Source: Gemmatimonadota bacterium (lineage in GTDB: Bacteria > Gemmatimonadota > Gemmatimonadetes > Longimicrobiales > Gaopeijiaceae). Taken from it: a stretch of DNA of 64,000 nt. Positions 1-64,000 of the stretch are shown here, in pieces. The stretch covers positions 2,816,001-2,880,000 of the forward strand of contig JAXHMG010000003.1 of the NCBI GenBank assembly GCA_034521595.1. The letters are read 5' to 3'. The notes under the pieces were generated by a model. The model saw nothing but the letters and a program-made list of their open reading frames with translations. It was not told the origin of the DNA and did no database searches. Every line of letters begins with the position of its first letter. Within the stretch, counting starts at the first letter, position 1. The translations under genes were made by a program, and so were the position numbers.

Positions 1-2724
1 TCGGCCGCCGTCCGGCATGGCGTCCCGGGCGTTGACCAACAGGTTCATAAAGACCTGGTGGACCTGGGTGGGATCGCCGCGGAGGGGCCAGAGATCGTCC
101 GGTACCTGCCGGACCAAGGTGATGTTCTTCGGAAAGGTGTCCCGCACGATGCGCTCCATGTCGGCGAGCGTGCGCTCCAGGTCCACGACGAGATCGGCAC
201 GGTCGACGCCCCGGGCGAACCCGAGCACTTGTTGGACCATATCGGCGCCCCGCTGCGCGCTCGATTCGATGGCGAGCAGGGTCTCGGTGAGCCCAGGGTC
301 GTCGATCTCCTCCTTCAGGAGGCCGATGGATAGGAGGATCGGCGCGAGCACGTTGTTCAGGTCGTGGGTGATGCCCCCGGCCAGGGTCCCGATGCTCTCC
401 ATGCGCTGGGCCCGGAGGAACTGCTGGAGGAGCTTCTTCCGCTCCGTGATGTCGGTGTTGATGACCAGGATGCGATACGGCTCACCGTTCTCGTCACGCA
501 CAAGGGACCACCGCCCTTCGACGGTGACGATCGACCCGTCCTTGCGCTTGTGATCGAGCTCTCCCGACCATTCACCCTGTTCCAGCACGGCGGTCGTGGC
601 CTCGTCGAAGCGGACGGGGTCTTCGTAGAGCAAGTCGCGTATAGACCTGCCCCACACCTCATCCGGACTCCACTGATAAAGGCGCTCCGCCCCGGCGTTC
701 CAATACACGACGGAGTGGTCGAGCTCACGCACCAGAATCGCGTCCTGGGCCCGGTCCAAAAGCTCCGCTTGCTCCCGGAGCCGGAGCTCCGCCCGGCGTT
801 CCGCGGTGACGTCCCGGAAGTAGACGGCGAGACCCTCGGAGGACGGGTAGGCCCGGATGTCGAACCACCGGTCGCGGGGTGGACAGAACTGCCGGAACTC
901 GACGCTTCGTGACTCTTCGACAGCTCGCCGGTACTCCACGTCCGCTTTCGTGCCTTTGGCCTCGGGGAAGCGGTCCCAGACCTCTTGGCCGAGCAGCTCG
1001 TCCCGGGAGCGCTCGAGGACGCGCTCGGCCTCGGAGTTCAGGAAGGTGAAGCGCCAGTCACGGTCGAGCATGTAGAAGGCGTCGGTGACGCTCTCGAGGG
1101 TCGTAGCGAAGCGACGTGCCAACGCCTCCGCTTCCCGCCTGAGCTCCATCTGGTCGTGGATATCGATGGCAGAGCCGTACCACTTCACGAGGTTCCCGTC
1201 GCGGTCACGAAAGGGGATGGCCTGCGTGAGATGCCACCGCCAGGCACCGTCGTGGCGACGGATCCGGAACTCCATACGGTAGGTGTCTCCGGTCTCGACG
1301 CTATGGCGCCACGCCTCCGTCGTCCGGGCACGGTCGTCGGGGTGGATGAGCTCCAACCATCCGTCGTCCGCCAGGTACTCTTCCGTGACACCGCTGTATT
1401 CGTGCATGCGCCGGGTCTGGTAGTCGATCCTGCCGTCCGGCTCGGCACTCCACACGACCAGGGGGAGGGACTCGGCTACCTGGCGGAAGCGGCGGTCGCT
1501 CTCCCGTAAAGCTTCCTCGGCTGCCTTGAGGTCCTGTATGTCCTGGAACGCGCCTTGCACGCTCCGGATGACCCCCTGTTCGTCGCGCACGGCTTCCCCG
1601 ATCTCACGCACCCAACGCAGCGCACCATCCCCTCGAACGATCTGGAGGATTTCGTCGAAGGGCTCCCCGTCCGTGGCGCACCGTCGGAAGCGATCCTCGA
1701 TGAGGCCACGCCATTCCGGCGCGTAGAACTCGAAGGCCTCCTCGATGGTCGGCGCGTAGCCGGGCGGCATCCCGTGGAGCAAGGCGACCTCGTCCGACCA
1801 GGCGGTCCGCTCGGGATCCATATCCACACGCCACCCCCCGATGAGGGCCATGCGCCCGATGACCCCCAGCATGCGCTCCCGCTCGGCCAGACGGCCCTCC
1901 ACGGCGCGTCGGTGCGTCACGTCCTGGAAATAAACCGCCAGCCCTTCGGTCGAGGGATACGCGCTCACCGAGAACCAGCGTTCCAGAGGGGGATAGAAGG
2001 CCTCGAAGGTAACGCTGCTGTTGTCCTCGAGGGCCCGGTGGTATTCGGTGTAGAACGGGGAGCCTACCGCCTCGGGGAACTCGTCCCACACGATGTTTCC
2101 CAGGAGCTCTTCCCGCCGGCGCTCGAGCACCCGCTCGGCCTCGGAGTTGAGGAAGGTGAAGCGCCACGCTCCGTCCAGGGTGAAGAAGGCGTCGGTGATG
2201 CTCTCCAGGGTGGTGGAGAGGCGACGGGCGAGGCCTCTCGCCTCCTCGTTGGCGCGCACCTTGCCGGTAGTCTCCGTCACCACCACCAGCACCCCTTCGA
2301 TATCGCCGTCGTCTCCCCTCACCGGGCTGTAGCTGTAGGTCCAGTAGGCATCCTCGAGCCTTCCGTTCCGTTCGATAGGGACCAGTTGGTCCTCGTGCCA
2401 GGTCGCCCGTCCTTCGTGCATGACCTGGTCGACCTGCGGTCCGATGACGTCCCAGATCTCGGTCCAGCAGTCTCGAGCTCGCTGCCCGAGAGCGGCGGGA
2501 TGCCGGCTGTCCTCGCCCAGGCTCGGGCGGTAGGCGTCGTTGTAGATCTGGACGAGCTCCGGCCCCCACAACAGGACCATGGGGTGCCGTGACTCGAGGA
2601 CTGTCCCGACGGTGATCCTGAGGCTCGTAGGCCACTGGTCGGGCGCCCCGAGGGGCGTCGACGCCCAATCGTGGCGGCGGCAGCGGGCGGCCATCTCGCC
2701 GGAGCCGGGGAAGATCTGTTGCAC
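1..2724 (-). CDS. Multi-PAS sensor histidine kinase, 3' end outside the window (about 6 PAS-like domains, HisKA, start of HATPase)
   Basis: Not in the ORF track because it has no stop in the window. Hand translation of the minus strand gives EMAARCRRHDWASTPLGAPDQWP at the N-terminus, repeated PAS units, H-box AQRMESIGTLAGGITHDLNNVL and N-box DPTQVHQVFMNLLVNARDAMP at the window edge. GTG start at 2724 follows an in-frame TAG. Confidence 0.9.
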   Translation of the reverse strand, partial: MQQIFPGSGEMAARCRRHDWASTPLGAPDQWPTSLRITVGTVLESRHPMVLLWGPELVQIYNDAYRPSLGEDSRHPAALGQRARDCWTEIWDVIGPQVDQVMHEGRATWHEDQLVPIERNGRLEDAYWTYSYSPVRGDDGDIEGVLVVVTETTGKVRANEEARGLARRLSTTLESITDAFFTLDGAWRFTFLNSEAERVLERRREELLGNIVWDEFPEAVGSPFYTEYHRALEDNSSVTFEAFYPPLERWFSVSAYPSTEGLAVYFQDVTHRRAVEGRLAERERMLGVIGRMALIGGWRVDMDPERTAWSDEVALLHGMPPGYAPTIEEAFEFYAPEWRGLIEDRFRRCATDGEPFDEILQIVRGDGALRWVREIGEAVRDEQGVIRSVQGAFQDIQDLKAAEEALRESDRRFRQVAESLPLVVWSAEPDGRIDYQTRRMHEYSGVTEEYLADDGWLELIHPDDRARTTEAWRHSVETGDTYRMEFRIRRHDGAWRWHLTQAIPFRDRDGNLVKWYGSAIDIHDQMELRREAEALARRFATTLESVTDAFYMLDRDWRFTFLNSEAERVLERSRDELLGQEVWDRFPEAKGTKADVEYRRAVEESRSVEFRQFCPPRDRWFDIRAYPSSEGLAVYFRDVTAERRAELRLREQAELLDRAQDAILVRELDHSVVYWNAGAERLYQWSPDEVWGRSIRDLLYEDPVRFDEATTAVLEQGEWSGELDHKRKDGSIVTVEGRWSLVRDENGEPYRILVINTDITERKKLLQQFLRAQRMESIGTLAGGITHDLNNVLAPILLSIGLLKEEIDDPGLTETLLAIESSAQRGADMVQQVLGFARGVDRADLVVDLERTLADMERIVRDTFPKNITLVRQVPDDLWPLRGDPTQVHQVFMNLLVNARDAMPDGGR

Positions 2725-2889
2725 GTAGGCACCGGGGTGAGCGTTGGGGAGGGGCTATGCTCCCCTGAGTATTGCTCGTCGTTGGACGAAGGGCAAAGGT
2801 ACCGATGTGCTCGGGGCCCAGGCAGCGCGCATTGCACCACCCGTCAGGGATATCTACCGTGTGCAAAGCCATCCGCCCCCCAGCAGCGT

Positions 2890-3597
2890 TTGACCTTGAC
2901 CCTCTCCGACGCCAAGACCTCGCACCTCGCCCCGGAAGCCCCACACGCGGAGCTTGCCCGGAGCTACCTCGAACACCTCCTGGCGGGACGCCGGACCGAG
3001 GCGGGCGACCTCGTGCTGGACGCCGTCCGCGCGGGAACCCACGTCAAACAGGTCTACCTCCACGTCTTCCAGCCCGTACAGTGGGAGATCGGTCGGCTCT
3101 GGCAGACGGACCGGATCAGCGTGGCGAAAGAGCACTTCTGCACCGCCGCCACCCAGTTGATCATCTCGCAACTCTACCCATGGGTGTTCTCGGGAGTGCG
3201 CGAACGGGGCACCATGGTCGCGACGGCCGTGCCGGGCGAGTTGCACGAGCTGGGCATCCGGATGGTCGCCGACTTCTTCGAGATGGCGGGATGGGAGACG
3301 GCCTACCTCGGCGCGAACGTTCCGGCGGACGGCGTTGCGCAAATGGTCGACGAAAAGGCGGCGGACGTGTTGGCGGTGTCCGCCTCACTCCTCGAGCACG
3401 TCGATGCGGTCCGGGAGGTCGTGGATACCGTGCGGGCGCTCCCGGGGCGCGACGACCTGATCATTCTGGTGGGCGGACACCCCTTCAACGCGGACCCCGA
3501 GCTCTGGCGAAGCCTGGGCGCCAACGGCTACGCCCACGATGCGGAGCAAGCGGTGGCACGGGCCGAGGCGATGGTGCCGGGGCGAGGTGCGTCATGA
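2890..3597 (+). CDS. Stand-alone cobalamin-binding protein (four-helix cap + Rossmann B12 domain, CarH-type, no MerR HTH)
   Basis: W-x9-EH motif (WQTDRISVAKEH), ExHxxG (GELHELG), YLGANVP, LAVSAS, ILVGG. Start uncertain (TTG 2890 chosen within ORF 2671..3597). Confidence 0.88.
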   Translation: MTLTLSDAKTSHLAPEAPHAELARSYLEHLLAGRRTEAGDLVLDAVRAGTHVKQVYLHVFQPVQWEIGRLWQTDRISVAKEHFCTAATQLIISQLYPWVFSGVRERGTMVATAVPGELHELGIRMVADFFEMAGWETAYLGANVPADGVAQMVDEKAADVLAVSASLLEHVDAVREVVDTVRALPGRDDLIILVGGHPFNADPELWRSLGANGYAHDAEQAVARAEAMVPGRGAS

Positions 3598-4517
3598 CGG
3601 ACGACGGTAAGGAAGCACCCGACTCGGACCGGTGGACGGAAGGTCTGATGCGGATCAACAACGAACAGGCGAACGAGCTTCGGGAGACACGCAGGGCTCT
3701 CGAGCGTGGCCGCGCGGGCGAGTCGATGTCGGAGGAGGCGCTATTCGACGAACTCACGCGGGTCAACAACGACTTCGCCAATCTCCAGCGAGAGCTCGTG
3801 CGCGCGAACACCCGTCTCCAACAGCTCAATGAAGAGAAGAACCGCTTCCTGGGGATGGCCGCCCACGACCTCCGGACTCCACTCGGCGTGATTTCGAGCT
3901 ATGCCGAATTCCTCGAGGAGGAGGCGACGGAACGCCTGACCGAGGAGGAGGTCCATTTCGTCCAGTTGATCCGCCGCACGGGTGATTTTCTGCTACGCAT
4001 GGTGAACGAGCTCCTGGACGTGGCGAGCATCGAAGCGGGGCGTCTCGAGCTGCGAGTGGGAGAGTCGGACCTGATGTCCCTGGTGCGGAACACCGTGCGT
4101 TTGATTTCGCCCATCGCCGCGGCGAAGTCCGTGGAGCTGAAGGTGGCGGACACGACCGAGATCGAGCCGTTCTACTTCGACCCGGACCGGGTGGAACAGG
4201 TGCTACACAACCTGCTCGGCAACGCCGTGAAGTTCTCCGAGAAGAATGACGTGGTGAATGTGCGGCTCGATCAGGACGGTGACGACGCCTGGGTGCACGT
4301 CGAGGACGAGGGCGTGGGCATCCCGGAGGATCTCCAGTCGCAACTCTTTCAGCCATTCGGCGGAGCGAGTCGCCCCGGGACGGCCGGCGAGGAAGGCACC
4401 GGGCTCGGACTCGCCATCGTTCGCCGCATCGTGGAGGCCCATGGCGGGGTCGTGCGCGTGAAGAGCCGAGTCGGAGAAGGGACGACGTTCAGCTTTTCGC
4501 TCCCCTTGGTCCGGTGA
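3594..4517 (+). CDS. Cytoplasmic histidine kinase with coiled-coil N-terminus and no sensor domain
   Basis: ATGA overlap with the upstream stop. H-box AAHDLRTPL, N-box NLLGNAVKF, DEGVGI, GTGLGL. Confidence 0.9.
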   Translation: MTDDGKEAPDSDRWTEGLMRINNEQANELRETRRALERGRAGESMSEEALFDELTRVNNDFANLQRELVRANTRLQQLNEEKNRFLGMAAHDLRTPLGVISSYAEFLEEEATERLTEEEVHFVQLIRRTGDFLLRMVNELLDVASIEAGRLELRVGESDLMSLVRNTVRLISPIAAAKSVELKVADTTEIEPFYFDPDRVEQVLHNLLGNAVKFSEKNDVVNVRLDQDGDDAWVHVEDEGVGIPEDLQSQLFQPFGGASRPGTAGEEGTGLGLAIVRRIVEAHGGVVRVKSRVGEGTTFSFSLPLVR

Positions 4518-5185
4518 TCGCGGCGCAAAGGCCCGAAGGGCGGGCCGCACGCATCCTTCTCGTCGACGACGCGCCGGACCGGGTGCTCCTGGTCTCCCGC
4601 ATCCTGAGCGAAGCCGACCACCGGGTGTGGACCGTCGGCTCGGGAGAAGCGGCCCTGGAACGTCTCGACGAGGTCGCACCCGATCTCGTGCTTCTGGATG
4701 TCGTGCTTCCCGGGATGTCCGGGCTGGCCACGTGCCGCCACATCCGGAGCTCGAGAGCGGGCCCCCGAATACGCGTCGTGCTCTTCTCGGGGCTCGCAAT
4801 CACGTCCGAGACGCAGGCCGAAGGGATCGAGGCCGGTGCCGACGGCTACCTCACGTGGCCGTTGTCCCAAAGGGAGCTTCTGGCGCGGGTCGACCTCGCG
4901 TTACGCACGACCCGCACGGATCCAACAGTGCGTCCGGAGACTCCGCCTGATTCCCCCGCGCCCCGACCTCGAACCGCCATCGGCGTCCCCATCCTCACGC
5001 CACGCCAGGAGGAAGTGGTGGCGCTCGTGGCCGCAGGGCGCACATCGGCGGAGATCGCAGCCCTGCTCGACATCGCCCCGGGCACGGTCGAGACGCATCG
5101 CAAGGCCGCCATGCGTCGCATCGGAGCACGGTCGACGGCCGAGCTCGTGCGTTACGCGCTCCTGAACGGCATCGCGCACGTTTGA
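4514..5185 (+). CDS. Response regulator, REC + LuxR-type HTH
   Basis: ILLVDD...LLDVVLPGMSG receiver and LTPRQEEV...IAPGTVETHRK HTH. GTGA overlap with the kinase stop. Confidence 0.9.
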   Translation: MIAAQRPEGRAARILLVDDAPDRVLLVSRILSEADHRVWTVGSGEAALERLDEVAPDLVLLDVVLPGMSGLATCRHIRSSRAGPRIRVVLFSGLAITSETQAEGIEAGADGYLTWPLSQRELLARVDLALRTTRTDPTVRPETPPDSPAPRPRTAIGVPILTPRQEEVVALVAAGRTSAEIAALLDIAPGTVETHRKAAMRRIGARSTAELVRYALLNGIAHV

Positions 5186-5317
5186 CAGAGCTCGGCCGAC
5201 GACCTACCCGTTTCTGGGTATAGAAGGGAGCGGCGGCATCTCGTACCTTCCGGCATGCCCGTCGGCCATGTCCCATCGAGGCACGGCCGCAGCCCCCCAG
5301 GCGAATCAGAGCGAAGC

Positions 5318-5602
5318 GTGACCACACCCACCATCGTCCTCAAGCTTTACGTGGCGGGACAGACGCCGCGAACCCGGGCGGCGCTGGAGAACCTCGAGTG
5401 TGTCTGCAAGGAAGCGCTCGAGGATCAGTGCGAGATTCAGGTTATCGACGTCCTCGAGCACCCACAGCTCGCGGAAGACGAGAAGATCTTGGCCACGCCC
5501 ACCGTGATCCGGGAACTTCCCCCACCTTTGCGGCGGGTCATCGGCGACCTCTCGGAGAAGGAAAAGGTCCTCATCGGACTCGACCTCGTCACGAAGCCAT
5601 AG
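5318..5602 (+). CDS. kaiB: Circadian clock protein KaiB
   Basis: LKLYVAG...IDVLEHPQLAEDEKILATPT...LPPPLRRVIGDLS...VLIGLDL, directly upstream of kaiC. Confidence 0.95.
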   Translation: MTTPTIVLKLYVAGQTPRTRAALENLECVCKEALEDQCEIQVIDVLEHPQLAEDEKILATPTVIRELPPPLRRVIGDLSEKEKVLIGLDLVTKP

Positions 5603-5641
5603 TAAGCCACGGTCGCGCCTCGCCCCCAACCCCAGCGCACA

Positions 5642-7150
5642 ATGCAAGACACCGGTAGCGTCGAGAAGCTACGCACCTTCGTTCCCGGCCTCGACCATGT
5701 GGCTGGAGGGGGCATTCCGGCGGGCCGCACCACGTTGGTGAGCGGCACCGCGGGAAGCGCCAAGAGCACCCTGGCAGCCCAGTTTCTCGCGGGAGGCATC
5801 CGGGAGGCAGGCGAACCGGGAGTCTTCGTGACCTTCGAGGAGCCACCCGCGGACCTCAGGCGTAACCTGATCTCTTTCGGCTGGGACGTGGCGCGCTGGG
5901 AGAACGAGGACCTCTGGGCGTTCGTCGATGCGTCCCCGGAGCCCGAGGACGATGCGGTCGAGGCCGGCTCCTACGACATGGGCGCGCTCCTGGCCAGGAT
6001 CCGGCACGCGGTCGAACGTGTCGGGGCGAAGCGGGTGAGCATCGATTCCATCGGGGCCGTGTTCACCCAGTTCGAAGACAGCGCTACGGTGCGTAGGGAG
6101 TTGTTTCGGATCTCCGCAGCGCTCAAGCGGATGGAGCTCACGGCCATCCTCACGTCCGAGCGCTCCGAGGAGTACGGCTCGATCTCACGCTACGGTGTGG
6201 AGGAGTTCGTCGCCGACAACGTGATCGTCCTCCGCAACGCCCTCGCCCTCGACCGAAGGCGCCGCACGCTCGAGATCCTGAAGTTCCGTGGCACGACGCA
6301 TTACAAGGGTGAGATCCCGTTCACGGTCGTCGGAGAGAGAGGCGTCGTCGTGATCCCGCTCTCCGCCCTCGAGCTCACCCACCGCTCGACGTCGACCCGG
6401 ACTCCATCCGGCAGTCCAGACCTGGACACGATGTGCGGCGGCGGGTTTTTCCGTGACTCGATGATCCTGGTGTCGGGCGCGACCGGGACGGGAAAGACAC
6501 TGCTCGCGACTGAGTTCATCGAGGGTGGCGTGGAGGAGGACGAGCGCTGCCTACTGTTCGGATTCGAGGAGAGCCCGGACCAACTCCGGAGGAACGCCTC
6601 CGGGTGGGGCGTCGATTTCGCGAGCATGGAGCAGGACGGGCTCCTGCGCCTCGAGTGCCGTTATCCGGAGACCGCCGGACTGGAGGACCATCTGATCGCC
6701 ATTCGCGAGGCCGTGGAAGACTTCAAGCCCGCGCGCGTCGCCGTGGACAGCCTGTCCGCGCTCGAGCGTGTCTCGACGGAGCGCGCGTTCCGCGAGTTCA
6801 TCATCGCCCTGACGTCCTTCCTGAAGAGCCAGAACGTGACGGGATTGTTCACCGCGACCTCCCCTAATCTGCTCGGGGGATCGTCGGTGACCGAAGCCCA
6901 CATCTCGACCATCACCGACTCCATCATCCTGCTCCGCTACGTCGAGTCGTACGGTGCGATCAAGAGGGGGCTGGCCGTGCTCAAGATGCGCGGCTCGCCT
7001 CACGACCATAATATACGTGAATTCATGATCGACGGAGCAGGCATGCACATCGGAGACTCGTTCCAGCACGTGACCGGCCTTCTGGCCGGCCACCCCGAAT
7101 ACGGGGCCCCGAACGACTCCGGAGCGCCGGGGCCCCGCCCAACCTCGTGA
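5642..7150 (+). CDS. kaiC: Circadian clock protein KaiC (double RecA-like ATPase)
   Basis: Two P-loops (GTAGSAKS, GATGTGKT), TFEE and FEES catalytic glutamates, HISTITD phosphosite motif, KMRG. Confidence 0.95.
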   Translation: MQDTGSVEKLRTFVPGLDHVAGGGIPAGRTTLVSGTAGSAKSTLAAQFLAGGIREAGEPGVFVTFEEPPADLRRNLISFGWDVARWENEDLWAFVDASPEPEDDAVEAGSYDMGALLARIRHAVERVGAKRVSIDSIGAVFTQFEDSATVRRELFRISAALKRMELTAILTSERSEEYGSISRYGVEEFVADNVIVLRNALALDRRRRTLEILKFRGTTHYKGEIPFTVVGERGVVVIPLSALELTHRSTSTRTPSGSPDLDTMCGGGFFRDSMILVSGATGTGKTLLATEFIEGGVEEDERCLLFGFEESPDQLRRNASGWGVDFASMEQDGLLRLECRYPETAGLEDHLIAIREAVEDFKPARVAVDSLSALERVSTERAFREFIIALTSFLKSQNVTGLFTATSPNLLGGSSVTEAHISTITDSIILLRYVESYGAIKRGLAVLKMRGSPHDHNIREFMIDGAGMHIGDSFQHVTGLLAGHPEYGAPNDSGAPGPRPTS

Positions 7151-7164
7151 GATAGACGATACTC

Positions 7165-9408
7165 GTGCAGCCCACGGACACACCCGCCGGAAGACAGCCT
7201 GCCGAAGGCGCCGCGCGCATCCTCGTGGCCGACGATCGTGCCCCCACGCGAGAAGCCGCGATGCGGATCCTCTCGAAGGCTGGATTCGACGTGCGTGGCG
7301 CCGAAGACGGACCCGGTGCCCTCGAGAGCATCGAGTCGTGGGGTCCGGACCTGGTCCTGCTCGACGTCGTCATGCCGGGTATGGACGGCCTCGAGGTACT
7401 CGAGCGAGTACGGGCACGGTTCGAGTTCGCGGATACCGTGATGGTGCTTCTCAGCTCCTTTCGTCTGAGCCCCGAGGACCAGGCGAAAGGGCTCGAAGCC
7501 GGCGCTGACGGCTACATCGCACGACCCGTAGATCATCAGGAGCTGCTGGCACGGGTACGTACGCACCTCCGTACCCAGCAGCTGGCACGCGAGCTGAGGG
7601 CGAGCGAGCAACGCTTCCGGGACCTCCTCGACAACCAGCCCGATGGCGTGTTGGTCGTGGACGAAGCCGGGATCATCCAGTTCGCGAACCCGGCAGCCGA
7701 GAAGCTGCTGAGTCGGCCGGCACGCGAGCTCATCGGCACGGACTTCGGCTTCCCCCTCACGGCGGGCGCCGAGACGGAGCTCGATCTCACGTCCTCCGAG
7801 GGCACCCGGGTGGTCGCCATGCGCGTCGGCGACACCACCTGGGACGGGCGAGCGGCCTGGCTCACGACGCTGCGCGACGAGACCCAGCGCCAGGCCGCGG
7901 CGGAACGCATGGCCGAACAAGCGGAGCTGCTCGACCGCGCTCAGGACGCCATCTTCACCTTGAACCTCGACGGGACCATCCGGTTCTGGAACGAGGGCGC
8001 ACAGCACCTCTACGGGTGGCCTCCCGACGAAGTGGAGGGCCAGTCCGTGCATACCCTGCTCTTCCCGAGCCCACAGGAAGGGGAGGTCATCATGGCTCAG
8101 GTGCTGGAGCAGACGGACTGGCGGGGAGAGATGGAGCAGTGTCGTCGTAATGGGAGCACCGTCACGGTCGAGGGCCGATGGTCCGTGGTCCCCGACGAGA
8201 ACGGCGAACCGGCGCGTATCCTGTGCGTGAACACGGATGTGACGGAACAGAAGGAGCTCCTGAGCCAGTTTCTGCGAGCGCAGCGGATGGAAAGCGTGGG
8301 GAGGCTCGCCGGCGGGATCGCCCACGATTTGAACAACGTTCTGGCCCCCATCTTGATGTCCATCGAGATGCTCCAGGAGGACACGGTCGACCCCGAGACG
8401 CTCGAGATCCTCGCCACGGTCCAGGAGAGCGCCCAGCGGGGCGCCGACCTCGTCAAGCAGGTCTTGCTCTTCTCCCGGGGCGTGGGAGGGGCCCGCATCG
8501 CCGTGGACGTGGCCAAAACGCTACAGGACCTCGGAAGGGTGGTCCGAGACACCTTCCCGAAGACCATCCAGCTCGAGTCCCGCATTCCGGACGACCTCTG
8601 GAAGATCAAGGGCGACCCCACGCAGATCCATCAGGTCTTCATGAACCTGTTCGTGAACGCACGGGACGCCATGCCGCAAGGAGGCCGGCTTCGCTTGGAA
8701 GCGGCCAACATGACGCTCGACGAACAGTACATGGCCATGATTGGCGAGGCCACCGCCGGGCCGCATGTCCGGGTCACGATCACCGACACCGGCGTCGGAA
8801 TGAGCGCGGAAGTGCTCGAGATGGCCTTCGAGCCCTTCTTCACCACGAAGGAAGTGGGGAGCGGAACGGGCCTCGGCCTGTCGACGGTCGCGGCCATCAT
8901 CAAGTCCCACGGGGGACTCATGAACCTCTCGTCGGAGCCCCGGAAAGGGACAACCTTCCAGGTTTTCCTCCCCGCCGAGCAGAGTGAAGCGACGGTCGAG
9001 CCCGCGAGCCCTCCGGTCGAGCGCCTCCTGGGATGCGGCGAGCTCATCCTCGTCGTTGATGACGAACGCTCCATCCGAAGCATCACGCAGCAGACGCTCG
9101 AAGCGTTCGGTTACAGAGCCGTCACGGCGTTGGACGGCGCCGACGCACTGGCCGTCTACGGCATGCGCGGCCAGGAGATCTCGGCAGTGCTCGTGGACAT
9201 GATGATGCCCGTCATGGACGGGACGACCACCATCCGGGCGTTGCGCCGGATCGATCCGGACGTCCCGATCCTCGCATCGAGCGGCGTGGCCGAACACAGT
9301 GAGGTTGCACGCATGGATGAGCTCGCTGTCGGCTACTTCCTTTCGAAACCCTACACTGCGACGGATCTGCTCACGGCGCTCAAGGAAGTGCTGCCGGACG
9401 CAGAATGA
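7165..9408 (+). CDS. Hybrid histidine kinase REC-PAS-PAS-HisKA-HATPase-REC
   Basis: N- and C-terminal receivers, [9 protein letters not shown] H-box, [18 protein letters not shown]...GTGLGL. Starts 14 nt after kaiC. Confidence 0.92.
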   Translation: [747 protein letters not shown]

Positions 9409-9420
9409 ATCGATGTGTGG

Positions 9421-10707
9421 TCAGCCGGTAACGCGGCCTCCGACCTGCTCGGCGGACCACTCGAGCAGCTCGTGCACTGCCTCGACCCACGCGTCGGAGA
9501 AACGTTCGCTGTCCGTAAACCAGGCCTGTACGGAATCGAGCGCCCCAACCACACCCCCGCGGTCGTCCGCCACGGCGGCGGCGAGCACCGTCCCCGCGCC
9601 GGGAATGCGGCCGCGCTCATTTTCGGGAAGACTCCGCGTGAAATGTTCGTCGGCCACGGCGAGCCCGTCGTCATCCATGAACCGGGTCCGCATGTCCCGC
9701 AGCGTCTTGGCGGCCGAGGCGAGCGAGGCGTAGCGACCGGGAGTCGCCGTGGAAACGTGCGCGACCAACTCATCGTGGAGCAGCTGCAGATGGCGCTCCA
9801 GGAGGAGTAGCGGCATGCCTCTCGCGGCCAACACGTGCCCGAGCCAGAGCACCCGCTCGATCGCCCTCGACTCGGGGATCCGGGCCAGCGTCACGAGCCA
9901 CGCGCTGTCGCTGCGAGTGAACGCGAGCCCTCGGTCGCCGTATCGCGCCGCGTAGTACGGGAACGCGTCCCATGACCGCTCGCCCGCCCGCAACGCGACG
10001 TCCAGCTCGTCGTCCTCGACCGTCACGCGATGTGTGCCGGCCTCCGGGTTCAGCTCGAGAGCGGGAACCCACGCCGTCGTATCCGGAACCGGATGGATTA
10101 CGCTCATGACCGCCTCGATGCCCTCGAAGACCACGAGCGCCGCTTCGCCCGCTTCCTGACGCTCCCCTTCCGAGACGGACGTACCGTCGAGCCGCTCCAC
10201 GAAGCGAGCCCATTCGGGGCTCGCCTCCTCCTCTCGGCCGAAAAAGAACGTCAAGTCCCGCTTGTTGTAGGCGCCCGGACCGCGAACCATGCCCTGACCC
10301 AGAAGTCTCCCTCCGAGAAGGGACCCTCGAAACGTATAGAGGCAGCCGAGCAGACCCCCCGCCCGAGCCGGATCCATGCGGCGGATGCGATGCGCCAGCA
10401 GGTGCGCCCGGACCTCCGCGAGCGAACAGGTTTGCGGTCCCTCCGAGCCGAGCGTCTCCAGGTCACGGGCGGCCAGTTCGGAACGCGACAGGGAGGCCTG
10501 CTTGAACGGCTCGATGCGCGGATCCGTCGCCGCTTCGAGGAGCTCTTCGAAGCTCCGCCAGATCGTGCGCATGGCACGTAGATAGGTCACCAGCGCATCG
10601 GCCGGAAGCGTCCCCTCTCGCAACGCCGTAGCGGAAGGAAGCGCATCGAGGCGCTCATGTGTCTCACGCGTCTCGGACTTGAGCCGATCTCTGAGGCCAG
10701 ATGTCAT
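9421..10707 (-). CDS. Heme oxygenase-like (biliverdin-producing family) domain fused to a C-terminal helical globin/phycobilin-like domain
   Basis: LRDRLKSETRETHERLD (proximal His helix) and YTFRGSLLGG distal helix. C-terminal half contains RYGDRGLAFTRSD...VLAARGMP. ATG 10707 with AAGGA upstream. Confidence 0.75.
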   Translation of the reverse strand: MTSGLRDRLKSETRETHERLDALPSATALREGTLPADALVTYLRAMRTIWRSFEELLEAATDPRIEPFKQASLSRSELAARDLETLGSEGPQTCSLAEVRAHLLAHRIRRMDPARAGGLLGCLYTFRGSLLGGRLLGQGMVRGPGAYNKRDLTFFFGREEEASPEWARFVERLDGTSVSEGERQEAGEAALVVFEGIEAVMSVIHPVPDTTAWVPALELNPEAGTHRVTVEDDELDVALRAGERSWDAFPYYAARYGDRGLAFTRSDSAWLVTLARIPESRAIERVLWLGHVLAARGMPLLLLERHLQLLHDELVAHVSTATPGRYASLASAAKTLRDMRTRFMDDDGLAVADEHFTRSLPENERGRIPGAGTVLAAAVADDRGGVVGALDSVQAWFTDSERFSDAWVEAVHELLEWSAEQVGGRVTG

Positions 10708-10859
10708 GGGTCCTTCAACAGGGGTTCCGCCAGAACAGCGGTCTTCGGTACCGTGCAGCCGCGACATCATGATGTCAACGCAAACCGACTCGACACGCAA
10801 CGGGAGGCAAGTGAAGCGGGATGGGAGAAGGCACGGGGGACGGAGGATAGCGAGCGATC

Positions 10860-10880
10860 GCGCAACACAATACATTGCGC
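10860..10880 (+). promoter_or_regulatory. Inverted repeat GCGCAA-N9-TTGCGC, probable antitoxin operator
   Basis: Perfect 6-bp inverted repeat with AT-rich spacer about 30 nt upstream of the Xre/MbcA antitoxin start. Confidence 0.45.
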
Positions 10881-10911
10881 CACTGACTTCGTCCTACCCG
10901 AGGAGGAGCCC

Positions 10912-11271
10912 ATGCCCGCCGTTCCCGACATCCAGCCCCTCGAAACCCGGACCGCGTCCCACCTCGACACCCTGCGGCACATCTTGGGCTCCGACCGCGC
11001 CATCGCCGAGTTGCTGGAGGTGTCGCCGTCGCAGGTGTCGCGGTGGCGACGGGGGCAGGTGCCGGACGACGAGAACGCCGACCGGCTCGGCGGCCTCGCG
11101 CTCGTGGTGGAGATGCTCGCGCGGTGGCTCCACCCGGACACCATCGAAGGGTGGCTTCACGGCCCGCACCTCCATTTGAACGACCGAACCCCGGCTCATC
11201 TGCTTCGCCAGGGCCGGGTGGCGGACGTGATCGGCGCGCTCGAAGCCGAAAAGGCCGGCGTCTTCGGTTGA
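10912..11271 (+). CDS. Xre/MbcA/ParS-type antitoxin
   Basis: HTH (AIAELLEVSPSQVSRW) and C-terminal WLHGPHLHLNDRTPAHLL. AGGAGGAG RBS; upstream of a RES gene. Confidence 0.85.
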   Translation: MPAVPDIQPLETRTASHLDTLRHILGSDRAIAELLEVSPSQVSRWRRGQVPDDENADRLGGLALVVEMLARWLHPDTIEGWLHGPHLHLNDRTPAHLLRQGRVADVIGALEAEKAGVFG

Positions 11272-11281
11272 GCGCCCGCAC

Positions 11282-11887
11282 GTGAGCGCCCGCACGCTCT
11301 GGCGGGTCTTTCCCTGGGACGAGCGCGCATCCGAAGGAGACCGGTTCTCCCCTTCCTTCGTCCCCCCGCCGACCGGGCGAGGCCGGTTCGACCTGCCCCA
11401 CGACATCTCGCGGGTCCTCTACCTGGCCGAGAGCCCCGAGCACGCGGTCGCCGAGCTCCTGCACCCCTGGCGGGGCCGGAGCGTGGATGCTCGCCACCTG
11501 GTGCGCGCCGGACGCCCGCTGGCCGCGGTAGAAGTGCAGGTGGACGAGGACCGGAGCGGGACGAAAGTGGCCGACCTCTGCGAGCCCGACGTCCTCGTCG
11601 CGCTCGACGTCGCGCCCGACCGGACCGCCTCGAGGCACCGCACGCTCACCCAACCGATCGCACGCACCGTCTGGGACGCGGGGTTCGCGGGCCTGCGGTG
11701 GTGGTCGCGCTTCTGGGGCGACTGGCACACGACCGTGCTCTTCACCGCCCGGCTGGAGGAGGGAGTGGCGGAGCGCGGAGGCGGGGTCGCGCGCCCGCTC
11801 AGCTTCGGGACCCCCGAGCCGCTCACCCCCACATCGCCCGCCGTCGCCGAAGCGGCGCGGGCGTTGGGGATCGCGGTCGAGGGCTGA
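11282..11887 (+). CDS. RES-domain toxin
   Basis: LWRV...GRFD...LYLAES...AVAE...GLRWWS, with R, E and S residues present; paired with the antitoxin. Confidence 0.85.
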   Translation: MSARTLWRVFPWDERASEGDRFSPSFVPPPTGRGRFDLPHDISRVLYLAESPEHAVAELLHPWRGRSVDARHLVRAGRPLAAVEVQVDEDRSGTKVADLCEPDVLVALDVAPDRTASRHRTLTQPIARTVWDAGFAGLRWWSRFWGDWHTTVLFTARLEEGVAERGGGVARPLSFGTPEPLTPTSPAVAEAARALGIAVEG

Positions 11888-11993
11888 GTCGGCCCCGACA
11901 GGGGGCGCCGCCTTGCCCGCCGGCCGAAGCACCCATATCCTCGCATGCGCCTCCCCCACCAATATCGTACCTGTCCCCTCCGGGAGGTCCCGC

Positions 11994-12554
11994 ATGGCTG
12001 TTCGTTTTGCGTCCGACGACCCCGGCGCGCTCGAGACCGTTCTCTCGATTCTGCCGCAGTTGATCCTCATCGTCGACGAGGAGCTGACCCTCCGCTACAT
12101 GAACCGGCCGCAAGGCGGATATCGGCCGGACCAGGTGGTCGGCATGAGCATCTTCGAGGTCGTCGACCCGGAGTATCGCGACGAGGTGCGCAGCCTCCTC
12201 GAGGGTGTGTTCGCTTCCGGGGAGCCCGCGGTCTACGAGGTCGCGGCGCTCAATGCCCAGGGCGAGCGGCAGTGGCACGAAGGTGTCATGCTGCATCTTC
12301 CCGGTGAGGACATGGAGCCCACGGTCGTCATCTCCACGACGAACGTGACGGAGCGGCGGCAACTCCAAGAGGAGGCGGCGACGCTGCGGTCCCTCATCCC
12401 CCTGTGCTCCTGGTGCAAGCGGGTCCGTACGGACAGCGGCTACTGGGCGACCGTGGAATCCTACCTCGAACGGGCCGGGAAGTCCCGGGTCACCCACAGC
12501 CTCTGCACGACCTGCGAGGCCACCATGCTCGACGCGGCGTCCGGGGATCGCTGA
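11994..12554 (+). CDS. PAS domain protein with C-terminal four-cysteine motif
   Basis: PAS fold (ILIVDEELTLRYMN...VVGMSIFEVV), coiled linker, IPLCSWCKRVR...YW...THSLCTTC. GGAGG RBS. Confidence 0.8.
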   Translation: MAVRFASDDPGALETVLSILPQLILIVDEELTLRYMNRPQGGYRPDQVVGMSIFEVVDPEYRDEVRSLLEGVFASGEPAVYEVAALNAQGERQWHEGVMLHLPGEDMEPTVVISTTNVTERRQLQEEAATLRSLIPLCSWCKRVRTDSGYWATVESYLERAGKSRVTHSLCTTCEATMLDAASGDR

Positions 12555-12677
12555 GGGGGCCGAACGGGCCGGCCCGACCCGTAGAGGATCCCGTAAGGGG
12601 TGACTCGGCTGAGCCCCACGGGCAGTGGTGGGTGATGTTCGACGGATGACCACTGAATGGTGGTCGACGGAAAGGCT

Positions 12678-13100
12678 TCAGTCGGTGGAAGAAGCGAGCG
12701 TGGCCAAGAGTTGCTTGGGTGTCACGACGGGGATCGAGGAGGACTGGAAATCGGACGGGTTCCGAGTCACGAGGTAGTCCGCGCTCGCGCGCTGAGCGGA
12801 TACACCCTGAACCGCGTCCTCGACGTCGCCCCAGCCCAGGGAGAGTGCCCGAAGGAGGACGTCCTGATCCAGGGGCGTCACCGTGACGTGATCTAGAAGG
12901 TCGATGAGAGCCGCCACAGCGCGTTTGTGACCGAGATGCTTGGAGGCGAGGTAGTAGAGCGTCGTCACCGAGTGGGCCGCGACAAGCCCTTCGACCTCGA
13001 TGCCGTCCAGGAGGGAGAGCACGGTCGCGGAATCCTCCACCCACGGCTCCCGAGCCGCCAGGACATCGAGGATGACGTTGATGTCCAGGAAGAGGCGCAT
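12678..13100 (-). CDS. PIN-domain (VapC-like) toxin
   Basis: MRLFLDINVILDVL...DVEDAVQ...LVTRNPSDF. TGATG overlap with the upstream antitoxin. Confidence 0.88.
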   Translation of the reverse strand: MRLFLDINVILDVLAAREPWVEDSATVLSLLDGIEVEGLVAAHSVTTLYYLASKHLGHKRAVAALIDLLDHVTVTPLDQDVLLRALSLGWGDVEDAVQGVSAQRASADYLVTRNPSDFQSSSIPVVTPKQLLATLASSTD

Positions 13101-13339
13101 CAGGAATGCTTCTGCTCGAGGTGGCGCCGGTAGTCTTCCACGGACGTATCGCTCGGCAGGATGCCGCGAAGCCGCCGCACCCACGGAGCCAATGTCGGCT
13201 CGGATGGAGCGTCGAGTTGGCGCAGGTAGGAGGTGACGAGTTGGGAAATGCTCGTGTTGTGCCGAGTGCTGTAGCGGCGGGCCCGTTCGATCACCTGCTC
13301 ATCGACGCTGAGAGTGAGCTTTTTCTTGGAAGTCATCAT
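13100..13339 (-). CDS. DUF6364-family ribbon-helix-helix antitoxin
   Basis: KLTLSVDEQVIERARRYS...SISQLV...VRRLRGIL...YRRHLEQK; coupled to the PIN gene. Confidence 0.8.
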   Translation of the reverse strand: MMTSKKKLTLSVDEQVIERARRYSTRHNTSISQLVTSYLRQLDAPSEPTLAPWVRRLRGILPSDTSVEDYRRHLEQKHS

Positions 13340-13354
13340 CACTCCGCCGGAGTC

Positions 13355-13387
13355 TATACGTATACACTACCTCAAGATATACGTACA
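13355..13387 (-). promoter_or_regulatory. Two TATACGTA(T/C)A boxes overlapping the putative TA promoter
   Basis: Perfect palindrome TATACGTATA at 13355-13364 and TATACGTACA at 13378-13387 in otherwise GC-rich DNA, just upstream of the antitoxin. Confidence 0.6.
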
Positions 13388-13468
13388 ACACAAGGAGGGG
13401 AAGCGCCCATCCAGGTAGCGCATGCGTAATCGGCCGCGCGCGTACCCCGAGGAGATCCTCCCACCCGC

Positions 13469-14593
13469 CTACCCGACCGGCAGCGACAGCACGAACCGCG
13501 CTCCGACCGGCTCCGCGTCTTCCACCCGGACCGTGCCGCCGTGCGCCTCGGCGACCATCCGGCAGAACCGCAGTCCGAGCCCGCGACTGTCGGCGACCCG
13601 GCGCCCCGAGCCGCGCTCGAGCCGCGTGTACTTCTCGAAGATCCGCTCCCGGAGCTCTTCGGGGACGCCCGGTCCTTCGTCCTGCACGGAGAGGCGAACG
13701 TCTCCGCCGGGCCCCGCTTCGGCTTCGAGCAGGATCCGCCCGCCGTCGGGGCCGTACTTCACGCAGTTGTCGACCAGGTTCGAGAGCACCCGGAAGAGCA
13801 ACGAATGGTCACAGGCGACGGCGAGCTCGTCGGTGACGGGCGCGACCTCGATGCCCGGTGCCCGCGCGCGGACGGCACGGGCGACCTCGTGGATAAGCTC
13901 GCCCGCCGGGACCGTCTCGCGTTCGATCTCGAGGCGCCCGTCCTCGGCCAACTGGAGGTCCAGCAGATCGAGCGCCATGCGGTGCATGCGCTCGGCCGCG
14001 CCACGGATCTCGGCCGCGTCGGCGCGCACCTGTTCGGCGTCCAGGTCGTCCGCCGTCTCCAGCAACTCGGCCAGCGCCATGACCGTCGTGATCGGGCTCT
14101 TCAGGTCGTGGACGACGAAGCCGTTGAGCTCCTCCTTGAGACGCTGCGTCTCGCGGAGCTCCTGGTTCGTGCACACCAGGTCCGCCCGGGCCCTGGCCAG
14201 GGCACTGACGTCGCGAAAGATGACCACGGCGCCGTTGATCGAGCCGCCGTCTCCCCGGAGCGGCCGCGCCGAGCATTCGATCGTCACCTCGTCCGCCAGC
14301 TCCGGGTTGCGGATGAGCATCTCGACATCATCGGGCTCTTCACCCGCGAGCGCCCGAACCAGGGGATAGTCGGCTTCCGGGAAGGGGGTGTCGGTGCCCG
14401 GAACGAAGACCCCGTAGTGGTCGGCCCACTCCGAGGGCGGCCGGTCCGTCCGCATGATTCCGAGGATGCGGTCGGCCACTCCGTTGGAGTATAGGATGCG
14501 GCCATCCGTGTTCGCGATCGACACGCCGCTCGCGAGCGCCTCGAGGACGGCATGGACGTTCGCCGAGGAAAGGTCCCCCGGGAGCTTGGTCAT
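13469..14593 (-). CDS. PAS sensor histidine kinase
   Basis: PAS, VVHDLKSP H-box, NLVDNCVKY, DEGPGV, GLGL. Confidence 0.88.
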   Translation of the reverse strand: MTKLPGDLSSANVHAVLEALASGVSIANTDGRILYSNGVADRILGIMRTDRPPSEWADHYGVFVPGTDTPFPEADYPLVRALAGEEPDDVEMLIRNPELADEVTIECSARPLRGDGGSINGAVVIFRDVSALARARADLVCTNQELRETQRLKEELNGFVVHDLKSPITTVMALAELLETADDLDAEQVRADAAEIRGAAERMHRMALDLLDLQLAEDGRLEIERETVPAGELIHEVARAVRARAPGIEVAPVTDELAVACDHSLLFRVLSNLVDNCVKYGPDGGRILLEAEAGPGGDVRLSVQDEGPGVPEELRERIFEKYTRLERGSGRRVADSRGLGLRFCRMVAEAHGGTVRVEDAEPVGARFVLSLPVG

Positions 14594-14781
14594 AGGACAC
14601 ACGTGGGCTGTGTTGGAGCAGGGAGGTGCTCGGAACGCCTTGGGGGGGGCAGCCTCAGTTTACCCATAGCGCCGCCCGGGGCCATGACGCCGTCGGATCG
14701 GAGGGATTCCGTGCTCCAGCGGTCTCGATCCACGCACCGCACCCCCACCCCGGGTGGCGTGAACGCCCCACCCCCCACAGA

Positions 14782-14795
14782 TTGACGAAGATTAA
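14782..14795. promoter_or_regulatory. Possible FNR/CRP-family box TTGAC-N4-ATTAA
   Basis: Two mismatches to TTGAT-N4-ATCAA, in an AT-rich patch between the divergent kinase and cytochrome genes. Confidence 0.25.
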
Positions 14796-14823
14796 ATTAG
14801 GTGTCCCTCAATCTGGAGGTACC

Positions 14824-15276
14824 ATGACCAGCGCGCGTTCGACCTTCCTCGCCATGGGCATGAGCTTGCTCCTCGTCGCGTGTGGCGGCGACGACGATCC
14901 TACCGGCGTCAACGGAGGAAACGGCAACGGGGACGACGACATGGTGCTCGACAACCCGTCGTTCGCCGACGACATCAACCCGATCTTCTCCGAGCAGGGC
15001 TGCTCGGCGAGCCAGTGCCACGGCGGGGGCGAGGCCGGCCTCACGCTGAGCTCGGACGCCGCCGCCAACCGGGCCGAGCTCGTGGACGTGGCGTCGACCC
15101 AGGAGTCCGAGTTCCTGCGCGTCGATCCCGGGGACGCCGAGAACAGCTACCTCGTCATCAAGCTCGAGGGCCGGCAGAGCGTCGGGGACCAGATGCCGCT
15201 CGACCAGTCACCGATCGACGACATCGACCTCGGCAACATCCGCAACTGGATCGACAACGGGGCGCCGGACAACTGA
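14824..15276 (+). CDS. Lipoprotein with cytochrome c-like domain (CX4CH)
   Basis: Lipobox LLVA-C; CSASQCH...VDPGDAENSYL...QMP...IRNWIDNGA. GGAGG RBS. Confidence 0.75.
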   Translation: MTSARSTFLAMGMSLLLVACGGDDDPTGVNGGNGNGDDDMVLDNPSFADDINPIFSEQGCSASQCHGGGEAGLTLSSDAAANRAELVDVASTQESEFLRVDPGDAENSYLVIKLEGRQSVGDQMPLDQSPIDDIDLGNIRNWIDNGAPDN

Positions 15277-15354
15277 GCGAGGCACCGGTAGAGGATGAGG
15301 CTCTCACCGGCTCGGTGGGCTGACTTCGTCCCATCCCACCATCTGCAGCACCGA

Positions 15355-15430
15355 CGGCCGGCCCCAACCTGAGGGGTCGGCCGTTTCTCTCGCCTGGAGG
15401 TCACCGCGCGACTCGCTGGGCTCGGACTCC
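15355..15430 (+). repeat. 76-bp direct repeat, copy 1 (begins with a terminator-like hairpin)
   Basis: 71/76 identical to 16052-16127 by hand alignment. CGGCCGGCCCC-loop-GGGGTCGGCCG followed by TTTCTCT. Confidence 0.9.
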
Positions 15431-15459
15431 ACGGATATCCTCGTCCTGGGAGCCTGTGA

Positions 15460-15636
15460 CTCCTCAACCACCGACGACACCCGAAGGTCGCGGACGATCA
15501 TCCTGATATGGCCGTCCGCCAGCGGTACGCTTATGTTCTCGTCCAGAAGGGCCGAGACTTGAAGCCCGGCGCGGCCGCCACGGTAAAGGCCGCTCTGGAG
15601 TTCCTCGACGCCTGGGAGAAATCTGATGTCGAATAG
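15460..15636 (+). pseudogene. 5'-truncated HicA-like toxin remnant
   Basis: Frame reads ...RHPKVADDHPDMAVRQRYAYVLVQKGRDLKPGAAATVKAALEFLDAWEKSDVE*, overlaps the hicB start, and lacks the N-terminal half with the GSH motif. Confidence 0.45.
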
Positions 15637-16021
15637 CGTGAAAGAGTACCTGCGCCTCCCGTACACCAGGAGGGCCGAGAAGATAGAGAACGAGGGCGTG
15701 ACGGAGTTCGTCGCGTATGTTGAAGAGATCCCGTGGGTCCGGGTTCACGCGGACGAGCGGGAGGAAGCCTACTTTCTGCTCGGGGAGAGCCTCGAAGATG
15801 CATTACAGGCCATGATCGACGCGGGCGACGAGATTCCGATCCCGGCCGGAACCTTTGAGCGCTATGGTGAGCCCCACAGCACCGAGTCGGCCCCGGACAA
15901 GCCGCGGTGGTCGACGAGTATGCAGCCCGATGCGATAAACTTCGAGCCCGACTACGAGACCGAGAGTTGGGCGTCAGGAAACGTAGACCCGGAACGGGCG
16001 CTCACGAGCGAGATTGCCTAA
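15626..16021 (+). CDS. HicB-family antitoxin
   Basis: YLRLPY...FVAYVEEIPWVRVHADEREEA...AMIDAGDEIPIP partial RNase H-like HicB pattern. GGAG RBS. Confidence 0.75.
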   Translation: MSNSVKEYLRLPYTRRAEKIENEGVTEFVAYVEEIPWVRVHADEREEAYFLLGESLEDALQAMIDAGDEIPIPAGTFERYGEPHSTESAPDKPRWSTSMQPDAINFEPDYETESWASGNVDPERALTSEIA

Positions 16022-16051
16022 CAGCGCCCATCCAGTCATTCCCGACGTGAG

Positions 16052-16127
16052 CGGCCGGCCCCAACCGAAGGGGTCGGCCGTTTCTCTTGCCTGGAGGTCA
16101 CCGCGCGACCCGCTGCGCTCGGACTCC
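16052..16127 (+). repeat. 76-bp direct repeat, copy 2 (terminator-like hairpin after hicB)
   Basis: See copy 1. Lies about 110 bp from the trailer end of the CRISPR array. Confidence 0.9.
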
Positions 16128-16237
16128 CGGACTCTACGAGAGTGTCAAATTCTCAACCGTTGGTTTTGTCCAAGGGCAAACCGGTGATGGCAGAAGCGGG
16201 ATGTGCCGGCGTTCCGTCGCGCGGATGGAGCGAAGGA

Positions 16238-19200
16238 GCTTCAATGAGGCCGCGCCCCGAAGGACGCGGAAGGCCGGAAGACCTTCAAGCGTGGCGTGAA
16301 GCGCCAGCACTCGCTTCAATGAGGCCGCGCCCCGAAGGACGCGGAAGGCCACGGCACGCCGTACTGATCCGTGCACCAGAGATCGCTTCAATGAGGCCGC
16401 GCCCCGAAGGACGCGGAAGGACTCGAGATAGCGACCCCGATGGCTCGAGATTTCAGCATGCTTCACGAGCCGCGCCCCGAAGGACGCGGAAGGCGGAGAC
16501 CTCCGCAGTCGGCCAGCTATCCTCGTGCTTCAATGAGGCCGCGCCCCCGAAGGACGCGGAAGGCGCAAGCGACGCACTGCGCCGAAGCTCGGATGGACTC
16601 GGGCCTGCTTCCAGTGAGGCCGCGCCCCGAAGGACGCGGAAGGCTCGAGGGCGGTCAGGCTGAACGCAAGCCGCTAGAGCGCGTACGGCGCATGCTCTCG
16701 ACGAAGGCCGCAGCCCCGAAGCCGAGGCGCGCGAAGGACGCGCGGTACAAGGCCGCTCGGATCGCGCGCCTGGCGTCTGTGTCGATAGCTTCAATGAGGC
16801 CGCGCCCCGAAGGACGCGGAAGGACCTGAACGACGGCGAGACGCGTGCCTCACGTCGTGCCGAGCTTCAATGAGGCCGCGCCCGAAGGACGCGGAAGGGA
16901 GGACAGCACGCTCCACTCGGGGCGCGGAGATCTGCGCGGCTTCAATGAGGCCGCGCCCCGAAGGACGCGGAAGGGCGCACGGTTTCGATGGCGACCGGAT
17001 GAATGACCTATCGCGCTTCAGATGAGGCCGCGCCCCGAAGGACGCGGAAGGGTGGGGCTCGAAGCAGCCCGATGCCATGCTTCGATCGCCCGCGCTTCAA
17101 TGAGGCCGCGCCCCGAAGGACGCGGAAGGTGCTCCGGGCGATCGTCATGCGACGCACCTCGCAGTGCCTCGCGCTTCAATGAGGCCGCGCCCCGAAGGAC
17201 GCGGAAGGGTCAGCGAGCGACGGCGTCGACCACGATGTTCGAGCACGTCGCTTCAATGAGGCCGCGCCCCGAAGGACGCGGAAGGAGGCGTCGCGTGCCG
17301 TAGCGCGCGGACGGAGTCGAGCAGCTGAGCGGGCTTCAATGAGGCCGCGCCCCGAAGGACGCGGAAGGGGCTGTCAGTCCGAGCATCATCGCGCTCGCAG
17401 GTCGTCGCTTCAATGAGGCCGCGCCCCGAAGGACGCGGAAGGAGTCATCGACCGGCTCGACGACTGCATGATGTGCGACAGCAGCTTCAATGAGGCCGCG
17501 CCCCGAAGGACGCGGAAGGGCGCTCGACCTATGCCAGCCCGACGGCGACGCTCGAGGCTTCAATGAGGCCGCGCCCCGAAGGACGCGGAAGGCGGAGGGA
17601 TGCGGACGCGAATCGGCGGCACGTGCGGCGCGGCTTCAATGAGGCCGCGCCCCGAAGGACGCGGAAGGCGGCGCTCGAGTTCCGACGCGCGAATCGTCGA
17701 CCGCAGCGCTTCAATGAGGCCGCGCCCCGAAGGACGCGGAAGGGCGAGGCCATGGCCTCCGGATGTCGTAGGACAGCTCCGCACGCTTCAATGAGGCCGC
17801 GCCCCGAAGGACGCGGAAGGGATGCGCGCACCGGATGTAGCCGGATCCGGCGCACGCTCGGCACAGCTTCAATGAGGCCGCGCCCCGAAGGACGCGGAAG
17901 GAGCGCGTAGACGACCACGCACGCGACGGCTACCGAACCGCGCTTCAATGAGGCCGCGCCCCGAAGGACGCGGAAGGGGGACGAGTTGCCGCTGGTCGCG
18001 CGACTAAGTCCATCGAGCTGCTTCATGGAGGCCGCGCCCCGAAGGACGCGGAAGGGAGCCTCGGTCGCGACGGTCGACGGACAGCGCGGCATGCGCTTCA
18101 ATGAGGCCGCGCCCCGAAGGACGCGGAAGGAGCCGAGCTCGACCGACCGCGGTCAACTCGCGCCGAGCGCTTCAATGAGGCCGCGCCCCGAAGGACGCGG
18201 AAGGGCGCCGAGCTCTCGGACGCGCTGGCATGCGGCAGTCGACTGCTTCAATGAGGCCGCGCCCCGAAGGACGCGGAAGGCGCGGCACGCACGGACCAGT
18301 ACACTCGCACCGCGCGCTTCAATGAGGCCGCGCCCCGAAGGACGCGGAAGGGCGCGAGCGACGTGCCGCACGACGCTCGAGCATCCGGCACTCGCTTCAA
18401 TGAGGCCGCGCCCCGAAGGACGCGGAAGGTCCACCCGTCCGCTGATCGGCAGATCGTCATTCTGTCGCTTCAATGAGGCCGCGCCCCGAAGGACGCGGAA
18501 GGGCGAGTCTGCGCCGGTCGACGCTGACTTGTCGACTGCTTCAATGAGGCCGCGCCCCGAAGGACGCGGAAGGCGTCGGAGCGCCGTCCGAGTACGCTGG
18601 AAACGCTGTGGCTTCGATGAGGCCGCGCCCCGAAGGACGCGGAAGGACGAGGAAGACGTGACCGAGCGGCCGTCAGACAAGCGCTTCAATGAGGCCGCGC
18701 CCCGAAGGACGCGGAAGGGTCGCTGGGCTTTCGGACGTGTCGATCGGATCGGCTTCGCGGGCTTCAATGAGGCCGCGCCCCGAAGGACGCGGAAGGGCCT
18801 GGCCGGTCGAGCCGATGCGTCTCAGCGACACGGTCAGGGCTTCAATGAGGCCGCGCCCCGAAGGACGCGGAAGGAGGACCACCCGCTCGGCGCATGCTCG
18901 TACGCGTCTCGAGGCTTCGATGAGGCCGCGCCCCGAAGGACGCGGAAGGCGACGAGCCGTCGCGATGATCTCGATGCGATCAGTACGTGCTTCAATGAGG
19001 CCGCGCCCCGAAGGACGCGGAAGGGAGCTCGAGCTCATCGGCTGTCGGCGCCGAGTCGGCCGCGCTTCAATGAGGCCGCGCCCGAAGGACGCGGAAGGCA
19101 CAGTGCGCGCGGCGACGAAGACGGTCGAGCAATCGCATGCTTCAATGAGGCCGCGCCCCGAAGGACGCGGAAGGGCGGCTGGACGTCGACGAGTCTGGCA

Positions 19201-19849
19201 CGTCCACGGCGCGCTTCGATGAGGCCGCGCCCCGAAGGACGCGGAAGGGCGAGGTCGACGACCGTGCGTGGACCACGACGCTGGTCACGTCGCTTCAATG
19301 AGGCCGCGCCCCGAAGGACGCGGAAGGCGACGCGGTCAGCGAGCTCGACGAGGACAGCCGATGAGTGCTTCAATGAGGCCGCGCCCCGAAGGACGCGGAA
19401 GGACGCGGTGGCGTCCGGTCTCGACCGGACCAACCCGACGCTTCAATGAGGCCGCGCCCCGAAGGACGCGGAAGGGTCGGACTCGGCCGCGCGTCGACGG
19501 AACGCGGTCGCGGCGCTTCAATGAGGCCGCGCCCCGAAGGACGCGGAAGGGGCCGACGCGGCGATGTGGCGTGCTCGCTGACGTCGCTCGGGCTTCAATG
19601 AGGCCGCGCCCCGAAGGACGCGGAAGGAGCATGGCGATGGTCGCGAGCGCGGAGCGACCGACAGAGTGCTTCAATGAGGCCGCGCCCCGAAGGACGCGGA
19701 AGGGATAGGACGCACGGGATCGGCCATCCGATCGCGCCGCTTCAATGAGGCCGCGCCCCGAAGGACGCGGAAGGGCTGGCACCGTGCCGTGGCCGTCCGT
19801 GCGTGGTCGAGTGGCTTCAATGAGGCCGCGCCCCGAAGGACGCGGAAGG
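16238..19849 (-). CRISPR. CRISPR array, about 48 repeats (one heavily degenerate) and 47 spacers; 36-nt repeat CCTTCCGCGTCCTTCGGGGCGCGGCCTCATTGAAGC in transcribed orientation
   Basis: GCTTCAATGAGGCCGCGCCCCGAAGGACGCGGAAGG recurs on + from 16238 to 19849. Minus-strand transcription is supported by the ATTGAAGC 3' end, a stem that pairs fully only on minus, degenerate repeats at the left end and the leader at the right. Confidence 0.98.
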
Positions 19850-20022
19850 GGCACCGGTGGCAAGTGCCCTGATGCCACAATGCTGGACGCCACCATGCGA
19901 GCGCCGCAGCCAGATGACAACCGGGGGACCGTGTCACTCCGTCCAGCACTACACATAAACCGTTGTTGTCAAACAACTCCGAACGCTTCCCGTGATCCGG
20001 GGATCACTCAGCCGCTCGCGAA
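19850..20022 (-). promoter_or_regulatory. CRISPR leader
   Basis: Non-coding, relatively AT-rich, between the cas2 stop and the first intact repeat. Confidence 0.75.
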
Positions 20023-20322
20023 TCATACGATATGCGAGCGAATGGCGGGCTCGTAACTCCGTCCTACGATCTCGAGGTGGTTCTCGAGCGGCCGATGTGC
20101 CCGGCCAAGATCCAGGATCATCACCTGATCTTCATCCTCCTGGATTGCCTGACGGAGCTCGATTCGCATTCGAATCAGCTCACGGTCGGTCAGTTCACAT
20201 AGAAATACGCTGAACTGCGCCCAGTCCCCGAACCCGTGCAGTTCGTTGAAAACTTTGTCTCGCCGCTTGTCGTCCGAGACATCGTAGGCCACGAGGTATC
20301 GGCGGCGTCGTGTCTCCGTCAT
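20023..20322 (-). CDS. cas2: CRISPR-associated Cas2
   Basis: YLVAYDVSDDKRR...GDWAQFSVF; 99 aa, after cas1. Confidence 0.95.
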   Translation of the reverse strand: MTETRRRRYLVAYDVSDDKRRDKVFNELHGFGDWAQFSVFLCELTDRELIRMRIELRQAIQEDEDQVMILDLGRAHRPLENHLEIVGRSYEPAIRSHIV

Positions 20323-22043
20323 CGCGTCGTCATCGGAGGATAGGCAGGGATGTCACCTCTGAGCCAGCGGCTGAGGAGGCGTGCCTGCACACGTATCACG
20401 GATCGCCAGGAGCAGCGGTATCCGAACAGGGGATGGGTGACGAGCTGATCCAAACGCGCCTCATAGGCTCGCAGAAAGGCCTTTCGGCCCTTGGGCCCAA
20501 GCATGCAGCTGGCCTGCGACCGCTTGAAATTGCGCTTGGTCACCATGGCCGTGTTGATCGCGGTGAGGACGGCGCTGTCTACCACCAGGGGACGAAACTC
20601 TTCCATCAGATCGAGGGCGAGTGCCGGTCGACCGTGTCTCGGTTGATGGAAGAGCCCCCACCATGGGTCGAGCCCTTCCGCCATGAGGGCCACCGTACAC
20701 TCCTTCGCGAGGATGGCGTAACCGAAGGAAAGGAGGGCATTGACAGGATCACGAGGCGGACGGCGGTTGCGCCCGTCGAAATCCCACTCGCTCTCGAAAT
20801 CACGGGGCCTGAGCGCCCCTCCGAACGCCCTGAAATAGTGCGAAGCCAAGCCACCTTCGAGCCCGAGCAACTCTCCGATGGACTGTGCATGCGGAACCTT
20901 CTTCAGAAGCGCCTGCATCGCGGCTCCGACGTCTTTCGGACGTGGCCTTACATTGCGACCGATGAGGGTCCGCTGATTCGCCCCCTTTGCCTCGACGATC
21001 CGCCTGGCGAACGCGAGGCAGCGCTCTGGATCCCCTGCGGCTCCGAACTGGGCCTGCCGATCGAAGGCGTTTCGCAAGCCCATGCCGTGTGTAACCCCGT
21101 AGAACCAATGTCCAGTGGAGAAATGGACGATGGGGATCGACGCCTCGCAGAGCAGGTGAATGGCTTGGGCGGATACCGAGACATTGCCGAGGATCACCAG
21201 TTGGCTCACGTCCTTGAGCCGCGCGCGGCCGAGTTCCGCGCCGCTCCGCTTCACGACGAGCACTTTTTTGCTCTTACCGACCTTGGCTCCCTGTTCCTGC
21301 ACATAGAACGGCAGCGCTTCATCCCGTGACGGATACAAGCGCCGTACGGGCGGGTGTGTATCCGTCGGACCCGCGTGCTCGCCCGTCGGGATGGCTTTGA
21401 GGACCAGAGTCTCATCGGGCAGGCAGATCCCACTCAAGGAGCAACCGCGGCACTTTGGGCTGTCATCGAGAGGAGGGGGGATAGTGGTCGATCGCTGAGC
21501 TGCATGCGCCTTCTCGACGAGTTCCTGCGTCCGATTCTCGAGCGCAGCATCGAACGGAACGTCTACCCTGGTCCGCGAGGCGGCGAAGTACAGCACGCCA
21601 TGATCACTCCGATACCCGTGCTCGCGCAGCAATAATCCCTGCGCCATCAGTTGTACCCGCTCGGGCTCCCAGCTCCGCTCAGGGGTATCGGGAACACGGC
21701 CCCGTTTCGTTTCTACGGGAACCGCCTCCTCCCCGGCCGTGGAAACCAGATCGAGCTTGGCCGTTAGCCCGAGAGCTTCAGACCCGAGACTCACCGAGCG
21801 AGCGATCTCGGGCCGTTGGTCCTCTTCGTCCGCCGCCTCCCCGTCACCCGACGTCTCCGCCGAAGGGTCAGGAAGAACGTGGTCGAGGCGGTCGACCCTA
21901 CGATGCACCTCCCGACCTTCTTCGGTGAAGCGATTGTCGTCCCAGCGCCCCTCGACGTGCATCAGGTGAAATAGGCGGGGGCAGTACGCATACTCGTTGA
22001 GCATACGCACAGGAAGGAGGTGACGCGGACCGCCGTGACTCAC
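20319..22043 (-). CDS. cas4-cas1: Cas4-Cas1 fusion
   Basis: YAYCPR...PVETKRG...PKCRGCSLSGIC (Cas4, four Cys), then LLGLEG...RNRRPPRDPVNALLSFGY...LDLMEEFRP (Cas1). Confidence 0.95.
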   Translation of the reverse strand: MSHGGPRHLLPVRMLNEYAYCPRLFHLMHVEGRWDDNRFTEEGREVHRRVDRLDHVLPDPSAETSGDGEAADEEDQRPEIARSVSLGSEALGLTAKLDLVSTAGEEAVPVETKRGRVPDTPERSWEPERVQLMAQGLLLREHGYRSDHGVLYFAASRTRVDVPFDAALENRTQELVEKAHAAQRSTTIPPPLDDSPKCRGCSLSGICLPDETLVLKAIPTGEHAGPTDTHPPVRRLYPSRDEALPFYVQEQGAKVGKSKKVLVVKRSGAELGRARLKDVSQLVILGNVSVSAQAIHLLCEASIPIVHFSTGHWFYGVTHGMGLRNAFDRQAQFGAAGDPERCLAFARRIVEAKGANQRTLIGRNVRPRPKDVGAAMQALLKKVPHAQSIGELLGLEGGLASHYFRAFGGALRPRDFESEWDFDGRNRRPPRDPVNALLSFGYAILAKECTVALMAEGLDPWWGLFHQPRHGRPALALDLMEEFRPLVVDSAVLTAINTAMVTKRNFKRSQASCMLGPKGRKAFLRAYEARLDQLVTHPLFGYRCSWRSVIRVQARLLSRWLRGDIPAYPPMTTR

Positions 22044-22047
22044 GGCT

Positions 22048-23580
22048 CTACACCGCGCTCTTGAACGTTCCGAGCCCAAAGTGGCAGCCGAATCCCAACG
22101 CGAGCGGGCCGCGCACGGGCTCGGGAAAGGTGAGGTGCCAGAAGCTCCCCCCGGTGTCCGGTTGGACGCTCCTCCGTCGCTTCCCGCGACTTCGGAATCG
22201 GTAGAAGTGAACGGGACGCCGTTCGCGGCCCTTCACAGTCACGCTCTCCCGGGGCTCGACCACCGGTTCCGGCATGCCGCGTAGACGGCACTCTCGGCGA
22301 ATCTGTTCCGCCACACCGAGATTCTTCTTCCGAAACCACGGGTGCAGGTACGGCGTCACCGACACCCATTCTGTCGCATGGGCCAAGAGGTGCCGGTCCG
22401 CGAAGTCGTCGAGTGTGCCATGCCGCTCGAAGGTCACGGCCCATTCCTCTCCCCCGCTCAACCAGATGCGATCCAGGCCCACGAGCGCGTCTAACGCGTG
22501 CTCGTCCAAGCCGCCTGCAGCATGAACAACGACGTGATCGACGTGCCCGTCTCCGTCCATGTCTTCGGGAAGATAGAACGCGTGCTGGTGCCGATTGTCG
22601 TCACCCATGTCGTGACCGGAGAGGATCGGCGGGACGTCGCCATCGGCCTCCGAGATACGGTCGGCCTTCGCCATGGCCGCCCTGCGCACCACCTCGCCCA
22701 CTTTGATCGCGTCCTCGATGCGGGGAAGTGGCTTGCCGGCAAGAATCAGGCGTACCGTTGTAGTGCGCTCGGCCGGACGCTTCTTCCACAAGAACGAGGA
22801 GCGAGCTCCGAAAGCGTCAGCGGGGCGAACGTAATCCGCGTTCGCGACGCCCGGGTGTCGACTCCATCCCTGGGCACGGACATCTCCGGTGTCGAGCCGA
22901 AGCGCGTCGATGAAGCGTTCAGGCAAGGTCGCCAAGAGACGCTTTTGTCTAACGCCCAGCCGCCCTTCGTCGAGTCCCAGGGAGGCCACCTGGTCATCGC
23001 GCCACGCCTCGTACTGGTCGGGAGATACGGGTGTCGCGACCGATACGACCTCACTCTCGACCGTGTCGGCGAACGCGCTCGCATCATCGAGTGGAGCACA
23101 GTTCGGCACGCCCTCCCACCCCTCGAGCAACCGTGCTTCGACCCAGCTTTCAGCTCGCCCCAGGTATCCGAGGCGGTCGAGGAGCAGGGCGAGATGGGTT
23201 CGCTGGCCAGCGTCCAGGGACAAATCCGGCCAGTGCATCACCACATCCTCGTTCCGAGGAACACTGGCGAACGCGTCGAAAACCAGCGTCGTCTTTTCGC
23301 CGCGTCCTTCCCGGATGGGCATGTAATGTCGGGTGTGTGCAGACGACGCAGGGGGAAGAGCGAATCTCGGCTCCCGGGCTGCCAGGGCGGTCACCAACCG
23401 TTCGAGGTCGGCCTCGGAGATCTCGTCGGAATCAACCTTTCTGTGCCAGATCGCCACGAGCGTACGAAGCACTCGCCACGGCGACGGAGGCCACTCCACG
23501 GCAGCTTCGTTCACATGGGTCCCCCACGGCGTCGCATGGTATCGTCCGGCGAGAAAGCGGAACGCGATGGCCGTGCTCAC
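22048..23580 (-). CDS. csb2: Type I-G Csb2 (Cas5/Cas6 fusion)
   Basis: GRYHATPWG...EWPPSPWR...YLGRAESWV and C-terminal GPLALGFGCHFGLG glycine-rich loop. Confidence 0.92.
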   Translation of the reverse strand: MSTAIAFRFLAGRYHATPWGTHVNEAAVEWPPSPWRVLRTLVAIWHRKVDSDEISEADLERLVTALAAREPRFALPPASSAHTRHYMPIREGRGEKTTLVFDAFASVPRNEDVVMHWPDLSLDAGQRTHLALLLDRLGYLGRAESWVEARLLEGWEGVPNCAPLDDASAFADTVESEVVSVATPVSPDQYEAWRDDQVASLGLDEGRLGVRQKRLLATLPERFIDALRLDTGDVRAQGWSRHPGVANADYVRPADAFGARSSFLWKKRPAERTTTVRLILAGKPLPRIEDAIKVGEVVRRAAMAKADRISEADGDVPPILSGHDMGDDNRHQHAFYLPEDMDGDGHVDHVVVHAAGGLDEHALDALVGLDRIWLSGGEEWAVTFERHGTLDDFADRHLLAHATEWVSVTPYLHPWFRKKNLGVAEQIRRECRLRGMPEPVVEPRESVTVKGRERRPVHFYRFRSRGKRRRSVQPDTGGSFWHLTFPEPVRGPLALGFGCHFGLGTFKSAV

Positions 23581-23590
23581 GGCTACCCTC

Positions 23591-26806
<3,216 letters not shown>

Positions 26807-26814
<8 letters not shown>

Positions 26815-29236
26815 CGGCCGCCCCTTCCTCCACACCCGATGCGCTCCAATCTGCTAGCCGGACCAGCGCTTCCAACCAACTGAGCTGAAAAGGGCCATGA
26901 GCTTCGAGTAGCGCCTGCGTGCGCTCGGTCCAGGAAGGTCCGGATGGGCCCCTTCCGAGGCGCATGAGGTCGAGCCGAAGCTCGGTTTGAGGAACACGAA
27001 CACCATTCATGCCGAGGGCCGGAAGGATATCGCCATCCCATATCCCCCGTGCCACCAGCCGTCCGTCGTCCGGCATGGGCTCCGTGGGCATCGCCCGCAA
27101 ACCCATGCGCACCTTCCCGTGGTGGGCGGCGATCAAGAAGGCAATGAGATCACGGTCGGCGTGGTCCGGGTTGTGTGCGAGCCATGCGAGCATGGAGGCC
27201 AGCTCATGACGGAAGAAGGGCCGCCGTTGGGTCGTTTCGCCATCGACCACTCGGTACCGCGGCCGCCCTCGCCCGGGCGACTTCGCCCAGAGCCGCTCCT
27301 CCCGCCCTTCTCCGGGCTCGGCCGCGTCCAGGAGCGCCGTTCGAAACGCGGGGTGCGCCTTCCCGATATCGTGCCACAATGCCGCCGTACTCACGGCTTT
27401 TGCTTCCGATATGGGTAACGCAACGCTTTCCGTGATGCGTTCGGCCTCCTGCTTCGCGTCCTCGAGATGAGCCGACAGTTCGACCCACGTCCGCGCGTGG
27501 CTGCGTGGGTCACCTCCGTACACCTCGTGCAAACCACCCTCCGCAAGCGTGAGAAGATCGAGCACGTCCGCTTTGCTCGAGGGTTCGAAACCCAGCTCGA
27601 CGTCGTATCCACCATCCGTAGACCGGAGCAAGAGAACAGCCCCCGGGACGATGGAGTCATTCTTGGTCTTCCGCTGCCAACGCTCCAGCAAAGGGTCCCA
27701 TTGCCAGGCGGCACGGGCGCGCTTCCGCACGGACTTCTTCAGGTACTCGTCGAACTGTCCCATCGAAACGTTACAGAGCTCCTCGCGTTGCGGAGAGGGT
27801 ATTTCGTTCGCGGGACCGTCTTCGAAGACGCGCCAATAGACCTGAACCTGCGGGGGACCTTCGTCGCGAATGTACGGGGCGATATCGACGTCGAAGCCCT
27901 GAAGGTCCGGATCCGTGTTGAACAGCTCGAGAAAGTCTTTCCTTCGGACCACCTGATGGACCGGACGCTCACCGGAAACGGGGTTGAGCGACGCTGGAGA
28001 AACGTCGTCGCCGGCCGCTTCGAGAATAGCACGGGAAGTAGCCAGGTCCGCCGCATCGTAGGGCGCCGCATCCTTTCCTTCGAGCTGCATATCGATCCAG
28101 ACGACCTCCGCCCCCTCCTCCACCTCTCCGTATCGATTACAACGCCCGAAGCGTTGGACCATAGAGCTCCAGGGTGCCAGCTCCGTGAACAAGCACGAGG
28201 ATGTGATATCCACTCCGGCTTCGATGGCCTGGGTCGCCACGACGATCCGTCCTTCCCCACTCGAAACACCCTGCTGAAGCTGATCCTCGATAACCGCCCG
28301 CTCCGCCGACCGGAACCGCGCGTGGAGAAGCAGCGCTTCGACGTCGGGCACGACCTCCCGGATGGCTGCGTACAACGCTTGTGCTCGGTCGACGCGATTG
28401 ACGACGATCAGCGTTTGAGAGCCGGGTTGATGATATTCCGCCACTTCGGCGGCCAGGGACTCCGTGTATTCGGCAACGGCGTTCTTCGCGGTTCCTTCTA
28501 ACGTCACCTCGCTTCTCGAAAGGACCTTCTTCGCCGAGAGCCGGCCGGAAACCCTCTGCCGATCCTCGGCCGAGATGCGAAGCACGGCGAGATCACGAGT
28601 ATGCGGAGCAAAATCGACCGTTTCCAGCCAGTCCTCCCGGAGCGTGGCCGAGAGCCACAAGCTCCGGCTCGTTCGTGCCTGAGGCCACACGCGCCGGAAC
28701 GCATCGAGCTGGGCTGAAGTCTCCAGTGCCGGGCCCATCAACTGCACCTCGTCGTAGACCCACATCGCATCGTTGTGGAGGAGCGCGTAGTCGAGCGGCC
28801 ACAGGTAGCGGCTCATGCCATAACCCCTCATCAACGCTCGGGAGAGCAACATGTCCTGCGTTCCGACAAGAAACGCGGCGCGATCGGGCTGGTCACGCCA
28901 ATCGTCTTCGACCCTACCACCCATCAGTGTCCGGACCAGTGGAGGCTCGAGGCTTCGTGCCGTGAAATACGGCTCAGCACGCTCTATCCATTCCCCGACC
29001 ACCGTCGATGTCTGGTCTACGAGCACCCGCATCGGGAGGCAGTACACAAGGCGGGTCGGCGTGGCCTCGTCGGCGTTGAGTCGCTTCCACAACCACGCCA
29101 CCGCCACGCCGGCCGTCTTTCCCAATCCGGTCGGAACGTCCACGACATCCGGCCACGCTTCCTGGCCCATCCGGGCTTGGTGGGGAAACGGCTCGTTGCC
29201 CGTAACGTCTCTGAAGAAGGTGGAATAGCCTGCCAT
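26807..29236 (-). CDS. cas3: Type I-G Cas3, helicase with C-terminal HD nuclease
   Basis: PTGLGKT, DEVQ, SAT, QRFGRCNR, then C-terminal WHDIGKAH...FRHE...AHHGK...LAD. The helicase-then-HD order is typical of I-G. Confidence 0.95.
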
Positions 29237-29424
29237 CGAACGACCTCGCCTGAGTCGAATGAATGCGGTGGATCGAGGGTTGCCGAAGTTTAGAGTTGGG
29301 GTATGACAACCGTGACGCTCGCGCAATGTATGGGTACGGATAAGCCGCGCGCGAGCCGCGGTTCGCACCCACCGTCCACTGCGTCAACAACGTCCCCATT
29401 ACGCACGGCCCCCTCCCCCCACGC

Positions 29425-29481
29425 TTGACCCTCCTCCCCGGCGACCGTACGTTTCACTCCCTGAAACGAAGAATCATTCTT
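29425..29481 (+). promoter_or_regulatory. Sigma70-type promoter of the suf operon with a downstream Fur/PerR-like palindrome
   Basis: TTGACC (29425)-17 nt-TACGTT (29448), then AAGAAT-C-ATTCTT at 29469-29481. Confidence 0.6.
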
Positions 29482-29545
29482 GATAAGGACGTGCTCGGGC
29501 ATCGCGCCCGCGCGCACGTTATTTGTCGATAGCAGCGAGGGCCGC

Positions 29546-30355
29546 ATGAGCGAGGCTCCCATACTGAAGATCGAAGGGCTCGAAGCGAAGGTCGCGGACG
29601 AGGAGTTTCCGATCCTGAACGGGGTCGACCTCGAGGTCCGGAAGGGCGAGATCCACGCCATCATGGGGCCCAACGGCTCGGGCAAGAGCACGCTGGCGAA
29701 GGTGCTGGCGGGACATCCGGGCTACCTGGTCACGAGCGGGTCGGTCACCTACCAAGGTGAGGACCTGTTGGATCTCGAGACCGACGAGCGGAGCCGCGCC
29801 GGCATCTTCCTGGCGTTCCAGTACCCGGTGGAGGTTCCCGGCGTCTCGATCGCGAACTTCCTCCGCACGGCCGTGCAGGCCCACCTGCCGGAAGGCGAGG
29901 AGGTCGACCTCTTCGAGTTCTCCGACACCCTCACCGAGCGGATGCAGATGCTCGAGATGGACGTGTCGTTCGCCGAGCGCCATGTGAACGACGGGTTCAG
30001 CGGTGGAGAGAAGAAGCGGAACGAGATCTTGCAGATGGCGATGCTCGAGCCGTCGCTCGCCCTCCTGGACGAGACCGATTCGGGGCTCGACATCGACGCG
30101 CTCAAGACGGTCGCGGACGGCGTGAACAAGCTGACCGCGCAGCACCCGGACATGTCGATCGTCCTGATCACGCACTACCAGCGGCTGCTCGACTACATCA
30201 AGCCCGACATCGTCCACGTGATGATGGAAGGGAAGCTGGTGCGCTCGGGCGGGCCCGAGCTGGCCCTCGAGCTGGAGAAGGAAGGCTACAAGGACTGGCG
30301 TCCCGAGGTAGCAGCGCCGAACACCCGGGCCGACGCCGACAGCGCCGAAGCCTGA
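29546..30355 (+). CDS. sufC: Fe-S assembly ATPase SufC
   Basis: [32 protein letters not shown]. Confidence 0.95.
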
Positions 30356-30377
30356 CCCCATACCGGAGGACCCTCCC

Positions 30378-31793
30378 ATGCCTCAGAACGACACGATCAA
30401 AGACCTCAACCTCGACGAACATCGGTACGACTTCGTCACCGAGGGCAAGCCCAAGTTCCGGGCGGAGAAGGGCCTGTCGGAGGCGGTCGTACGGCAGATC
30501 TCGGAGCACAAGGAAGAGCCGGAGTGGATGCTCGAGTACCGCCTGAAGGCGCTCGACATCTACAACAAGAAGCCGATGCCCACCTGGGGCGGCGACCTGA
30601 CCGACCTCGAAGACACCCTCGAAGAGATCTACTTCTACGTCCGCCCCCAGGACAAGATGGAGCGCTCCTGGGACGACGTCCCCGACGAGATCAAGGACAC
30701 GTTCGAGAAGCTCGGCATCCCCGAGGCAGAGCGGAACGTTCTGGCCGGGGTGGGTGCGCAGTACGAGTCCGAGATGGTCTACCACTCGCTCAAGCAGGAG
30801 TGGGAGGAGCAGGGCGTCATCTTCGATTCGATCGAGGACGGCCTGAAGAACCATCCGGAGATCTTCCGCGAGTACTTCGGCACGGTGATTCCGGCCGGGG
30901 ACAACAAGTTCGCCGCGATGAACGCGGCGGTGTGGTCGGGCGGCTCCTTCGTCTACATCCCGAAGGGCGTGTCGCTCGAGACGCCGCTGCAGGCCTATTT
31001 CCGCGTCAACTCGGAGCGGATGGGTCAGTTCGAGCGGACGCTCATCATCGTCGAGGAAGGCGCGCAGGCGCACTACATCGAAGGCTGCACGGCGCCGGTC
31101 TACTCCACCGAGTCGTTCCACTCGGGCGTCATCGAGATCGTGGTCAAGGACAACGCGCGCTTCCGCTACACGACGATCCAGAACTGGTCGAACAACATGT
31201 ACAACCTGGTGACCCAGCGGGCGATGGTCGAAGCCGGGGGGCACATGGAATGGCTGGACGGGAACCTGGGCTCGAAGCTCACCATGAAGTACCCCTCCTG
31301 CTACCTGCTGGGCGAGGGCGCGCACGGAGAGATCCTCTCCATCGCGTACTCCGGCAACGGTCAGCACCAGGACACGGGCGGCAAGGTCGTGCACGTCGCG
31401 CCGAACACGACGTCCTCGATCGTCTCGAAGTCGATCTCGAAGGGGACCGGACGGTCTACCTACCGGGGTCTGTGCAAGGTCTACGAGGGCGCGCACCACG
31501 CCCGCTCGAACGTCGAGTGCGACGCGCTGCTCATCAACGATACCTCGCGCACCGACACCTACCCCTACATCGAGATCGACGAGCAGGACGCGAACGTCGG
31601 GCACGAGGCCTCCGTCTCGAAGATCGGGGAGGAGCAGCTCTTCTACCTGACCAGCCGGGGCATTCCGGAGGACGAGGCGATGGCCATGATCGTGCGCGGC
31701 TTCATCGAGCCGATCGCCAAGGAGCTGCCGCTGGAGTACGCGGTCGAGCTCAACCGCCTCATCGAGCTCGAGATGGAAGGCTCGGTCGGTTGA
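30378..31793 (+). CDS. sufB: Fe-S assembly scaffold SufB
   Basis: [48 protein letters not shown]. Confidence 0.96.
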
Positions 31794-31827
31794 CCGGGGC
31801 TCCGCTCCCGCAGCGCACTTCACACCC

Positions 31828-33171
31828 ATGCACGATATCGGCTTCATGGAAGGCATTACCGACGCGTTGAACGGCGCCGCGGTCGAGCACGTCTCACGGG
31901 GCGAGCCCGAGTGGCTCCGCGAGCGCCGCGCCCACGCCTGGGACGTCTACGAGCGGACCCCGCTCCCGACGACCAAGCTGGAGGAGTGGCGCTACACCGA
32001 CCTCAAGCGGAAGCTCGACCTCGACGCGCTCCGGCTCAGCGAGGCCGAAGCCGCGCCCGACGATCCCGAGGCGTGGCCCGAGCGGCTCCGCAAGGCCATG
32101 GACGAGGACCGCGTCGCGGCCGGCCACCTCGTCGTGATCGACGGACACGTGGTCCACACCGACCTCGACGAGGCCCTGGCCGAGAAGGGCGTGGTCCTGA
32201 TGTCCCTCCATACGGCGCTCGAGACGCACGAGGAGCTCGTGCGCGAGCATCTGGCCACGGAAGCGGTCCCGCCCGAGGAGGGGAAGTTCGCCGCGCTCAA
32301 CGCGGCGCTCTGGACGGACGGCATCTTCCTCTACGTGCCGCGGGGCGTGCGGCTCGAACACCCCATCCGGGTGACCCGGTGGGTCTCCGAGCCGGGCGCG
32401 GCCTACTTCAGCCGCACGCTGATCGTGGCGGAGGACGCCAGCCAGGTATCCTACGTCGACGAAGTCGTCTCGGACCCCCTCGAGCGACAGACCCTCGTCT
32501 CGAACGCGGTCGAAGTGCTCGCCCGGCAGGCCGCGCAGGTCCAGTACGTGTCGCTGCAGCGGCTGGGGTCCGGCGCCTTCTTCCAGTCGGTCCAACGCAC
32601 GCTCGCCGAGCGCGACGCGACGCTCGACACGCTCAACGTCGGGCTCGGATCCTCGGTGAGCCGGGTCGACCTGAACGCGCGCTTGCTCGGCTCCGGAGGG
32701 AACTCGGACATGCTCGGGCTCTACTTCGGGGACCAAAACCAACATTTCGATTTCAATACCAGCCAGGACCACGTCGCGCCGAACGCGTCGAGCAACCTGC
32801 TCTACAAAGGCGCGCTCGACGGCGAGAGCCGGGCGGTGTTTCGCGGCCTCATCCGGGTGCACCCGAAGGCGCAGCGCACCGACGCGTACCAGACGAACCG
32901 CAACCTGCTCCTGTCGGGCAAGGCCCGCGCCGACACGCTCCCGAACCTCGAGATCGAGGCGGACGACGTGAAGTGCTCGCACGGAGCCACCGTCGGTGAG
33001 CTGGATTCAGAAACCAAGTTCTATTTGATGAGCCGGGGACTCGACCGGATCACCGCCGAGCGCATGGTCGTGCTCGGGTTTCTGGGAGAGGTCCTCGCCC
33101 GGCTGCCGCTCGGCGGCGTGGTCGAGAAGGTCACGCGGGTCATCGAGGAGAAGCTGGCGGGCCATGGCTAA
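31828..33171 (+). CDS. sufD: Fe-S assembly protein SufD
   Basis: EEWRYTDL, PNLEIEADDVKCSHGATVG; operon position. Confidence 0.94.
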   Translation: MHDIGFMEGITDALNGAAVEHVSRGEPEWLRERRAHAWDVYERTPLPTTKLEEWRYTDLKRKLDLDALRLSEAEAAPDDPEAWPERLRKAMDEDRVAAGHLVVIDGHVVHTDLDEALAEKGVVLMSLHTALETHEELVREHLATEAVPPEEGKFAALNAALWTDGIFLYVPRGVRLEHPIRVTRWVSEPGAAYFSRTLIVAEDASQVSYVDEVVSDPLERQTLVSNAVEVLARQAAQVQYVSLQRLGSGAFFQSVQRTLAERDATLDTLNVGLGSSVSRVDLNARLLGSGGNSDMLGLYFGDQNQHFDFNTSQDHVAPNASSNLLYKGALDGESRAVFRGLIRVHPKAQRTDAYQTNRNLLLSGKARADTLPNLEIEADDVKCSHGATVGELDSETKFYLMSRGLDRITAERMVVLGFLGEVLARLPLGGVVEKVTRVIEEKLAGHG

Positions 33172-33475
33172 CTGGATTCGGGTCGCGGACACGGAGTTCT
33201 GCCCGGCGGGGCAGCTCAAGGGCGTCATGGCCAACGGCCAGCCGATCGTCCTGGCCAACGTCGACGGAGACCTCTGCGCGCTGGAGGACAAGTGCTCCCA
33301 CGAGGACTACCCGCTCTCCGACGGAGAGCTCGACGGGGATGAGGTGGTCTGCGAGTATCACGGTGCCCGGTTCGACGCGTGCAGCGGTGCCCGCAAGGCC
33401 CTTCCGGCCGTCCGTCCCGTTCGCGCCTATCCGGTCGAGGTGCGCGAGGACGGGATCTACGTAGACGTCGAATGA
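33164..33475 (+). CDS. Rieske-type [2Fe-2S] ferredoxin
   Basis: CSH...CEYHGARF. Confidence 0.9.
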   Translation: MANWIRVADTEFCPAGQLKGVMANGQPIVLANVDGDLCALEDKCSHEDYPLSDGELDGDEVVCEYHGARFDACSGARKALPAVRPVRAYPVEVREDGIYVDVE

Positions 33476-34722
33476 GCACGGCCGCCACCGCGCCGACCAC
33501 CTTCGATCCGTACGCGGTCCGGCGCGAGTTTCCCGCCTTGGACCAGGCCGTCCACGGCAAGCCGCTCGTCTACCTCGACAACGCCGCGACCTCCCAGAAG
33601 CCGCGGGCGGTGCTCGACGCGGTCGCGGGCTACTACGAGCGGGACAACGCGAACGTGCACCGGGGGATCCACGAGCTCTCCAGACGGGCGACGGACGCGT
33701 ACGAGGACGCCCGGCGCCGCGTGGGCGCCTGGGTCGGCGCCGACGATCCGGCCGAGCTGGTCTGGACCCGAGGCACCACCGAAGCCATCAACCTCGTCGC
33801 GACCGCGTGGGGTCTCGACCACGTGGGCGAAGGCGACGAGATCCTGATCTCGGTGCTCGAGCACCATTCGAACATCGTCCCCTGGCAGCTTCTCGCCCGG
33901 CGGACGGGCGCGCGCCTCCGGTATTTGGAGCTCGACGACCAGGGCCGGTGGATTCTGGACGACCTGGACACGTTGCTGACCGAGCGCACGAAGCTCGTCG
34001 CCGTGTCGCACGTCTCCAACGCCCTCGGCACCGTCAACCCGGTCCGTGAGATCGCCAAGGCCGCGCACGACGTGGGCGCCCGGGTGCTGATCGACGGCGC
34101 TCAGGGCGCGGTCCACGCCAAGGTCGACGTGAAGGAGCTCGGAGCGGACTTCTACGCGTTCAGCGGCCACAAGATGTGCGGGCCGACCGGCATCGGCGCG
34201 CTCTGGGCCCGGCGCGAGCTCCTCGAGGAGATGGCGCCGTATCAGGGCGGCGGCGAGATGATCCACGTCGTGGGCAGGGACGAGAGCACGTGGGCCGGCA
34301 TCCCGCACAAGTTCGAGGCCGGCACGCCGAACATCGCGGGCGCGGTGGGCTTCGGCGCGGCCGTGGACTTCCTGTCCGGGATCGGGATGGACGCCGTGGC
34401 CGAGCACGAGCGGCGGATCCTCGACTACGCGAACGAGCGGATCCGGGAGCTCGACGGCATCGAGGTCCACGGCCCCCGTTCGCCGGCGGAGCGCTCGGCG
34501 GTGCTCTCGTTCTCGATGGAGGACGCGCATCCGCACGACATCGCCACCATCCTCGACACGGAAGGCGTCGCGGTGCGCGCCGGCCACCACTGCGCCCAGT
34601 TGGTGATGAAGCACCTCGGGGTCCCGGCGACCGCCCGGGCGTCGTTCTACCTCTACAACACGGTGGAGGACGTGGACCGGCTCGTCGACGCGCTCCGGCG
34701 GGTGCGAAGCATCTTCCACTAG
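33472..34722 (+). CDS. sufS: Cysteine desulfurase SufS
   Basis: YLDNAATSQKP, FSGHKM, RAGHHCA. Confidence 0.96.
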   Translation: MSTAATAPTTFDPYAVRREFPALDQAVHGKPLVYLDNAATSQKPRAVLDAVAGYYERDNANVHRGIHELSRRATDAYEDARRRVGAWVGADDPAELVWTRGTTEAINLVATAWGLDHVGEGDEILISVLEHHSNIVPWQLLARRTGARLRYLELDDQGRWILDDLDTLLTERTKLVAVSHVSNALGTVNPVREIAKAAHDVGARVLIDGAQGAVHAKVDVKELGADFYAFSGHKMCGPTGIGALWARRELLEEMAPYQGGGEMIHVVGRDESTWAGIPHKFEAGTPNIAGAVGFGAAVDFLSGIGMDAVAEHERRILDYANERIRELDGIEVHGPRSPAERSAVLSFSMEDAHPHDIATILDTEGVAVRAGHHCAQLVMKHLGVPATARASFYLYNTVEDVDRLVDALRRVRSIFH

Positions 34723-34788
34723 GCCCACGTGGCGAGAACGGCCCCTCCCGCCCTATGTTGTCCCCCGTCGCGCAACCGAGGACGTCCC

Positions 34789-35241
34789 ATGGAGACACCG
34801 CAGCTCAGCTCGCTCTACCAGCAGCTCATCCTCGAGCACTACAAGAGCCCGCGCAACAAGGGCGAGCTCGAGGAGCGCACGGTCGAGGTCCACATGAACA
34901 ATCCGGTCTGCGGCGACGAGATCCGGCTCCAGCTCCGCGTCGAAGGCGACACGATCGAGCACGCCAAGTTCGTCGGCCAGGGGTGCTCCATCTCGCAGGC
35001 TTCCGTGAGCATCATGACGACCCTTCTCGAAGGCCGGTCGCTGTCCGACGCCGAAGGCCTCGCGGACCGGTTCACCGAAGTCATGCACGGCGATGCCGAC
35101 GCAGCCCGGGACAAATCGCTCGGAGATCTGCGGGCGCTCCAGGGCGTCAGCAAGTTCCCCGTCCGGGTGAAGTGCGCGCTGCTCGGATTCGACGCTCTGC
35201 GGGAGGCGCTGCGCCAGAGCGCGGCGGAGCCCGCGAGCTGA
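34789..35241 (+). CDS. sufU: SufU sulfur-transfer protein
   Basis: NPVCGD, GCSISQAS, RVKCA. Confidence 0.93.
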   Translation: METPQLSSLYQQLILEHYKSPRNKGELEERTVEVHMNNPVCGDEIRLQLRVEGDTIEHAKFVGQGCSISQASVSIMTTLLEGRSLSDAEGLADRFTEVMHGDADAARDKSLGDLRALQGVSKFPVRVKCALLGFDALREALRQSAAEPAS

Positions 35242-35246
35242 TCCCC

Positions 35247-35786
35247 GTGGAGGTGCACTCCGCCCACGTGCCGGAGACCCGTGCGGGTCCCCTCACCGTG
35301 TGGGCCTCTTCCGAGGGTGTCCGCCACATCGAGTTCGGCCCCCTCCCCGCCGGCCACCACGCCGACCCGCCCGAGCGCTTCACCAAGACGCTGACGGAAG
35401 CCGTGCGCCAGCTCCGGGAGTACCTCTCCGGTGCGCGGACCGGCTTCGACCTTCCGTTGGATCTGGCCGGGGTCACGACCGACTTCCAGCGGCGGGTCTA
35501 CGAGCGTCTCCGCACCGTCGGGTACGGACAGGTCACCTCGTACGGCCACCTCGCGGACGCGCTCGGCGGCCCGGAGCTGGCCCGGGCGGTGGGCCGCGCC
35601 GTCGGCGCCAACCCCCTCCCCATCGTGATCCCCTGCCACCGGGTCGTCGGCTCCGAGGGGCGCCTGACCGGGTTCGGCGGGGGCCTGCCGGCCAAGGTCG
35701 CGCTGCTCCGGCTCGAAGGCATCGACGTGGACGGTGACCGTCCGTCGAGCCGGGTCCGCCGGGACGTCATTCCGCTGGATCTGTAG
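35247..35786 (+). CDS. ogt: Methylated-DNA-protein-cysteine methyltransferase
   Basis: ARAVG...NPLPIVIPCHRV. 3' part of ORF 34176..35786. Confidence 0.92.
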   Translation: MEVHSAHVPETRAGPLTVWASSEGVRHIEFGPLPAGHHADPPERFTKTLTEAVRQLREYLSGARTGFDLPLDLAGVTTDFQRRVYERLRTVGYGQVTSYGHLADALGGPELARAVGRAVGANPLPIVIPCHRVVGSEGRLTGFGGGLPAKVALLRLEGIDVDGDRPSSRVRRDVIPLDL

Positions 35787-35880
35787 GCGGCGAGCCGGCC
35801 GCGGCCCCCACTCCGGCCGTGATCCTCAGCCATTCCCGTCGTGATGGCGTCATGTCGATCCCCTCTCGCTCGTGGTTCAG

Positions 35881-37173
35881 TCAACGCCCATCATGGAAGC
35901 GCTCGGGCCCGAGCGCCAGTAGATGAGGGCTCGGAGCGCCACCCAGGAGCCCGTCCGCGACGAGCTCTCCCGTGACGGGTCCGAGCGTCAAGCCGAGCAT
36001 GCCGTGGCCGGTGGCGACCCATACGTCCTCGAGGCCGGGGAGAGGCCCGACGAGCGGCAGGCCGTCCGCGCTCATGGGGCGGAGCCCACACCACTCGGAC
36101 ACCGAGGGCCGTCCGGCCAGGGCGGGAAAAGCTTCGCCGGCGGCCCGCGAAAGCTGGGCGAGACGCTCCGGCCGCAGCTCCCGGTCGACGCCGGCGAACT
36201 CCATGGTGCCCGCGAGGCGGACGCGACCGGCGAGCGGCGTGCAGAAGACCGCCGATTCGTGGAGCACACAGGCGATGCGGAGCGGCGGCGTATCGTCCAG
36301 TCCGACAGGGAGATCCCGGTGATACCCTTTGCCGGGACGCACCGGCAGGCGGGTCCCGAACCGTCCGGCGAGCTCGAGGGCGAACGGCCCCGTGGCGAGC
36401 AGGGCCGCGTCCGCGGGAACGACCGTGCCGTCGCCACGGCGGGCTCCCACGAGCGCTCCGCCCTCGACCACCAGATCCGTCACTTCCGCGCCCTCCACGA
36501 TGCACACCCCGAGTCGGCGCGCCGCTTCTGCGAGGCCCGTGACGAAGGCGTAGGGGTCGACGGTCGCGGCCTCGGGATAGAAGACGCCGCCGGCGAAGGT
36601 GGGCGCGAGGGCCGGCTCGTGGCGGCGGAGCTCCTCGATGGCCAGGACTTCCGGCCGGTAGCCGTGCGGCCGGATGAGGTCCGCTTCGTCGGACGCGACG
36701 GCCAGCGCGGCCGCGGAGGCGCACACGTCGTAGTACCCGTCGGCCCGGTAGCCGCAAGCCAGGCCTTCTTCGGCGACGGCGGCCTCGAACAGCTCGAGCG
36801 AGCGGTGCCCGAGCGGTGCCATGACGTCGGTGGCCGCGACGAGCTGCTCGCGCGTGCAATTCTCCGCGAACTCCAGCAGCCAGCGCCAGAGCCCCGGATC
36901 CCAGCGGGGAGGGACGTGGACCGGACTGGCGGGATCGAACATGCCTCGGAGGCCCTGCCGGACACGGCCCGGTCGGTTGAGCGGCGGGTGGCCGGGCGAG
37001 ATCGTGCCCGCGTTGCCCGCGGACGCCTCCGCGGCCACGGCTCCCCGCTCGAGCAGCGTCACCCGGGCGCCGGCTCGGGCCAGGTAGTACGCCGAGCACA
37101 CCCCGATCACGCCTCCGCCGACCACGACCACGTGGGTGCGTGCGGATCCCGCGGAAGGCTGGTGCACGCTCAC
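35881..37173 (-). CDS. FAD-dependent D-amino acid dehydrogenase-family oxidoreductase
   Basis: VVVGGGVIG, ASAGNAG, WCGLRP, GHGMLGLT. GTGA overlap with the upstream gene. Confidence 0.88.
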   Translation of the reverse strand: MSVHQPSAGSARTHVVVVGGGVIGVCSAYYLARAGARVTLLERGAVAAEASAGNAGTISPGHPPLNRPGRVRQGLRGMFDPASPVHVPPRWDPGLWRWLLEFAENCTREQLVAATDVMAPLGHRSLELFEAAVAEEGLACGYRADGYYDVCASAAALAVASDEADLIRPHGYRPEVLAIEELRRHEPALAPTFAGGVFYPEAATVDPYAFVTGLAEAARRLGVCIVEGAEVTDLVVEGGALVGARRGDGTVVPADAALLATGPFALELAGRFGTRLPVRPGKGYHRDLPVGLDDTPPLRIACVLHESAVFCTPLAGRVRLAGTMEFAGVDRELRPERLAQLSRAAGEAFPALAGRPSVSEWCGLRPMSADGLPLVGPLPGLEDVWVATGHGMLGLTLGPVTGELVADGLLGGAPSPHLLALGPERFHDGR

Positions 37174-38426
37174 CCCAGGCCGGGGTCGAGAAGGACCTTG
37201 AGGGACTCCGTATGGCGTCGCTTCTCGGCCGTGGAAAGCGCTTGCCTGTACTCGCTCAACGGATACACGTGCGTGACCACCCGGTCGACGGGCGAAGCGG
37301 TCTCGAGGAGAAGGTCGTGCGTGACCTCGAACGTATGGCGCTCGTGGCCCCGCCATTCTTCGACGCCGTACCCGACGAACCCTTTGAAGTCCAGCTCACG
37401 GGCCCACAGGAAGGTGAGGTCGAGCTCGGGAACCTCCGCGGCGCATCCGAGCATGACCACCCGCCCGCGCGGCGCGGCGTAGCGAAGGGCTTGCGCGATC
37501 GTGCCGCCACGGCCCACGCAGTCGAAGATCAAGGGGAAGCCACCCCCGGCGAAGACCTCGTCGCCGACGATGGGCATGTAGGCCCGGGCTCCCGTCTCGA
37601 CCAGCGCCTGGCGGGCCTCGTCCCCGGGCGAGACGACCGTGTCGGCACCCAGAGCTCCGGCGAGCCGCGCCTCGTGACCGTGTTCGCTCTGCGCGACGAT
37701 CTCGCCCTCGTAGCCCGCGGCCCGGAGCGCCCAGACCGTGCCCAACGCGATCGGTCCGCTTCCGATGACCAGGACCGGACCCGGCCCGAGGGGTCGCACA
37801 CCCAGGACCGCGTGCATCCCGGTCGCCAGGGGCTCGATCAGCACCGCCTCCTTGTCCGAGAGCCCCTCGTCCACGGGGAACACCTGGGTCTGGTGGGCCA
37901 ACAGTCGCTCGGACCAGCCGCCCGGAAGGTCGGGGTGGCGGCCGAGCGATGCGCCCGGCCGGAGCGGTCGGCCGTCGACTTCCAAGGCGCCCTCCTCCCC
38001 GGCGCGCTCACACGTGGCGGGCCGCCCGAGCGCGCAGGAAGGACAACCCTCCCCCGCCGCGAAGCCCCGGGCCGTGCACGAGATCACCGGATCGACCACC
38101 ACCCGCCGACCGACGTCGAGGCCGCGCACGGCCGGGCCGGTCTCCACGACCCGGCCGAGGATCTCGTGCCCCAACGTCGCGGGATACAAGCCGAACGGCT
38201 CGAGGGCCGCGCTCGTGTCGAAGCGGAGTCGGGCGAGGTCGGTGCTGGAGATTCCGGCCTTGAGCACCTCCACGCGCACCCAATCGTCCGCGGGCAGGGG
38301 GTGCTCGGGGACGTCGGCGAGGCGGAGGCCGCTGAAGCCGCCGAAGCGTGCGGCTTCGGACCACCGGCCCAGGATGCGTCCGATCCGGTAGCGCTGAAGC
38401 GTGAGGTCGAAAGTGACGGCGCGCAT
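37170..38426 (-). CDS. Zinc-binding (MDR family) dehydrogenase
   Basis: GHE motif, four structural Cys, EPL, GSGPIA. Confidence 0.85.
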   Translation of the reverse strand: MRAVTFDLTLQRYRIGRILGRWSEAARFGGFSGLRLADVPEHPLPADDWVRVEVLKAGISSTDLARLRFDTSAALEPFGLYPATLGHEILGRVVETGPAVRGLDVGRRVVVDPVISCTARGFAAGEGCPSCALGRPATCERAGEEGALEVDGRPLRPGASLGRHPDLPGGWSERLLAHQTQVFPVDEGLSDKEAVLIEPLATGMHAVLGVRPLGPGPVLVIGSGPIALGTVWALRAAGYEGEIVAQSEHGHEARLAGALGADTVVSPGDEARQALVETGARAYMPIVGDEVFAGGGFPLIFDCVGRGGTIAQALRYAAPRGRVVMLGCAAEVPELDLTFLWARELDFKGFVGYGVEEWRGHERHTFEVTHDLLLETASPVDRVVTHVYPLSEYRQALSTAEKRRHTESLKVLLDPGLG

Positions 38427-38436
38427 GCCGGACGTC

Positions 38437-39093
38437 CTACGACATCAGGTCGGCCAGAGCCTTCAACGCGGTCTTGAGCGGCCGGAGCGTGCGTCCCGAG
38501 ACGGCGCTGAGCCCGAGGGCGAGGGCGAGCGCCAGCGCCACGAACTCCCACACCCCGACCCAGGGCACCGCTCCCGCTCCTCCGGCCGCGGCGAGAAGGA
38601 ACAGGAGTAGGGCGGCCGCGCCGGCCACCCTCCGCTCGCCGCGCGCGAGAGGCTGGAGGCCCGGTTCGGATCGTGCGGGCTCCACGCCGGGCCGATCCAC
38701 CTTCCGCCGGACCTCGGGCCCCGAGCCGTCGAGCCCGAGGAGGGACCGTGCGTCTTCCTCGTCCTCGGCCCGCACCCAGATCCTGGCGGGGCGAGCGATG
38801 GTCACCCCGGCGTCGGCTCCGCCGGCGTCATCGATCTGCAACCGGAAGGGGATCCCCGCATCCCGGAGGAAGCCGGCCGCGAACTCCGCCTCGTGTCGGT
38901 ACAGATACTCGGCGATGGCCACATGGGGCCGGTCCTCTCGATGGGAGCCCTCGAGACCTTCCTCGGACGGACTGCTCACGACGCCCTCGTCCGGCCGGGC
39001 TCCGAGCGATCGTGGGTCTGCGGCATGGTCATGGCGGACCGTTGAAGGGTAGTGCGGCTGGCCTGCGACCCGCCGCTGCCTCACCTTACTCAC
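38437..39093 (-). CDS. DUF2007-like (PII-fold) protein with two C-terminal TM helices; start uncertain
   Basis: EAEFAAGFLRDAGIP...IWVRAEDEEDARSLL followed by two hydrophobic segments. Confidence 0.6.
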   Translation of the reverse strand: MSKVRQRRVAGQPHYPSTVRHDHAADPRSLGARPDEGVVSSPSEEGLEGSHREDRPHVAIAEYLYRHEAEFAAGFLRDAGIPFRLQIDDAGGADAGVTIARPARIWVRAEDEEDARSLLGLDGSGPEVRRKVDRPGVEPARSEPGLQPLARGERRVAGAAALLLFLLAAAGGAGAVPWVGVWEFVALALALALGLSAVSGRTLRPLKTALKALADLMS

Positions 39094-39200
39094 TCCGTCC
39101 GAGCCGGTAAATGCCCCGGATCGAAAAACGGATGGCGAGCGAGCACCGGCCGGAGGCCGGTGCCGCCCGAGTCCCGCTCACCGCACAGCCCCTCTGAACC

Positions 39201-40436
39201 GTGCGCATCGCTATCATCGGAGCCGGAGTCTCCGGCCTGGTTGCGGCCCGGCTGATCCGGGAACGCCACGAAGTGGTGGTCTTCGAAGCGCGGGAACGCA
39301 TCGGCGGACACGTTCACACCGTCCCGGTGCGGGACCGGGACGGCATGCCGCACGCGGTGGATACCGGGTTCATCGTTTTCAACGAATCGAACTACCCGCT
39401 CTTCACCAGGCTGCTCGACCGACTCGGGGTCGCGTCTCAACCCTCCGAGATGAGCTTCAGCGTACGCTGCGACCGGACGGGGCTGGAGTACAACGGGTCG
39501 AGCTACACGGGTCTGTTCGTGCAACGTCGGAACCTGCTGCGTCTCCGGTTCCACCGGATGCTCGTCGACATCCTCCGCTTCAACCGCCGTGCGACACGGG
39601 ACCTCGAACGGGGCATCGGAGAGGAATCGCTCGGAGCCTACGTGCGGCGCGGGCGCTTCACCCGCGAACTGGCGGAGCACTACCTGGTTCCCATGGGCTC
39701 GGCGCTCTGGTCCATGCCTCCCGGGCGCGTCCTCGAGCTCCCCGCCGCGTTCTTCCTCGGCTTTTTCGCGCAACACGGCATGCTCTCCGTCGACGACCGT
39801 CCCCAATGGCGGGTGATCCGTGGAGGCTCGCGCAGCTACGTGGACGCGCTCGTGGCGCCGTTCCGCGAGGGGGTGCGCACCGGCGGAGCCGTCCGGCGGG
39901 TGACGAGGCACCCGGAGCACGTGCTGGTCGACGGGGAAGCGTTCGACGAGGTGGTCTTCGCATGTCACGCCGACCGCGCGCTTGCCGCCCTGGGCGACCC
40001 GACGAGGGAGGAACACGATATCCTCGGCGCCTTCCCGTACACGGACAACGACGTCGTCCTCCACACGGACGTGGCCATGTTGCCGACCCGGCGGAAAGCC
40101 TGGGCCTCGTGGAACTACCGGATTCCCGAAGGCCGGACCGACGCGGCGACCGTGACCTACAACATGAACACCCTGCAGGGGCTCCGCTCGAAGGACACCT
40201 TCTGCGTGACGCTGAACGAGCCGGGCGGCGTGAACAAGAATTCTGTTTTGTTCCGCACTCGCTACCGGCATCCGGGCTACAGCGCCGAGGGTTTTCGGGC
40301 CCAGAGCCGCCACCCCGAGATCAGCGGGCGGGAGCACCGGACGCACTACGCGGGAGCGTACTGGGGCTTCGGGTTTCACGAAGATGGCGTGCGGAGCGCC
40401 GTGCGGGTGGCGGGCGAGTTCGGGGCGACGTTATGA
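39201..40436 (+). CDS. FAD-dependent oxidoreductase of the cfa/DUF1365 cluster
   Basis: IIGAGVSG, VDTGFIVFN, AWASWNY, GFHEDG. Confidence 0.9.
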   Translation: MRIAIIGAGVSGLVAARLIRERHEVVVFEARERIGGHVHTVPVRDRDGMPHAVDTGFIVFNESNYPLFTRLLDRLGVASQPSEMSFSVRCDRTGLEYNGSSYTGLFVQRRNLLRLRFHRMLVDILRFNRRATRDLERGIGEESLGAYVRRGRFTRELAEHYLVPMGSALWSMPPGRVLELPAAFFLGFFAQHGMLSVDDRPQWRVIRGGSRSYVDALVAPFREGVRTGGAVRRVTRHPEHVLVDGEAFDEVVFACHADRALAALGDPTREEHDILGAFPYTDNDVVLHTDVAMLPTRRKAWASWNYRIPEGRTDAATVTYNMNTLQGLRSKDTFCVTLNEPGGVNKNSVLFRTRYRHPGYSAEGFRAQSRHPEISGREHRTHYAGAYWGFGFHEDGVRSAVRVAGEFGATL

Positions 40437-41194
40437 AAAGCGCGCTCTATTTCGGGCGAGTCCGCCACCGGAGGCACGAACCGGTCGGTCACCACTTCTC
40501 GCAACGCCTCTTCATGGTCTACCTGGACCTCTCGGAGCTCGACGAAGTGTTCCGTGGCCGCTGGCTGTGGTCCACCGGGGCGCCCAGCGTGGCCTGGTTT
40601 CGAAGGGCGGACTACCTCGGCGACTCCGGCCGCCCACTCGACGACACCGTACGGGACACCGTCGAGCGAACGGGCCGCGCACGCCCCGGCGGCCCCATCC
40701 GCATGCTCACGCACCTGCGCTATTTCGGCTACATCCAGAACCCGGTCACGTTCTACTACTGCTTCGAGGCCGACGGCTCCGGCGTCGAGACCGTGGTGGC
40801 CGAAGTGACGAACACGCCGTGGGGCGAGCGGCACGCGTACGTGGTCGACTTCGGAGGGCTGCACGACGCCGACGACGGGGCTCCCGGCAGCTCGTTCCCC
40901 AAGGGGTTCCACGTCTCGCCCTTCATGTCGATGGAGCAGGAGTACCGTTGGCGCTTCTCCACGCCGGGTCCCGACCTCACCGTTCACATGGAGAGCTTCG
41001 AAGAGGACCGGCGAATCTTCGACGCCACGCTGACGCTCGAGCGGCGTGCGATCACGGCCCCCGCGCTGGCTGGAGCCCTCCTGCGGTTCCCGTGGATGAC
41101 GGCGGGCGTGCTCGCCGGCATCTACACCCAGGCCGCCCGCGTTTGGCTCAAGGGCGCGCCGTTTCATGCACACCCGGAGCGAGGTGAGCGATGA
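40433..41194 (+). CDS. DUF1365 family protein
   Basis: GRVRHRR, NPVTFYYCF, AEVTNTPWGERH, KGFHVSPFM. Confidence 0.9.
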   Translation: MKSALYFGRVRHRRHEPVGHHFSQRLFMVYLDLSELDEVFRGRWLWSTGAPSVAWFRRADYLGDSGRPLDDTVRDTVERTGRARPGGPIRMLTHLRYFGYIQNPVTFYYCFEADGSGVETVVAEVTNTPWGERHAYVVDFGGLHDADDGAPGSSFPKGFHVSPFMSMEQEYRWRFSTPGPDLTVHMESFEEDRRIFDATLTLERRAITAPALAGALLRFPWMTAGVLAGIYTQAARVWLKGAPFHAHPERGER

Positions 41195-42450
41195 GCGTGC
41201 TCGAACGGGCGGCGGAACGGCTGGTCCGAAGCCGGCTTTCACGCATCCGGGCCGGGTGCCTGCTCCTGCGCTGGCAGGGAGAGACGCTCGCGTTCGGAGA
41301 CGGCGGCCCGCCGCACGCCGAAATCCAAGTCCACGACTCCGGCGTGTTCACCGCGCTCGCGCTCGGAGGCCACGTCGGTGCCGCCGAGGCGTACGTGGAC
41401 GGGGCGTGGACGAGCGACGACCTCACCGCCGTGGTGCGCCTCTTCCTCCGCAACCGCGAGGTCCTCGACGATCTCGAGCGTGGCGCGGCCCGGCTCGCGC
41501 AACCCCTACGCGCGCTGGCCCACCGCTGGAACCGAAACACCCGGGGAGGGGCGCGCCGGAACATCCGTGCACACTACGACCTCGGCAACGACTTCTTCGC
41601 CGCCTTTCTCGACGAGACGCTCACGTATTCCGCCGGGGTGTTCGACGGGGACCCTCAGCGGTCGATGCGCGACGCGTCCCTGGCCAAGTACGACCGCATT
41701 TGCCGGAAGCTCGGCGTGGGCCCGGAGCACCACGTTCTGGAGATCGGCTCGGGCTGGGGCGGCTTCGCGATCCACGCCGCGGAGCGGTACGGCTGCCGGG
41801 TCACCACGACGACGGTGTCGCGCCGTCAACGCGACCTGGCGGAAGCGAGAGTGCGCGAAGCCGGACTATCGGATCGCGTGACGGTGCTGTGCCGTGATTA
41901 CCGCGATCTGGACGGCTCGTTCGACCGGCTCGTCTCGATCGAGATGATCGAGGCGGTCGGTCACCAGTACTACCGCACCTTCTTCGAGCGCTGCGCCGGG
42001 CTTCTCGCCCCACACGGGTTGGCGCTGCTGCAGGCGATCACGATTCAGGACCGCTACTACGAGGCCGCGCGCCGGGAGGTGGACTTCATCAAGCGCTACA
42101 TCTTTCCCGGAAGCTGCATTCCGTCCGTCTCGGTCCTGACGGCCGCCGCGGCGCCGACGGACCTCCGACTGGTCCACATGGACGACATGACGCCCGACTA
42201 CGCGGAGACCCTGCGCCGGTGGCGGGCTCGCTTCCTCGACCGATGGCAAGACATTCGTGCGCTCGGATTCGATGAATCGTTCAAACGCTTGTGGGACTTT
42301 TACTTCTGCTACTGTGAGGGAGGGTTCGAGGAAGCCGTGCTCGGAAGTGTTCAGATGATGTTCGCGAAGCCGGAGGGCGACCTCACGTCCGTCCGCGGTC
42401 ACGGAGGAGCCGCGGTCGGAGCGGCGGTCCGAGCCGGAGAACGAGCATGA
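41191..42450 (+). CDS. cfa: Cyclopropane-fatty-acyl-phospholipid synthase family methyltransferase
   Basis: NIRAHYDLGNDFF, LEIGSGWG, SIEMIEAVG, FIKRYIFPG, YCEGGF. Confidence 0.9.
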   Translation: MSVLERAAERLVRSRLSRIRAGCLLLRWQGETLAFGDGGPPHAEIQVHDSGVFTALALGGHVGAAEAYVDGAWTSDDLTAVVRLFLRNREVLDDLERGAARLAQPLRALAHRWNRNTRGGARRNIRAHYDLGNDFFAAFLDETLTYSAGVFDGDPQRSMRDASLAKYDRICRKLGVGPEHHVLEIGSGWGGFAIHAAERYGCRVTTTTVSRRQRDLAEARVREAGLSDRVTVLCRDYRDLDGSFDRLVSIEMIEAVGHQYYRTFFERCAGLLAPHGLALLQAITIQDRYYEAARREVDFIKRYIFPGSCIPSVSVLTAAAAPTDLRLVHMDDMTPDYAETLRRWRARFLDRWQDIRALGFDESFKRLWDFYFCYCEGGFEEAVLGSVQMMFAKPEGDLTSVRGHGGAAVGAAVRAGERA

Positions 42451-43463
42451 ACGCCATCGGGATCACCATCGCGGAGCGCGGTCTCCTCCCCCTGCCACTT
42501 CTGCGCCTGGGCATACGCCGGCTTCTCCGCAGTCGGCTTCGAGAAGGCGCGCGCGACTTCAATGTCGACGATTTCCTGCGGATGCTCGAGGACAGCCCGC
42601 TCGCCGTGGCGACGGACCGGGCCAACACCCAGCACTACGAAGTCCCGCCCGAGTTCTTCCAGCATACTCTGGGGCCCCGACTCAAGTACAGCAGTGCGTA
42701 CTGGCCCGAGGGTGTCGACCGCCTGGGCGCGGCCGAGACGGCGATGCTCGACCTGACCTGCACGCGAGCTCGACTCGCCGACGGCCAGGACATCCTCGAG
42801 CTCGGATGCGGGTGGGGATCCTTGACGCTCCACATGGCCCGAGCCTATCCCCGAGCTCGCATCACCGCCGTCTCCAACTCGTGGTCCCAGAAGGAGTTCA
42901 TCGAAGCACGCGCACCCGGGAACGTGCGCGTGATCACCGCCGACATGCGGGATTTCCGCCCCGAGGGCCGCTTCGACCGCATCGTGAGCGTCGAGATGTT
43001 CGAGCACATGCGGAACCTCCCGGAGCTGCTTCGGCGAGTGACCGGCTGGCTACGCCCGGAAGAGGGCCGCCTGTTCGTGCACGTGTTCTGCCACCGCCGG
43101 TTCGCCTACCTCTTCGGTGTGGACGGTGCGGACGACTGGATGGGACGCCACTTCTTCACCGGCGGGATGATGCCATCCGTGGAGCTCCTTCCCCGTGCGG
43201 CCCGGACCCTCGAGCTCGAAAGCTTCTGGCCGGTCGACGGCACGCACTACGCGCGCACCGCGCGAGCGTGGCGCACCCGGCTCGAGGGCAACCGCGAGAC
43301 CATCATGCCGGTGTTGGAAGCGACCTACGGCGCGGACGCATCCACCTGGTACCACCGCTGGCGCCTGTTCTTCCTGGCGTGCGAGGAGCTCTTCGGATAC
43401 GCGGACGGACGGGAGTGGCTGGTCGGACACTACCGCTTCCGCGCTCCTGCGGGCTCAGGATAG
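42447..43463 (+). CDS. Second CFA-like SAM methyltransferase
   Basis: ANTQHYEVP, ELGCGWGS, EMFEHMRN, FFTGGMMPS. Confidence 0.88.
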   Translation: MNAIGITIAERGLLPLPLLRLGIRRLLRSRLREGARDFNVDDFLRMLEDSPLAVATDRANTQHYEVPPEFFQHTLGPRLKYSSAYWPEGVDRLGAAETAMLDLTCTRARLADGQDILELGCGWGSLTLHMARAYPRARITAVSNSWSQKEFIEARAPGNVRVITADMRDFRPEGRFDRIVSVEMFEHMRNLPELLRRVTGWLRPEEGRLFVHVFCHRRFAYLFGVDGADDWMGRHFFTGGMMPSVELLPRAARTLELESFWPVDGTHYARTARAWRTRLEGNRETIMPVLEATYGADASTWYHRWRLFFLACEELFGYADGREWLVGHYRFRAPAGSG

Positions 43464-44075
43464 AACCAACGCCGCGCCCCAGAGAACGAGGCCCACACCC
43501 AGAGGCCGAGAGAGACGTGTGCCCCACGGCCCGAGGGTCTCGAGCAGCATGACCGCCATCAGCAGGGCCATCATGCGGAGATCCATCATGCCGAGGACGA
43601 GGGCGAGCGCCATGATGGCCCAGCAACACCCGAGACAGAACAGCCCGTGCCGAAGGCCCATCGCCAGCGCACCGGAGACCCCCGGACGCCAGTTTGCGGC
43701 GAAGTAGCCGAACGGACTCCTGCAGTGGGAGAGGCAGGCTTCCTTGAGCCGCGTGAACTGGAACCCGCCCGCCGCGAGCAGCGCCATGCCGGCGAGGGTC
43801 GGAGCGCTGACCCGGAGGGGAGCGGCCCAACCGACGTCGAGAAGCGATTGCTGCAGGGCGGCCATGACCGTGCTGAACACGCCCCACGCGACCGCGTACC
43901 CCGTGGCGAAGGCCGGCACGGTCCCGACGCCGGCCCGCTCCGGCTGAATCCGCGACAAGGCGCGGAGCCACGGCCATACGACGGGCGTCATCATGACCGC
44001 GGTCATTCCCGCCCACATCGCCAAGACGAACCAAAATCCTGATTCGGCCACGGCGGGGCGACTCAGGGCGCCCAC
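43455..44075 (-). CDS. DUF2182 membrane metal-binding protein
   Basis: AMWAGMTAVMMTP, FQFTRLKEACLSHCRSP, GLFCLGCCW. Confidence 0.85.
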   Translation of the reverse strand: MGALSRPAVAESGFWFVLAMWAGMTAVMMTPVVWPWLRALSRIQPERAGVGTVPAFATGYAVAWGVFSTVMAALQQSLLDVGWAAPLRVSAPTLAGMALLAAGGFQFTRLKEACLSHCRSPFGYFAANWRPGVSGALAMGLRHGLFCLGCCWAIMALALVLGMMDLRMMALLMAVMLLETLGPWGTRLSRPLGVGLVLWGAALVLS

Positions 44076-44713
44076 GCGAAGTGGGACCAGAGGCCATGCG
44101 TCCCTTCGGTGTCGATCACGATCGTCCCGTCGTCGTACCGGGTCTCACCGCGGGCGATCACCTGGTGAGGCGCATGGATCTGATTGTAGATGTTTTCGAA
44201 CGTGACCGGCTTTGCGCGGTCGCGGCCGCGCAGGGCCGAGACGACACCTTCGAGCAGCCCCTGAACGCGCACGGCCATGGAACCCTCGTCCTCCTCCTCG
44301 ATGCGGATCGGCACGACCCGGGTGGGGAGGCGCTCCTCGACGAAACGGCCGAGGACTTCCCAAGGCCCTCCGAGCGAGCCCGTCAACAGCTTCTCCACCG
44401 CGGCCCGCTGTGCCTCGCTCGCGCCTTCCGAGACGAGGATCACCTCGCGCCATCCGCCGTCGATCATCACCTGCGGGCTTTCGTACACCACCACGGCGTC
44501 CACTCCGTCGACGACGACCCCGTCCACCACGCCCTCCCGGAAGCGCATGGCCCAGAAGCCGTGGCAGACGTCGTGGGTGCAGGGTTGGCTGAAGTGCACG
44601 TGACCCGGACACACCGCCGTGCAGTTGCAGTTCTCGAACAACAGGCCCTTGGCCCACCAGTCGTTCGGGGGCCCCTGCTCGGCGCCCCGCGCGTCTCCGG
44701 AGCCGTCAGGCAT
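44063..44713 (-). CDS. DUF1326 protein
   Basis: W..KGLLFENCNCTAVCP...C, SEAQRAAVE; paired with DUF2182. Confidence 0.82.
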   Translation of the reverse strand: MPDGSGDARGAEQGPPNDWWAKGLLFENCNCTAVCPGHVHFSQPCTHDVCHGFWAMRFREGVVDGVVVDGVDAVVVYESPQVMIDGGWREVILVSEGASEAQRAAVEKLLTGSLGGPWEVLGRFVEERLPTRVVPIRIEEEDEGSMAVRVQGLLEGVVSALRGRDRAKPVTFENIYNQIHAPHQVIARGETRYDDGTIVIDTEGTHGLWSHFAWAP

Positions 44714-45173
44714 CGGACCCGGCCTCCCCGTCGGCCTTCCGCAGGGCGAGCGCGTTGATGCAGTACCTCACGCCGGTGGGTGCCGGGCCGTCGGGAAACA
44801 CGTGCCCGAGATGGGCGTCACAGACGTTGCACACCGCTTCGATGCGCTCCATGCCGTGGGAGCGATCGCTCCGGTGGGCGACGACGCCGGGCGCGACCGG
44901 CCGTGTGAAGGAGGGCCAGCCGGTTCCCGATTCGAACTTCTCACCCGCGTCGAAGAGCAGGGTGCCGCAGCAGACGCAGGCGTAGCGCCCCGGCTCGAAA
45001 CGGCTGCACATCTCGGAGCTGAACGGACGCTCGGTCCCCTGCCGGCGGGTGATCCGGAACTGCTCCGGGGTCAGCAGGGACCGCCATTCCTCGGGGGCAC
45101 GCTCCACGCGGGAAGGAGGCTCGGGATCCCCTTCCTCGACCAGACGCAAGACATCCTTCCAACTCTCGATCAC
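44706..45173 (-). CDS. msrB: Peptide-methionine (R)-S-oxide reductase
   Basis: GTERPF, SGTGWPSF, HLGHVFPDGP, RYCIN. Confidence 0.95.
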   Translation of the reverse strand: MIESWKDVLRLVEEGDPEPPSRVERAPEEWRSLLTPEQFRITRRQGTERPFSSEMCSRFEPGRYACVCCGTLLFDAGEKFESGTGWPSFTRPVAPGVVAHRSDRSHGMERIEAVCNVCDAHLGHVFPDGPAPTGVRYCINALALRKADGEAGSDA

Positions 45174-45307
45174 GTTGCTCCTCCCGGTGCGGTGTCTCCG
45201 AAGGCCCGCGGCGCTCGGACGCGGCGTCTATCCCCGCGTGGCGGCTCGGGTTCCGGACGCGTCCCGCCGCATGCCGCACGCGGTGTTGCTCGCCACGCCC
45301 GCCAATT

Positions 45308-45330
45308 ATAGAATGATGCATTCATTCTAT
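45308..45330. promoter_or_regulatory. Palindromic operator ATAGAATGA-N5-TCATTCTAT
   Basis: Perfect 9-bp inverted repeat 13 nt upstream of the TetR start, between the divergent msrB and tetR genes. Confidence 0.75.
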
Positions 45331-45343
45331 TTACGGAGGCCAC

Positions 45344-46132
45344 ATGGCCGACGCGACCCACGTCAATCCGCCGCAGCAGGCGCGATCCCGCCGCACGTTG
45401 GAACGCATCGTCAAGGCGGCGCTCGCGATCCTCGAAGAAGAAGGCACCGAAGGGCTCACGGTGCAGGCGGTGGTTGCGCGCGCCGGATCGTCGGTGGGTT
45501 CCTTCTATGCACGCTTCGGGGGCAAGGACGACCTTCTCGACTACCTCGAGGAGCGCGTGTGGGACGAGGCCCGGGAGCGATGGCAGGAGGCTCTGGAGAA
45601 CCGCTCGTGGGAGGGGCTGGACCTTCCGGAGCTCGCTACCGGCGCGGTGAAGCTCCTGGCGGACGCCCACCGTTCACGCGCCACCTACCTGCGCGCGCTC
45701 GACCGCATGGGCGCGGGCGAGCGTGGCGGCTACGCGTCGTTCCGGCGGCACGTCCTGACCGGCTTGACCGAGCTGCTCCTGGAACGCCGGAAGGAGATCA
45801 CGCACCCCGATCCGGAGCTGGCCGTGCGGCTGGCTCTCGCGGCGCTCAGCGGCGCCGTCGAATCCGGAGACCCGGCCACGGGGGAGCCGTTCGATCGGGA
45901 CGCGCTCGGCCGTGAGGGTCGGTGGCTGCTGCTCGCCTATCTCACGGAGCACGGCGCGGAGCCCGGAGAGCGGGTCGACGGGGCCCGTCCCGGCGCATCC
46001 GCCGCGGAGGACGCGGACGGCGCGACCGGCCGGGCCCCGGACGGAGACGGCACGGAGACCACCGACCCCGCCCGGGACGACGAAGACGAAGAAGAAGACG
46101 AAGACGTGGACTTCTTCGACGTCTGGGGCTGA
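45344..46132 (+). CDS. TetR-family regulator with acidic tail
   Basis: QARSRRTLERI...TVQAVVARAGSSVGSFYARF..KDDL. Confidence 0.9.
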   Translation: MADATHVNPPQQARSRRTLERIVKAALAILEEEGTEGLTVQAVVARAGSSVGSFYARFGGKDDLLDYLEERVWDEARERWQEALENRSWEGLDLPELATGAVKLLADAHRSRATYLRALDRMGAGERGGYASFRRHVLTGLTELLLERRKEITHPDPELAVRLALAALSGAVESGDPATGEPFDRDALGREGRWLLLAYLTEHGAEPGERVDGARPGASAAEDADGATGRAPDGDGTETTDPARDDEDEEEDEDVDFFDVWG

Positions 46133-46198
46133 AGTTCCCCGGCCTTTATCGGCCACGAGCCGCACCATGCGGCCTTCGACGGCATCCGGCTCCCGCTT

Positions 46199-48709
46199 CT
46201 ACCGGCGGCCCCAGGGGCACGACAGGTCCGTCCAGCTCATGCCACCGTCCCCGATGGGGCTTCCCGGAGGCATGTCCGGAGCGGACGGCGTCTCCACCGG
46301 CTCGTAGGGCCGCTCCAGGAACCGGGAGATGTCGGCCGCCAGCGTGAGGTTGTGAGCACGGTCCGCCGGATTGGCATTCACCGATGCCTCGGCGACCTCC
46401 ACGGCGATCTCCTCGAGCTGATACGACGTGATCGCGCGCACCTGTGCCATCGGTGCTTCGGCAGCCAGCGAGATGAGCCGCTCCACGAAAGCCCGTTCGA
46501 CCGCCCGGACGATCTCGGCCTCGTAGTTGTCCACCGGCCGCGCGCCGAACGTCGCCTCCCGCACGCGCGCGATCACCTGCTCGAGCCCGGGTAGCGTGGT
46601 GTCGAACGCCCGCTGTTGGATCATGCGCGCGGCCCGCTCCGGGTGGAAGAGGAAGCGCAACGTCGCTTCGGCCGCCGCCCGGGCCGGCGCGATGGCGTCG
46701 AAGACCACGCCTGTATGGCGCTCGAACAGCTCACGGTGGGGGCCGTAGCGCGCGGGTCGCGGGGGAAGCGTCTCGAGGACCGATTCAGGGATGGTGAGCT
46801 CCGCGGGATCGAGCGTGCGCATCAGGACGTTCAACGCGCGCTGCTGCTCCGGGGCCGGAACCGGTCGCAGGGGCGTCTGGCCGTCTCCCCGCATCGCGTA
46901 GGTATAGTACTGCCCGGCCACGACCTTCGTCGTCGCCTCCGCCTGGTACCGGTGGTGCAGGAAGAGGGGCACGAGCGCCTCCTCGATGGTCGCGAGCGGC
47001 TCGCCCGTCCGGACGGCCGTCTCGCCGAACGCGTCGAGGGCCGTACGGCGCACGTCCAGCATGCGCTCGAGCTCCCCCGCCGCCGTCGCGCCGTTGTCCC
47101 AGAGGTGGACGTTGGGATGCGCGCTCCCCGCGGGCCGTGCGTCCTGGTCCGTGATGAAGGTGATGCCCTCCTCCATGCCCTCCGCCAGGATGTCCTCGAG
47201 CGCCTGGGCTTCGTCGGTCCCGGGCGGAAAGTCGGTGTACCCGTACCGGACGGCGATCTTGTCCCAGGCCCCGATCCCGTCGGCATAGGAATCGCGGCCG
47301 AGCGTGACCTCCCCGTCTTCGAGCCGCACCCGTGGGTGGGGATAGTCCATGACGGACTGGATTCCGTCGTCGGTCTGGGCGCTCGCGATGTAGTTGTGGC
47401 TGAGACCGATCGTGTGTCCGATCTCGTGGGCGGAGAGCTGGCGAATCCTCTGCAACGCCATCTCGCGCACATCGGTCGGATCCTCGTCTCCGGTCAGGTA
47501 CGGGGCGGTCAGGCCCTCACCGATGAGGTAGTCCTGACGCACCCGCAGCGAGCCCAGGGTCACGTGTCCCTTGAGGATCTCTCCGGTGCGCGGGTCCTGG
47601 ACCGAGCTTCCGTAGCTCCATCCTCGCGTCGACCGGTGCACCCACTGGACCACGTTGTAGCGCACGTCCATCGGGTCGGCCGTGTCGGGCAGGATCTCCA
47701 TGCGGAACGCGTCGATGAACCCGGCCTCTTCGAAGGCCTCGTTCCACCATGCACCGCCCTCCAGCAGCGCGCTCCGGACGGGCTCGGGCGTGCCCGGGTC
47801 GAGGTAATAGACGATCGGCTCGACCGGCTCCGAGCGCTCGGCCGAAGGGTCCTGCTTCTCCAAGCGGTGGCGCGCGATATACCGGACCGTCAGGTCCTCC
47901 TCGATGGGCCGCGCGAAGTCCATGAAGCTCGGCCCTCCATAGCCCGCGCGAGGATCCGCCCGGCGGGGCTCGAACGAGCCGTCGAGGGCCGGGAGCTCGA
48001 CGAACGAATGGTGCTGGCGGACGGTGACGGCGTTTCCGGTCGGCGTGACGCTGCGCACCAGACCGCCCGGATCGTCCGAAGTGAACGTGAGCGTCACCTC
48101 GATCTCGGTGTTGCTCGGGAAGCCCTTGGTACGCGGCATGAAGGGCGCGCTGCGCGACGGCTCGAGGCTCCACGAGCCCTGGCTCCGTTCGAGCGTCGTC
48201 TCCACGCCGGCCCAATCCGTCAGGAGGAAATCGGTGGCGTCGACCAGCACCCGATCCTCCGTCTCGGCGGCGGCCGTGAAGCCCCAGAGGATCGACGTGG
48301 GAAAGCCGTCCTCCACCGAGCGCCGCTCCAGCGCGTCGTCGGAGTTCGCCCGGTAGTCGTAGTTCGGCTGCTCCATGAGCACCTTGGGCCCCACGCGTCG
48401 GAACACGACCACCTGCCGGCTCCCCAGATCGCCCCGATTCAGCCCGATGTCGTTCTGACCCATGCCCGCCGGCAGCGACGTGTAGTGGAGCAGCTCCTCG
48501 TCCCACCGCCCGATCTCGAGCCAGAGGGTCCCCGCCTCCTCGTCCCAGTAGAGGGGGATGAAGCCCTCGATGCGCGTCATGGCCTCGGTCTTCTCTTCGA
48601 TGGAAGGAAGGTCCGTGTCTTCCTGAGCGAGCAGGGGCCCGGGGGCGGGCGCGATCACCGCGGCTGCAAGGGCCATCATCCACATGCCACTCATCAAGCG
48701 CTGAACCAT
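46199..48709 (-). CDS. Secreted zinc-dependent metalloprotease (DUF5117/DUF4953-type)
   Basis: Signal peptide, HEIGHTIGLSHN, SVMDYP Met-turn. Confidence 0.9.
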   Translation of the reverse strand: MVQRLMSGMWMMALAAAVIAPAPGPLLAQEDTDLPSIEEKTEAMTRIEGFIPLYWDEEAGTLWLEIGRWDEELLHYTSLPAGMGQNDIGLNRGDLGSRQVVVFRRVGPKVLMEQPNYDYRANSDDALERRSVEDGFPTSILWGFTAAAETEDRVLVDATDFLLTDWAGVETTLERSQGSWSLEPSRSAPFMPRTKGFPSNTEIEVTLTFTSDDPGGLVRSVTPTGNAVTVRQHHSFVELPALDGSFEPRRADPRAGYGGPSFMDFARPIEEDLTVRYIARHRLEKQDPSAERSEPVEPIVYYLDPGTPEPVRSALLEGGAWWNEAFEEAGFIDAFRMEILPDTADPMDVRYNVVQWVHRSTRGWSYGSSVQDPRTGEILKGHVTLGSLRVRQDYLIGEGLTAPYLTGDEDPTDVREMALQRIRQLSAHEIGHTIGLSHNYIASAQTDDGIQSVMDYPHPRVRLEDGEVTLGRDSYADGIGAWDKIAVRYGYTDFPPGTDEAQALEDILAEGMEEGITFITDQDARPAGSAHPNVHLWDNGATAAGELERMLDVRRTALDAFGETAVRTGEPLATIEEALVPLFLHHRYQAEATTKVVAGQYYTYAMRGDGQTPLRPVPAPEQQRALNVLMRTLDPAELTIPESVLETLPPRPARYGPHRELFERHTGVVFDAIAPARAAAEATLRFLFHPERAARMIQQRAFDTTLPGLEQVIARVREATFGARPVDNYEAEIVRAVERAFVERLISLAAEAPMAQVRAITSYQLEEIAVEVAEASVNANPADRAHNLTLAADISRFLERPYEPVETPSAPDMPPGSPIGDGGMSWTDLSCPWGRR

Positions 48710-48868
48710 CGTACTCTCCTCACCGTGAACCGGGACCGGGCCTCGTGCCGGAGCGCCGCTCCGGCCGAACTCGAATCTGCCCGGCGGACTCCGGCCGCGC
48801 CAGCCGGGGCCCGTGCACGGACGTGCGCCCTCGCCCGGAAGGAGCAGCTCGCCGCGAGCCGGCGCGGC

Positions 48869-49657
48869 TCAGTCCCCCGAGGTCGTGGCCTCGCGGTGCA
48901 CGGTGCGGAGAACCCGCCTGAAGGTCTCGAGCGGCAACGCTCCCTGGAGCGGACCGTGCCCGACGACGATGAAGGTCGGCGTCCCGCGCACCCCGAGCTG
49001 GCGAGCCAGCTGTTCGGCCGCGGCGATCCGCTCGAAGCGCCGGCCGCTCTCGATGCAGTCGTCGAACGCGTCGGCGTCGGCTCCGGCGCTCACGGCCCAC
49101 GTGCGCACCACACCGGCGGGGTCGTCACTGCCCTTCCACTCCGGCTGCTCCCGCCAGAGGCGCTCGTCGAGATCCTCGAAGACCTGCGGGGACTGCTCCA
49201 GCGTGCACTCGGCGCCACGCAGGGCCGCGAGCGAATTGTCGAACATGCCGGTCACGTACGGGACGAACTTCCACTCCACCATCCCGCTCTCGATGAACTC
49301 CTCCCTCAGGGCAGGGAACGTCTCGCGATGGAACCGGCGGCAGTAGCCGCATCCGTAGTCGGACATCTCGATGACGCGCACCGGCGCTTCCGAGCTTCCC
49401 CGGTCGAACCCCAGCTCGGCCAGGGGCACCTCGCGCAACGGGCCGGCACTGCCGTCCGCACCGGAACGCGACCCGGAGCCCGCTTCGGCCCCGGCCCCCG
49501 AGAGGAGGCCCCGGTTCAGCTCCGCCCCCCCGGAGTCCGGCTGCGGCTCGGACCCACACGCGGCGAGGGAAAGCGCCGCCGCGAGCACGACCACCGTCCG
49601 GAACCGGACGGGGGCGGGGAACACGGTGCGGCGGTCGAATGCGGTTCGGTGCGTCAT
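48869..49657 (-). CDS. DsbA/thioredoxin-fold lipoprotein
   Basis: LAAC lipobox, SDYGCGYC, GVRGTPTF. Confidence 0.88.
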   Translation of the reverse strand: MTHRTAFDRRTVFPAPVRFRTVVVLAAALSLAACGSEPQPDSGGAELNRGLLSGAGAEAGSGSRSGADGSAGPLREVPLAELGFDRGSSEAPVRVIEMSDYGCGYCRRFHRETFPALREEFIESGMVEWKFVPYVTGMFDNSLAALRGAECTLEQSPQVFEDLDERLWREQPEWKGSDDPAGVVRTWAVSAGADADAFDDCIESGRRFERIAAAEQLARQLGVRGTPTFIVVGHGPLQGALPLETFRRVLRTVHREATTSGD

Positions 49658-50391
49658 GGCATGTCCAGGTCGATGAGTTGGCCCATTCCCGCGAGTCCGG
49701 CCGTGATCTCGGCGAAACGCCCGGAAACCATCAGCCCGCCCACGAGCACGAGGATCGCGCCCGCCGCGCGTTGCAGCGGCACCATCCAGCGGCGGGCACG
49801 CGCCGCGCCGACGAGGAAGATGTTGAGGGCGGAAGATGCGAGAACGAACGGAATACCCAGGCCGGCCGCATAGGCTCCGAGAAGCCCCAAGCCCTCGAGC
49901 ATCGTCGATTCCAGACTCGTATACAGCAAGATGGAGGCGAGGATGGGACCGATGCAGGGCGTCCAGCCCGCCGCGAACGCCATCCCCACCAGCACCGATC
50001 CCACGGGACCCGCGGCCTTCCGGGACGAATCGGGGCGAAGCTCCCGTCCCAGCCACCGCGTCGGCAACCAGCCCAGGAGGTAGAGCCCGAGCAGGATGAC
50101 CACCACGCCCCCGACGCGGGCGAGCCACGGCAAGGCGCGCGCGATCGGCGTGCCCACGGCGGTGGCCACGAGGCCCAGCGTCATGAAGATCGCGGAGAAG
50201 CCGACGACGAACAGGATCGAGTGCAGCACGGCGGCTCGCCGAGCTCCGGGCAGCGCTCCCTCCCGGAGCTCCTCCAACGTCATCCCGGAGACGAACGCCA
50301 CGTAGCTGGGCACCACGGGGAGCACGCACGGCGAGAGGAAGGAGACCAGGCCCGCCGCGAAGGCGAGCGGAAACGAGATCTGAACGTCCAT
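49654..50391 (-). CDS. ccdA: Cytochrome c biogenesis protein CcdA
   Basis: SFLSPCVLP and GWTPCIGP; multi-TM. Confidence 0.92.
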   Translation of the reverse strand: MDVQISFPLAFAAGLVSFLSPCVLPVVPSYVAFVSGMTLEELREGALPGARRAAVLHSILFVVGFSAIFMTLGLVATAVGTPIARALPWLARVGGVVVILLGLYLLGWLPTRWLGRELRPDSSRKAAGPVGSVLVGMAFAAGWTPCIGPILASILLYTSLESTMLEGLGLLGAYAAGLGIPFVLASSALNIFLVGAARARRWMVPLQRAAGAILVLVGGLMVSGRFAEITAGLAGMGQLIDLDMP

Positions 50392-50394
50392 CCG

Positions 50395-51261
50395 CTACAG
50401 GCTGAAGTCCGTCAGAAGCCGTTTTTCCTCGTCGCCGAGCTTCGCCTCGATCTCCAGATAATGCTCGATGCCGCTCCCGTTCAGCTTGTTGCGCAGAAGC
50501 TGGTCGAGCTGGAACAAGCCCGCGGAGTTGGAGAGCTCCACGGTGATCCGGATGGGCTTCTCTTCACCACGCTCCAGCGACACCGAGTCCACCGCGGCCG
50601 CCGACACGGAATGGATGGAGAGGGAGCCCGCGGAAAAGGGAATGCGGGACCGCCCCTTGGCCATGTCCAGCGCGTCGGCGATGCGCACGACTCCGGCCTC
50701 CAGCGTGAGCGGCTTCCCGCCCGAACGGTGGGCGATGATCGCGTGCAGGATCTCCGAGCGGATCACCGTGCACCTGCGGAGATCGTAGATCTCGGGCAGC
50801 ATCGTCCGGAGCTTGGCGGTCGCGATGAAGAGGCTGTACGACTCGTGATCCTGTCGGTGGATCGACATGCCCACGTCGTGCATGAGGGCCGCCAGCGCCA
50901 CGACCACCTCCGCGTCCTCGGGGTCGAGCTGGTAGTTGCGGACCACGCTCGGCTCCACTCCGGCGTCGACCAGGAGACGTAGCATGCGGACCGCGATGTT
51001 CATGACGATCTTCACGTGCACGGGGCCGTGATCCGTCATCCCGAGCCGCTCCACCGCGTTCACGTTGGCCGCGAGCCAGAGGCCATAGAGGTCGTCGTCG
51101 TCGTTCACCATCTCCATGGCACGGCGCAGCTTCGGATTGTGGCGATCCGGAACGGCCATCTCGATCCTGCGCTCGAAGCGCTCGTCGACACCCCGCACCA
51201 GGTCGTCCAACGCGGGTGCGACCTCGGTATCGAAATAACCTCCGGGCCTGGATGCGCTCAC
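50395..51261 (-). CDS. HD-domain phosphohydrolase
   Basis: DHGPVH...MHDVG...H...AH...IADALD. Confidence 0.85.
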   Translation of the reverse strand: MSASRPGGYFDTEVAPALDDLVRGVDERFERRIEMAVPDRHNPKLRRAMEMVNDDDDLYGLWLAANVNAVERLGMTDHGPVHVKIVMNIAVRMLRLLVDAGVEPSVVRNYQLDPEDAEVVVALAALMHDVGMSIHRQDHESYSLFIATAKLRTMLPEIYDLRRCTVIRSEILHAIIAHRSGGKPLTLEAGVVRIADALDMAKGRSRIPFSAGSLSIHSVSAAAVDSVSLERGEEKPIRITVELSNSAGLFQLDQLLRNKLNGSGIEHYLEIEAKLGDEEKRLLTDFSL

Positions 51262-51270
51262 GGTCAGAGC

Positions 51271-51678
51271 TCAGCGGCCACGTCGGAGCAAGCGCACCAC
51301 CGCGAGCCCCGCGGCCGCTCCGATGAGGGCGCCGCCGAAAACGATGCGCTTCCGGTCACGATCATGCCAGCTGACCGAACCGGGCATGCCTCCGCCCGTG
51401 CTCTCCTCCCTGCTCTCGACGGTTTCGTCGTAGGCGCCTTCCCACCCACAGTCCGGGCATTCCAGCACGTCCCGATCCCGAGCCGTCCGGTTGGGATACG
51501 CTACCTCCGCGCCGCAGATGGGACATTCCACACCCGCGGCGAGCGGACCGATCATCCCGTAGAGCCCGCTCTTGGAGAGGTCGAGCCGTTCGGCGATCCG
51601 GTTCACGCTCTCATCCGAGCTCCAATAGAGGTCGTTCGCGCGACGCGTGATGTTCCGTTCTTGCCTTGCCGCTGCCAT
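51271..51678 (-). CDS. Hypothetical protein with HTH-like segment, zinc ribbon and C-terminal hydrophobic helix
   Basis: SVNRIAERLDLSKSGLY, CPICG...CPDCG, IVFGGALIGAAAGLAVV. Confidence 0.65.
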   Translation of the reverse strand: MAAARQERNITRRANDLYWSSDESVNRIAERLDLSKSGLYGMIGPLAAGVECPICGAEVAYPNRTARDRDVLECPDCGWEGAYDETVESREESTGGGMPGSVSWHDRDRKRIVFGGALIGAAAGLAVVRLLRRGR

Positions 51679-51800
51679 GGTGCTCCCGTAAGTCGGGTTG
51701 ACCCTCGATCTCGTGACGATGAACATAGCTGGCACCTCCCGGTCTCGCACGGATCCGGCGCATCCGGGGGAAACGGCGCGCGCTACCCGAGGAGGCCGTC

Positions 51801-52055
51801 ATGCGCAGTCGAGAGCGTGTGCTCCAGAGTCTCGAGAAGGTTTACCGTTCGGCGTTCAGCGAAGCCGAGGAAGCGAACGACACGGAACGGATGCAGCAAC
51901 TCGACCTGGAGTATCAAAAAGACCAGATCCAGCTCGAAGTGTTGCTCGACATCCGCGAGCTCCTGGCCTTGCCGCCCACCGAAGAAGCCGGCGAAGACCA
52001 GACCTCGCTCTTCGACCGGGCGCAGCAGCTCCGAAACCTGACCAAACTCCGCTAG
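51801..52055 (+). CDS. Hypothetical helical protein
   Basis: GGAGG RBS, host-like codon use, fills the gap before pduO. Confidence 0.65.
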   Translation: MRSRERVLQSLEKVYRSAFSEAEEANDTERMQQLDLEYQKDQIQLEVLLDIRELLALPPTEEAGEDQTSLFDRAQQLRNLTKLR

Positions 52056-52065
52056 CGACGGGTCG

Positions 52066-52620
52066 ATGAAAATCTACACACGCGCGGGCGACAGCGGAGG
52101 GACCTCCCTGTTCGGGGGCGGCCGGGTGCCGAAGAGCCATGCCCGCGTCGAAGCGTACGGAACCGTCGACGAGTTGAACGCAGTCCTCGGACAGGCGATC
52201 GTCCAGGTCGGCGACCCGGACATCGTGGGGCACCTCCAAGCCGTGCAGCACGACCTCTTCACCCTGGGATCCGACCTGGCGACGCCCCCGGCTCGGGAGG
52301 GCCGGGATCAGCCGGTGACGCCCACGCTTCCGACCGACCGAGTCAGCCGGATGGAAGCATGGATCGATGCCGCGGACGAAGAGCTCGCTCCGCTGCGCGC
52401 GTTCGTGCTGCCGGGCGGCTCCGGCGGAGCCGCGGCGCTCCACCTGGCACGCACGGTGTGCCGGCGGGCCGAGCGGAGGGTCGTGGACCTCGCCGACGCC
52501 GAACCGGTCGGCGAGCAGATCGTCCCGTACCTCAACCGGCTGTCCGACCTCCTCTTCACCTTCGCCCGCCTCGAGAATCACCGCGCCGGAATCCCCGACG
52601 TCGAATGGGAGAAACCGTGA
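52066..52620 (+). CDS. pduO: PduO-type cob(I)alamin adenosyltransferase
   Basis: MKIYTRAGDSG, AYGTVDELN, RTVCRRAER, YLNRLSD. Confidence 0.93.
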   Translation: MKIYTRAGDSGGTSLFGGGRVPKSHARVEAYGTVDELNAVLGQAIVQVGDPDIVGHLQAVQHDLFTLGSDLATPPAREGRDQPVTPTLPTDRVSRMEAWIDAADEELAPLRAFVLPGGSGGAAALHLARTVCRRAERRVVDLADAEPVGEQIVPYLNRLSDLLFTFARLENHRAGIPDVEWEKP

Positions 52621-53453
52621 GATCCACACCGTTTACGCTCGAGCCCCGTGCCGGAGACGTCATCCGGGGCGACATCCGGCTGCCCGACGCCGAAGGAGCC
52701 CGCCCGGAGACGGCGGTCATCGTCGTCCACGGGTTCAAGGGCTTCAAGGATTGGGCATTCTTCCCCCATGTGTGCGAGCGGCTCGCGGCCGCGGGGCACG
52801 CCGTGATCTCGTTCAACTTCTCACACAACGGCGTCGGCCCCGACCTCGAGCACTTCAGCGAGTTGGAGAAGTTCGGAGAGAACACCCTCTCGCTCGAGCT
52901 GGACGAGCTGCGGCTGGTGCTGGACGAGGTGTGCTCCGGGGCGCTGCTCGGATGGATCCCCGAAGAGGTGGGCCTTCTCGGGCACAGCCGTGGCGGCGGA
53001 CAAGCGATCCTCGCCACCCATGAGGACGGGCGGGTGGCATCGTTGGTGACGTGGGCGGCCGTGGCGGACTTCGACCGTTGGACGGACGAGACGAAGGAAG
53101 CGTGGCGCGAGGACGGGCGGATCTGGATCGCGAACCAGCGGACCGGTCAGCAGATGCCGTTGGACCTGACCCTCCTGGAAGACTTCGAGCGGAATCGGGA
53201 GCGCCTGGACATCCTCACCGCGGCGAAGAGCGTCCCCGTCCCGTGGCTCATCGTTCACGGCCGGGAGGACGCGAGCGTCTCTCCCGAGGACGGGCGCGCC
53301 CTGGACGAGGCATCGACGACGGGGAACCTCCGTTGGGTCGAGAGTGCCGGACACACCTTCGAAGCCCGCCATCCGTTCACGGAAAGCCCACCGGAGCTCG
53401 ACGAGGCGCTCAGCGCCACCCTCGAGCACTTCGACCGCACCCTCCGGGGCTGA
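52617..53453 (+). CDS. Alpha/beta hydrolase
   Basis: HGFKGFKDW, GHSRGG, HGRED, GHTF. Confidence 0.88.
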   Translation: MRSTPFTLEPRAGDVIRGDIRLPDAEGARPETAVIVVHGFKGFKDWAFFPHVCERLAAAGHAVISFNFSHNGVGPDLEHFSELEKFGENTLSLELDELRLVLDEVCSGALLGWIPEEVGLLGHSRGGGQAILATHEDGRVASLVTWAAVADFDRWTDETKEAWREDGRIWIANQRTGQQMPLDLTLLEDFERNRERLDILTAAKSVPVPWLIVHGREDASVSPEDGRALDEASTTGNLRWVESAGHTFEARHPFTESPPELDEALSATLEHFDRTLRG

Positions 53454-53488
53454 CGCCCGCATTGAGCGGGAGCGGCCGGGGCGAAGCG

Positions 53489-54043
53489 ATGGCGGCATCC
53501 GTCGCCGCCACCTGCGAGCGGCGGAGCTTTTCGGCACCCGACATCGAGACCGTCCGGAAGGCGCTCCACCTCGCCATGGAGCCGCGGGAGGCCGCTCTGG
53601 ACGACGACCATCACCCCGCCTTCCTGCATCCGGGCCGCGTGGCCCTGGTCCTCCTCAACGACGTGGACGGCGCACCCGCCCCTGCCGTCGTGCTCGGGAC
53701 GCTCCTGGAGTCGCGCGACCCGCAGCTTCGAGCCGACTCCGAAAAGGTCGCGGAGGCCTTCGGGACCCAGGTCGCCGACGCCCGGTCCTCGGTGCCCGCT
53801 CCGGGCGCACCGGACCTGGCGGAGCGCCTGGTCACGCTCCCGCCGGATATAGCCCTCGGGGCGCTCGCCGAACGGCTGGACCACCTGCGCCACGAGCACC
53901 TGCGCGAGCCCGTGATCCCCTGGGCCACGCTCGTCGACGAAGTCTCCGGCGTGTGGCTCCCGGTCGCGGAGCGTGCCTCGGAAGCCCTGGCGCGCCGGTA
54001 CCGCCATTGGCTTCGGACCTTCAGAAGAAGAGCGAGGGTATAG
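53489..54043 (+). CDS. Degenerate HD-fold (SpoT/Mesh1 hydrolase-like) protein
   Basis: HPGRVALVL, FGTQVA and LAERLDHLRH echo the RSH hydrolase pattern, but the HD dyad is absent. Confidence 0.5.
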   Translation: MAASVAATCERRSFSAPDIETVRKALHLAMEPREAALDDDHHPAFLHPGRVALVLLNDVDGAPAPAVVLGTLLESRDPQLRADSEKVAEAFGTQVADARSSVPAPGAPDLAERLVTLPPDIALGALAERLDHLRHEHLREPVIPWATLVDEVSGVWLPVAERASEALARRYRHWLRTFRRRARV

Positions 54044-54218
54044 CCTCGCCCTGGGAACGCCGACGGCGACCCGGCGATACGCCGGTCACGAGGTGGTCGG
54101 CTCGAGGCGTTCTTCTGAAGCTTGCGACCGATCCGCGCTTTGATTATCGGTTCACCTCACGTGCGGCAACCCGCGCGGGCGGTCGCTCGCGACACGCAAC
54201 CAAGGATGTTTGCGAATC

Positions 54219-54452
54219 ATGACATATATCATCACCGAGCCATGCATCGAGACGAAGGACGCGAGTTGCGTGGAGGTGTGCCCGGTAGACTGCATCTACG
54301 AAGGTGAAGATCAGTTCTATATCCATCCGGACGAGTGCATCGACTGCGGAGCCTGTGAGCCCGAGTGTCCCGTCCAGGCGATCTTTCCCGACACCGACGT
54401 TCCACCCGAGTGGACGAGCTACGTCGAGAAGAACAAGGCGCACTTCGAGTAG
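54219..54452 (+). CDS. Dicluster (7Fe-type) ferredoxin
   Basis: C-x7-CVEVCP...[12 protein letters not shown]. Confidence 0.93.
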
Positions 54453-54567
54453 CGCCGAGCTGCGGAACCCGATCCCCGGACATTTCGGAATGGCACGAGA
54501 AAGAGCGGCGAGGGAGACCCGGTCCCCCTCGCCGCTTTTACGTGATGCCTTCGCTGCCGCGGACCCG

Positions 54568-54741
54568 TCAGAAGCCGACCGCGCGCAACCGTTCGAGCGA
54601 GACCTGCTGCTGAGGCACTTCACCTTCATCGGTCAGGGCGCGCGGACCTTTGACGTCCATCGGCTCACGCTGTTGACGCACCAGCACGAGTGTCGTCGCG
54701 AGCGCCGTGGCACCGAGCAATCCGACAACCAGTTTCTTCAT
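54568..54741 (-). CDS. Small hypothetical membrane-anchored protein (57 aa)
   Basis: MKKLVVGLLGATALATTLVLV N-terminal hydrophobic helix; GGAG RBS. Confidence 0.5.
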   Translation of the reverse strand: MKKLVVGLLGATALATTLVLVRQQREPMDVKGPRALTDEGEVPQQQVSLERLRAVGF

Positions 54742-54953
54742 GGCACTCTCCGAAAGGGCGGAAGGTCTGTCCGCCCCGGAAAGCAAAACGCGAGCCACGG
54801 CGGACCTCGCCCGTACATACCCCTGATCGGGCGTTTCGTCCCGCCGAACCGGGCGGGAAGTGCTGCGGCACCGCACCAGTCGTGCGGTCCGAACGCAGCA
54901 ATCACGACGACCGGTGACCGCGATCCGACGCCCGGCGTCGGAGATGTCGAACG

Positions 54954-56141
54954 GTGACGCCTCCCGGCGGCGGCAGCGAGACGTACGCGGCCGATCCCGT
55001 GGCCCTCGCACAGGCACTGGTTCGGATTCCGTCCGTCAATCCCGGGCTCGAAGCCGAGGGTGCGGGCGAACGTGCAATGGGCGATTTCTGTGCGCGCCTC
55101 CTGGAGCAGTGGGGGCTGGACTACCGCAGCTACGAGGCCGCCCCCGGACGCCCGAACGTCGTGGCCGAGCTACCCGGAACGGGTCCGACCCTCCTCCTGA
55201 ACGGTCACCTCGACACGGTGGGCGTAGCCGGGATGAAGGAAGACCCTTTTTCCGGCGCCCTCCGGGACGGGACGCTCCGCGGTCGGGGCGCCTGCGACAT
55301 GAAGGGCGGCGTCGCCGCCATCCTGACGACGGCGCGCGAGCTGGCCGGCGTCCCGGTAACGGAGCGACCGCACCTGACGGTAGCCCTCACGTCCGACGAA
55401 GAGCATGCCAGCGTCGGAATGGAGCGTCTGGTCCGCGACGGCATCCATGCGGACTTCGGCATCATTTGTGAGCCGACCGAGCTGAGCGTGATGCCGGCGC
55501 ACAAGGGGTTCATCTGGCTGCGCGTGACTTTCGGTGGCCACGCCGCGCACGGCTCCCGCCCCGACCTGGGTGTGGACGCGATCCGACACGCGGGCCGGTA
55601 CCTCGCGCTCGTGGACCGTATCGAAGCCGACCTGCGGGAGCGCCCGCCCCATCCACTGTTGGGACACGCCTCCTTTCATGCCGGCACGATCCGGGGCGGC
55701 TCCGCGGCGTCGGTATACCCGGACGGCTGCGAGCTCGTGCTGGAACGCCGCACCCTTCCGGGGGAGACGAAGGACGAGGTCGTACGCCCCTTCCTGGACG
55801 CGCTCGACACACTCCGTTCCGAACACGACCAGGTCGACGCCCGGCTCGACGTGACGCTGGAGCGACCGGGCAGCGAGGTGTCCGCGGACGAGTCCCGCGT
55901 CGCGGCGCTCCTCGACGCCGTTCGGACGTCCGGCCGCGAGGGCTCGATCCGGGGCATGACCGCCTGGGTCGACGCGGCGTACCTCAACGAAGCCGGAGTG
56001 CCGACGGTGTGCTTCGGGCCGGGCTCCCTCGAGCAAGCGCACACCGCCGACGAGTGGGCCTGCGTGGACGAGATCCGGAGCTGCGCCAACACCCTGCAGC
56101 GCTTCGCGCGGGGACTGGTCCCGAACGGCCCCAAGGGTTAA
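54954..56141 (+). CDS. ArgE/DapE-family M20 deacylase
   Basis: NGHLDTV, GRGACDMKGG, DEE, CEPT, AHTADE. Confidence 0.92.
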   Translation: MTPPGGGSETYAADPVALAQALVRIPSVNPGLEAEGAGERAMGDFCARLLEQWGLDYRSYEAAPGRPNVVAELPGTGPTLLLNGHLDTVGVAGMKEDPFSGALRDGTLRGRGACDMKGGVAAILTTARELAGVPVTERPHLTVALTSDEEHASVGMERLVRDGIHADFGIICEPTELSVMPAHKGFIWLRVTFGGHAAHGSRPDLGVDAIRHAGRYLALVDRIEADLRERPPHPLLGHASFHAGTIRGGSAASVYPDGCELVLERRTLPGETKDEVVRPFLDALDTLRSEHDQVDARLDVTLERPGSEVSADESRVAALLDAVRTSGREGSIRGMTAWVDAAYLNEAGVPTVCFGPGSLEQAHTADEWACVDEIRSCANTLQRFARGLVPNGPKG

Positions 56142-56150
56142 CGATGCCTC

Positions 56151-56843
56151 ATGTCGACGCCTGACGAATCACACCGCCCCCCTCCGCTCGAGCGGAGTCG
56201 CCAGAAGGCCGTGGATGAGCTCTGCGAGCACTTCGCGAACGACCGGCTGACGGTCGAGGAGTTCGAGCGCCGCGTGGACTCCGCGCACCAAGCCCGGACG
56301 AGCGCAGAGCTCCGCGGCTTGCTGGACGACCTCCCCCAGTCACGGAACACGGCCGTGACACACGGAAGGGAATCATCGTCCTCCGACTCCGAGACCCGGT
56401 ACACCTTGGCCGAGCCGGACCGGGTGAAGGACCGGGGGATCGTGATCGCGGTCCTTGGCGGAACGGGCCGCAAAGGCAGGTGGAGCCCGGCGCGAAGCAA
56501 CTTCGTCCTCGCCGTCATGGGGGGCGCGGAGCTCGATTTCCGCGAGGCGGTGCTCCCTCCCGGCGTCACGGAGGTGCAGATCTATACCGTCTGGGGTGGC
56601 GTGGACATCGTCGTGCCGCCGGACATCCATGTGGAAAGCCACGGATTCGCGTTGCTCGGCGGCTTCGAGCATGCTGCCGGGGACGCGGTGGATCCCGCCC
56701 CCGGCACACCGACCCTACGCATCACGGGGATGGCGATCATGGGCGGCGTGGACATCAACGTGCGGCGCCCCGGGGAAACGGTACGGGACGCCAGGCGCCG
56801 CCGCCGCCTGGAGCGCAAGCAGCGACGGCGCAACGAGGACTGA
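56151..56843 (+). CDS. DUF1707 (SHOCT-like) + LiaF-like beta-domain protein
   Basis: RLTVEEFERR...ELRGLLDDLP; repeated MGG/WGG/LGG strands. Confidence 0.8.
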   Translation: MSTPDESHRPPPLERSRQKAVDELCEHFANDRLTVEEFERRVDSAHQARTSAELRGLLDDLPQSRNTAVTHGRESSSSDSETRYTLAEPDRVKDRGIVIAVLGGTGRKGRWSPARSNFVLAVMGGAELDFREAVLPPGVTEVQIYTVWGGVDIVVPPDIHVESHGFALLGGFEHAAGDAVDPAPGTPTLRITGMAIMGGVDINVRRPGETVRDARRRRRLERKQRRRNED

Positions 56844-56913
56844 CCGCGGAGCCGCAGCAGCCGGTGCCGGAACGGGCCGAGGCCCGACTCCGGCTATCCG
56901 GCGTACCGGGTCG

Positions 56914-57783
56914 TCATCCCCCGAGCGTGCGGTCCAGGTAAGCCTTCAGCCGCGTCCACGCGTCGAGCGCCGGCTCCGTGCGGGTCTCCGGGTCCTCGTC
57001 GACCCGCAGCCAGAAGCCGTGATCCACGGCATCGTAGATGTGGAGGTCGTGGTCCAACCCGACGGAGTCCAAGGCCTCCTCGAACGCTTGGACATCTTCG
57101 GGCGACGGCCCGTTGTCCAGCCGGGCGAACGTCCCGTACACCTCGTGATCCATGCTCTCGAGCGTCTCCGGGTCGTCCACCAGACGGCCATAGAAGATGG
57201 CCGTCGCTTCGTGATTCTCCCCGTCCAGGCCGAAGGAGAGGGCGATCCCGCCGCCGAAGCACCACCCCATCGCGCCGACCCGTCCGGTCACGTCGGGACG
57301 GTCCTTCAGGTAGCTGACCGCGCCGTTCAGGTTCTCGACGACCCGCGGCATGTCGCTCATGGTCTCCTCGACGAGAGCCATGTTCTCTTCGGAGCTCGAG
57401 CCGGTGCGACCCTGATACAGGTCCGCCGCGAGCGTCACGTAGCCTTCCGCCGCGAAATCGTCGGCGATGTGCCGCACGCGGTCCACCAACCCGCCCCACT
57501 CATGGATGATGACCAGAGCCGGGAAGGGGCCTTCACCCTCCGGGACGGCGAGGTAGCCGGTCGTCGCGGTGTCCTCGGGCAAATAGTCGAGGTCCGCGCC
57601 TTCGAGCGTGCCGCCCTCCCCCACGATTGCAGAAGGCAGCTCTCCTTCACCGGTCGGGTCCACGGCGACCCGCGGCTCCGCCGAAGAAATCGAAGCCTCC
57701 GGAGCCCCTTCCGTGTCGTCTCCCGCACCTCCGCAGGCCGTGAGCATGGACAGGGTGACGACGACGGCAAACCTTCTCGACAT
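56914..57783 (-). CDS. Dienelactone hydrolase-family lipoprotein
   Basis: LTAC lipobox, IHEWGG, GWCFGG, HGF. Confidence 0.9.
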   Translation of the reverse strand: MSRRFAVVVTLSMLTACGGAGDDTEGAPEASISSAEPRVAVDPTGEGELPSAIVGEGGTLEGADLDYLPEDTATTGYLAVPEGEGPFPALVIIHEWGGLVDRVRHIADDFAAEGYVTLAADLYQGRTGSSSEENMALVEETMSDMPRVVENLNGAVSYLKDRPDVTGRVGAMGWCFGGGIALSFGLDGENHEATAIFYGRLVDDPETLESMDHEVYGTFARLDNGPSPEDVQAFEEALDSVGLDHDLHIYDAVDHGFWLRVDEDPETRTEPALDAWTRLKAYLDRTLGG

Positions 57784-58196
57784 GGTTCCACTCCTGGATG
57801 AAAGCCCCGCGGATCCGGTGATCCCGGAACGCTCGGAAGACTCGCAAGGGACGACGGATCCGGCCCCGACGCAACCCGACGGCCCCGGACCGGCCGACAT
57901 CCACGGCGCGACCCACGGACCCGTCCACGATCGAGGACACAGGCCGGACACACACCGGCGAACCCACGGCCGAGGGACATGGCCACACCGCCCAACTAGC
58001 GCGCCACAACTGGCTTTCCCGTTGTTCGTCAGTGCTCGGAACCGGTCCGGCACGCCTCTTGTACCATGGAAGCACAGGTGACGAGATCCGCGAAATGCTG
58101 TAGGATCGAGTCCCGCGTCCGCGTCGGTAGAAACCCCGGCCGGAGCGTCCATACCATGAACGGCGAGCAGATCCTCGCTGAAGGACAGGAGATTGA

Positions 58197-58628
58197 ATGT
58201 TGCGTCAGAAGAGCAAGAAGCTTCTCTCGGCGATGGTCCTTCCGGTCGGCGTCGCGCTTGCGGTCCAGGGTAGCACCCCGGACGCACAGCCGGCCGACCG
58301 CGACGGGTCCGTGTGGACCCATCAGGCCGTCGACGTCAGCTACCAGGAAGATGTCGTCCCGATCCTCGAGGCTTCGTGCCTCGACTGCCACGGCGCCGAG
58401 AACGAGGACGGCGAGGTCGTGATCGAGCTGGGCTACGACATGACTACCTACGAGGGCCTCATGGCCGGTTCAGAATACGGCCCGGTCATCGAGCCCGGTG
58501 ATCCCGACGAGAGCCTCTTCCTCGACATGATCATCAACGGGGACATGCCGGAGGACGGTGACCCGCTTCCGGAGGAAGAGATCGAGATCATCCGGGCCTG
58601 GATCGCGGAAGGCGCACAGAACAACTGA
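58197..58628 (+). CDS. Secreted planctomycete-type monoheme cytochrome c
   Basis: Signal peptide, PILEASCLDCHG, IEPGDPDES, MP, IRAWIAEGA. Confidence 0.85.
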   Translation: MLRQKSKKLLSAMVLPVGVALAVQGSTPDAQPADRDGSVWTHQAVDVSYQEDVVPILEASCLDCHGAENEDGEVVIELGYDMTTYEGLMAGSEYGPVIEPGDPDESLFLDMIINGDMPEDGDPLPEEEIEIIRAWIAEGAQNN

Positions 58629-58661
58629 TGCCCGGGCGGGCGCTACGCGCCACCAAGCACG

Positions 58662-58704
58662 AAGGGCCGCACGCTCGGATGGAGCGTGCGGCCCTTTCGT
58701 TTGT
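58662..58704. terminator. Intrinsic terminator between convergent genes
   Basis: 15-bp perfect stem AAGGGCCGCACGCTC/GAGCGTGCGGCCCTT followed by T-rich sequence. Confidence 0.8.
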
Positions 58705-58736
58705 CCCGCAACCGAGGCCCGGCTGCTAACACCGGT

Positions 58737-60527
58737 TCATTGCTGCTCCGTCGGCCGGTACCAGTCTTCTCGGAGCCAGTCGACGAGCAGCCCCATCTCG
58801 CGCTCGGTCAGGATTCCGTCTTCGCCGAACGCCGGCATGCGGTCGTTGTCCGCTCCGTAGAGGGACGGATGCGCGGGGTTGTTCACCATCCGCAGCACCC
58901 ACTCACGCGAAGCCCAACCGGTGAGATCGGGACCGTCATCCTCCTCCCCTTCACCGTACACGGTGTGGCAGTCCTTGCAGTTGACCACCTCGTTGACGAC
59001 GGCCTCGCGCCCGCGCTCGATGTCCGCGGCCTCGGCCGAATCCAGCTCGGCCTGCAAAGGCAGGTTCGCTTCCGCCGAGAGCCACTTGATCACGTATTCG
59101 AGCTCGTCCCGCTGCTCGTCCGTCCACGCGTTCGGAATCCCCCGCTGAACGAAGCGGACCATGTCCCCGTTGCGGAACTCGGTTCCGCCGAAGTACTCCA
59201 GCGTGTTCACCCGGTCGGGATCGAAGAGGCCCTCGAGCCACTCTCGGCTGCCGAAGCCGGCCAGGTCCGAGGCGGTCGGCTCTTCGGCCGGAGGCAACCC
59301 CGTCCCGTCGTGCCCCTCGTACGTATGGCAGCTCGCACAGTTGCTGTTGAAGAGCTTCGGGCCCTGGGTCAACGGATCGTTGCGGAGCAGCTCGAGGGCG
59401 CCCGTGGGGGGAATCCCCGCCGGGGCGTTCGCGAGCTCCCGGACCCTGTGAGCGGCTTGCTCCGCCTCCTCCTGCGCGACCGCGAACTCCTCGTCTCCCG
59501 CGTCCTGCGCGTACGCGAGCACGGTCAGCAGGCCGATGCCCGCGATGAGCGCGCCCATGAGACCGAGATTGAAGCGATGCCCGAGTTGCCAGTTGCCGAT
59601 GATCGGCATGAGGGCGACGACCGCCACGATCGCGCCCGGAATGATCATCGCTCCGACCACCTCCCACCCCGCCGGGAAGTATTTCAGCCACTGGAACAGG
59701 AACATGAAGTACCACTCGGGGCGGGCAGCCGCGTACGGCTCCGTCGGGTCCGCCGGAGCACCCAACTCCGCGCCACCGGTCACGAAGACCAGCACCAGCA
59801 CCGTGGCCATCACGGCCAGCATGGCGACCGCGTCCCGGAACACCTGCTCCGGCCAGAACGTGGCTTCCGGCGCACGCTCGGGATCCTTGACGGTGATCCC
59901 GTGATGTCGGAACAGATACACGTGCCCCACGATGAGGGCCACGATGAGCGCCGGAATGATGCCCGCGTGGACGGCGAAAAACCGGGTGAGCGTAAGGTGA
60001 CCGTACTCGGCCCCGCCCACCATGAAACGCTGGACCTCGGGGCCGACGAACGGAGTGATGGCCGCGATGCTCGTCGCGACCTTGGTCGCCCAGAAGCCTT
60101 TCTGGTCCCAGGGCAACAAGTACCCCGTGAGGCCGAGTCCCAGCACCAGGCCGAGCAGGCCGAGCCCGAACCAGAAGTTGACTTCCCTCGGTGCACGGTA
60201 CGCCCCGTCGATCACCACCTGCATGAGGTGCAGCAACAGCAGCACGATCGTGACGTGCGCCATGTAGTGGTGGATGCCACGCAGCATCCAGCCACCCCAC
60301 ATCTCGTACTGGATGAAGTAGACGCTCTCCCAGGCCCCCTGCGCGTTCGCGCTATAGGCCGCCCACAGGATGAGCCCGGTGATGAACTGAACGCCGATGG
60401 CGAAGGCGAGCGTGCTGCCCCATACGTAACGCCACCGGGCGCCTCCCGGAATCCGCTCGTAGAGGGCTTCGCTCAGGATGCTCCGATAGCCGGTTCGGTT
60501 GTCGAGCCAATCGAGTAGCGCCCTCAT
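58737..60527 (-). CDS. Cytochrome b (b + subunit IV) fused to a diheme cytochrome c
   Basis: RGIHHY...LLHL, GYLLPWDQ, FAVH...GHV, PEWY, then CASCH and CKDCH. Confidence 0.92.
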   Translation of the reverse strand: MRALLDWLDNRTGYRSILSEALYERIPGGARWRYVWGSTLAFAIGVQFITGLILWAAYSANAQGAWESVYFIQYEMWGGWMLRGIHHYMAHVTIVLLLLHLMQVVIDGAYRAPREVNFWFGLGLLGLVLGLGLTGYLLPWDQKGFWATKVATSIAAITPFVGPEVQRFMVGGAEYGHLTLTRFFAVHAGIIPALIVALIVGHVYLFRHHGITVKDPERAPEATFWPEQVFRDAVAMLAVMATVLVLVFVTGGAELGAPADPTEPYAAARPEWYFMFLFQWLKYFPAGWEVVGAMIIPGAIVAVVALMPIIGNWQLGHRFNLGLMGALIAGIGLLTVLAYAQDAGDEEFAVAQEEAEQAAHRVRELANAPAGIPPTGALELLRNDPLTQGPKLFNSNCASCHTYEGHDGTGLPPAEEPTASDLAGFGSREWLEGLFDPDRVNTLEYFGGTEFRNGDMVRFVQRGIPNAWTDEQRDELEYVIKWLSAEANLPLQAELDSAEAADIERGREAVVNEVVNCKDCHTVYGEGEEDDGPDLTGWASREWVLRMVNNPAHPSLYGADNDRMPAFGEDGILTEREMGLLVDWLREDWYRPTEQQ

Positions 60528-61075
60528 ACGATTGGCACCTTGTGTTCCTGACCGGGCTGGAAGTTCTGGAACCGGACCCAGACTTCGTTTTCGTTACGGA
60601 CCTCGACCTCGAGCTCGTCCATGGCTCGGGGGGCCGGGCTGGCGGGGTCTTCGATCTCCCCGTCGAGCGAGAACCGACTCCGGTGACACGGGCAAGCGAA
60701 GTGCGTAGCCCCCGGAGCCAGGTTCACGAAGCAGCCGGCGTGCGGACACACCACGTTCAGGCAGGTGATGTCGTTGCCCTCGGTTCGACGCAGATACACG
60801 GCGCCGATCGGTGTGTCCTGATAGGTCGTCCAGGCATCGACCCGGTCGTCCGTGACCGTGAACTTCTTGGGAATCCCGTCCGAGGGCAGCACCGGCAGCT
60901 TGGTGACCATCACCATGTTCTGCTCGCCGCTCGTTCTGCGGAGCGGATCGAACAAGGTGGCCAGGCCCGCGAGCACGGGAGCCACGCCCGCCAACCCGCC
61001 GGCGATCACGGCGCCCATCGCCGCCAGGAAGTTCCGGCGCGGTGCGCCGTCCTGCTGTGAGGTTTCGTCGCTCAT
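60524..61075 (-). CDS. Rieske Fe-S subunit of a bc-type complex
   Basis: Tat motif RRNFL, CPHAGC, CPCH, PAPR. ATGA overlap with cytochrome b. Confidence 0.92.
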   Translation of the reverse strand: MSDETSQQDGAPRRNFLAAMGAVIAGGLAGVAPVLAGLATLFDPLRRTSGEQNMVMVTKLPVLPSDGIPKKFTVTDDRVDAWTTYQDTPIGAVYLRRTEGNDITCLNVVCPHAGCFVNLAPGATHFACPCHRSRFSLDGEIEDPASPAPRAMDELEVEVRNENEVWVRFQNFQPGQEHKVPIV

Positions 61076-61380
61076 AAGCGCAATCGTACGATGTATCAAG
61101 TAAGATGAACCCCGGCGATGACATGCCGGGGCCGGTATGAGATGTCGGCCACCGCCCGCGTGGGCAGGTGCGTGGGAAGGGGCCAACGGGCTGGAAATAT
61201 ACGGCAATGCTCTTGGGATCCCACCGCGTGCGCAAGGGCCCGGTACCAACCGGAAGGCTCCACGGTGGCCGCTGGAGCCGTCCCTACCCATGCTCGGCGG
61301 CACCGAACTCGACTCCATGGAGGGGACATGCTCCGCCGACACAACGTTGAAGGGCTCTCACCGCGGGTGAGCCGCCGGGC

Positions 61381-61550
61381 GTGGCCACGTTCTCGGTGCT
61401 CGGATACGACCCCGAGACCGGTGAGGTCGGTGGAGCGGTCCAGTCCCGCGTCTTCTCGGTCGGCAACGGCGTGCTGTGGGCCGAGGCGTGGCCTATAGAG
61501 GGGCGTCAGTTCGCCGTCATGGGTCCCACCGGGAGCGTCGCGGCCCATCG
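61381..61550 (+). pseudogene. DUF1028 (Ntn-hydrolase-like) gene remnant
   Basis: TFSVLGYDPETGEVGGAVQSRVFSVGNGVLWAEA joined directly to WPIEGRQFAVMGPTGSVAAH, after which similarity ends. Confidence 0.65.
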
Positions 61551-61618
61551 CCGAGCTGCGTCGGTTGGTCGAGCTCGCGGCGGAGCAACGCGAGCGGAGC
61601 GGCAGGTGAGCTGTGGCG

Positions 61619-63859
61619 TCACGGAGCGCTTTCGTCCGTGGCCTCCGTCCCCGCTTCCTCGAAGTGCTCCGCGAACCAGTCGAGCAGGCGCCGCCAATGG
61701 TCGTGGAAGCCCTCCTCGGTGCTGGCGCGTCCGGCCCCGTGTCCGCCGGCGGTGTAGTGCACCCAGACCACGTCCTTACCGAGTCGACGAAGCGCGTAGT
61801 ACATCTCGCGCTGGTTGGTGGCCGGCACGTTCCAGTCACCCTCGCCCGTGAGCATGAGCAGGGGCGTGTCGATGCGGTCGGCGAACATCACGGCCGAGTG
61901 TTCGATGTACTTGTGCGGCTGTTCCCAGAGGGTGGCGCCGATACGGTCCTGCCCGACCTCGGCGGCGGCGTAGTTACGCGTGGTGATCTTCGGTGAGTCT
62001 CCGAGGAACGAGATGATGTTGACCTTCCCGGACACGTTGGCGGCCGCGGTGAAGCGGTCCGTCTGGGTGATGAGCAGGTTGACCGCGTAACCTCCGTAGC
62101 TCTGCCCGTACACGCCCACCTTCTCGGCGTCGACCAATCCGCGCTCGATGAGGCCGTTGACCGCGTTCGGCACCGCCTTGAGCCAGGCCTCGCCGGGGTA
62201 TCCCTCCTCGAATTGCACCGACGGCCGCAAGCCGAACCACCCCTGGGCCGTGACGAGATTCATGTTCTCGTGGAAGCCGTTGTCGAAGAAGTCCTCGTAC
62301 ACTTCGACGACGAGCGGGTAGGTGCGGTCCGGGTCGTAGTCGACGGGATAGTAGAGGATGCCGTGCAGCGTGTTCCCGTCCACGTCGAGGTACTCGACCA
62401 GCTCGGTCCGGGCGAGCGGGACGTCGTCGAGCTGGGGGTTGAGCTCGGTGAGCTGGACGGGATCCGCCGTGACAGCCTTGGTCCATACCTCGTCGGGCCG
62501 GTCCCCGTCGGAGCGCGCGTACACCAAGGTGCCGCCGTCTTCGGACACGTTCCATTGGCCGTAGACGGCGTCGTCCAGAATGATCTCGTCCACGGCTCCG
62601 GAGGCGAGGTCGAGGCGCTTGATCCCCCGTTGCCAACGGTCCCGCGCGGAGTAGGTGAAGAGCAGGTGCTCTCCGTCCCGGGTCCAGCGCTCCACGGAAC
62701 GGCGGGGGCGCTCGTCCTCGTTCTCCTCGAGCTCGAATACCGTGGCGAGCGGGCCGCCGTCCGCGGGGACCTGGTGCCACCCTTCCTCCGAGGTGAGCAG
62801 GAGGTGCTCGCCGTCGGGGCTCCAACGCTCGACCGAGAAGTCGGTCTCGACGGTGTCGCCCGGGAGGGTACGGAGCCCCTCGGTCACGTCGCGGGGCTCG
62901 TCCGCGTCGATCCCGCGGACCAGGACGGCGCCGTCCTCGGTGTACGCGAAGGCGTCTCGTGCCCGGGTCCAGCGAACGTCGATGCGGTCTTCCGTGGGCT
63001 CGACCAGCTCGCGACGCTCGCCGCTCTCCAGATCGAGGGCCGTGACGCCGTACTCGGTACCGTCCCGGCGCGTATACGACGTCTCGGTGGGCACGGCGGT
63101 CGTGTAGGTGATCCGCGCCCCGTCCTCCGTGAAACCGGGATCCCGGGGCACCGCGTCGGTCGGGAGCTCGCGGACGGATCCGTCCGCCACGGAGACGAGC
63201 ACCGTCACCTGCTCGTCCTCGAGGTCACGCACCCGATCCCAGGCCAAAAAATCATTCCGTGAGTCCTGCACGATCACCGGCGCTTCGGTCATCGCGTGGA
63301 ACGCCTCCCGGGCACGGCTCTCCCAACCGTCGGGCCGGAGCCCGAGCAGCAGCGTCTCTCCGTCCGGCGCCCACACGACCGGAGAGGACGAGGCGATCGG
63401 CTTGCCCGAATCCAGCGGGAGCGTGCGGGCCCGCCCCTCCTCGGCATCGTATATGCGGAGACGGAACGCGTCACCGTCATACAGCAAGTAGGCCAAGCGA
63501 TCGCCCTCGGGGGACCAGGTGAAGTCACTGACCTGGGCCGGCTCCTCGTGCAGCCAGACGCGCTCGCCGCTGCGCGTGTCCACGACCATCGCCGTGACCA
63601 GCGACGGCGCCACGTACGTGGGATCTCCGAAGCGCTCGTGATCGGTATCGAGGCGTCCGCGACGGGTCCGCAAGGTGACCGCGGCACGCGCTCCGTCGTC
63701 CGTGACCGCCACGATCCGGGGCGACCGCACGTCCAGCGCCAACTCGGTGTCGAAGCGCTGCTGGGCTTGCGCCGCTCCGGGCAGCGGCGTGCCGGCCATC
63801 GTCAGGAGGCAGATGAGCGGGATAGCGAATCGACGGATCGGGGAGCGGGTCGGGCACAT
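61619..63859 (-). CDS. Secreted S9 (prolyl oligopeptidase family) peptidase
   Basis: Signal peptide, beta-propeller repeats, GQSYGG, GEGDWNV, GGHG. Confidence 0.92.
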   Translation of the reverse strand: MCPTRSPIRRFAIPLICLLTMAGTPLPGAAQAQQRFDTELALDVRSPRIVAVTDDGARAAVTLRTRRGRLDTDHERFGDPTYVAPSLVTAMVVDTRSGERVWLHEEPAQVSDFTWSPEGDRLAYLLYDGDAFRLRIYDAEEGRARTLPLDSGKPIASSSPVVWAPDGETLLLGLRPDGWESRAREAFHAMTEAPVIVQDSRNDFLAWDRVRDLEDEQVTVLVSVADGSVRELPTDAVPRDPGFTEDGARITYTTAVPTETSYTRRDGTEYGVTALDLESGERRELVEPTEDRIDVRWTRARDAFAYTEDGAVLVRGIDADEPRDVTEGLRTLPGDTVETDFSVERWSPDGEHLLLTSEEGWHQVPADGGPLATVFELEENEDERPRRSVERWTRDGEHLLFTYSARDRWQRGIKRLDLASGAVDEIILDDAVYGQWNVSEDGGTLVYARSDGDRPDEVWTKAVTADPVQLTELNPQLDDVPLARTELVEYLDVDGNTLHGILYYPVDYDPDRTYPLVVEVYEDFFDNGFHENMNLVTAQGWFGLRPSVQFEEGYPGEAWLKAVPNAVNGLIERGLVDAEKVGVYGQSYGGYAVNLLITQTDRFTAAANVSGKVNIISFLGDSPKITTRNYAAAEVGQDRIGATLWEQPHKYIEHSAVMFADRIDTPLLMLTGEGDWNVPATNQREMYYALRRLGKDVVWVHYTAGGHGAGRASTEEGFHDHWRRLLDWFAEHFEEAGTEATDESAP

Positions 63860-64000
63860 GAGGTCCTCTCAGGAATGCGTACGGGGACACGTCGAGCGGC
63901 GGCTCCTCGGGCGAGCACCTACCTCATCATACGGTGCGGGGCGGGCCACCGCGACCGGCCTTTCGCACGCCGCGGCAGCACGCTACCCGTCGAGGTGTTC

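What the first reader, a model, noticed from the sequence alone, without database searches (positions are those of the whole stretch)
2890..10707. Candidate new system: B12/bilin light-input cassette wired to a KaiA-less KaiBC timer
Seen: one co-directional run of cobalamin-binding protein, sensor-less kinase and LuxR regulator (all with 4-nt overlaps), then kaiB, kaiC and a hybrid kinase, closed by a convergent heme oxygenase-globin-like fusion whose stop is 12 nt away. No kaiA, phytochrome or MerR HTH is present in the window. Established: W-x9-EH plus ExHxxG marks adenosylcobalamin photoreceptors such as CarH; heme oxygenases make biliverdin; KaiBC without KaiA can act as an hourglass timer that needs daily resetting. 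Inference: B12 photolysis, possibly with a bilin, supplies the resetting input or gates the output of a non-cyanobacterial KaiBC. I know of no characterised kai locus with this input, but I cannot search. A PduO adenosyltransferase able to make the chromophore is at 52066.
Basis: partly seen in the sequence, partly recalled or inferred. Interest (0 to 1): 0.85.

Follow-up and report, generated by a model that had tools for sequence, protein, structure and literature searches.

The report
B12 light sensor beside clock genes
A bacterium without photosynthesis genes carries a probable vitamin-B12 light sensor and its kinase in one run with clock genes, and a fuller version in other bacteria also holds the clock activator, which makes this kinase a testable candidate for the unknown light input of that clock type.

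Summary
The genes are as described. The B12 protein has the full photoreceptor signature; its best solved relative is the photocobilin SasPcob. The convergent gene is a heme oxygenase–photoglobin fusion, an already catalogued architecture. The KaiC is KaiC3-type, not the KaiC2 hourglass type.

Main result: alphaproteobacterial loci (4 complete, 2 partial) carry B12 sensor, the same kinase family, photoglobin, receiver–KaiA-like protein (KaiA3), kaiB and kaiC. KaiA3's kinase is unidentified in print. In the window a receiver–LuxR gene sits where kaiA3 would be, and the genome has no KaiA or KaiA3.

Against a tight link: only 4 of 16 close B12 loci and 4 of 33 KaiC loci show the pairing. The window's kinase and heme oxygenase fusion group with own-lineage copies that lack kai genes, so the locus was not taken whole from the alphaproteobacterial one.

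Reading: a B12 photosensor–kinase module placed beside kai genes in two phyla; in the window light most likely reaches KaiBC indirectly. No photochemistry, binding or timing is shown. Earlier scan notes reported kinase–kaiA3BC operons on other DNA; none returned had a B12 sensor. New variant; interest 0.62.

The parts
2890..3597 (+). Stand-alone cobalamin-binding protein of the CarH/photocobilin photoreceptor type, no DNA-binding or globin domain (235 aa; start uncertain)
   Evidence: Pfam PF02607 + PF02310; best PDB hit SasPcob 8J2W, E 8e-20; four signature motifs
3594..4517 (+). Histidine kinase (His91) with an N-terminal helical extension typical of kinases next to this B12 family; short form without the family's usual ~100-aa N-terminal domain
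   Evidence: Pfam; 15 of 16 close B12 loci have this kinase type; 17 of 119 listed relatives are 320 aa or shorter, 97 are 380 aa or longer
4514..5185 (+). Receiver-LuxR response regulator, acceptor Asp motif intact; lies where receiver-KaiA3 lies in the fuller cassette
   Evidence: Pfam REC + GerE; motif; position compared
5318..5602 (+). kaiB (alternative start 5255)
   Evidence: PF07689, 94.6 bits; 53-64% identical to KaiB of the cassette loci
5642..7150 (+). kaiC, KaiC3-type: 502 aa, Ser-Thr phosphosite pair, CI Walker A GTAGSAKS, no long C-terminal tail
   Evidence: NCBIfam cut-offs passed; 572 bits to S. elongatus-type KaiC vs 316 to 8DB3/8DBA; trees; motifs
7165..9408 (+). Hybrid kinase REC-PAS-PAS-HisKA-HATPase-REC, probable output; its first PAS recurs in the gene after kaiC
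   Evidence: Pfam; PAS match after kaiC in 9 of 9 same-order KaiC loci; 49% to the kinase after kaiB in L117
9421..10707 (-). Heme oxygenase-photoglobin fusion (428 aa), convergent; association with the kai run not conserved
   Evidence: Model pLDDT 92; residues 4-206 match HmuO (Z 23.8, rmsd 2.1, 200 aligned); 229-342 match the SasPcob globin (Z 11.1, rmsd 2.5, 108 aligned) and allophycocyanin; Asp267 invariant in 37 of 37; tree

Best explanation
The window holds a signalling run built from a probable AdoCbl light sensor with its partner kinase, a response regulator, a KaiB/KaiC3-type pair and an output kinase. Shown here: domains, motifs, folds of models, gene order, recurrence. Inferred from SasPcob and CarH: the B12 protein binds AdoCbl as a dark dimer and comes apart in light. 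Inferred from gene coupling: this switches the kinase, which phosphorylates the receiver encoded next in the run. In the alphaproteobacterial version that receiver is part of a KaiA3-like protein, so light could act on the clock activator itself. In the window the receiver carries a LuxR DNA-binding domain and no KaiA exists, so light most likely reaches KaiBC indirectly, through transcription or a phosphorelay, and KaiBC works as a light-gated switch feeding the hybrid kinase rather than as a free-running clock. The heme oxygenase-photoglobin may supply biliverdin and a bilin-binding partner for the globin-less B12 protein; this is the weakest step.
For: Photoreceptor signature complete; nearest structure is a photocobilin. 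B12 gene and this kinase type go together in 15 of 16 loci, with a 4-nt overlap here. The order B12-kinase-photoglobin-REC/KaiA-like-kaiB-kaiC is seen in L059, L061, L064 and L128 (an extra kinase inserted in L128), and in part in L095 and L100, which end at contig edges. The REC partner's C-terminal domain folds like KaiA (Foldseek ranks 1-10 all KaiA though E > 0.04; Z 10.1, rmsd 2.5, 90 aligned to 1R5Q) and lies just before kaiB-kaiC in 16 of 30 loci from another phylum. A same-family genome has B12-kinase-kaiB-hybrid kinase (L117). L128 also has a globin-less B12 protein with a separate photoglobin, so the window's form need not be decay. Heme oxygenase-photoglobin fusions abut a B12 gene in L039, L071, L076, L077, L081.
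Against: 10 of 16 close B12 loci have no kai gene in the DNA held, and 28 of 33 KaiC loci have neither B12 protein nor photoglobin. Five of the six alphaproteobacterial loci were found by the photoglobin scan and probably form one lineage. The window's kinase is sister to L159 (support 99), whose genome has no KaiC match; grouping it with the kai-linked alphaproteobacterial kinases is rejected (p-AU 0.0008). The heme oxygenase fusion groups with seven own-lineage or metagenome copies that have no B12 or kai gene nearby. The family's Glu127 (27 of 37) is Arg here. A 132-nt gap precedes kaiB. No reaction-centre gene was found. KaiC was not found in 6 of 6 same-genus genomes. No experiment exists.
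Confidence: 0.5

Rival explanations
1. Neighbours without a link. A mobile B12 sensor-kinase-regulator unit, a kaiBC-kinase unit and a heme oxygenase fusion gathered in a signalling-rich region. The sensor controls only the LuxR regulator, and kaiBC, having lost KaiA3, acts alone or is decaying.
For: Different tree placements of kinase, photoglobin and KaiC. kaiB-kaiC-PAS kinase stands without B12 in 9 of 9 same-order loci. B12-first samples: no kaiC in 4 same-family loci with the kinase or in 6 of 6 loci from a third phylum. The window's KaiC has a fairly long end branch, 0.41-0.51. L117 has kaiB but no kaiC.
Against: The same three modules meet in a second phylum, and kaiB follows the same module in L117. 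All are rare: close KaiC in 4 of 351 class-sample genomes, close B12 protein in 7 of 231 family genomes. All six co-directional frames are intact with short gaps.
Confidence: 0.3
2. One reading: KaiBC is a KaiA-less hourglass timer reset each day directly by B12 photolysis, with a bilin widening the colour range.
For: No KaiA or KaiA3 in the genome; KaiC motifs intact; sensor and bilin genes flank kaiBC.
Against: The hourglass was shown for R. sphaeroides KaiC2, with an ~50-aa tail and ATP/ADP resetting. This KaiC scores 316 bits to that type against 572 to KaiC1 and lacks the tail. Described KaiC3 rhythms need KaiA3. No physical path from the sensor to KaiC is evident without KaiA3.
Confidence: 0.12
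3. The B12 protein reports cobalamin supply, heme or redox state rather than light, and passes that to the kinase.
For: Weak matches to AppA SCHIC (below cut-off) and AerR (E 2e-6); host without reaction-centre genes; the family is also named from Syntrophaceae, Anaerolineae and Bacteroidales, which I recall as largely anaerobic groups.
Against: All four light-response motifs are present, and exemplar proteins with them were photoactive; the family sits with photoglobins.
Confidence: 0.08

Closest known systems
Photocobilins / photoglobin-B12 sensors (SasPcob, PDB 8J2W; PMC10979010; PMC8717448)
   Same: B12 photoreceptor signature; bilin-type globin with the conserved Asp; neighbouring two-component genes; heme oxygenase-photoglobin fusions are already listed in PMC8717448.
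   Different: B12 and globin are separate, convergent genes here; the presumed output is a separate kinase (the word kinase does not occur in PMC10979010's main text); kai genes are not mentioned in PMC8717448's main text.
KaiA3-KaiB3-KaiC3 system (Synechocystis PCC 6803; PMC11372060)
   Same: KaiC3-type ATPase with Ser-Thr sites; kaiB-kaiC order; related loci have a receiver-KaiA-like gene before kaiB.
   Different: The window has receiver-LuxR in that position and no KaiA3 in the genome. The related loci add a B12 sensor, kinase and photoglobin; the paper says KaiA3's cognate kinase has not been identified and never mentions cobalamin.
Rhodobacter sphaeroides KaiBC hourglass (KaiC2; PMC10076222)
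   Same: KaiB and KaiC without KaiA in a non-cyanobacterium.
   Different: Different KaiC subgroup; no coiled-coil tail; reset there by ATP/ADP in a phototroph, whereas no reaction-centre gene was found here.
CarH / LitR
   Same: Four-helix cap plus Rossmann B12 domain with W-x9-EH and the lower His.
   Different: No MerR DNA-binding domain; scores 63.8 against the CarH cut-off of 400.

Membership tests
AdoCbl photoreceptor domain (CarH/photocobilin type) | GxxW, EH, GxxH, GxxxP signature | tested here: met
   G68-W71, E81-H82, G116-H119, G141-P145; signature from PMC11796333 section 8
AdoCbl photoreceptor domain (CarH/photocobilin type) | AdoCbl binding and light-driven change of oligomer | not testable with these tools
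   needs purified protein
CarH/LitR repressors | MerR-type DNA-binding domain on the B12 protein | tested here: not met
   only B12 domains in Pfam; far below the CarH cut-off
Photocobilin | B12 domains and bilin globin in one chain | tested here: not met
   window B12 protein has no globin; the L061 N-terminal globin-like part finds no match in the genome; fused forms occur in L061, L117 and L110
Photoglobin | Phycocyanin-like globin fold | tested here: met
   model residues 229-342 vs 8J2W_B Z 11.1, rmsd 2.5, 108 aligned; allophycocyanin Z 10.2; helical, so middling Z
Photoglobin | Conserved bilin-binding Asp on helix 3 | tested here: met
   Asp267 invariant in 37 of 37; equivalence to SasPcob Asp270 inferred from the aligned ranges, not from a residue-level alignment
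Heme oxygenase | HO fold, proximal His, distal glycines | tested here: met
   Z 23.8 to HmuO; His17, Gly128, Gly132; roles of these residues recalled
Heme oxygenase | Biliverdin formation | not testable with these tools
   family Glu127 is Arg here; effect unknown
KaiA3B3C3 system | KaiC3-type KaiC (Ser-Thr sites, no long tail, closer to KaiC1 than KaiC2) | tested here: met
   criteria; no named KaiC3 sequence was in my trees
KaiA3B3C3 system | kaiA3 upstream of kaiB or elsewhere in the genome (window) | tested here: not met
   profile of 150 relatives finds nothing in G000 but hits 8 of the loci then held; 0 of 201 genomes of the order
KaiA3B3C3 system | Receiver + KaiA-like C-terminal domain before kaiB (related loci L059, L061, L064, L095, L128) | tested here: met
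   fold searches, Atlas leads RsbU_N/KaiA below 0.9, synteny; sequence-profile search of PDB found no KaiA; no direct comparison with Sll0485
KaiA3B3C3 system | Oscillating KaiC phosphorylation | not testable with these tools
   needs in vitro reconstitution
KaiC2 hourglass (R. sphaeroides type) | ~50-aa coiled-coil tail and Ser-Ser sites | tested here: not met
   502 aa, HISTITD; 316 bits to 8DB3

The most novel reading that the evidence does not exclude
The B12/bilin sensor's kinase is a cognate kinase of KaiA3, so a photoreceptor sets a Kai clock directly by phosphorylating the clock activator. The module was joined to kai genes separately in two phyla, and the window shows a rewired form in which a transcription factor has replaced KaiA3 and light gates a KaiA-free KaiBC in a non-phototroph.
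Probability: 0.33. Interest if true: 0.85.

Novelty: new variant of a known kind. Interest (0 to 1): 0.62.

Why it matters
The KaiA3 paper states that its receiver domain could take a signal from a kinase not yet identified, and the Kai timers I read about are reset through metabolism (ATP/ADP, quinones). A B12 photoreceptor kinase encoded just upstream of kaiA3 gives a concrete candidate for a direct light input. It could be tested with five or six soluble proteins. It would also be a photocobilin-type sensor acting through a kinase, which the photocobilin paper does not cover. If the link fails, the locus is an ordinary mosaic of known modules.

Tried and rejected
Complex prediction of the kinase N-terminal part (2 copies) with the B12 protein: no verdict (scores 0.09, 0.55, 0.28; mark 0.32); not used as evidence. 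Sequencing runs: no RNA holder listed. Sequence searches of PDB with the globin half and with the KaiA-like domain found nothing relevant; only folds did. Plasmid search with the KaiA-like domain: no match. Rhodopsin search: no match but no control rang, so inconclusive. Photolyase: one weak match below cut-off. BtuB: 28 TonB-receptor matches, none over the cut-off; B12 uptake not shown. Idea that other kaiA3 loci use LOV kinases in the same slot: L112, L113, L129, L130 have PAS kinases before kaiA3, but none has the LOV cysteine motif (motif recalled); rejected. Idea that the window is a whole copy of the alphaproteobacterial operon: rejected by the kinase tree and the photoglobin tree. Idea that the short kinase and globin-less B12 protein are decay: weakened, both forms recur. 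PduO as specific support: rejected. The careful KaiC tree did not finish; only quick and FastTree trees were used, and in the 17-row tree the window's place was unresolved. Supplements of PMC8717448 could not be read; its neighbourhood tables might list kai genes. Supplements of the other papers were not requested.
Full report
OBSERVATION. All seven genes are present at the stated places, with intact frames. The first three overlap by 4 nt; the later gaps are 132, 39, 14 and 12 nt. The genome (G000, 93% complete) has no KaiA, no phytochrome PHY domain and no reaction-centre gene, each with a control ringing. The host is probably Gemmatimonadota: a protein so named by its source is encoded in a same-family locus, and the nearest heme oxygenase fusions are from that phylum.

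THE SENSOR PARTS. The B12 protein carries all four motifs that PMC11796333 gives for light-responsive cobalamin domains. Its best solved relative is the photocobilin SasPcob. The convergent gene folds, in a confident model, as a heme oxygenase followed by a globin that matches the SasPcob bilin domain and allophycocyanin, with an invariant Asp. Such fusions are already listed in PMC8717448. The kinase belongs to a family of at least 458 proteins that accompanies this B12 protein in 15 of 16 loci. Most members have an extra N-terminal domain, but 17 of 119 listed are short like this one (some may be fragments).

THE CLOCK PARTS. KaiC scores 668 bits to PDB 8ZN5 (a code named once in PMC12081879, which solved reconstructed ancestral KaiCs; I did not see that passage), 572 to S. 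elongatus-type KaiC and 316 to 8DB3/8DBA, the R. sphaeroides type. It has Ser-Thr sites and no long tail, so it is KaiC3-type by the published criteria. In the 44-row quick tree it is sister to two kaiA3-linked KaiCs (support 97) within a 23-row group (support 83) whose other 22 rows all have a KaiA-like gene upstream. FastTree kept the sister pair but not the larger group; a 17-row tree left it unresolved. Grouping with the three closest same-order KaiCs is rejected (p-AU 0.017, group chosen after seeing trees); grouping with the cassette KaiCs is not rejected (0.32).

RECURRENCE. Scans with the heme oxygenase-photoglobin alignment gave 37 genome loci and 40 metagenome loci, many of the latter short. 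Three genome loci (L059, L061, L064; Alphaproteobacteria) read B12 sensor, kinase, stand-alone photoglobin, receiver protein, kaiB, kaiC at 68-69% identity. L095 and L100 show the same order up to a contig edge. L128, found through KaiC in the family of L061's genome, has it with one more kinase. L059's B12 gene and L064's kaiC each match in two pieces, a frameshift or assembly error. The receiver protein's C-terminal domain defines a family of 1382 clusters. Its model matches KaiA first in both fold searches, and it directly precedes kaiB-kaiC in 16 of 30 loci from 19 of 251 genomes of another phylum. I read it as KaiA3, without a direct comparison to Sll0485. G000 has no such domain, nor do 201 sampled genomes of its order. 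In the window a receiver-LuxR gene takes that position. In the same family, L117 has fused globin-B12, kinase, kaiB and a hybrid kinase 49% identical to the window's over the part compared, but no kaiC.

EVIDENCE AGAINST A GENERAL LINK. Of 16 loci with a B12 protein at least 45% identical, 4 have kaiBC, 1 has kaiA3 at a contig end, 1 has kaiB alone and 10 have none in the DNA held (4.7-20.6 kb). Of 33 loci with KaiC at least 54% identical, 4 have the B12 gene and one more has the photoglobin (loci L001-L020 and L032 left out as short or duplicate views). KaiC- or KaiA3-first samples gave 0 of 9 (own order), 0 of 3 (alphaproteobacterial class, centre excluded), 0 of 16 (other phylum) and 2 of 2 (L061's family, centre excluded). 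The window's kinase is sister to same-family L159 (99), whose genome has no KaiC match, and does not group with the kai-linked alphaproteobacterial kinases (p-AU 0.0008); for the B12 protein that test is not significant (0.11). The photoglobin groups with own-lineage fusions (98), not with the cassette's stand-alone copies, and those fusions have varied neighbours. So the window's run was either assembled separately from native parts or descends from an old operon with repeated kai loss. Separate assembly would favour a function for the pairing, but two or three cases cannot exclude chance in signalling-rich regions.

MECHANISM. Step 1, AdoCbl photolysis splits a dark dimer: inferred from SasPcob. 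Step 2, the sensor controls the kinase: inferred from near-constant pairing and overlap. Step 3, the kinase phosphorylates the next receiver: inferred from gene order; the Asp motif is intact in the window and in the cassette loci. Step 4, effect on KaiC: direct through KaiA3 in the full cassette (plausible, untested), indirect in the window. Step 5, output through the hybrid kinase: inferred from a PAS domain that recurs after kaiC. Step 6, bilin supply and red sensitivity: weakest. I put 0.5 on a functional link of this kind, 0.3 on unlinked neighbours, 0.12 on the hourglass reading and 0.08 on a non-light signal.

LITERATURE SEEN. PMC8717448: abstract, passages, section 3.2; 'kai' and 'circadian' 0 times in the main text; supplements unreadable. 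PMC10979010: abstract, first part of the structure section, the 'wider role' section, passages. PMC11796333: abstract, one section, passages; 'kai' 0. PMC11372060: abstract, passages, first half of the Discussion; 'cobalamin' and 'B12' 0. 10.1101/700500, PMC12081879, PMC10076222, PMC3899966: passages only. PMC11832031: abstract only. PMC9478674: search listing only. Six searches listed no paper whose title or abstract start joins a B12 or photoglobin sensor to kai genes, which ranks papers with more terms first, no listed paper held both 'photocobilin' and 'kaiC'. The library lacks most subscription papers. Earlier scan notes describe kinase-kaiA3BC operons on other DNA; none returned had B12. 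I reached the KaiA3 reading before seeing them.

VERDICT. Observation confirmed; interpretation partly supported and redirected. Both modules are known; their coupling is not described in what I could search. New variant of a known kind, interest 0.62. The most testable form is the full alphaproteobacterial cassette rather than the window itself.

Noticed in passing
window 1-~2730 (-): Multi-PAS histidine kinase divergent from the B12 gene, about 160 nt apart, running off the window start; may share the promoter region.
   Followed up: partly
window 10657-13342: Two toxin-antitoxin-like pairs right beside the locus: Xre/MbcA-like + RES, and DUF6364 + PIN; fits a plastic region.
   Followed up: no
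window ~16230-29368: CRISPR array of more than 40 repeats with cas2, cas4-cas1 fusion, GSU0053-type gene and cas3; type I-U/I-G by recall.
   Followed up: partly
G000:C3:153242-155519 (-): A lone, divergent KaiB-like gene (32% identical) next to a receiver-PAS kinase, far from kaiC; resembles the kaiB-kinase pair without kaiC in L117. KaiB may act on PAS kinases without KaiC.
   Followed up: partly
L132-L135, L143, L149-L151, L155, L157: A second class of KaiA3-like genes sits next to a kinase with no kaiBC in the fetched DNA; in L155 and L157 a B12-binding gene converges on that pair.
   Followed up: no
L112:12029-13267, L113:6582-8123, L129:7719-9323, L130:10568-11773: Other kaiA3BC loci also have a PAS kinase directly before kaiA3: further candidates for KaiA3's kinase, with no LOV cysteine motif.
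   Followed up: partly
L021-L029: Same-order genomes carry KaiA-less kaiB-kaiC followed by a PAS kinase, 55-63% identical to the window's KaiC.
   Followed up: partly
L110:8599-10893, L111: Azospirillum plasmids carry the B12 sensor and kinase without kai genes: cultured hosts for testing the sensor-kinase step.
   Followed up: partly
L023:13636-14187: A PduO gene lies 2.7 kb from kaiB in one same-order genome with no B12 sensor nearby; probably chance.
   Followed up: no
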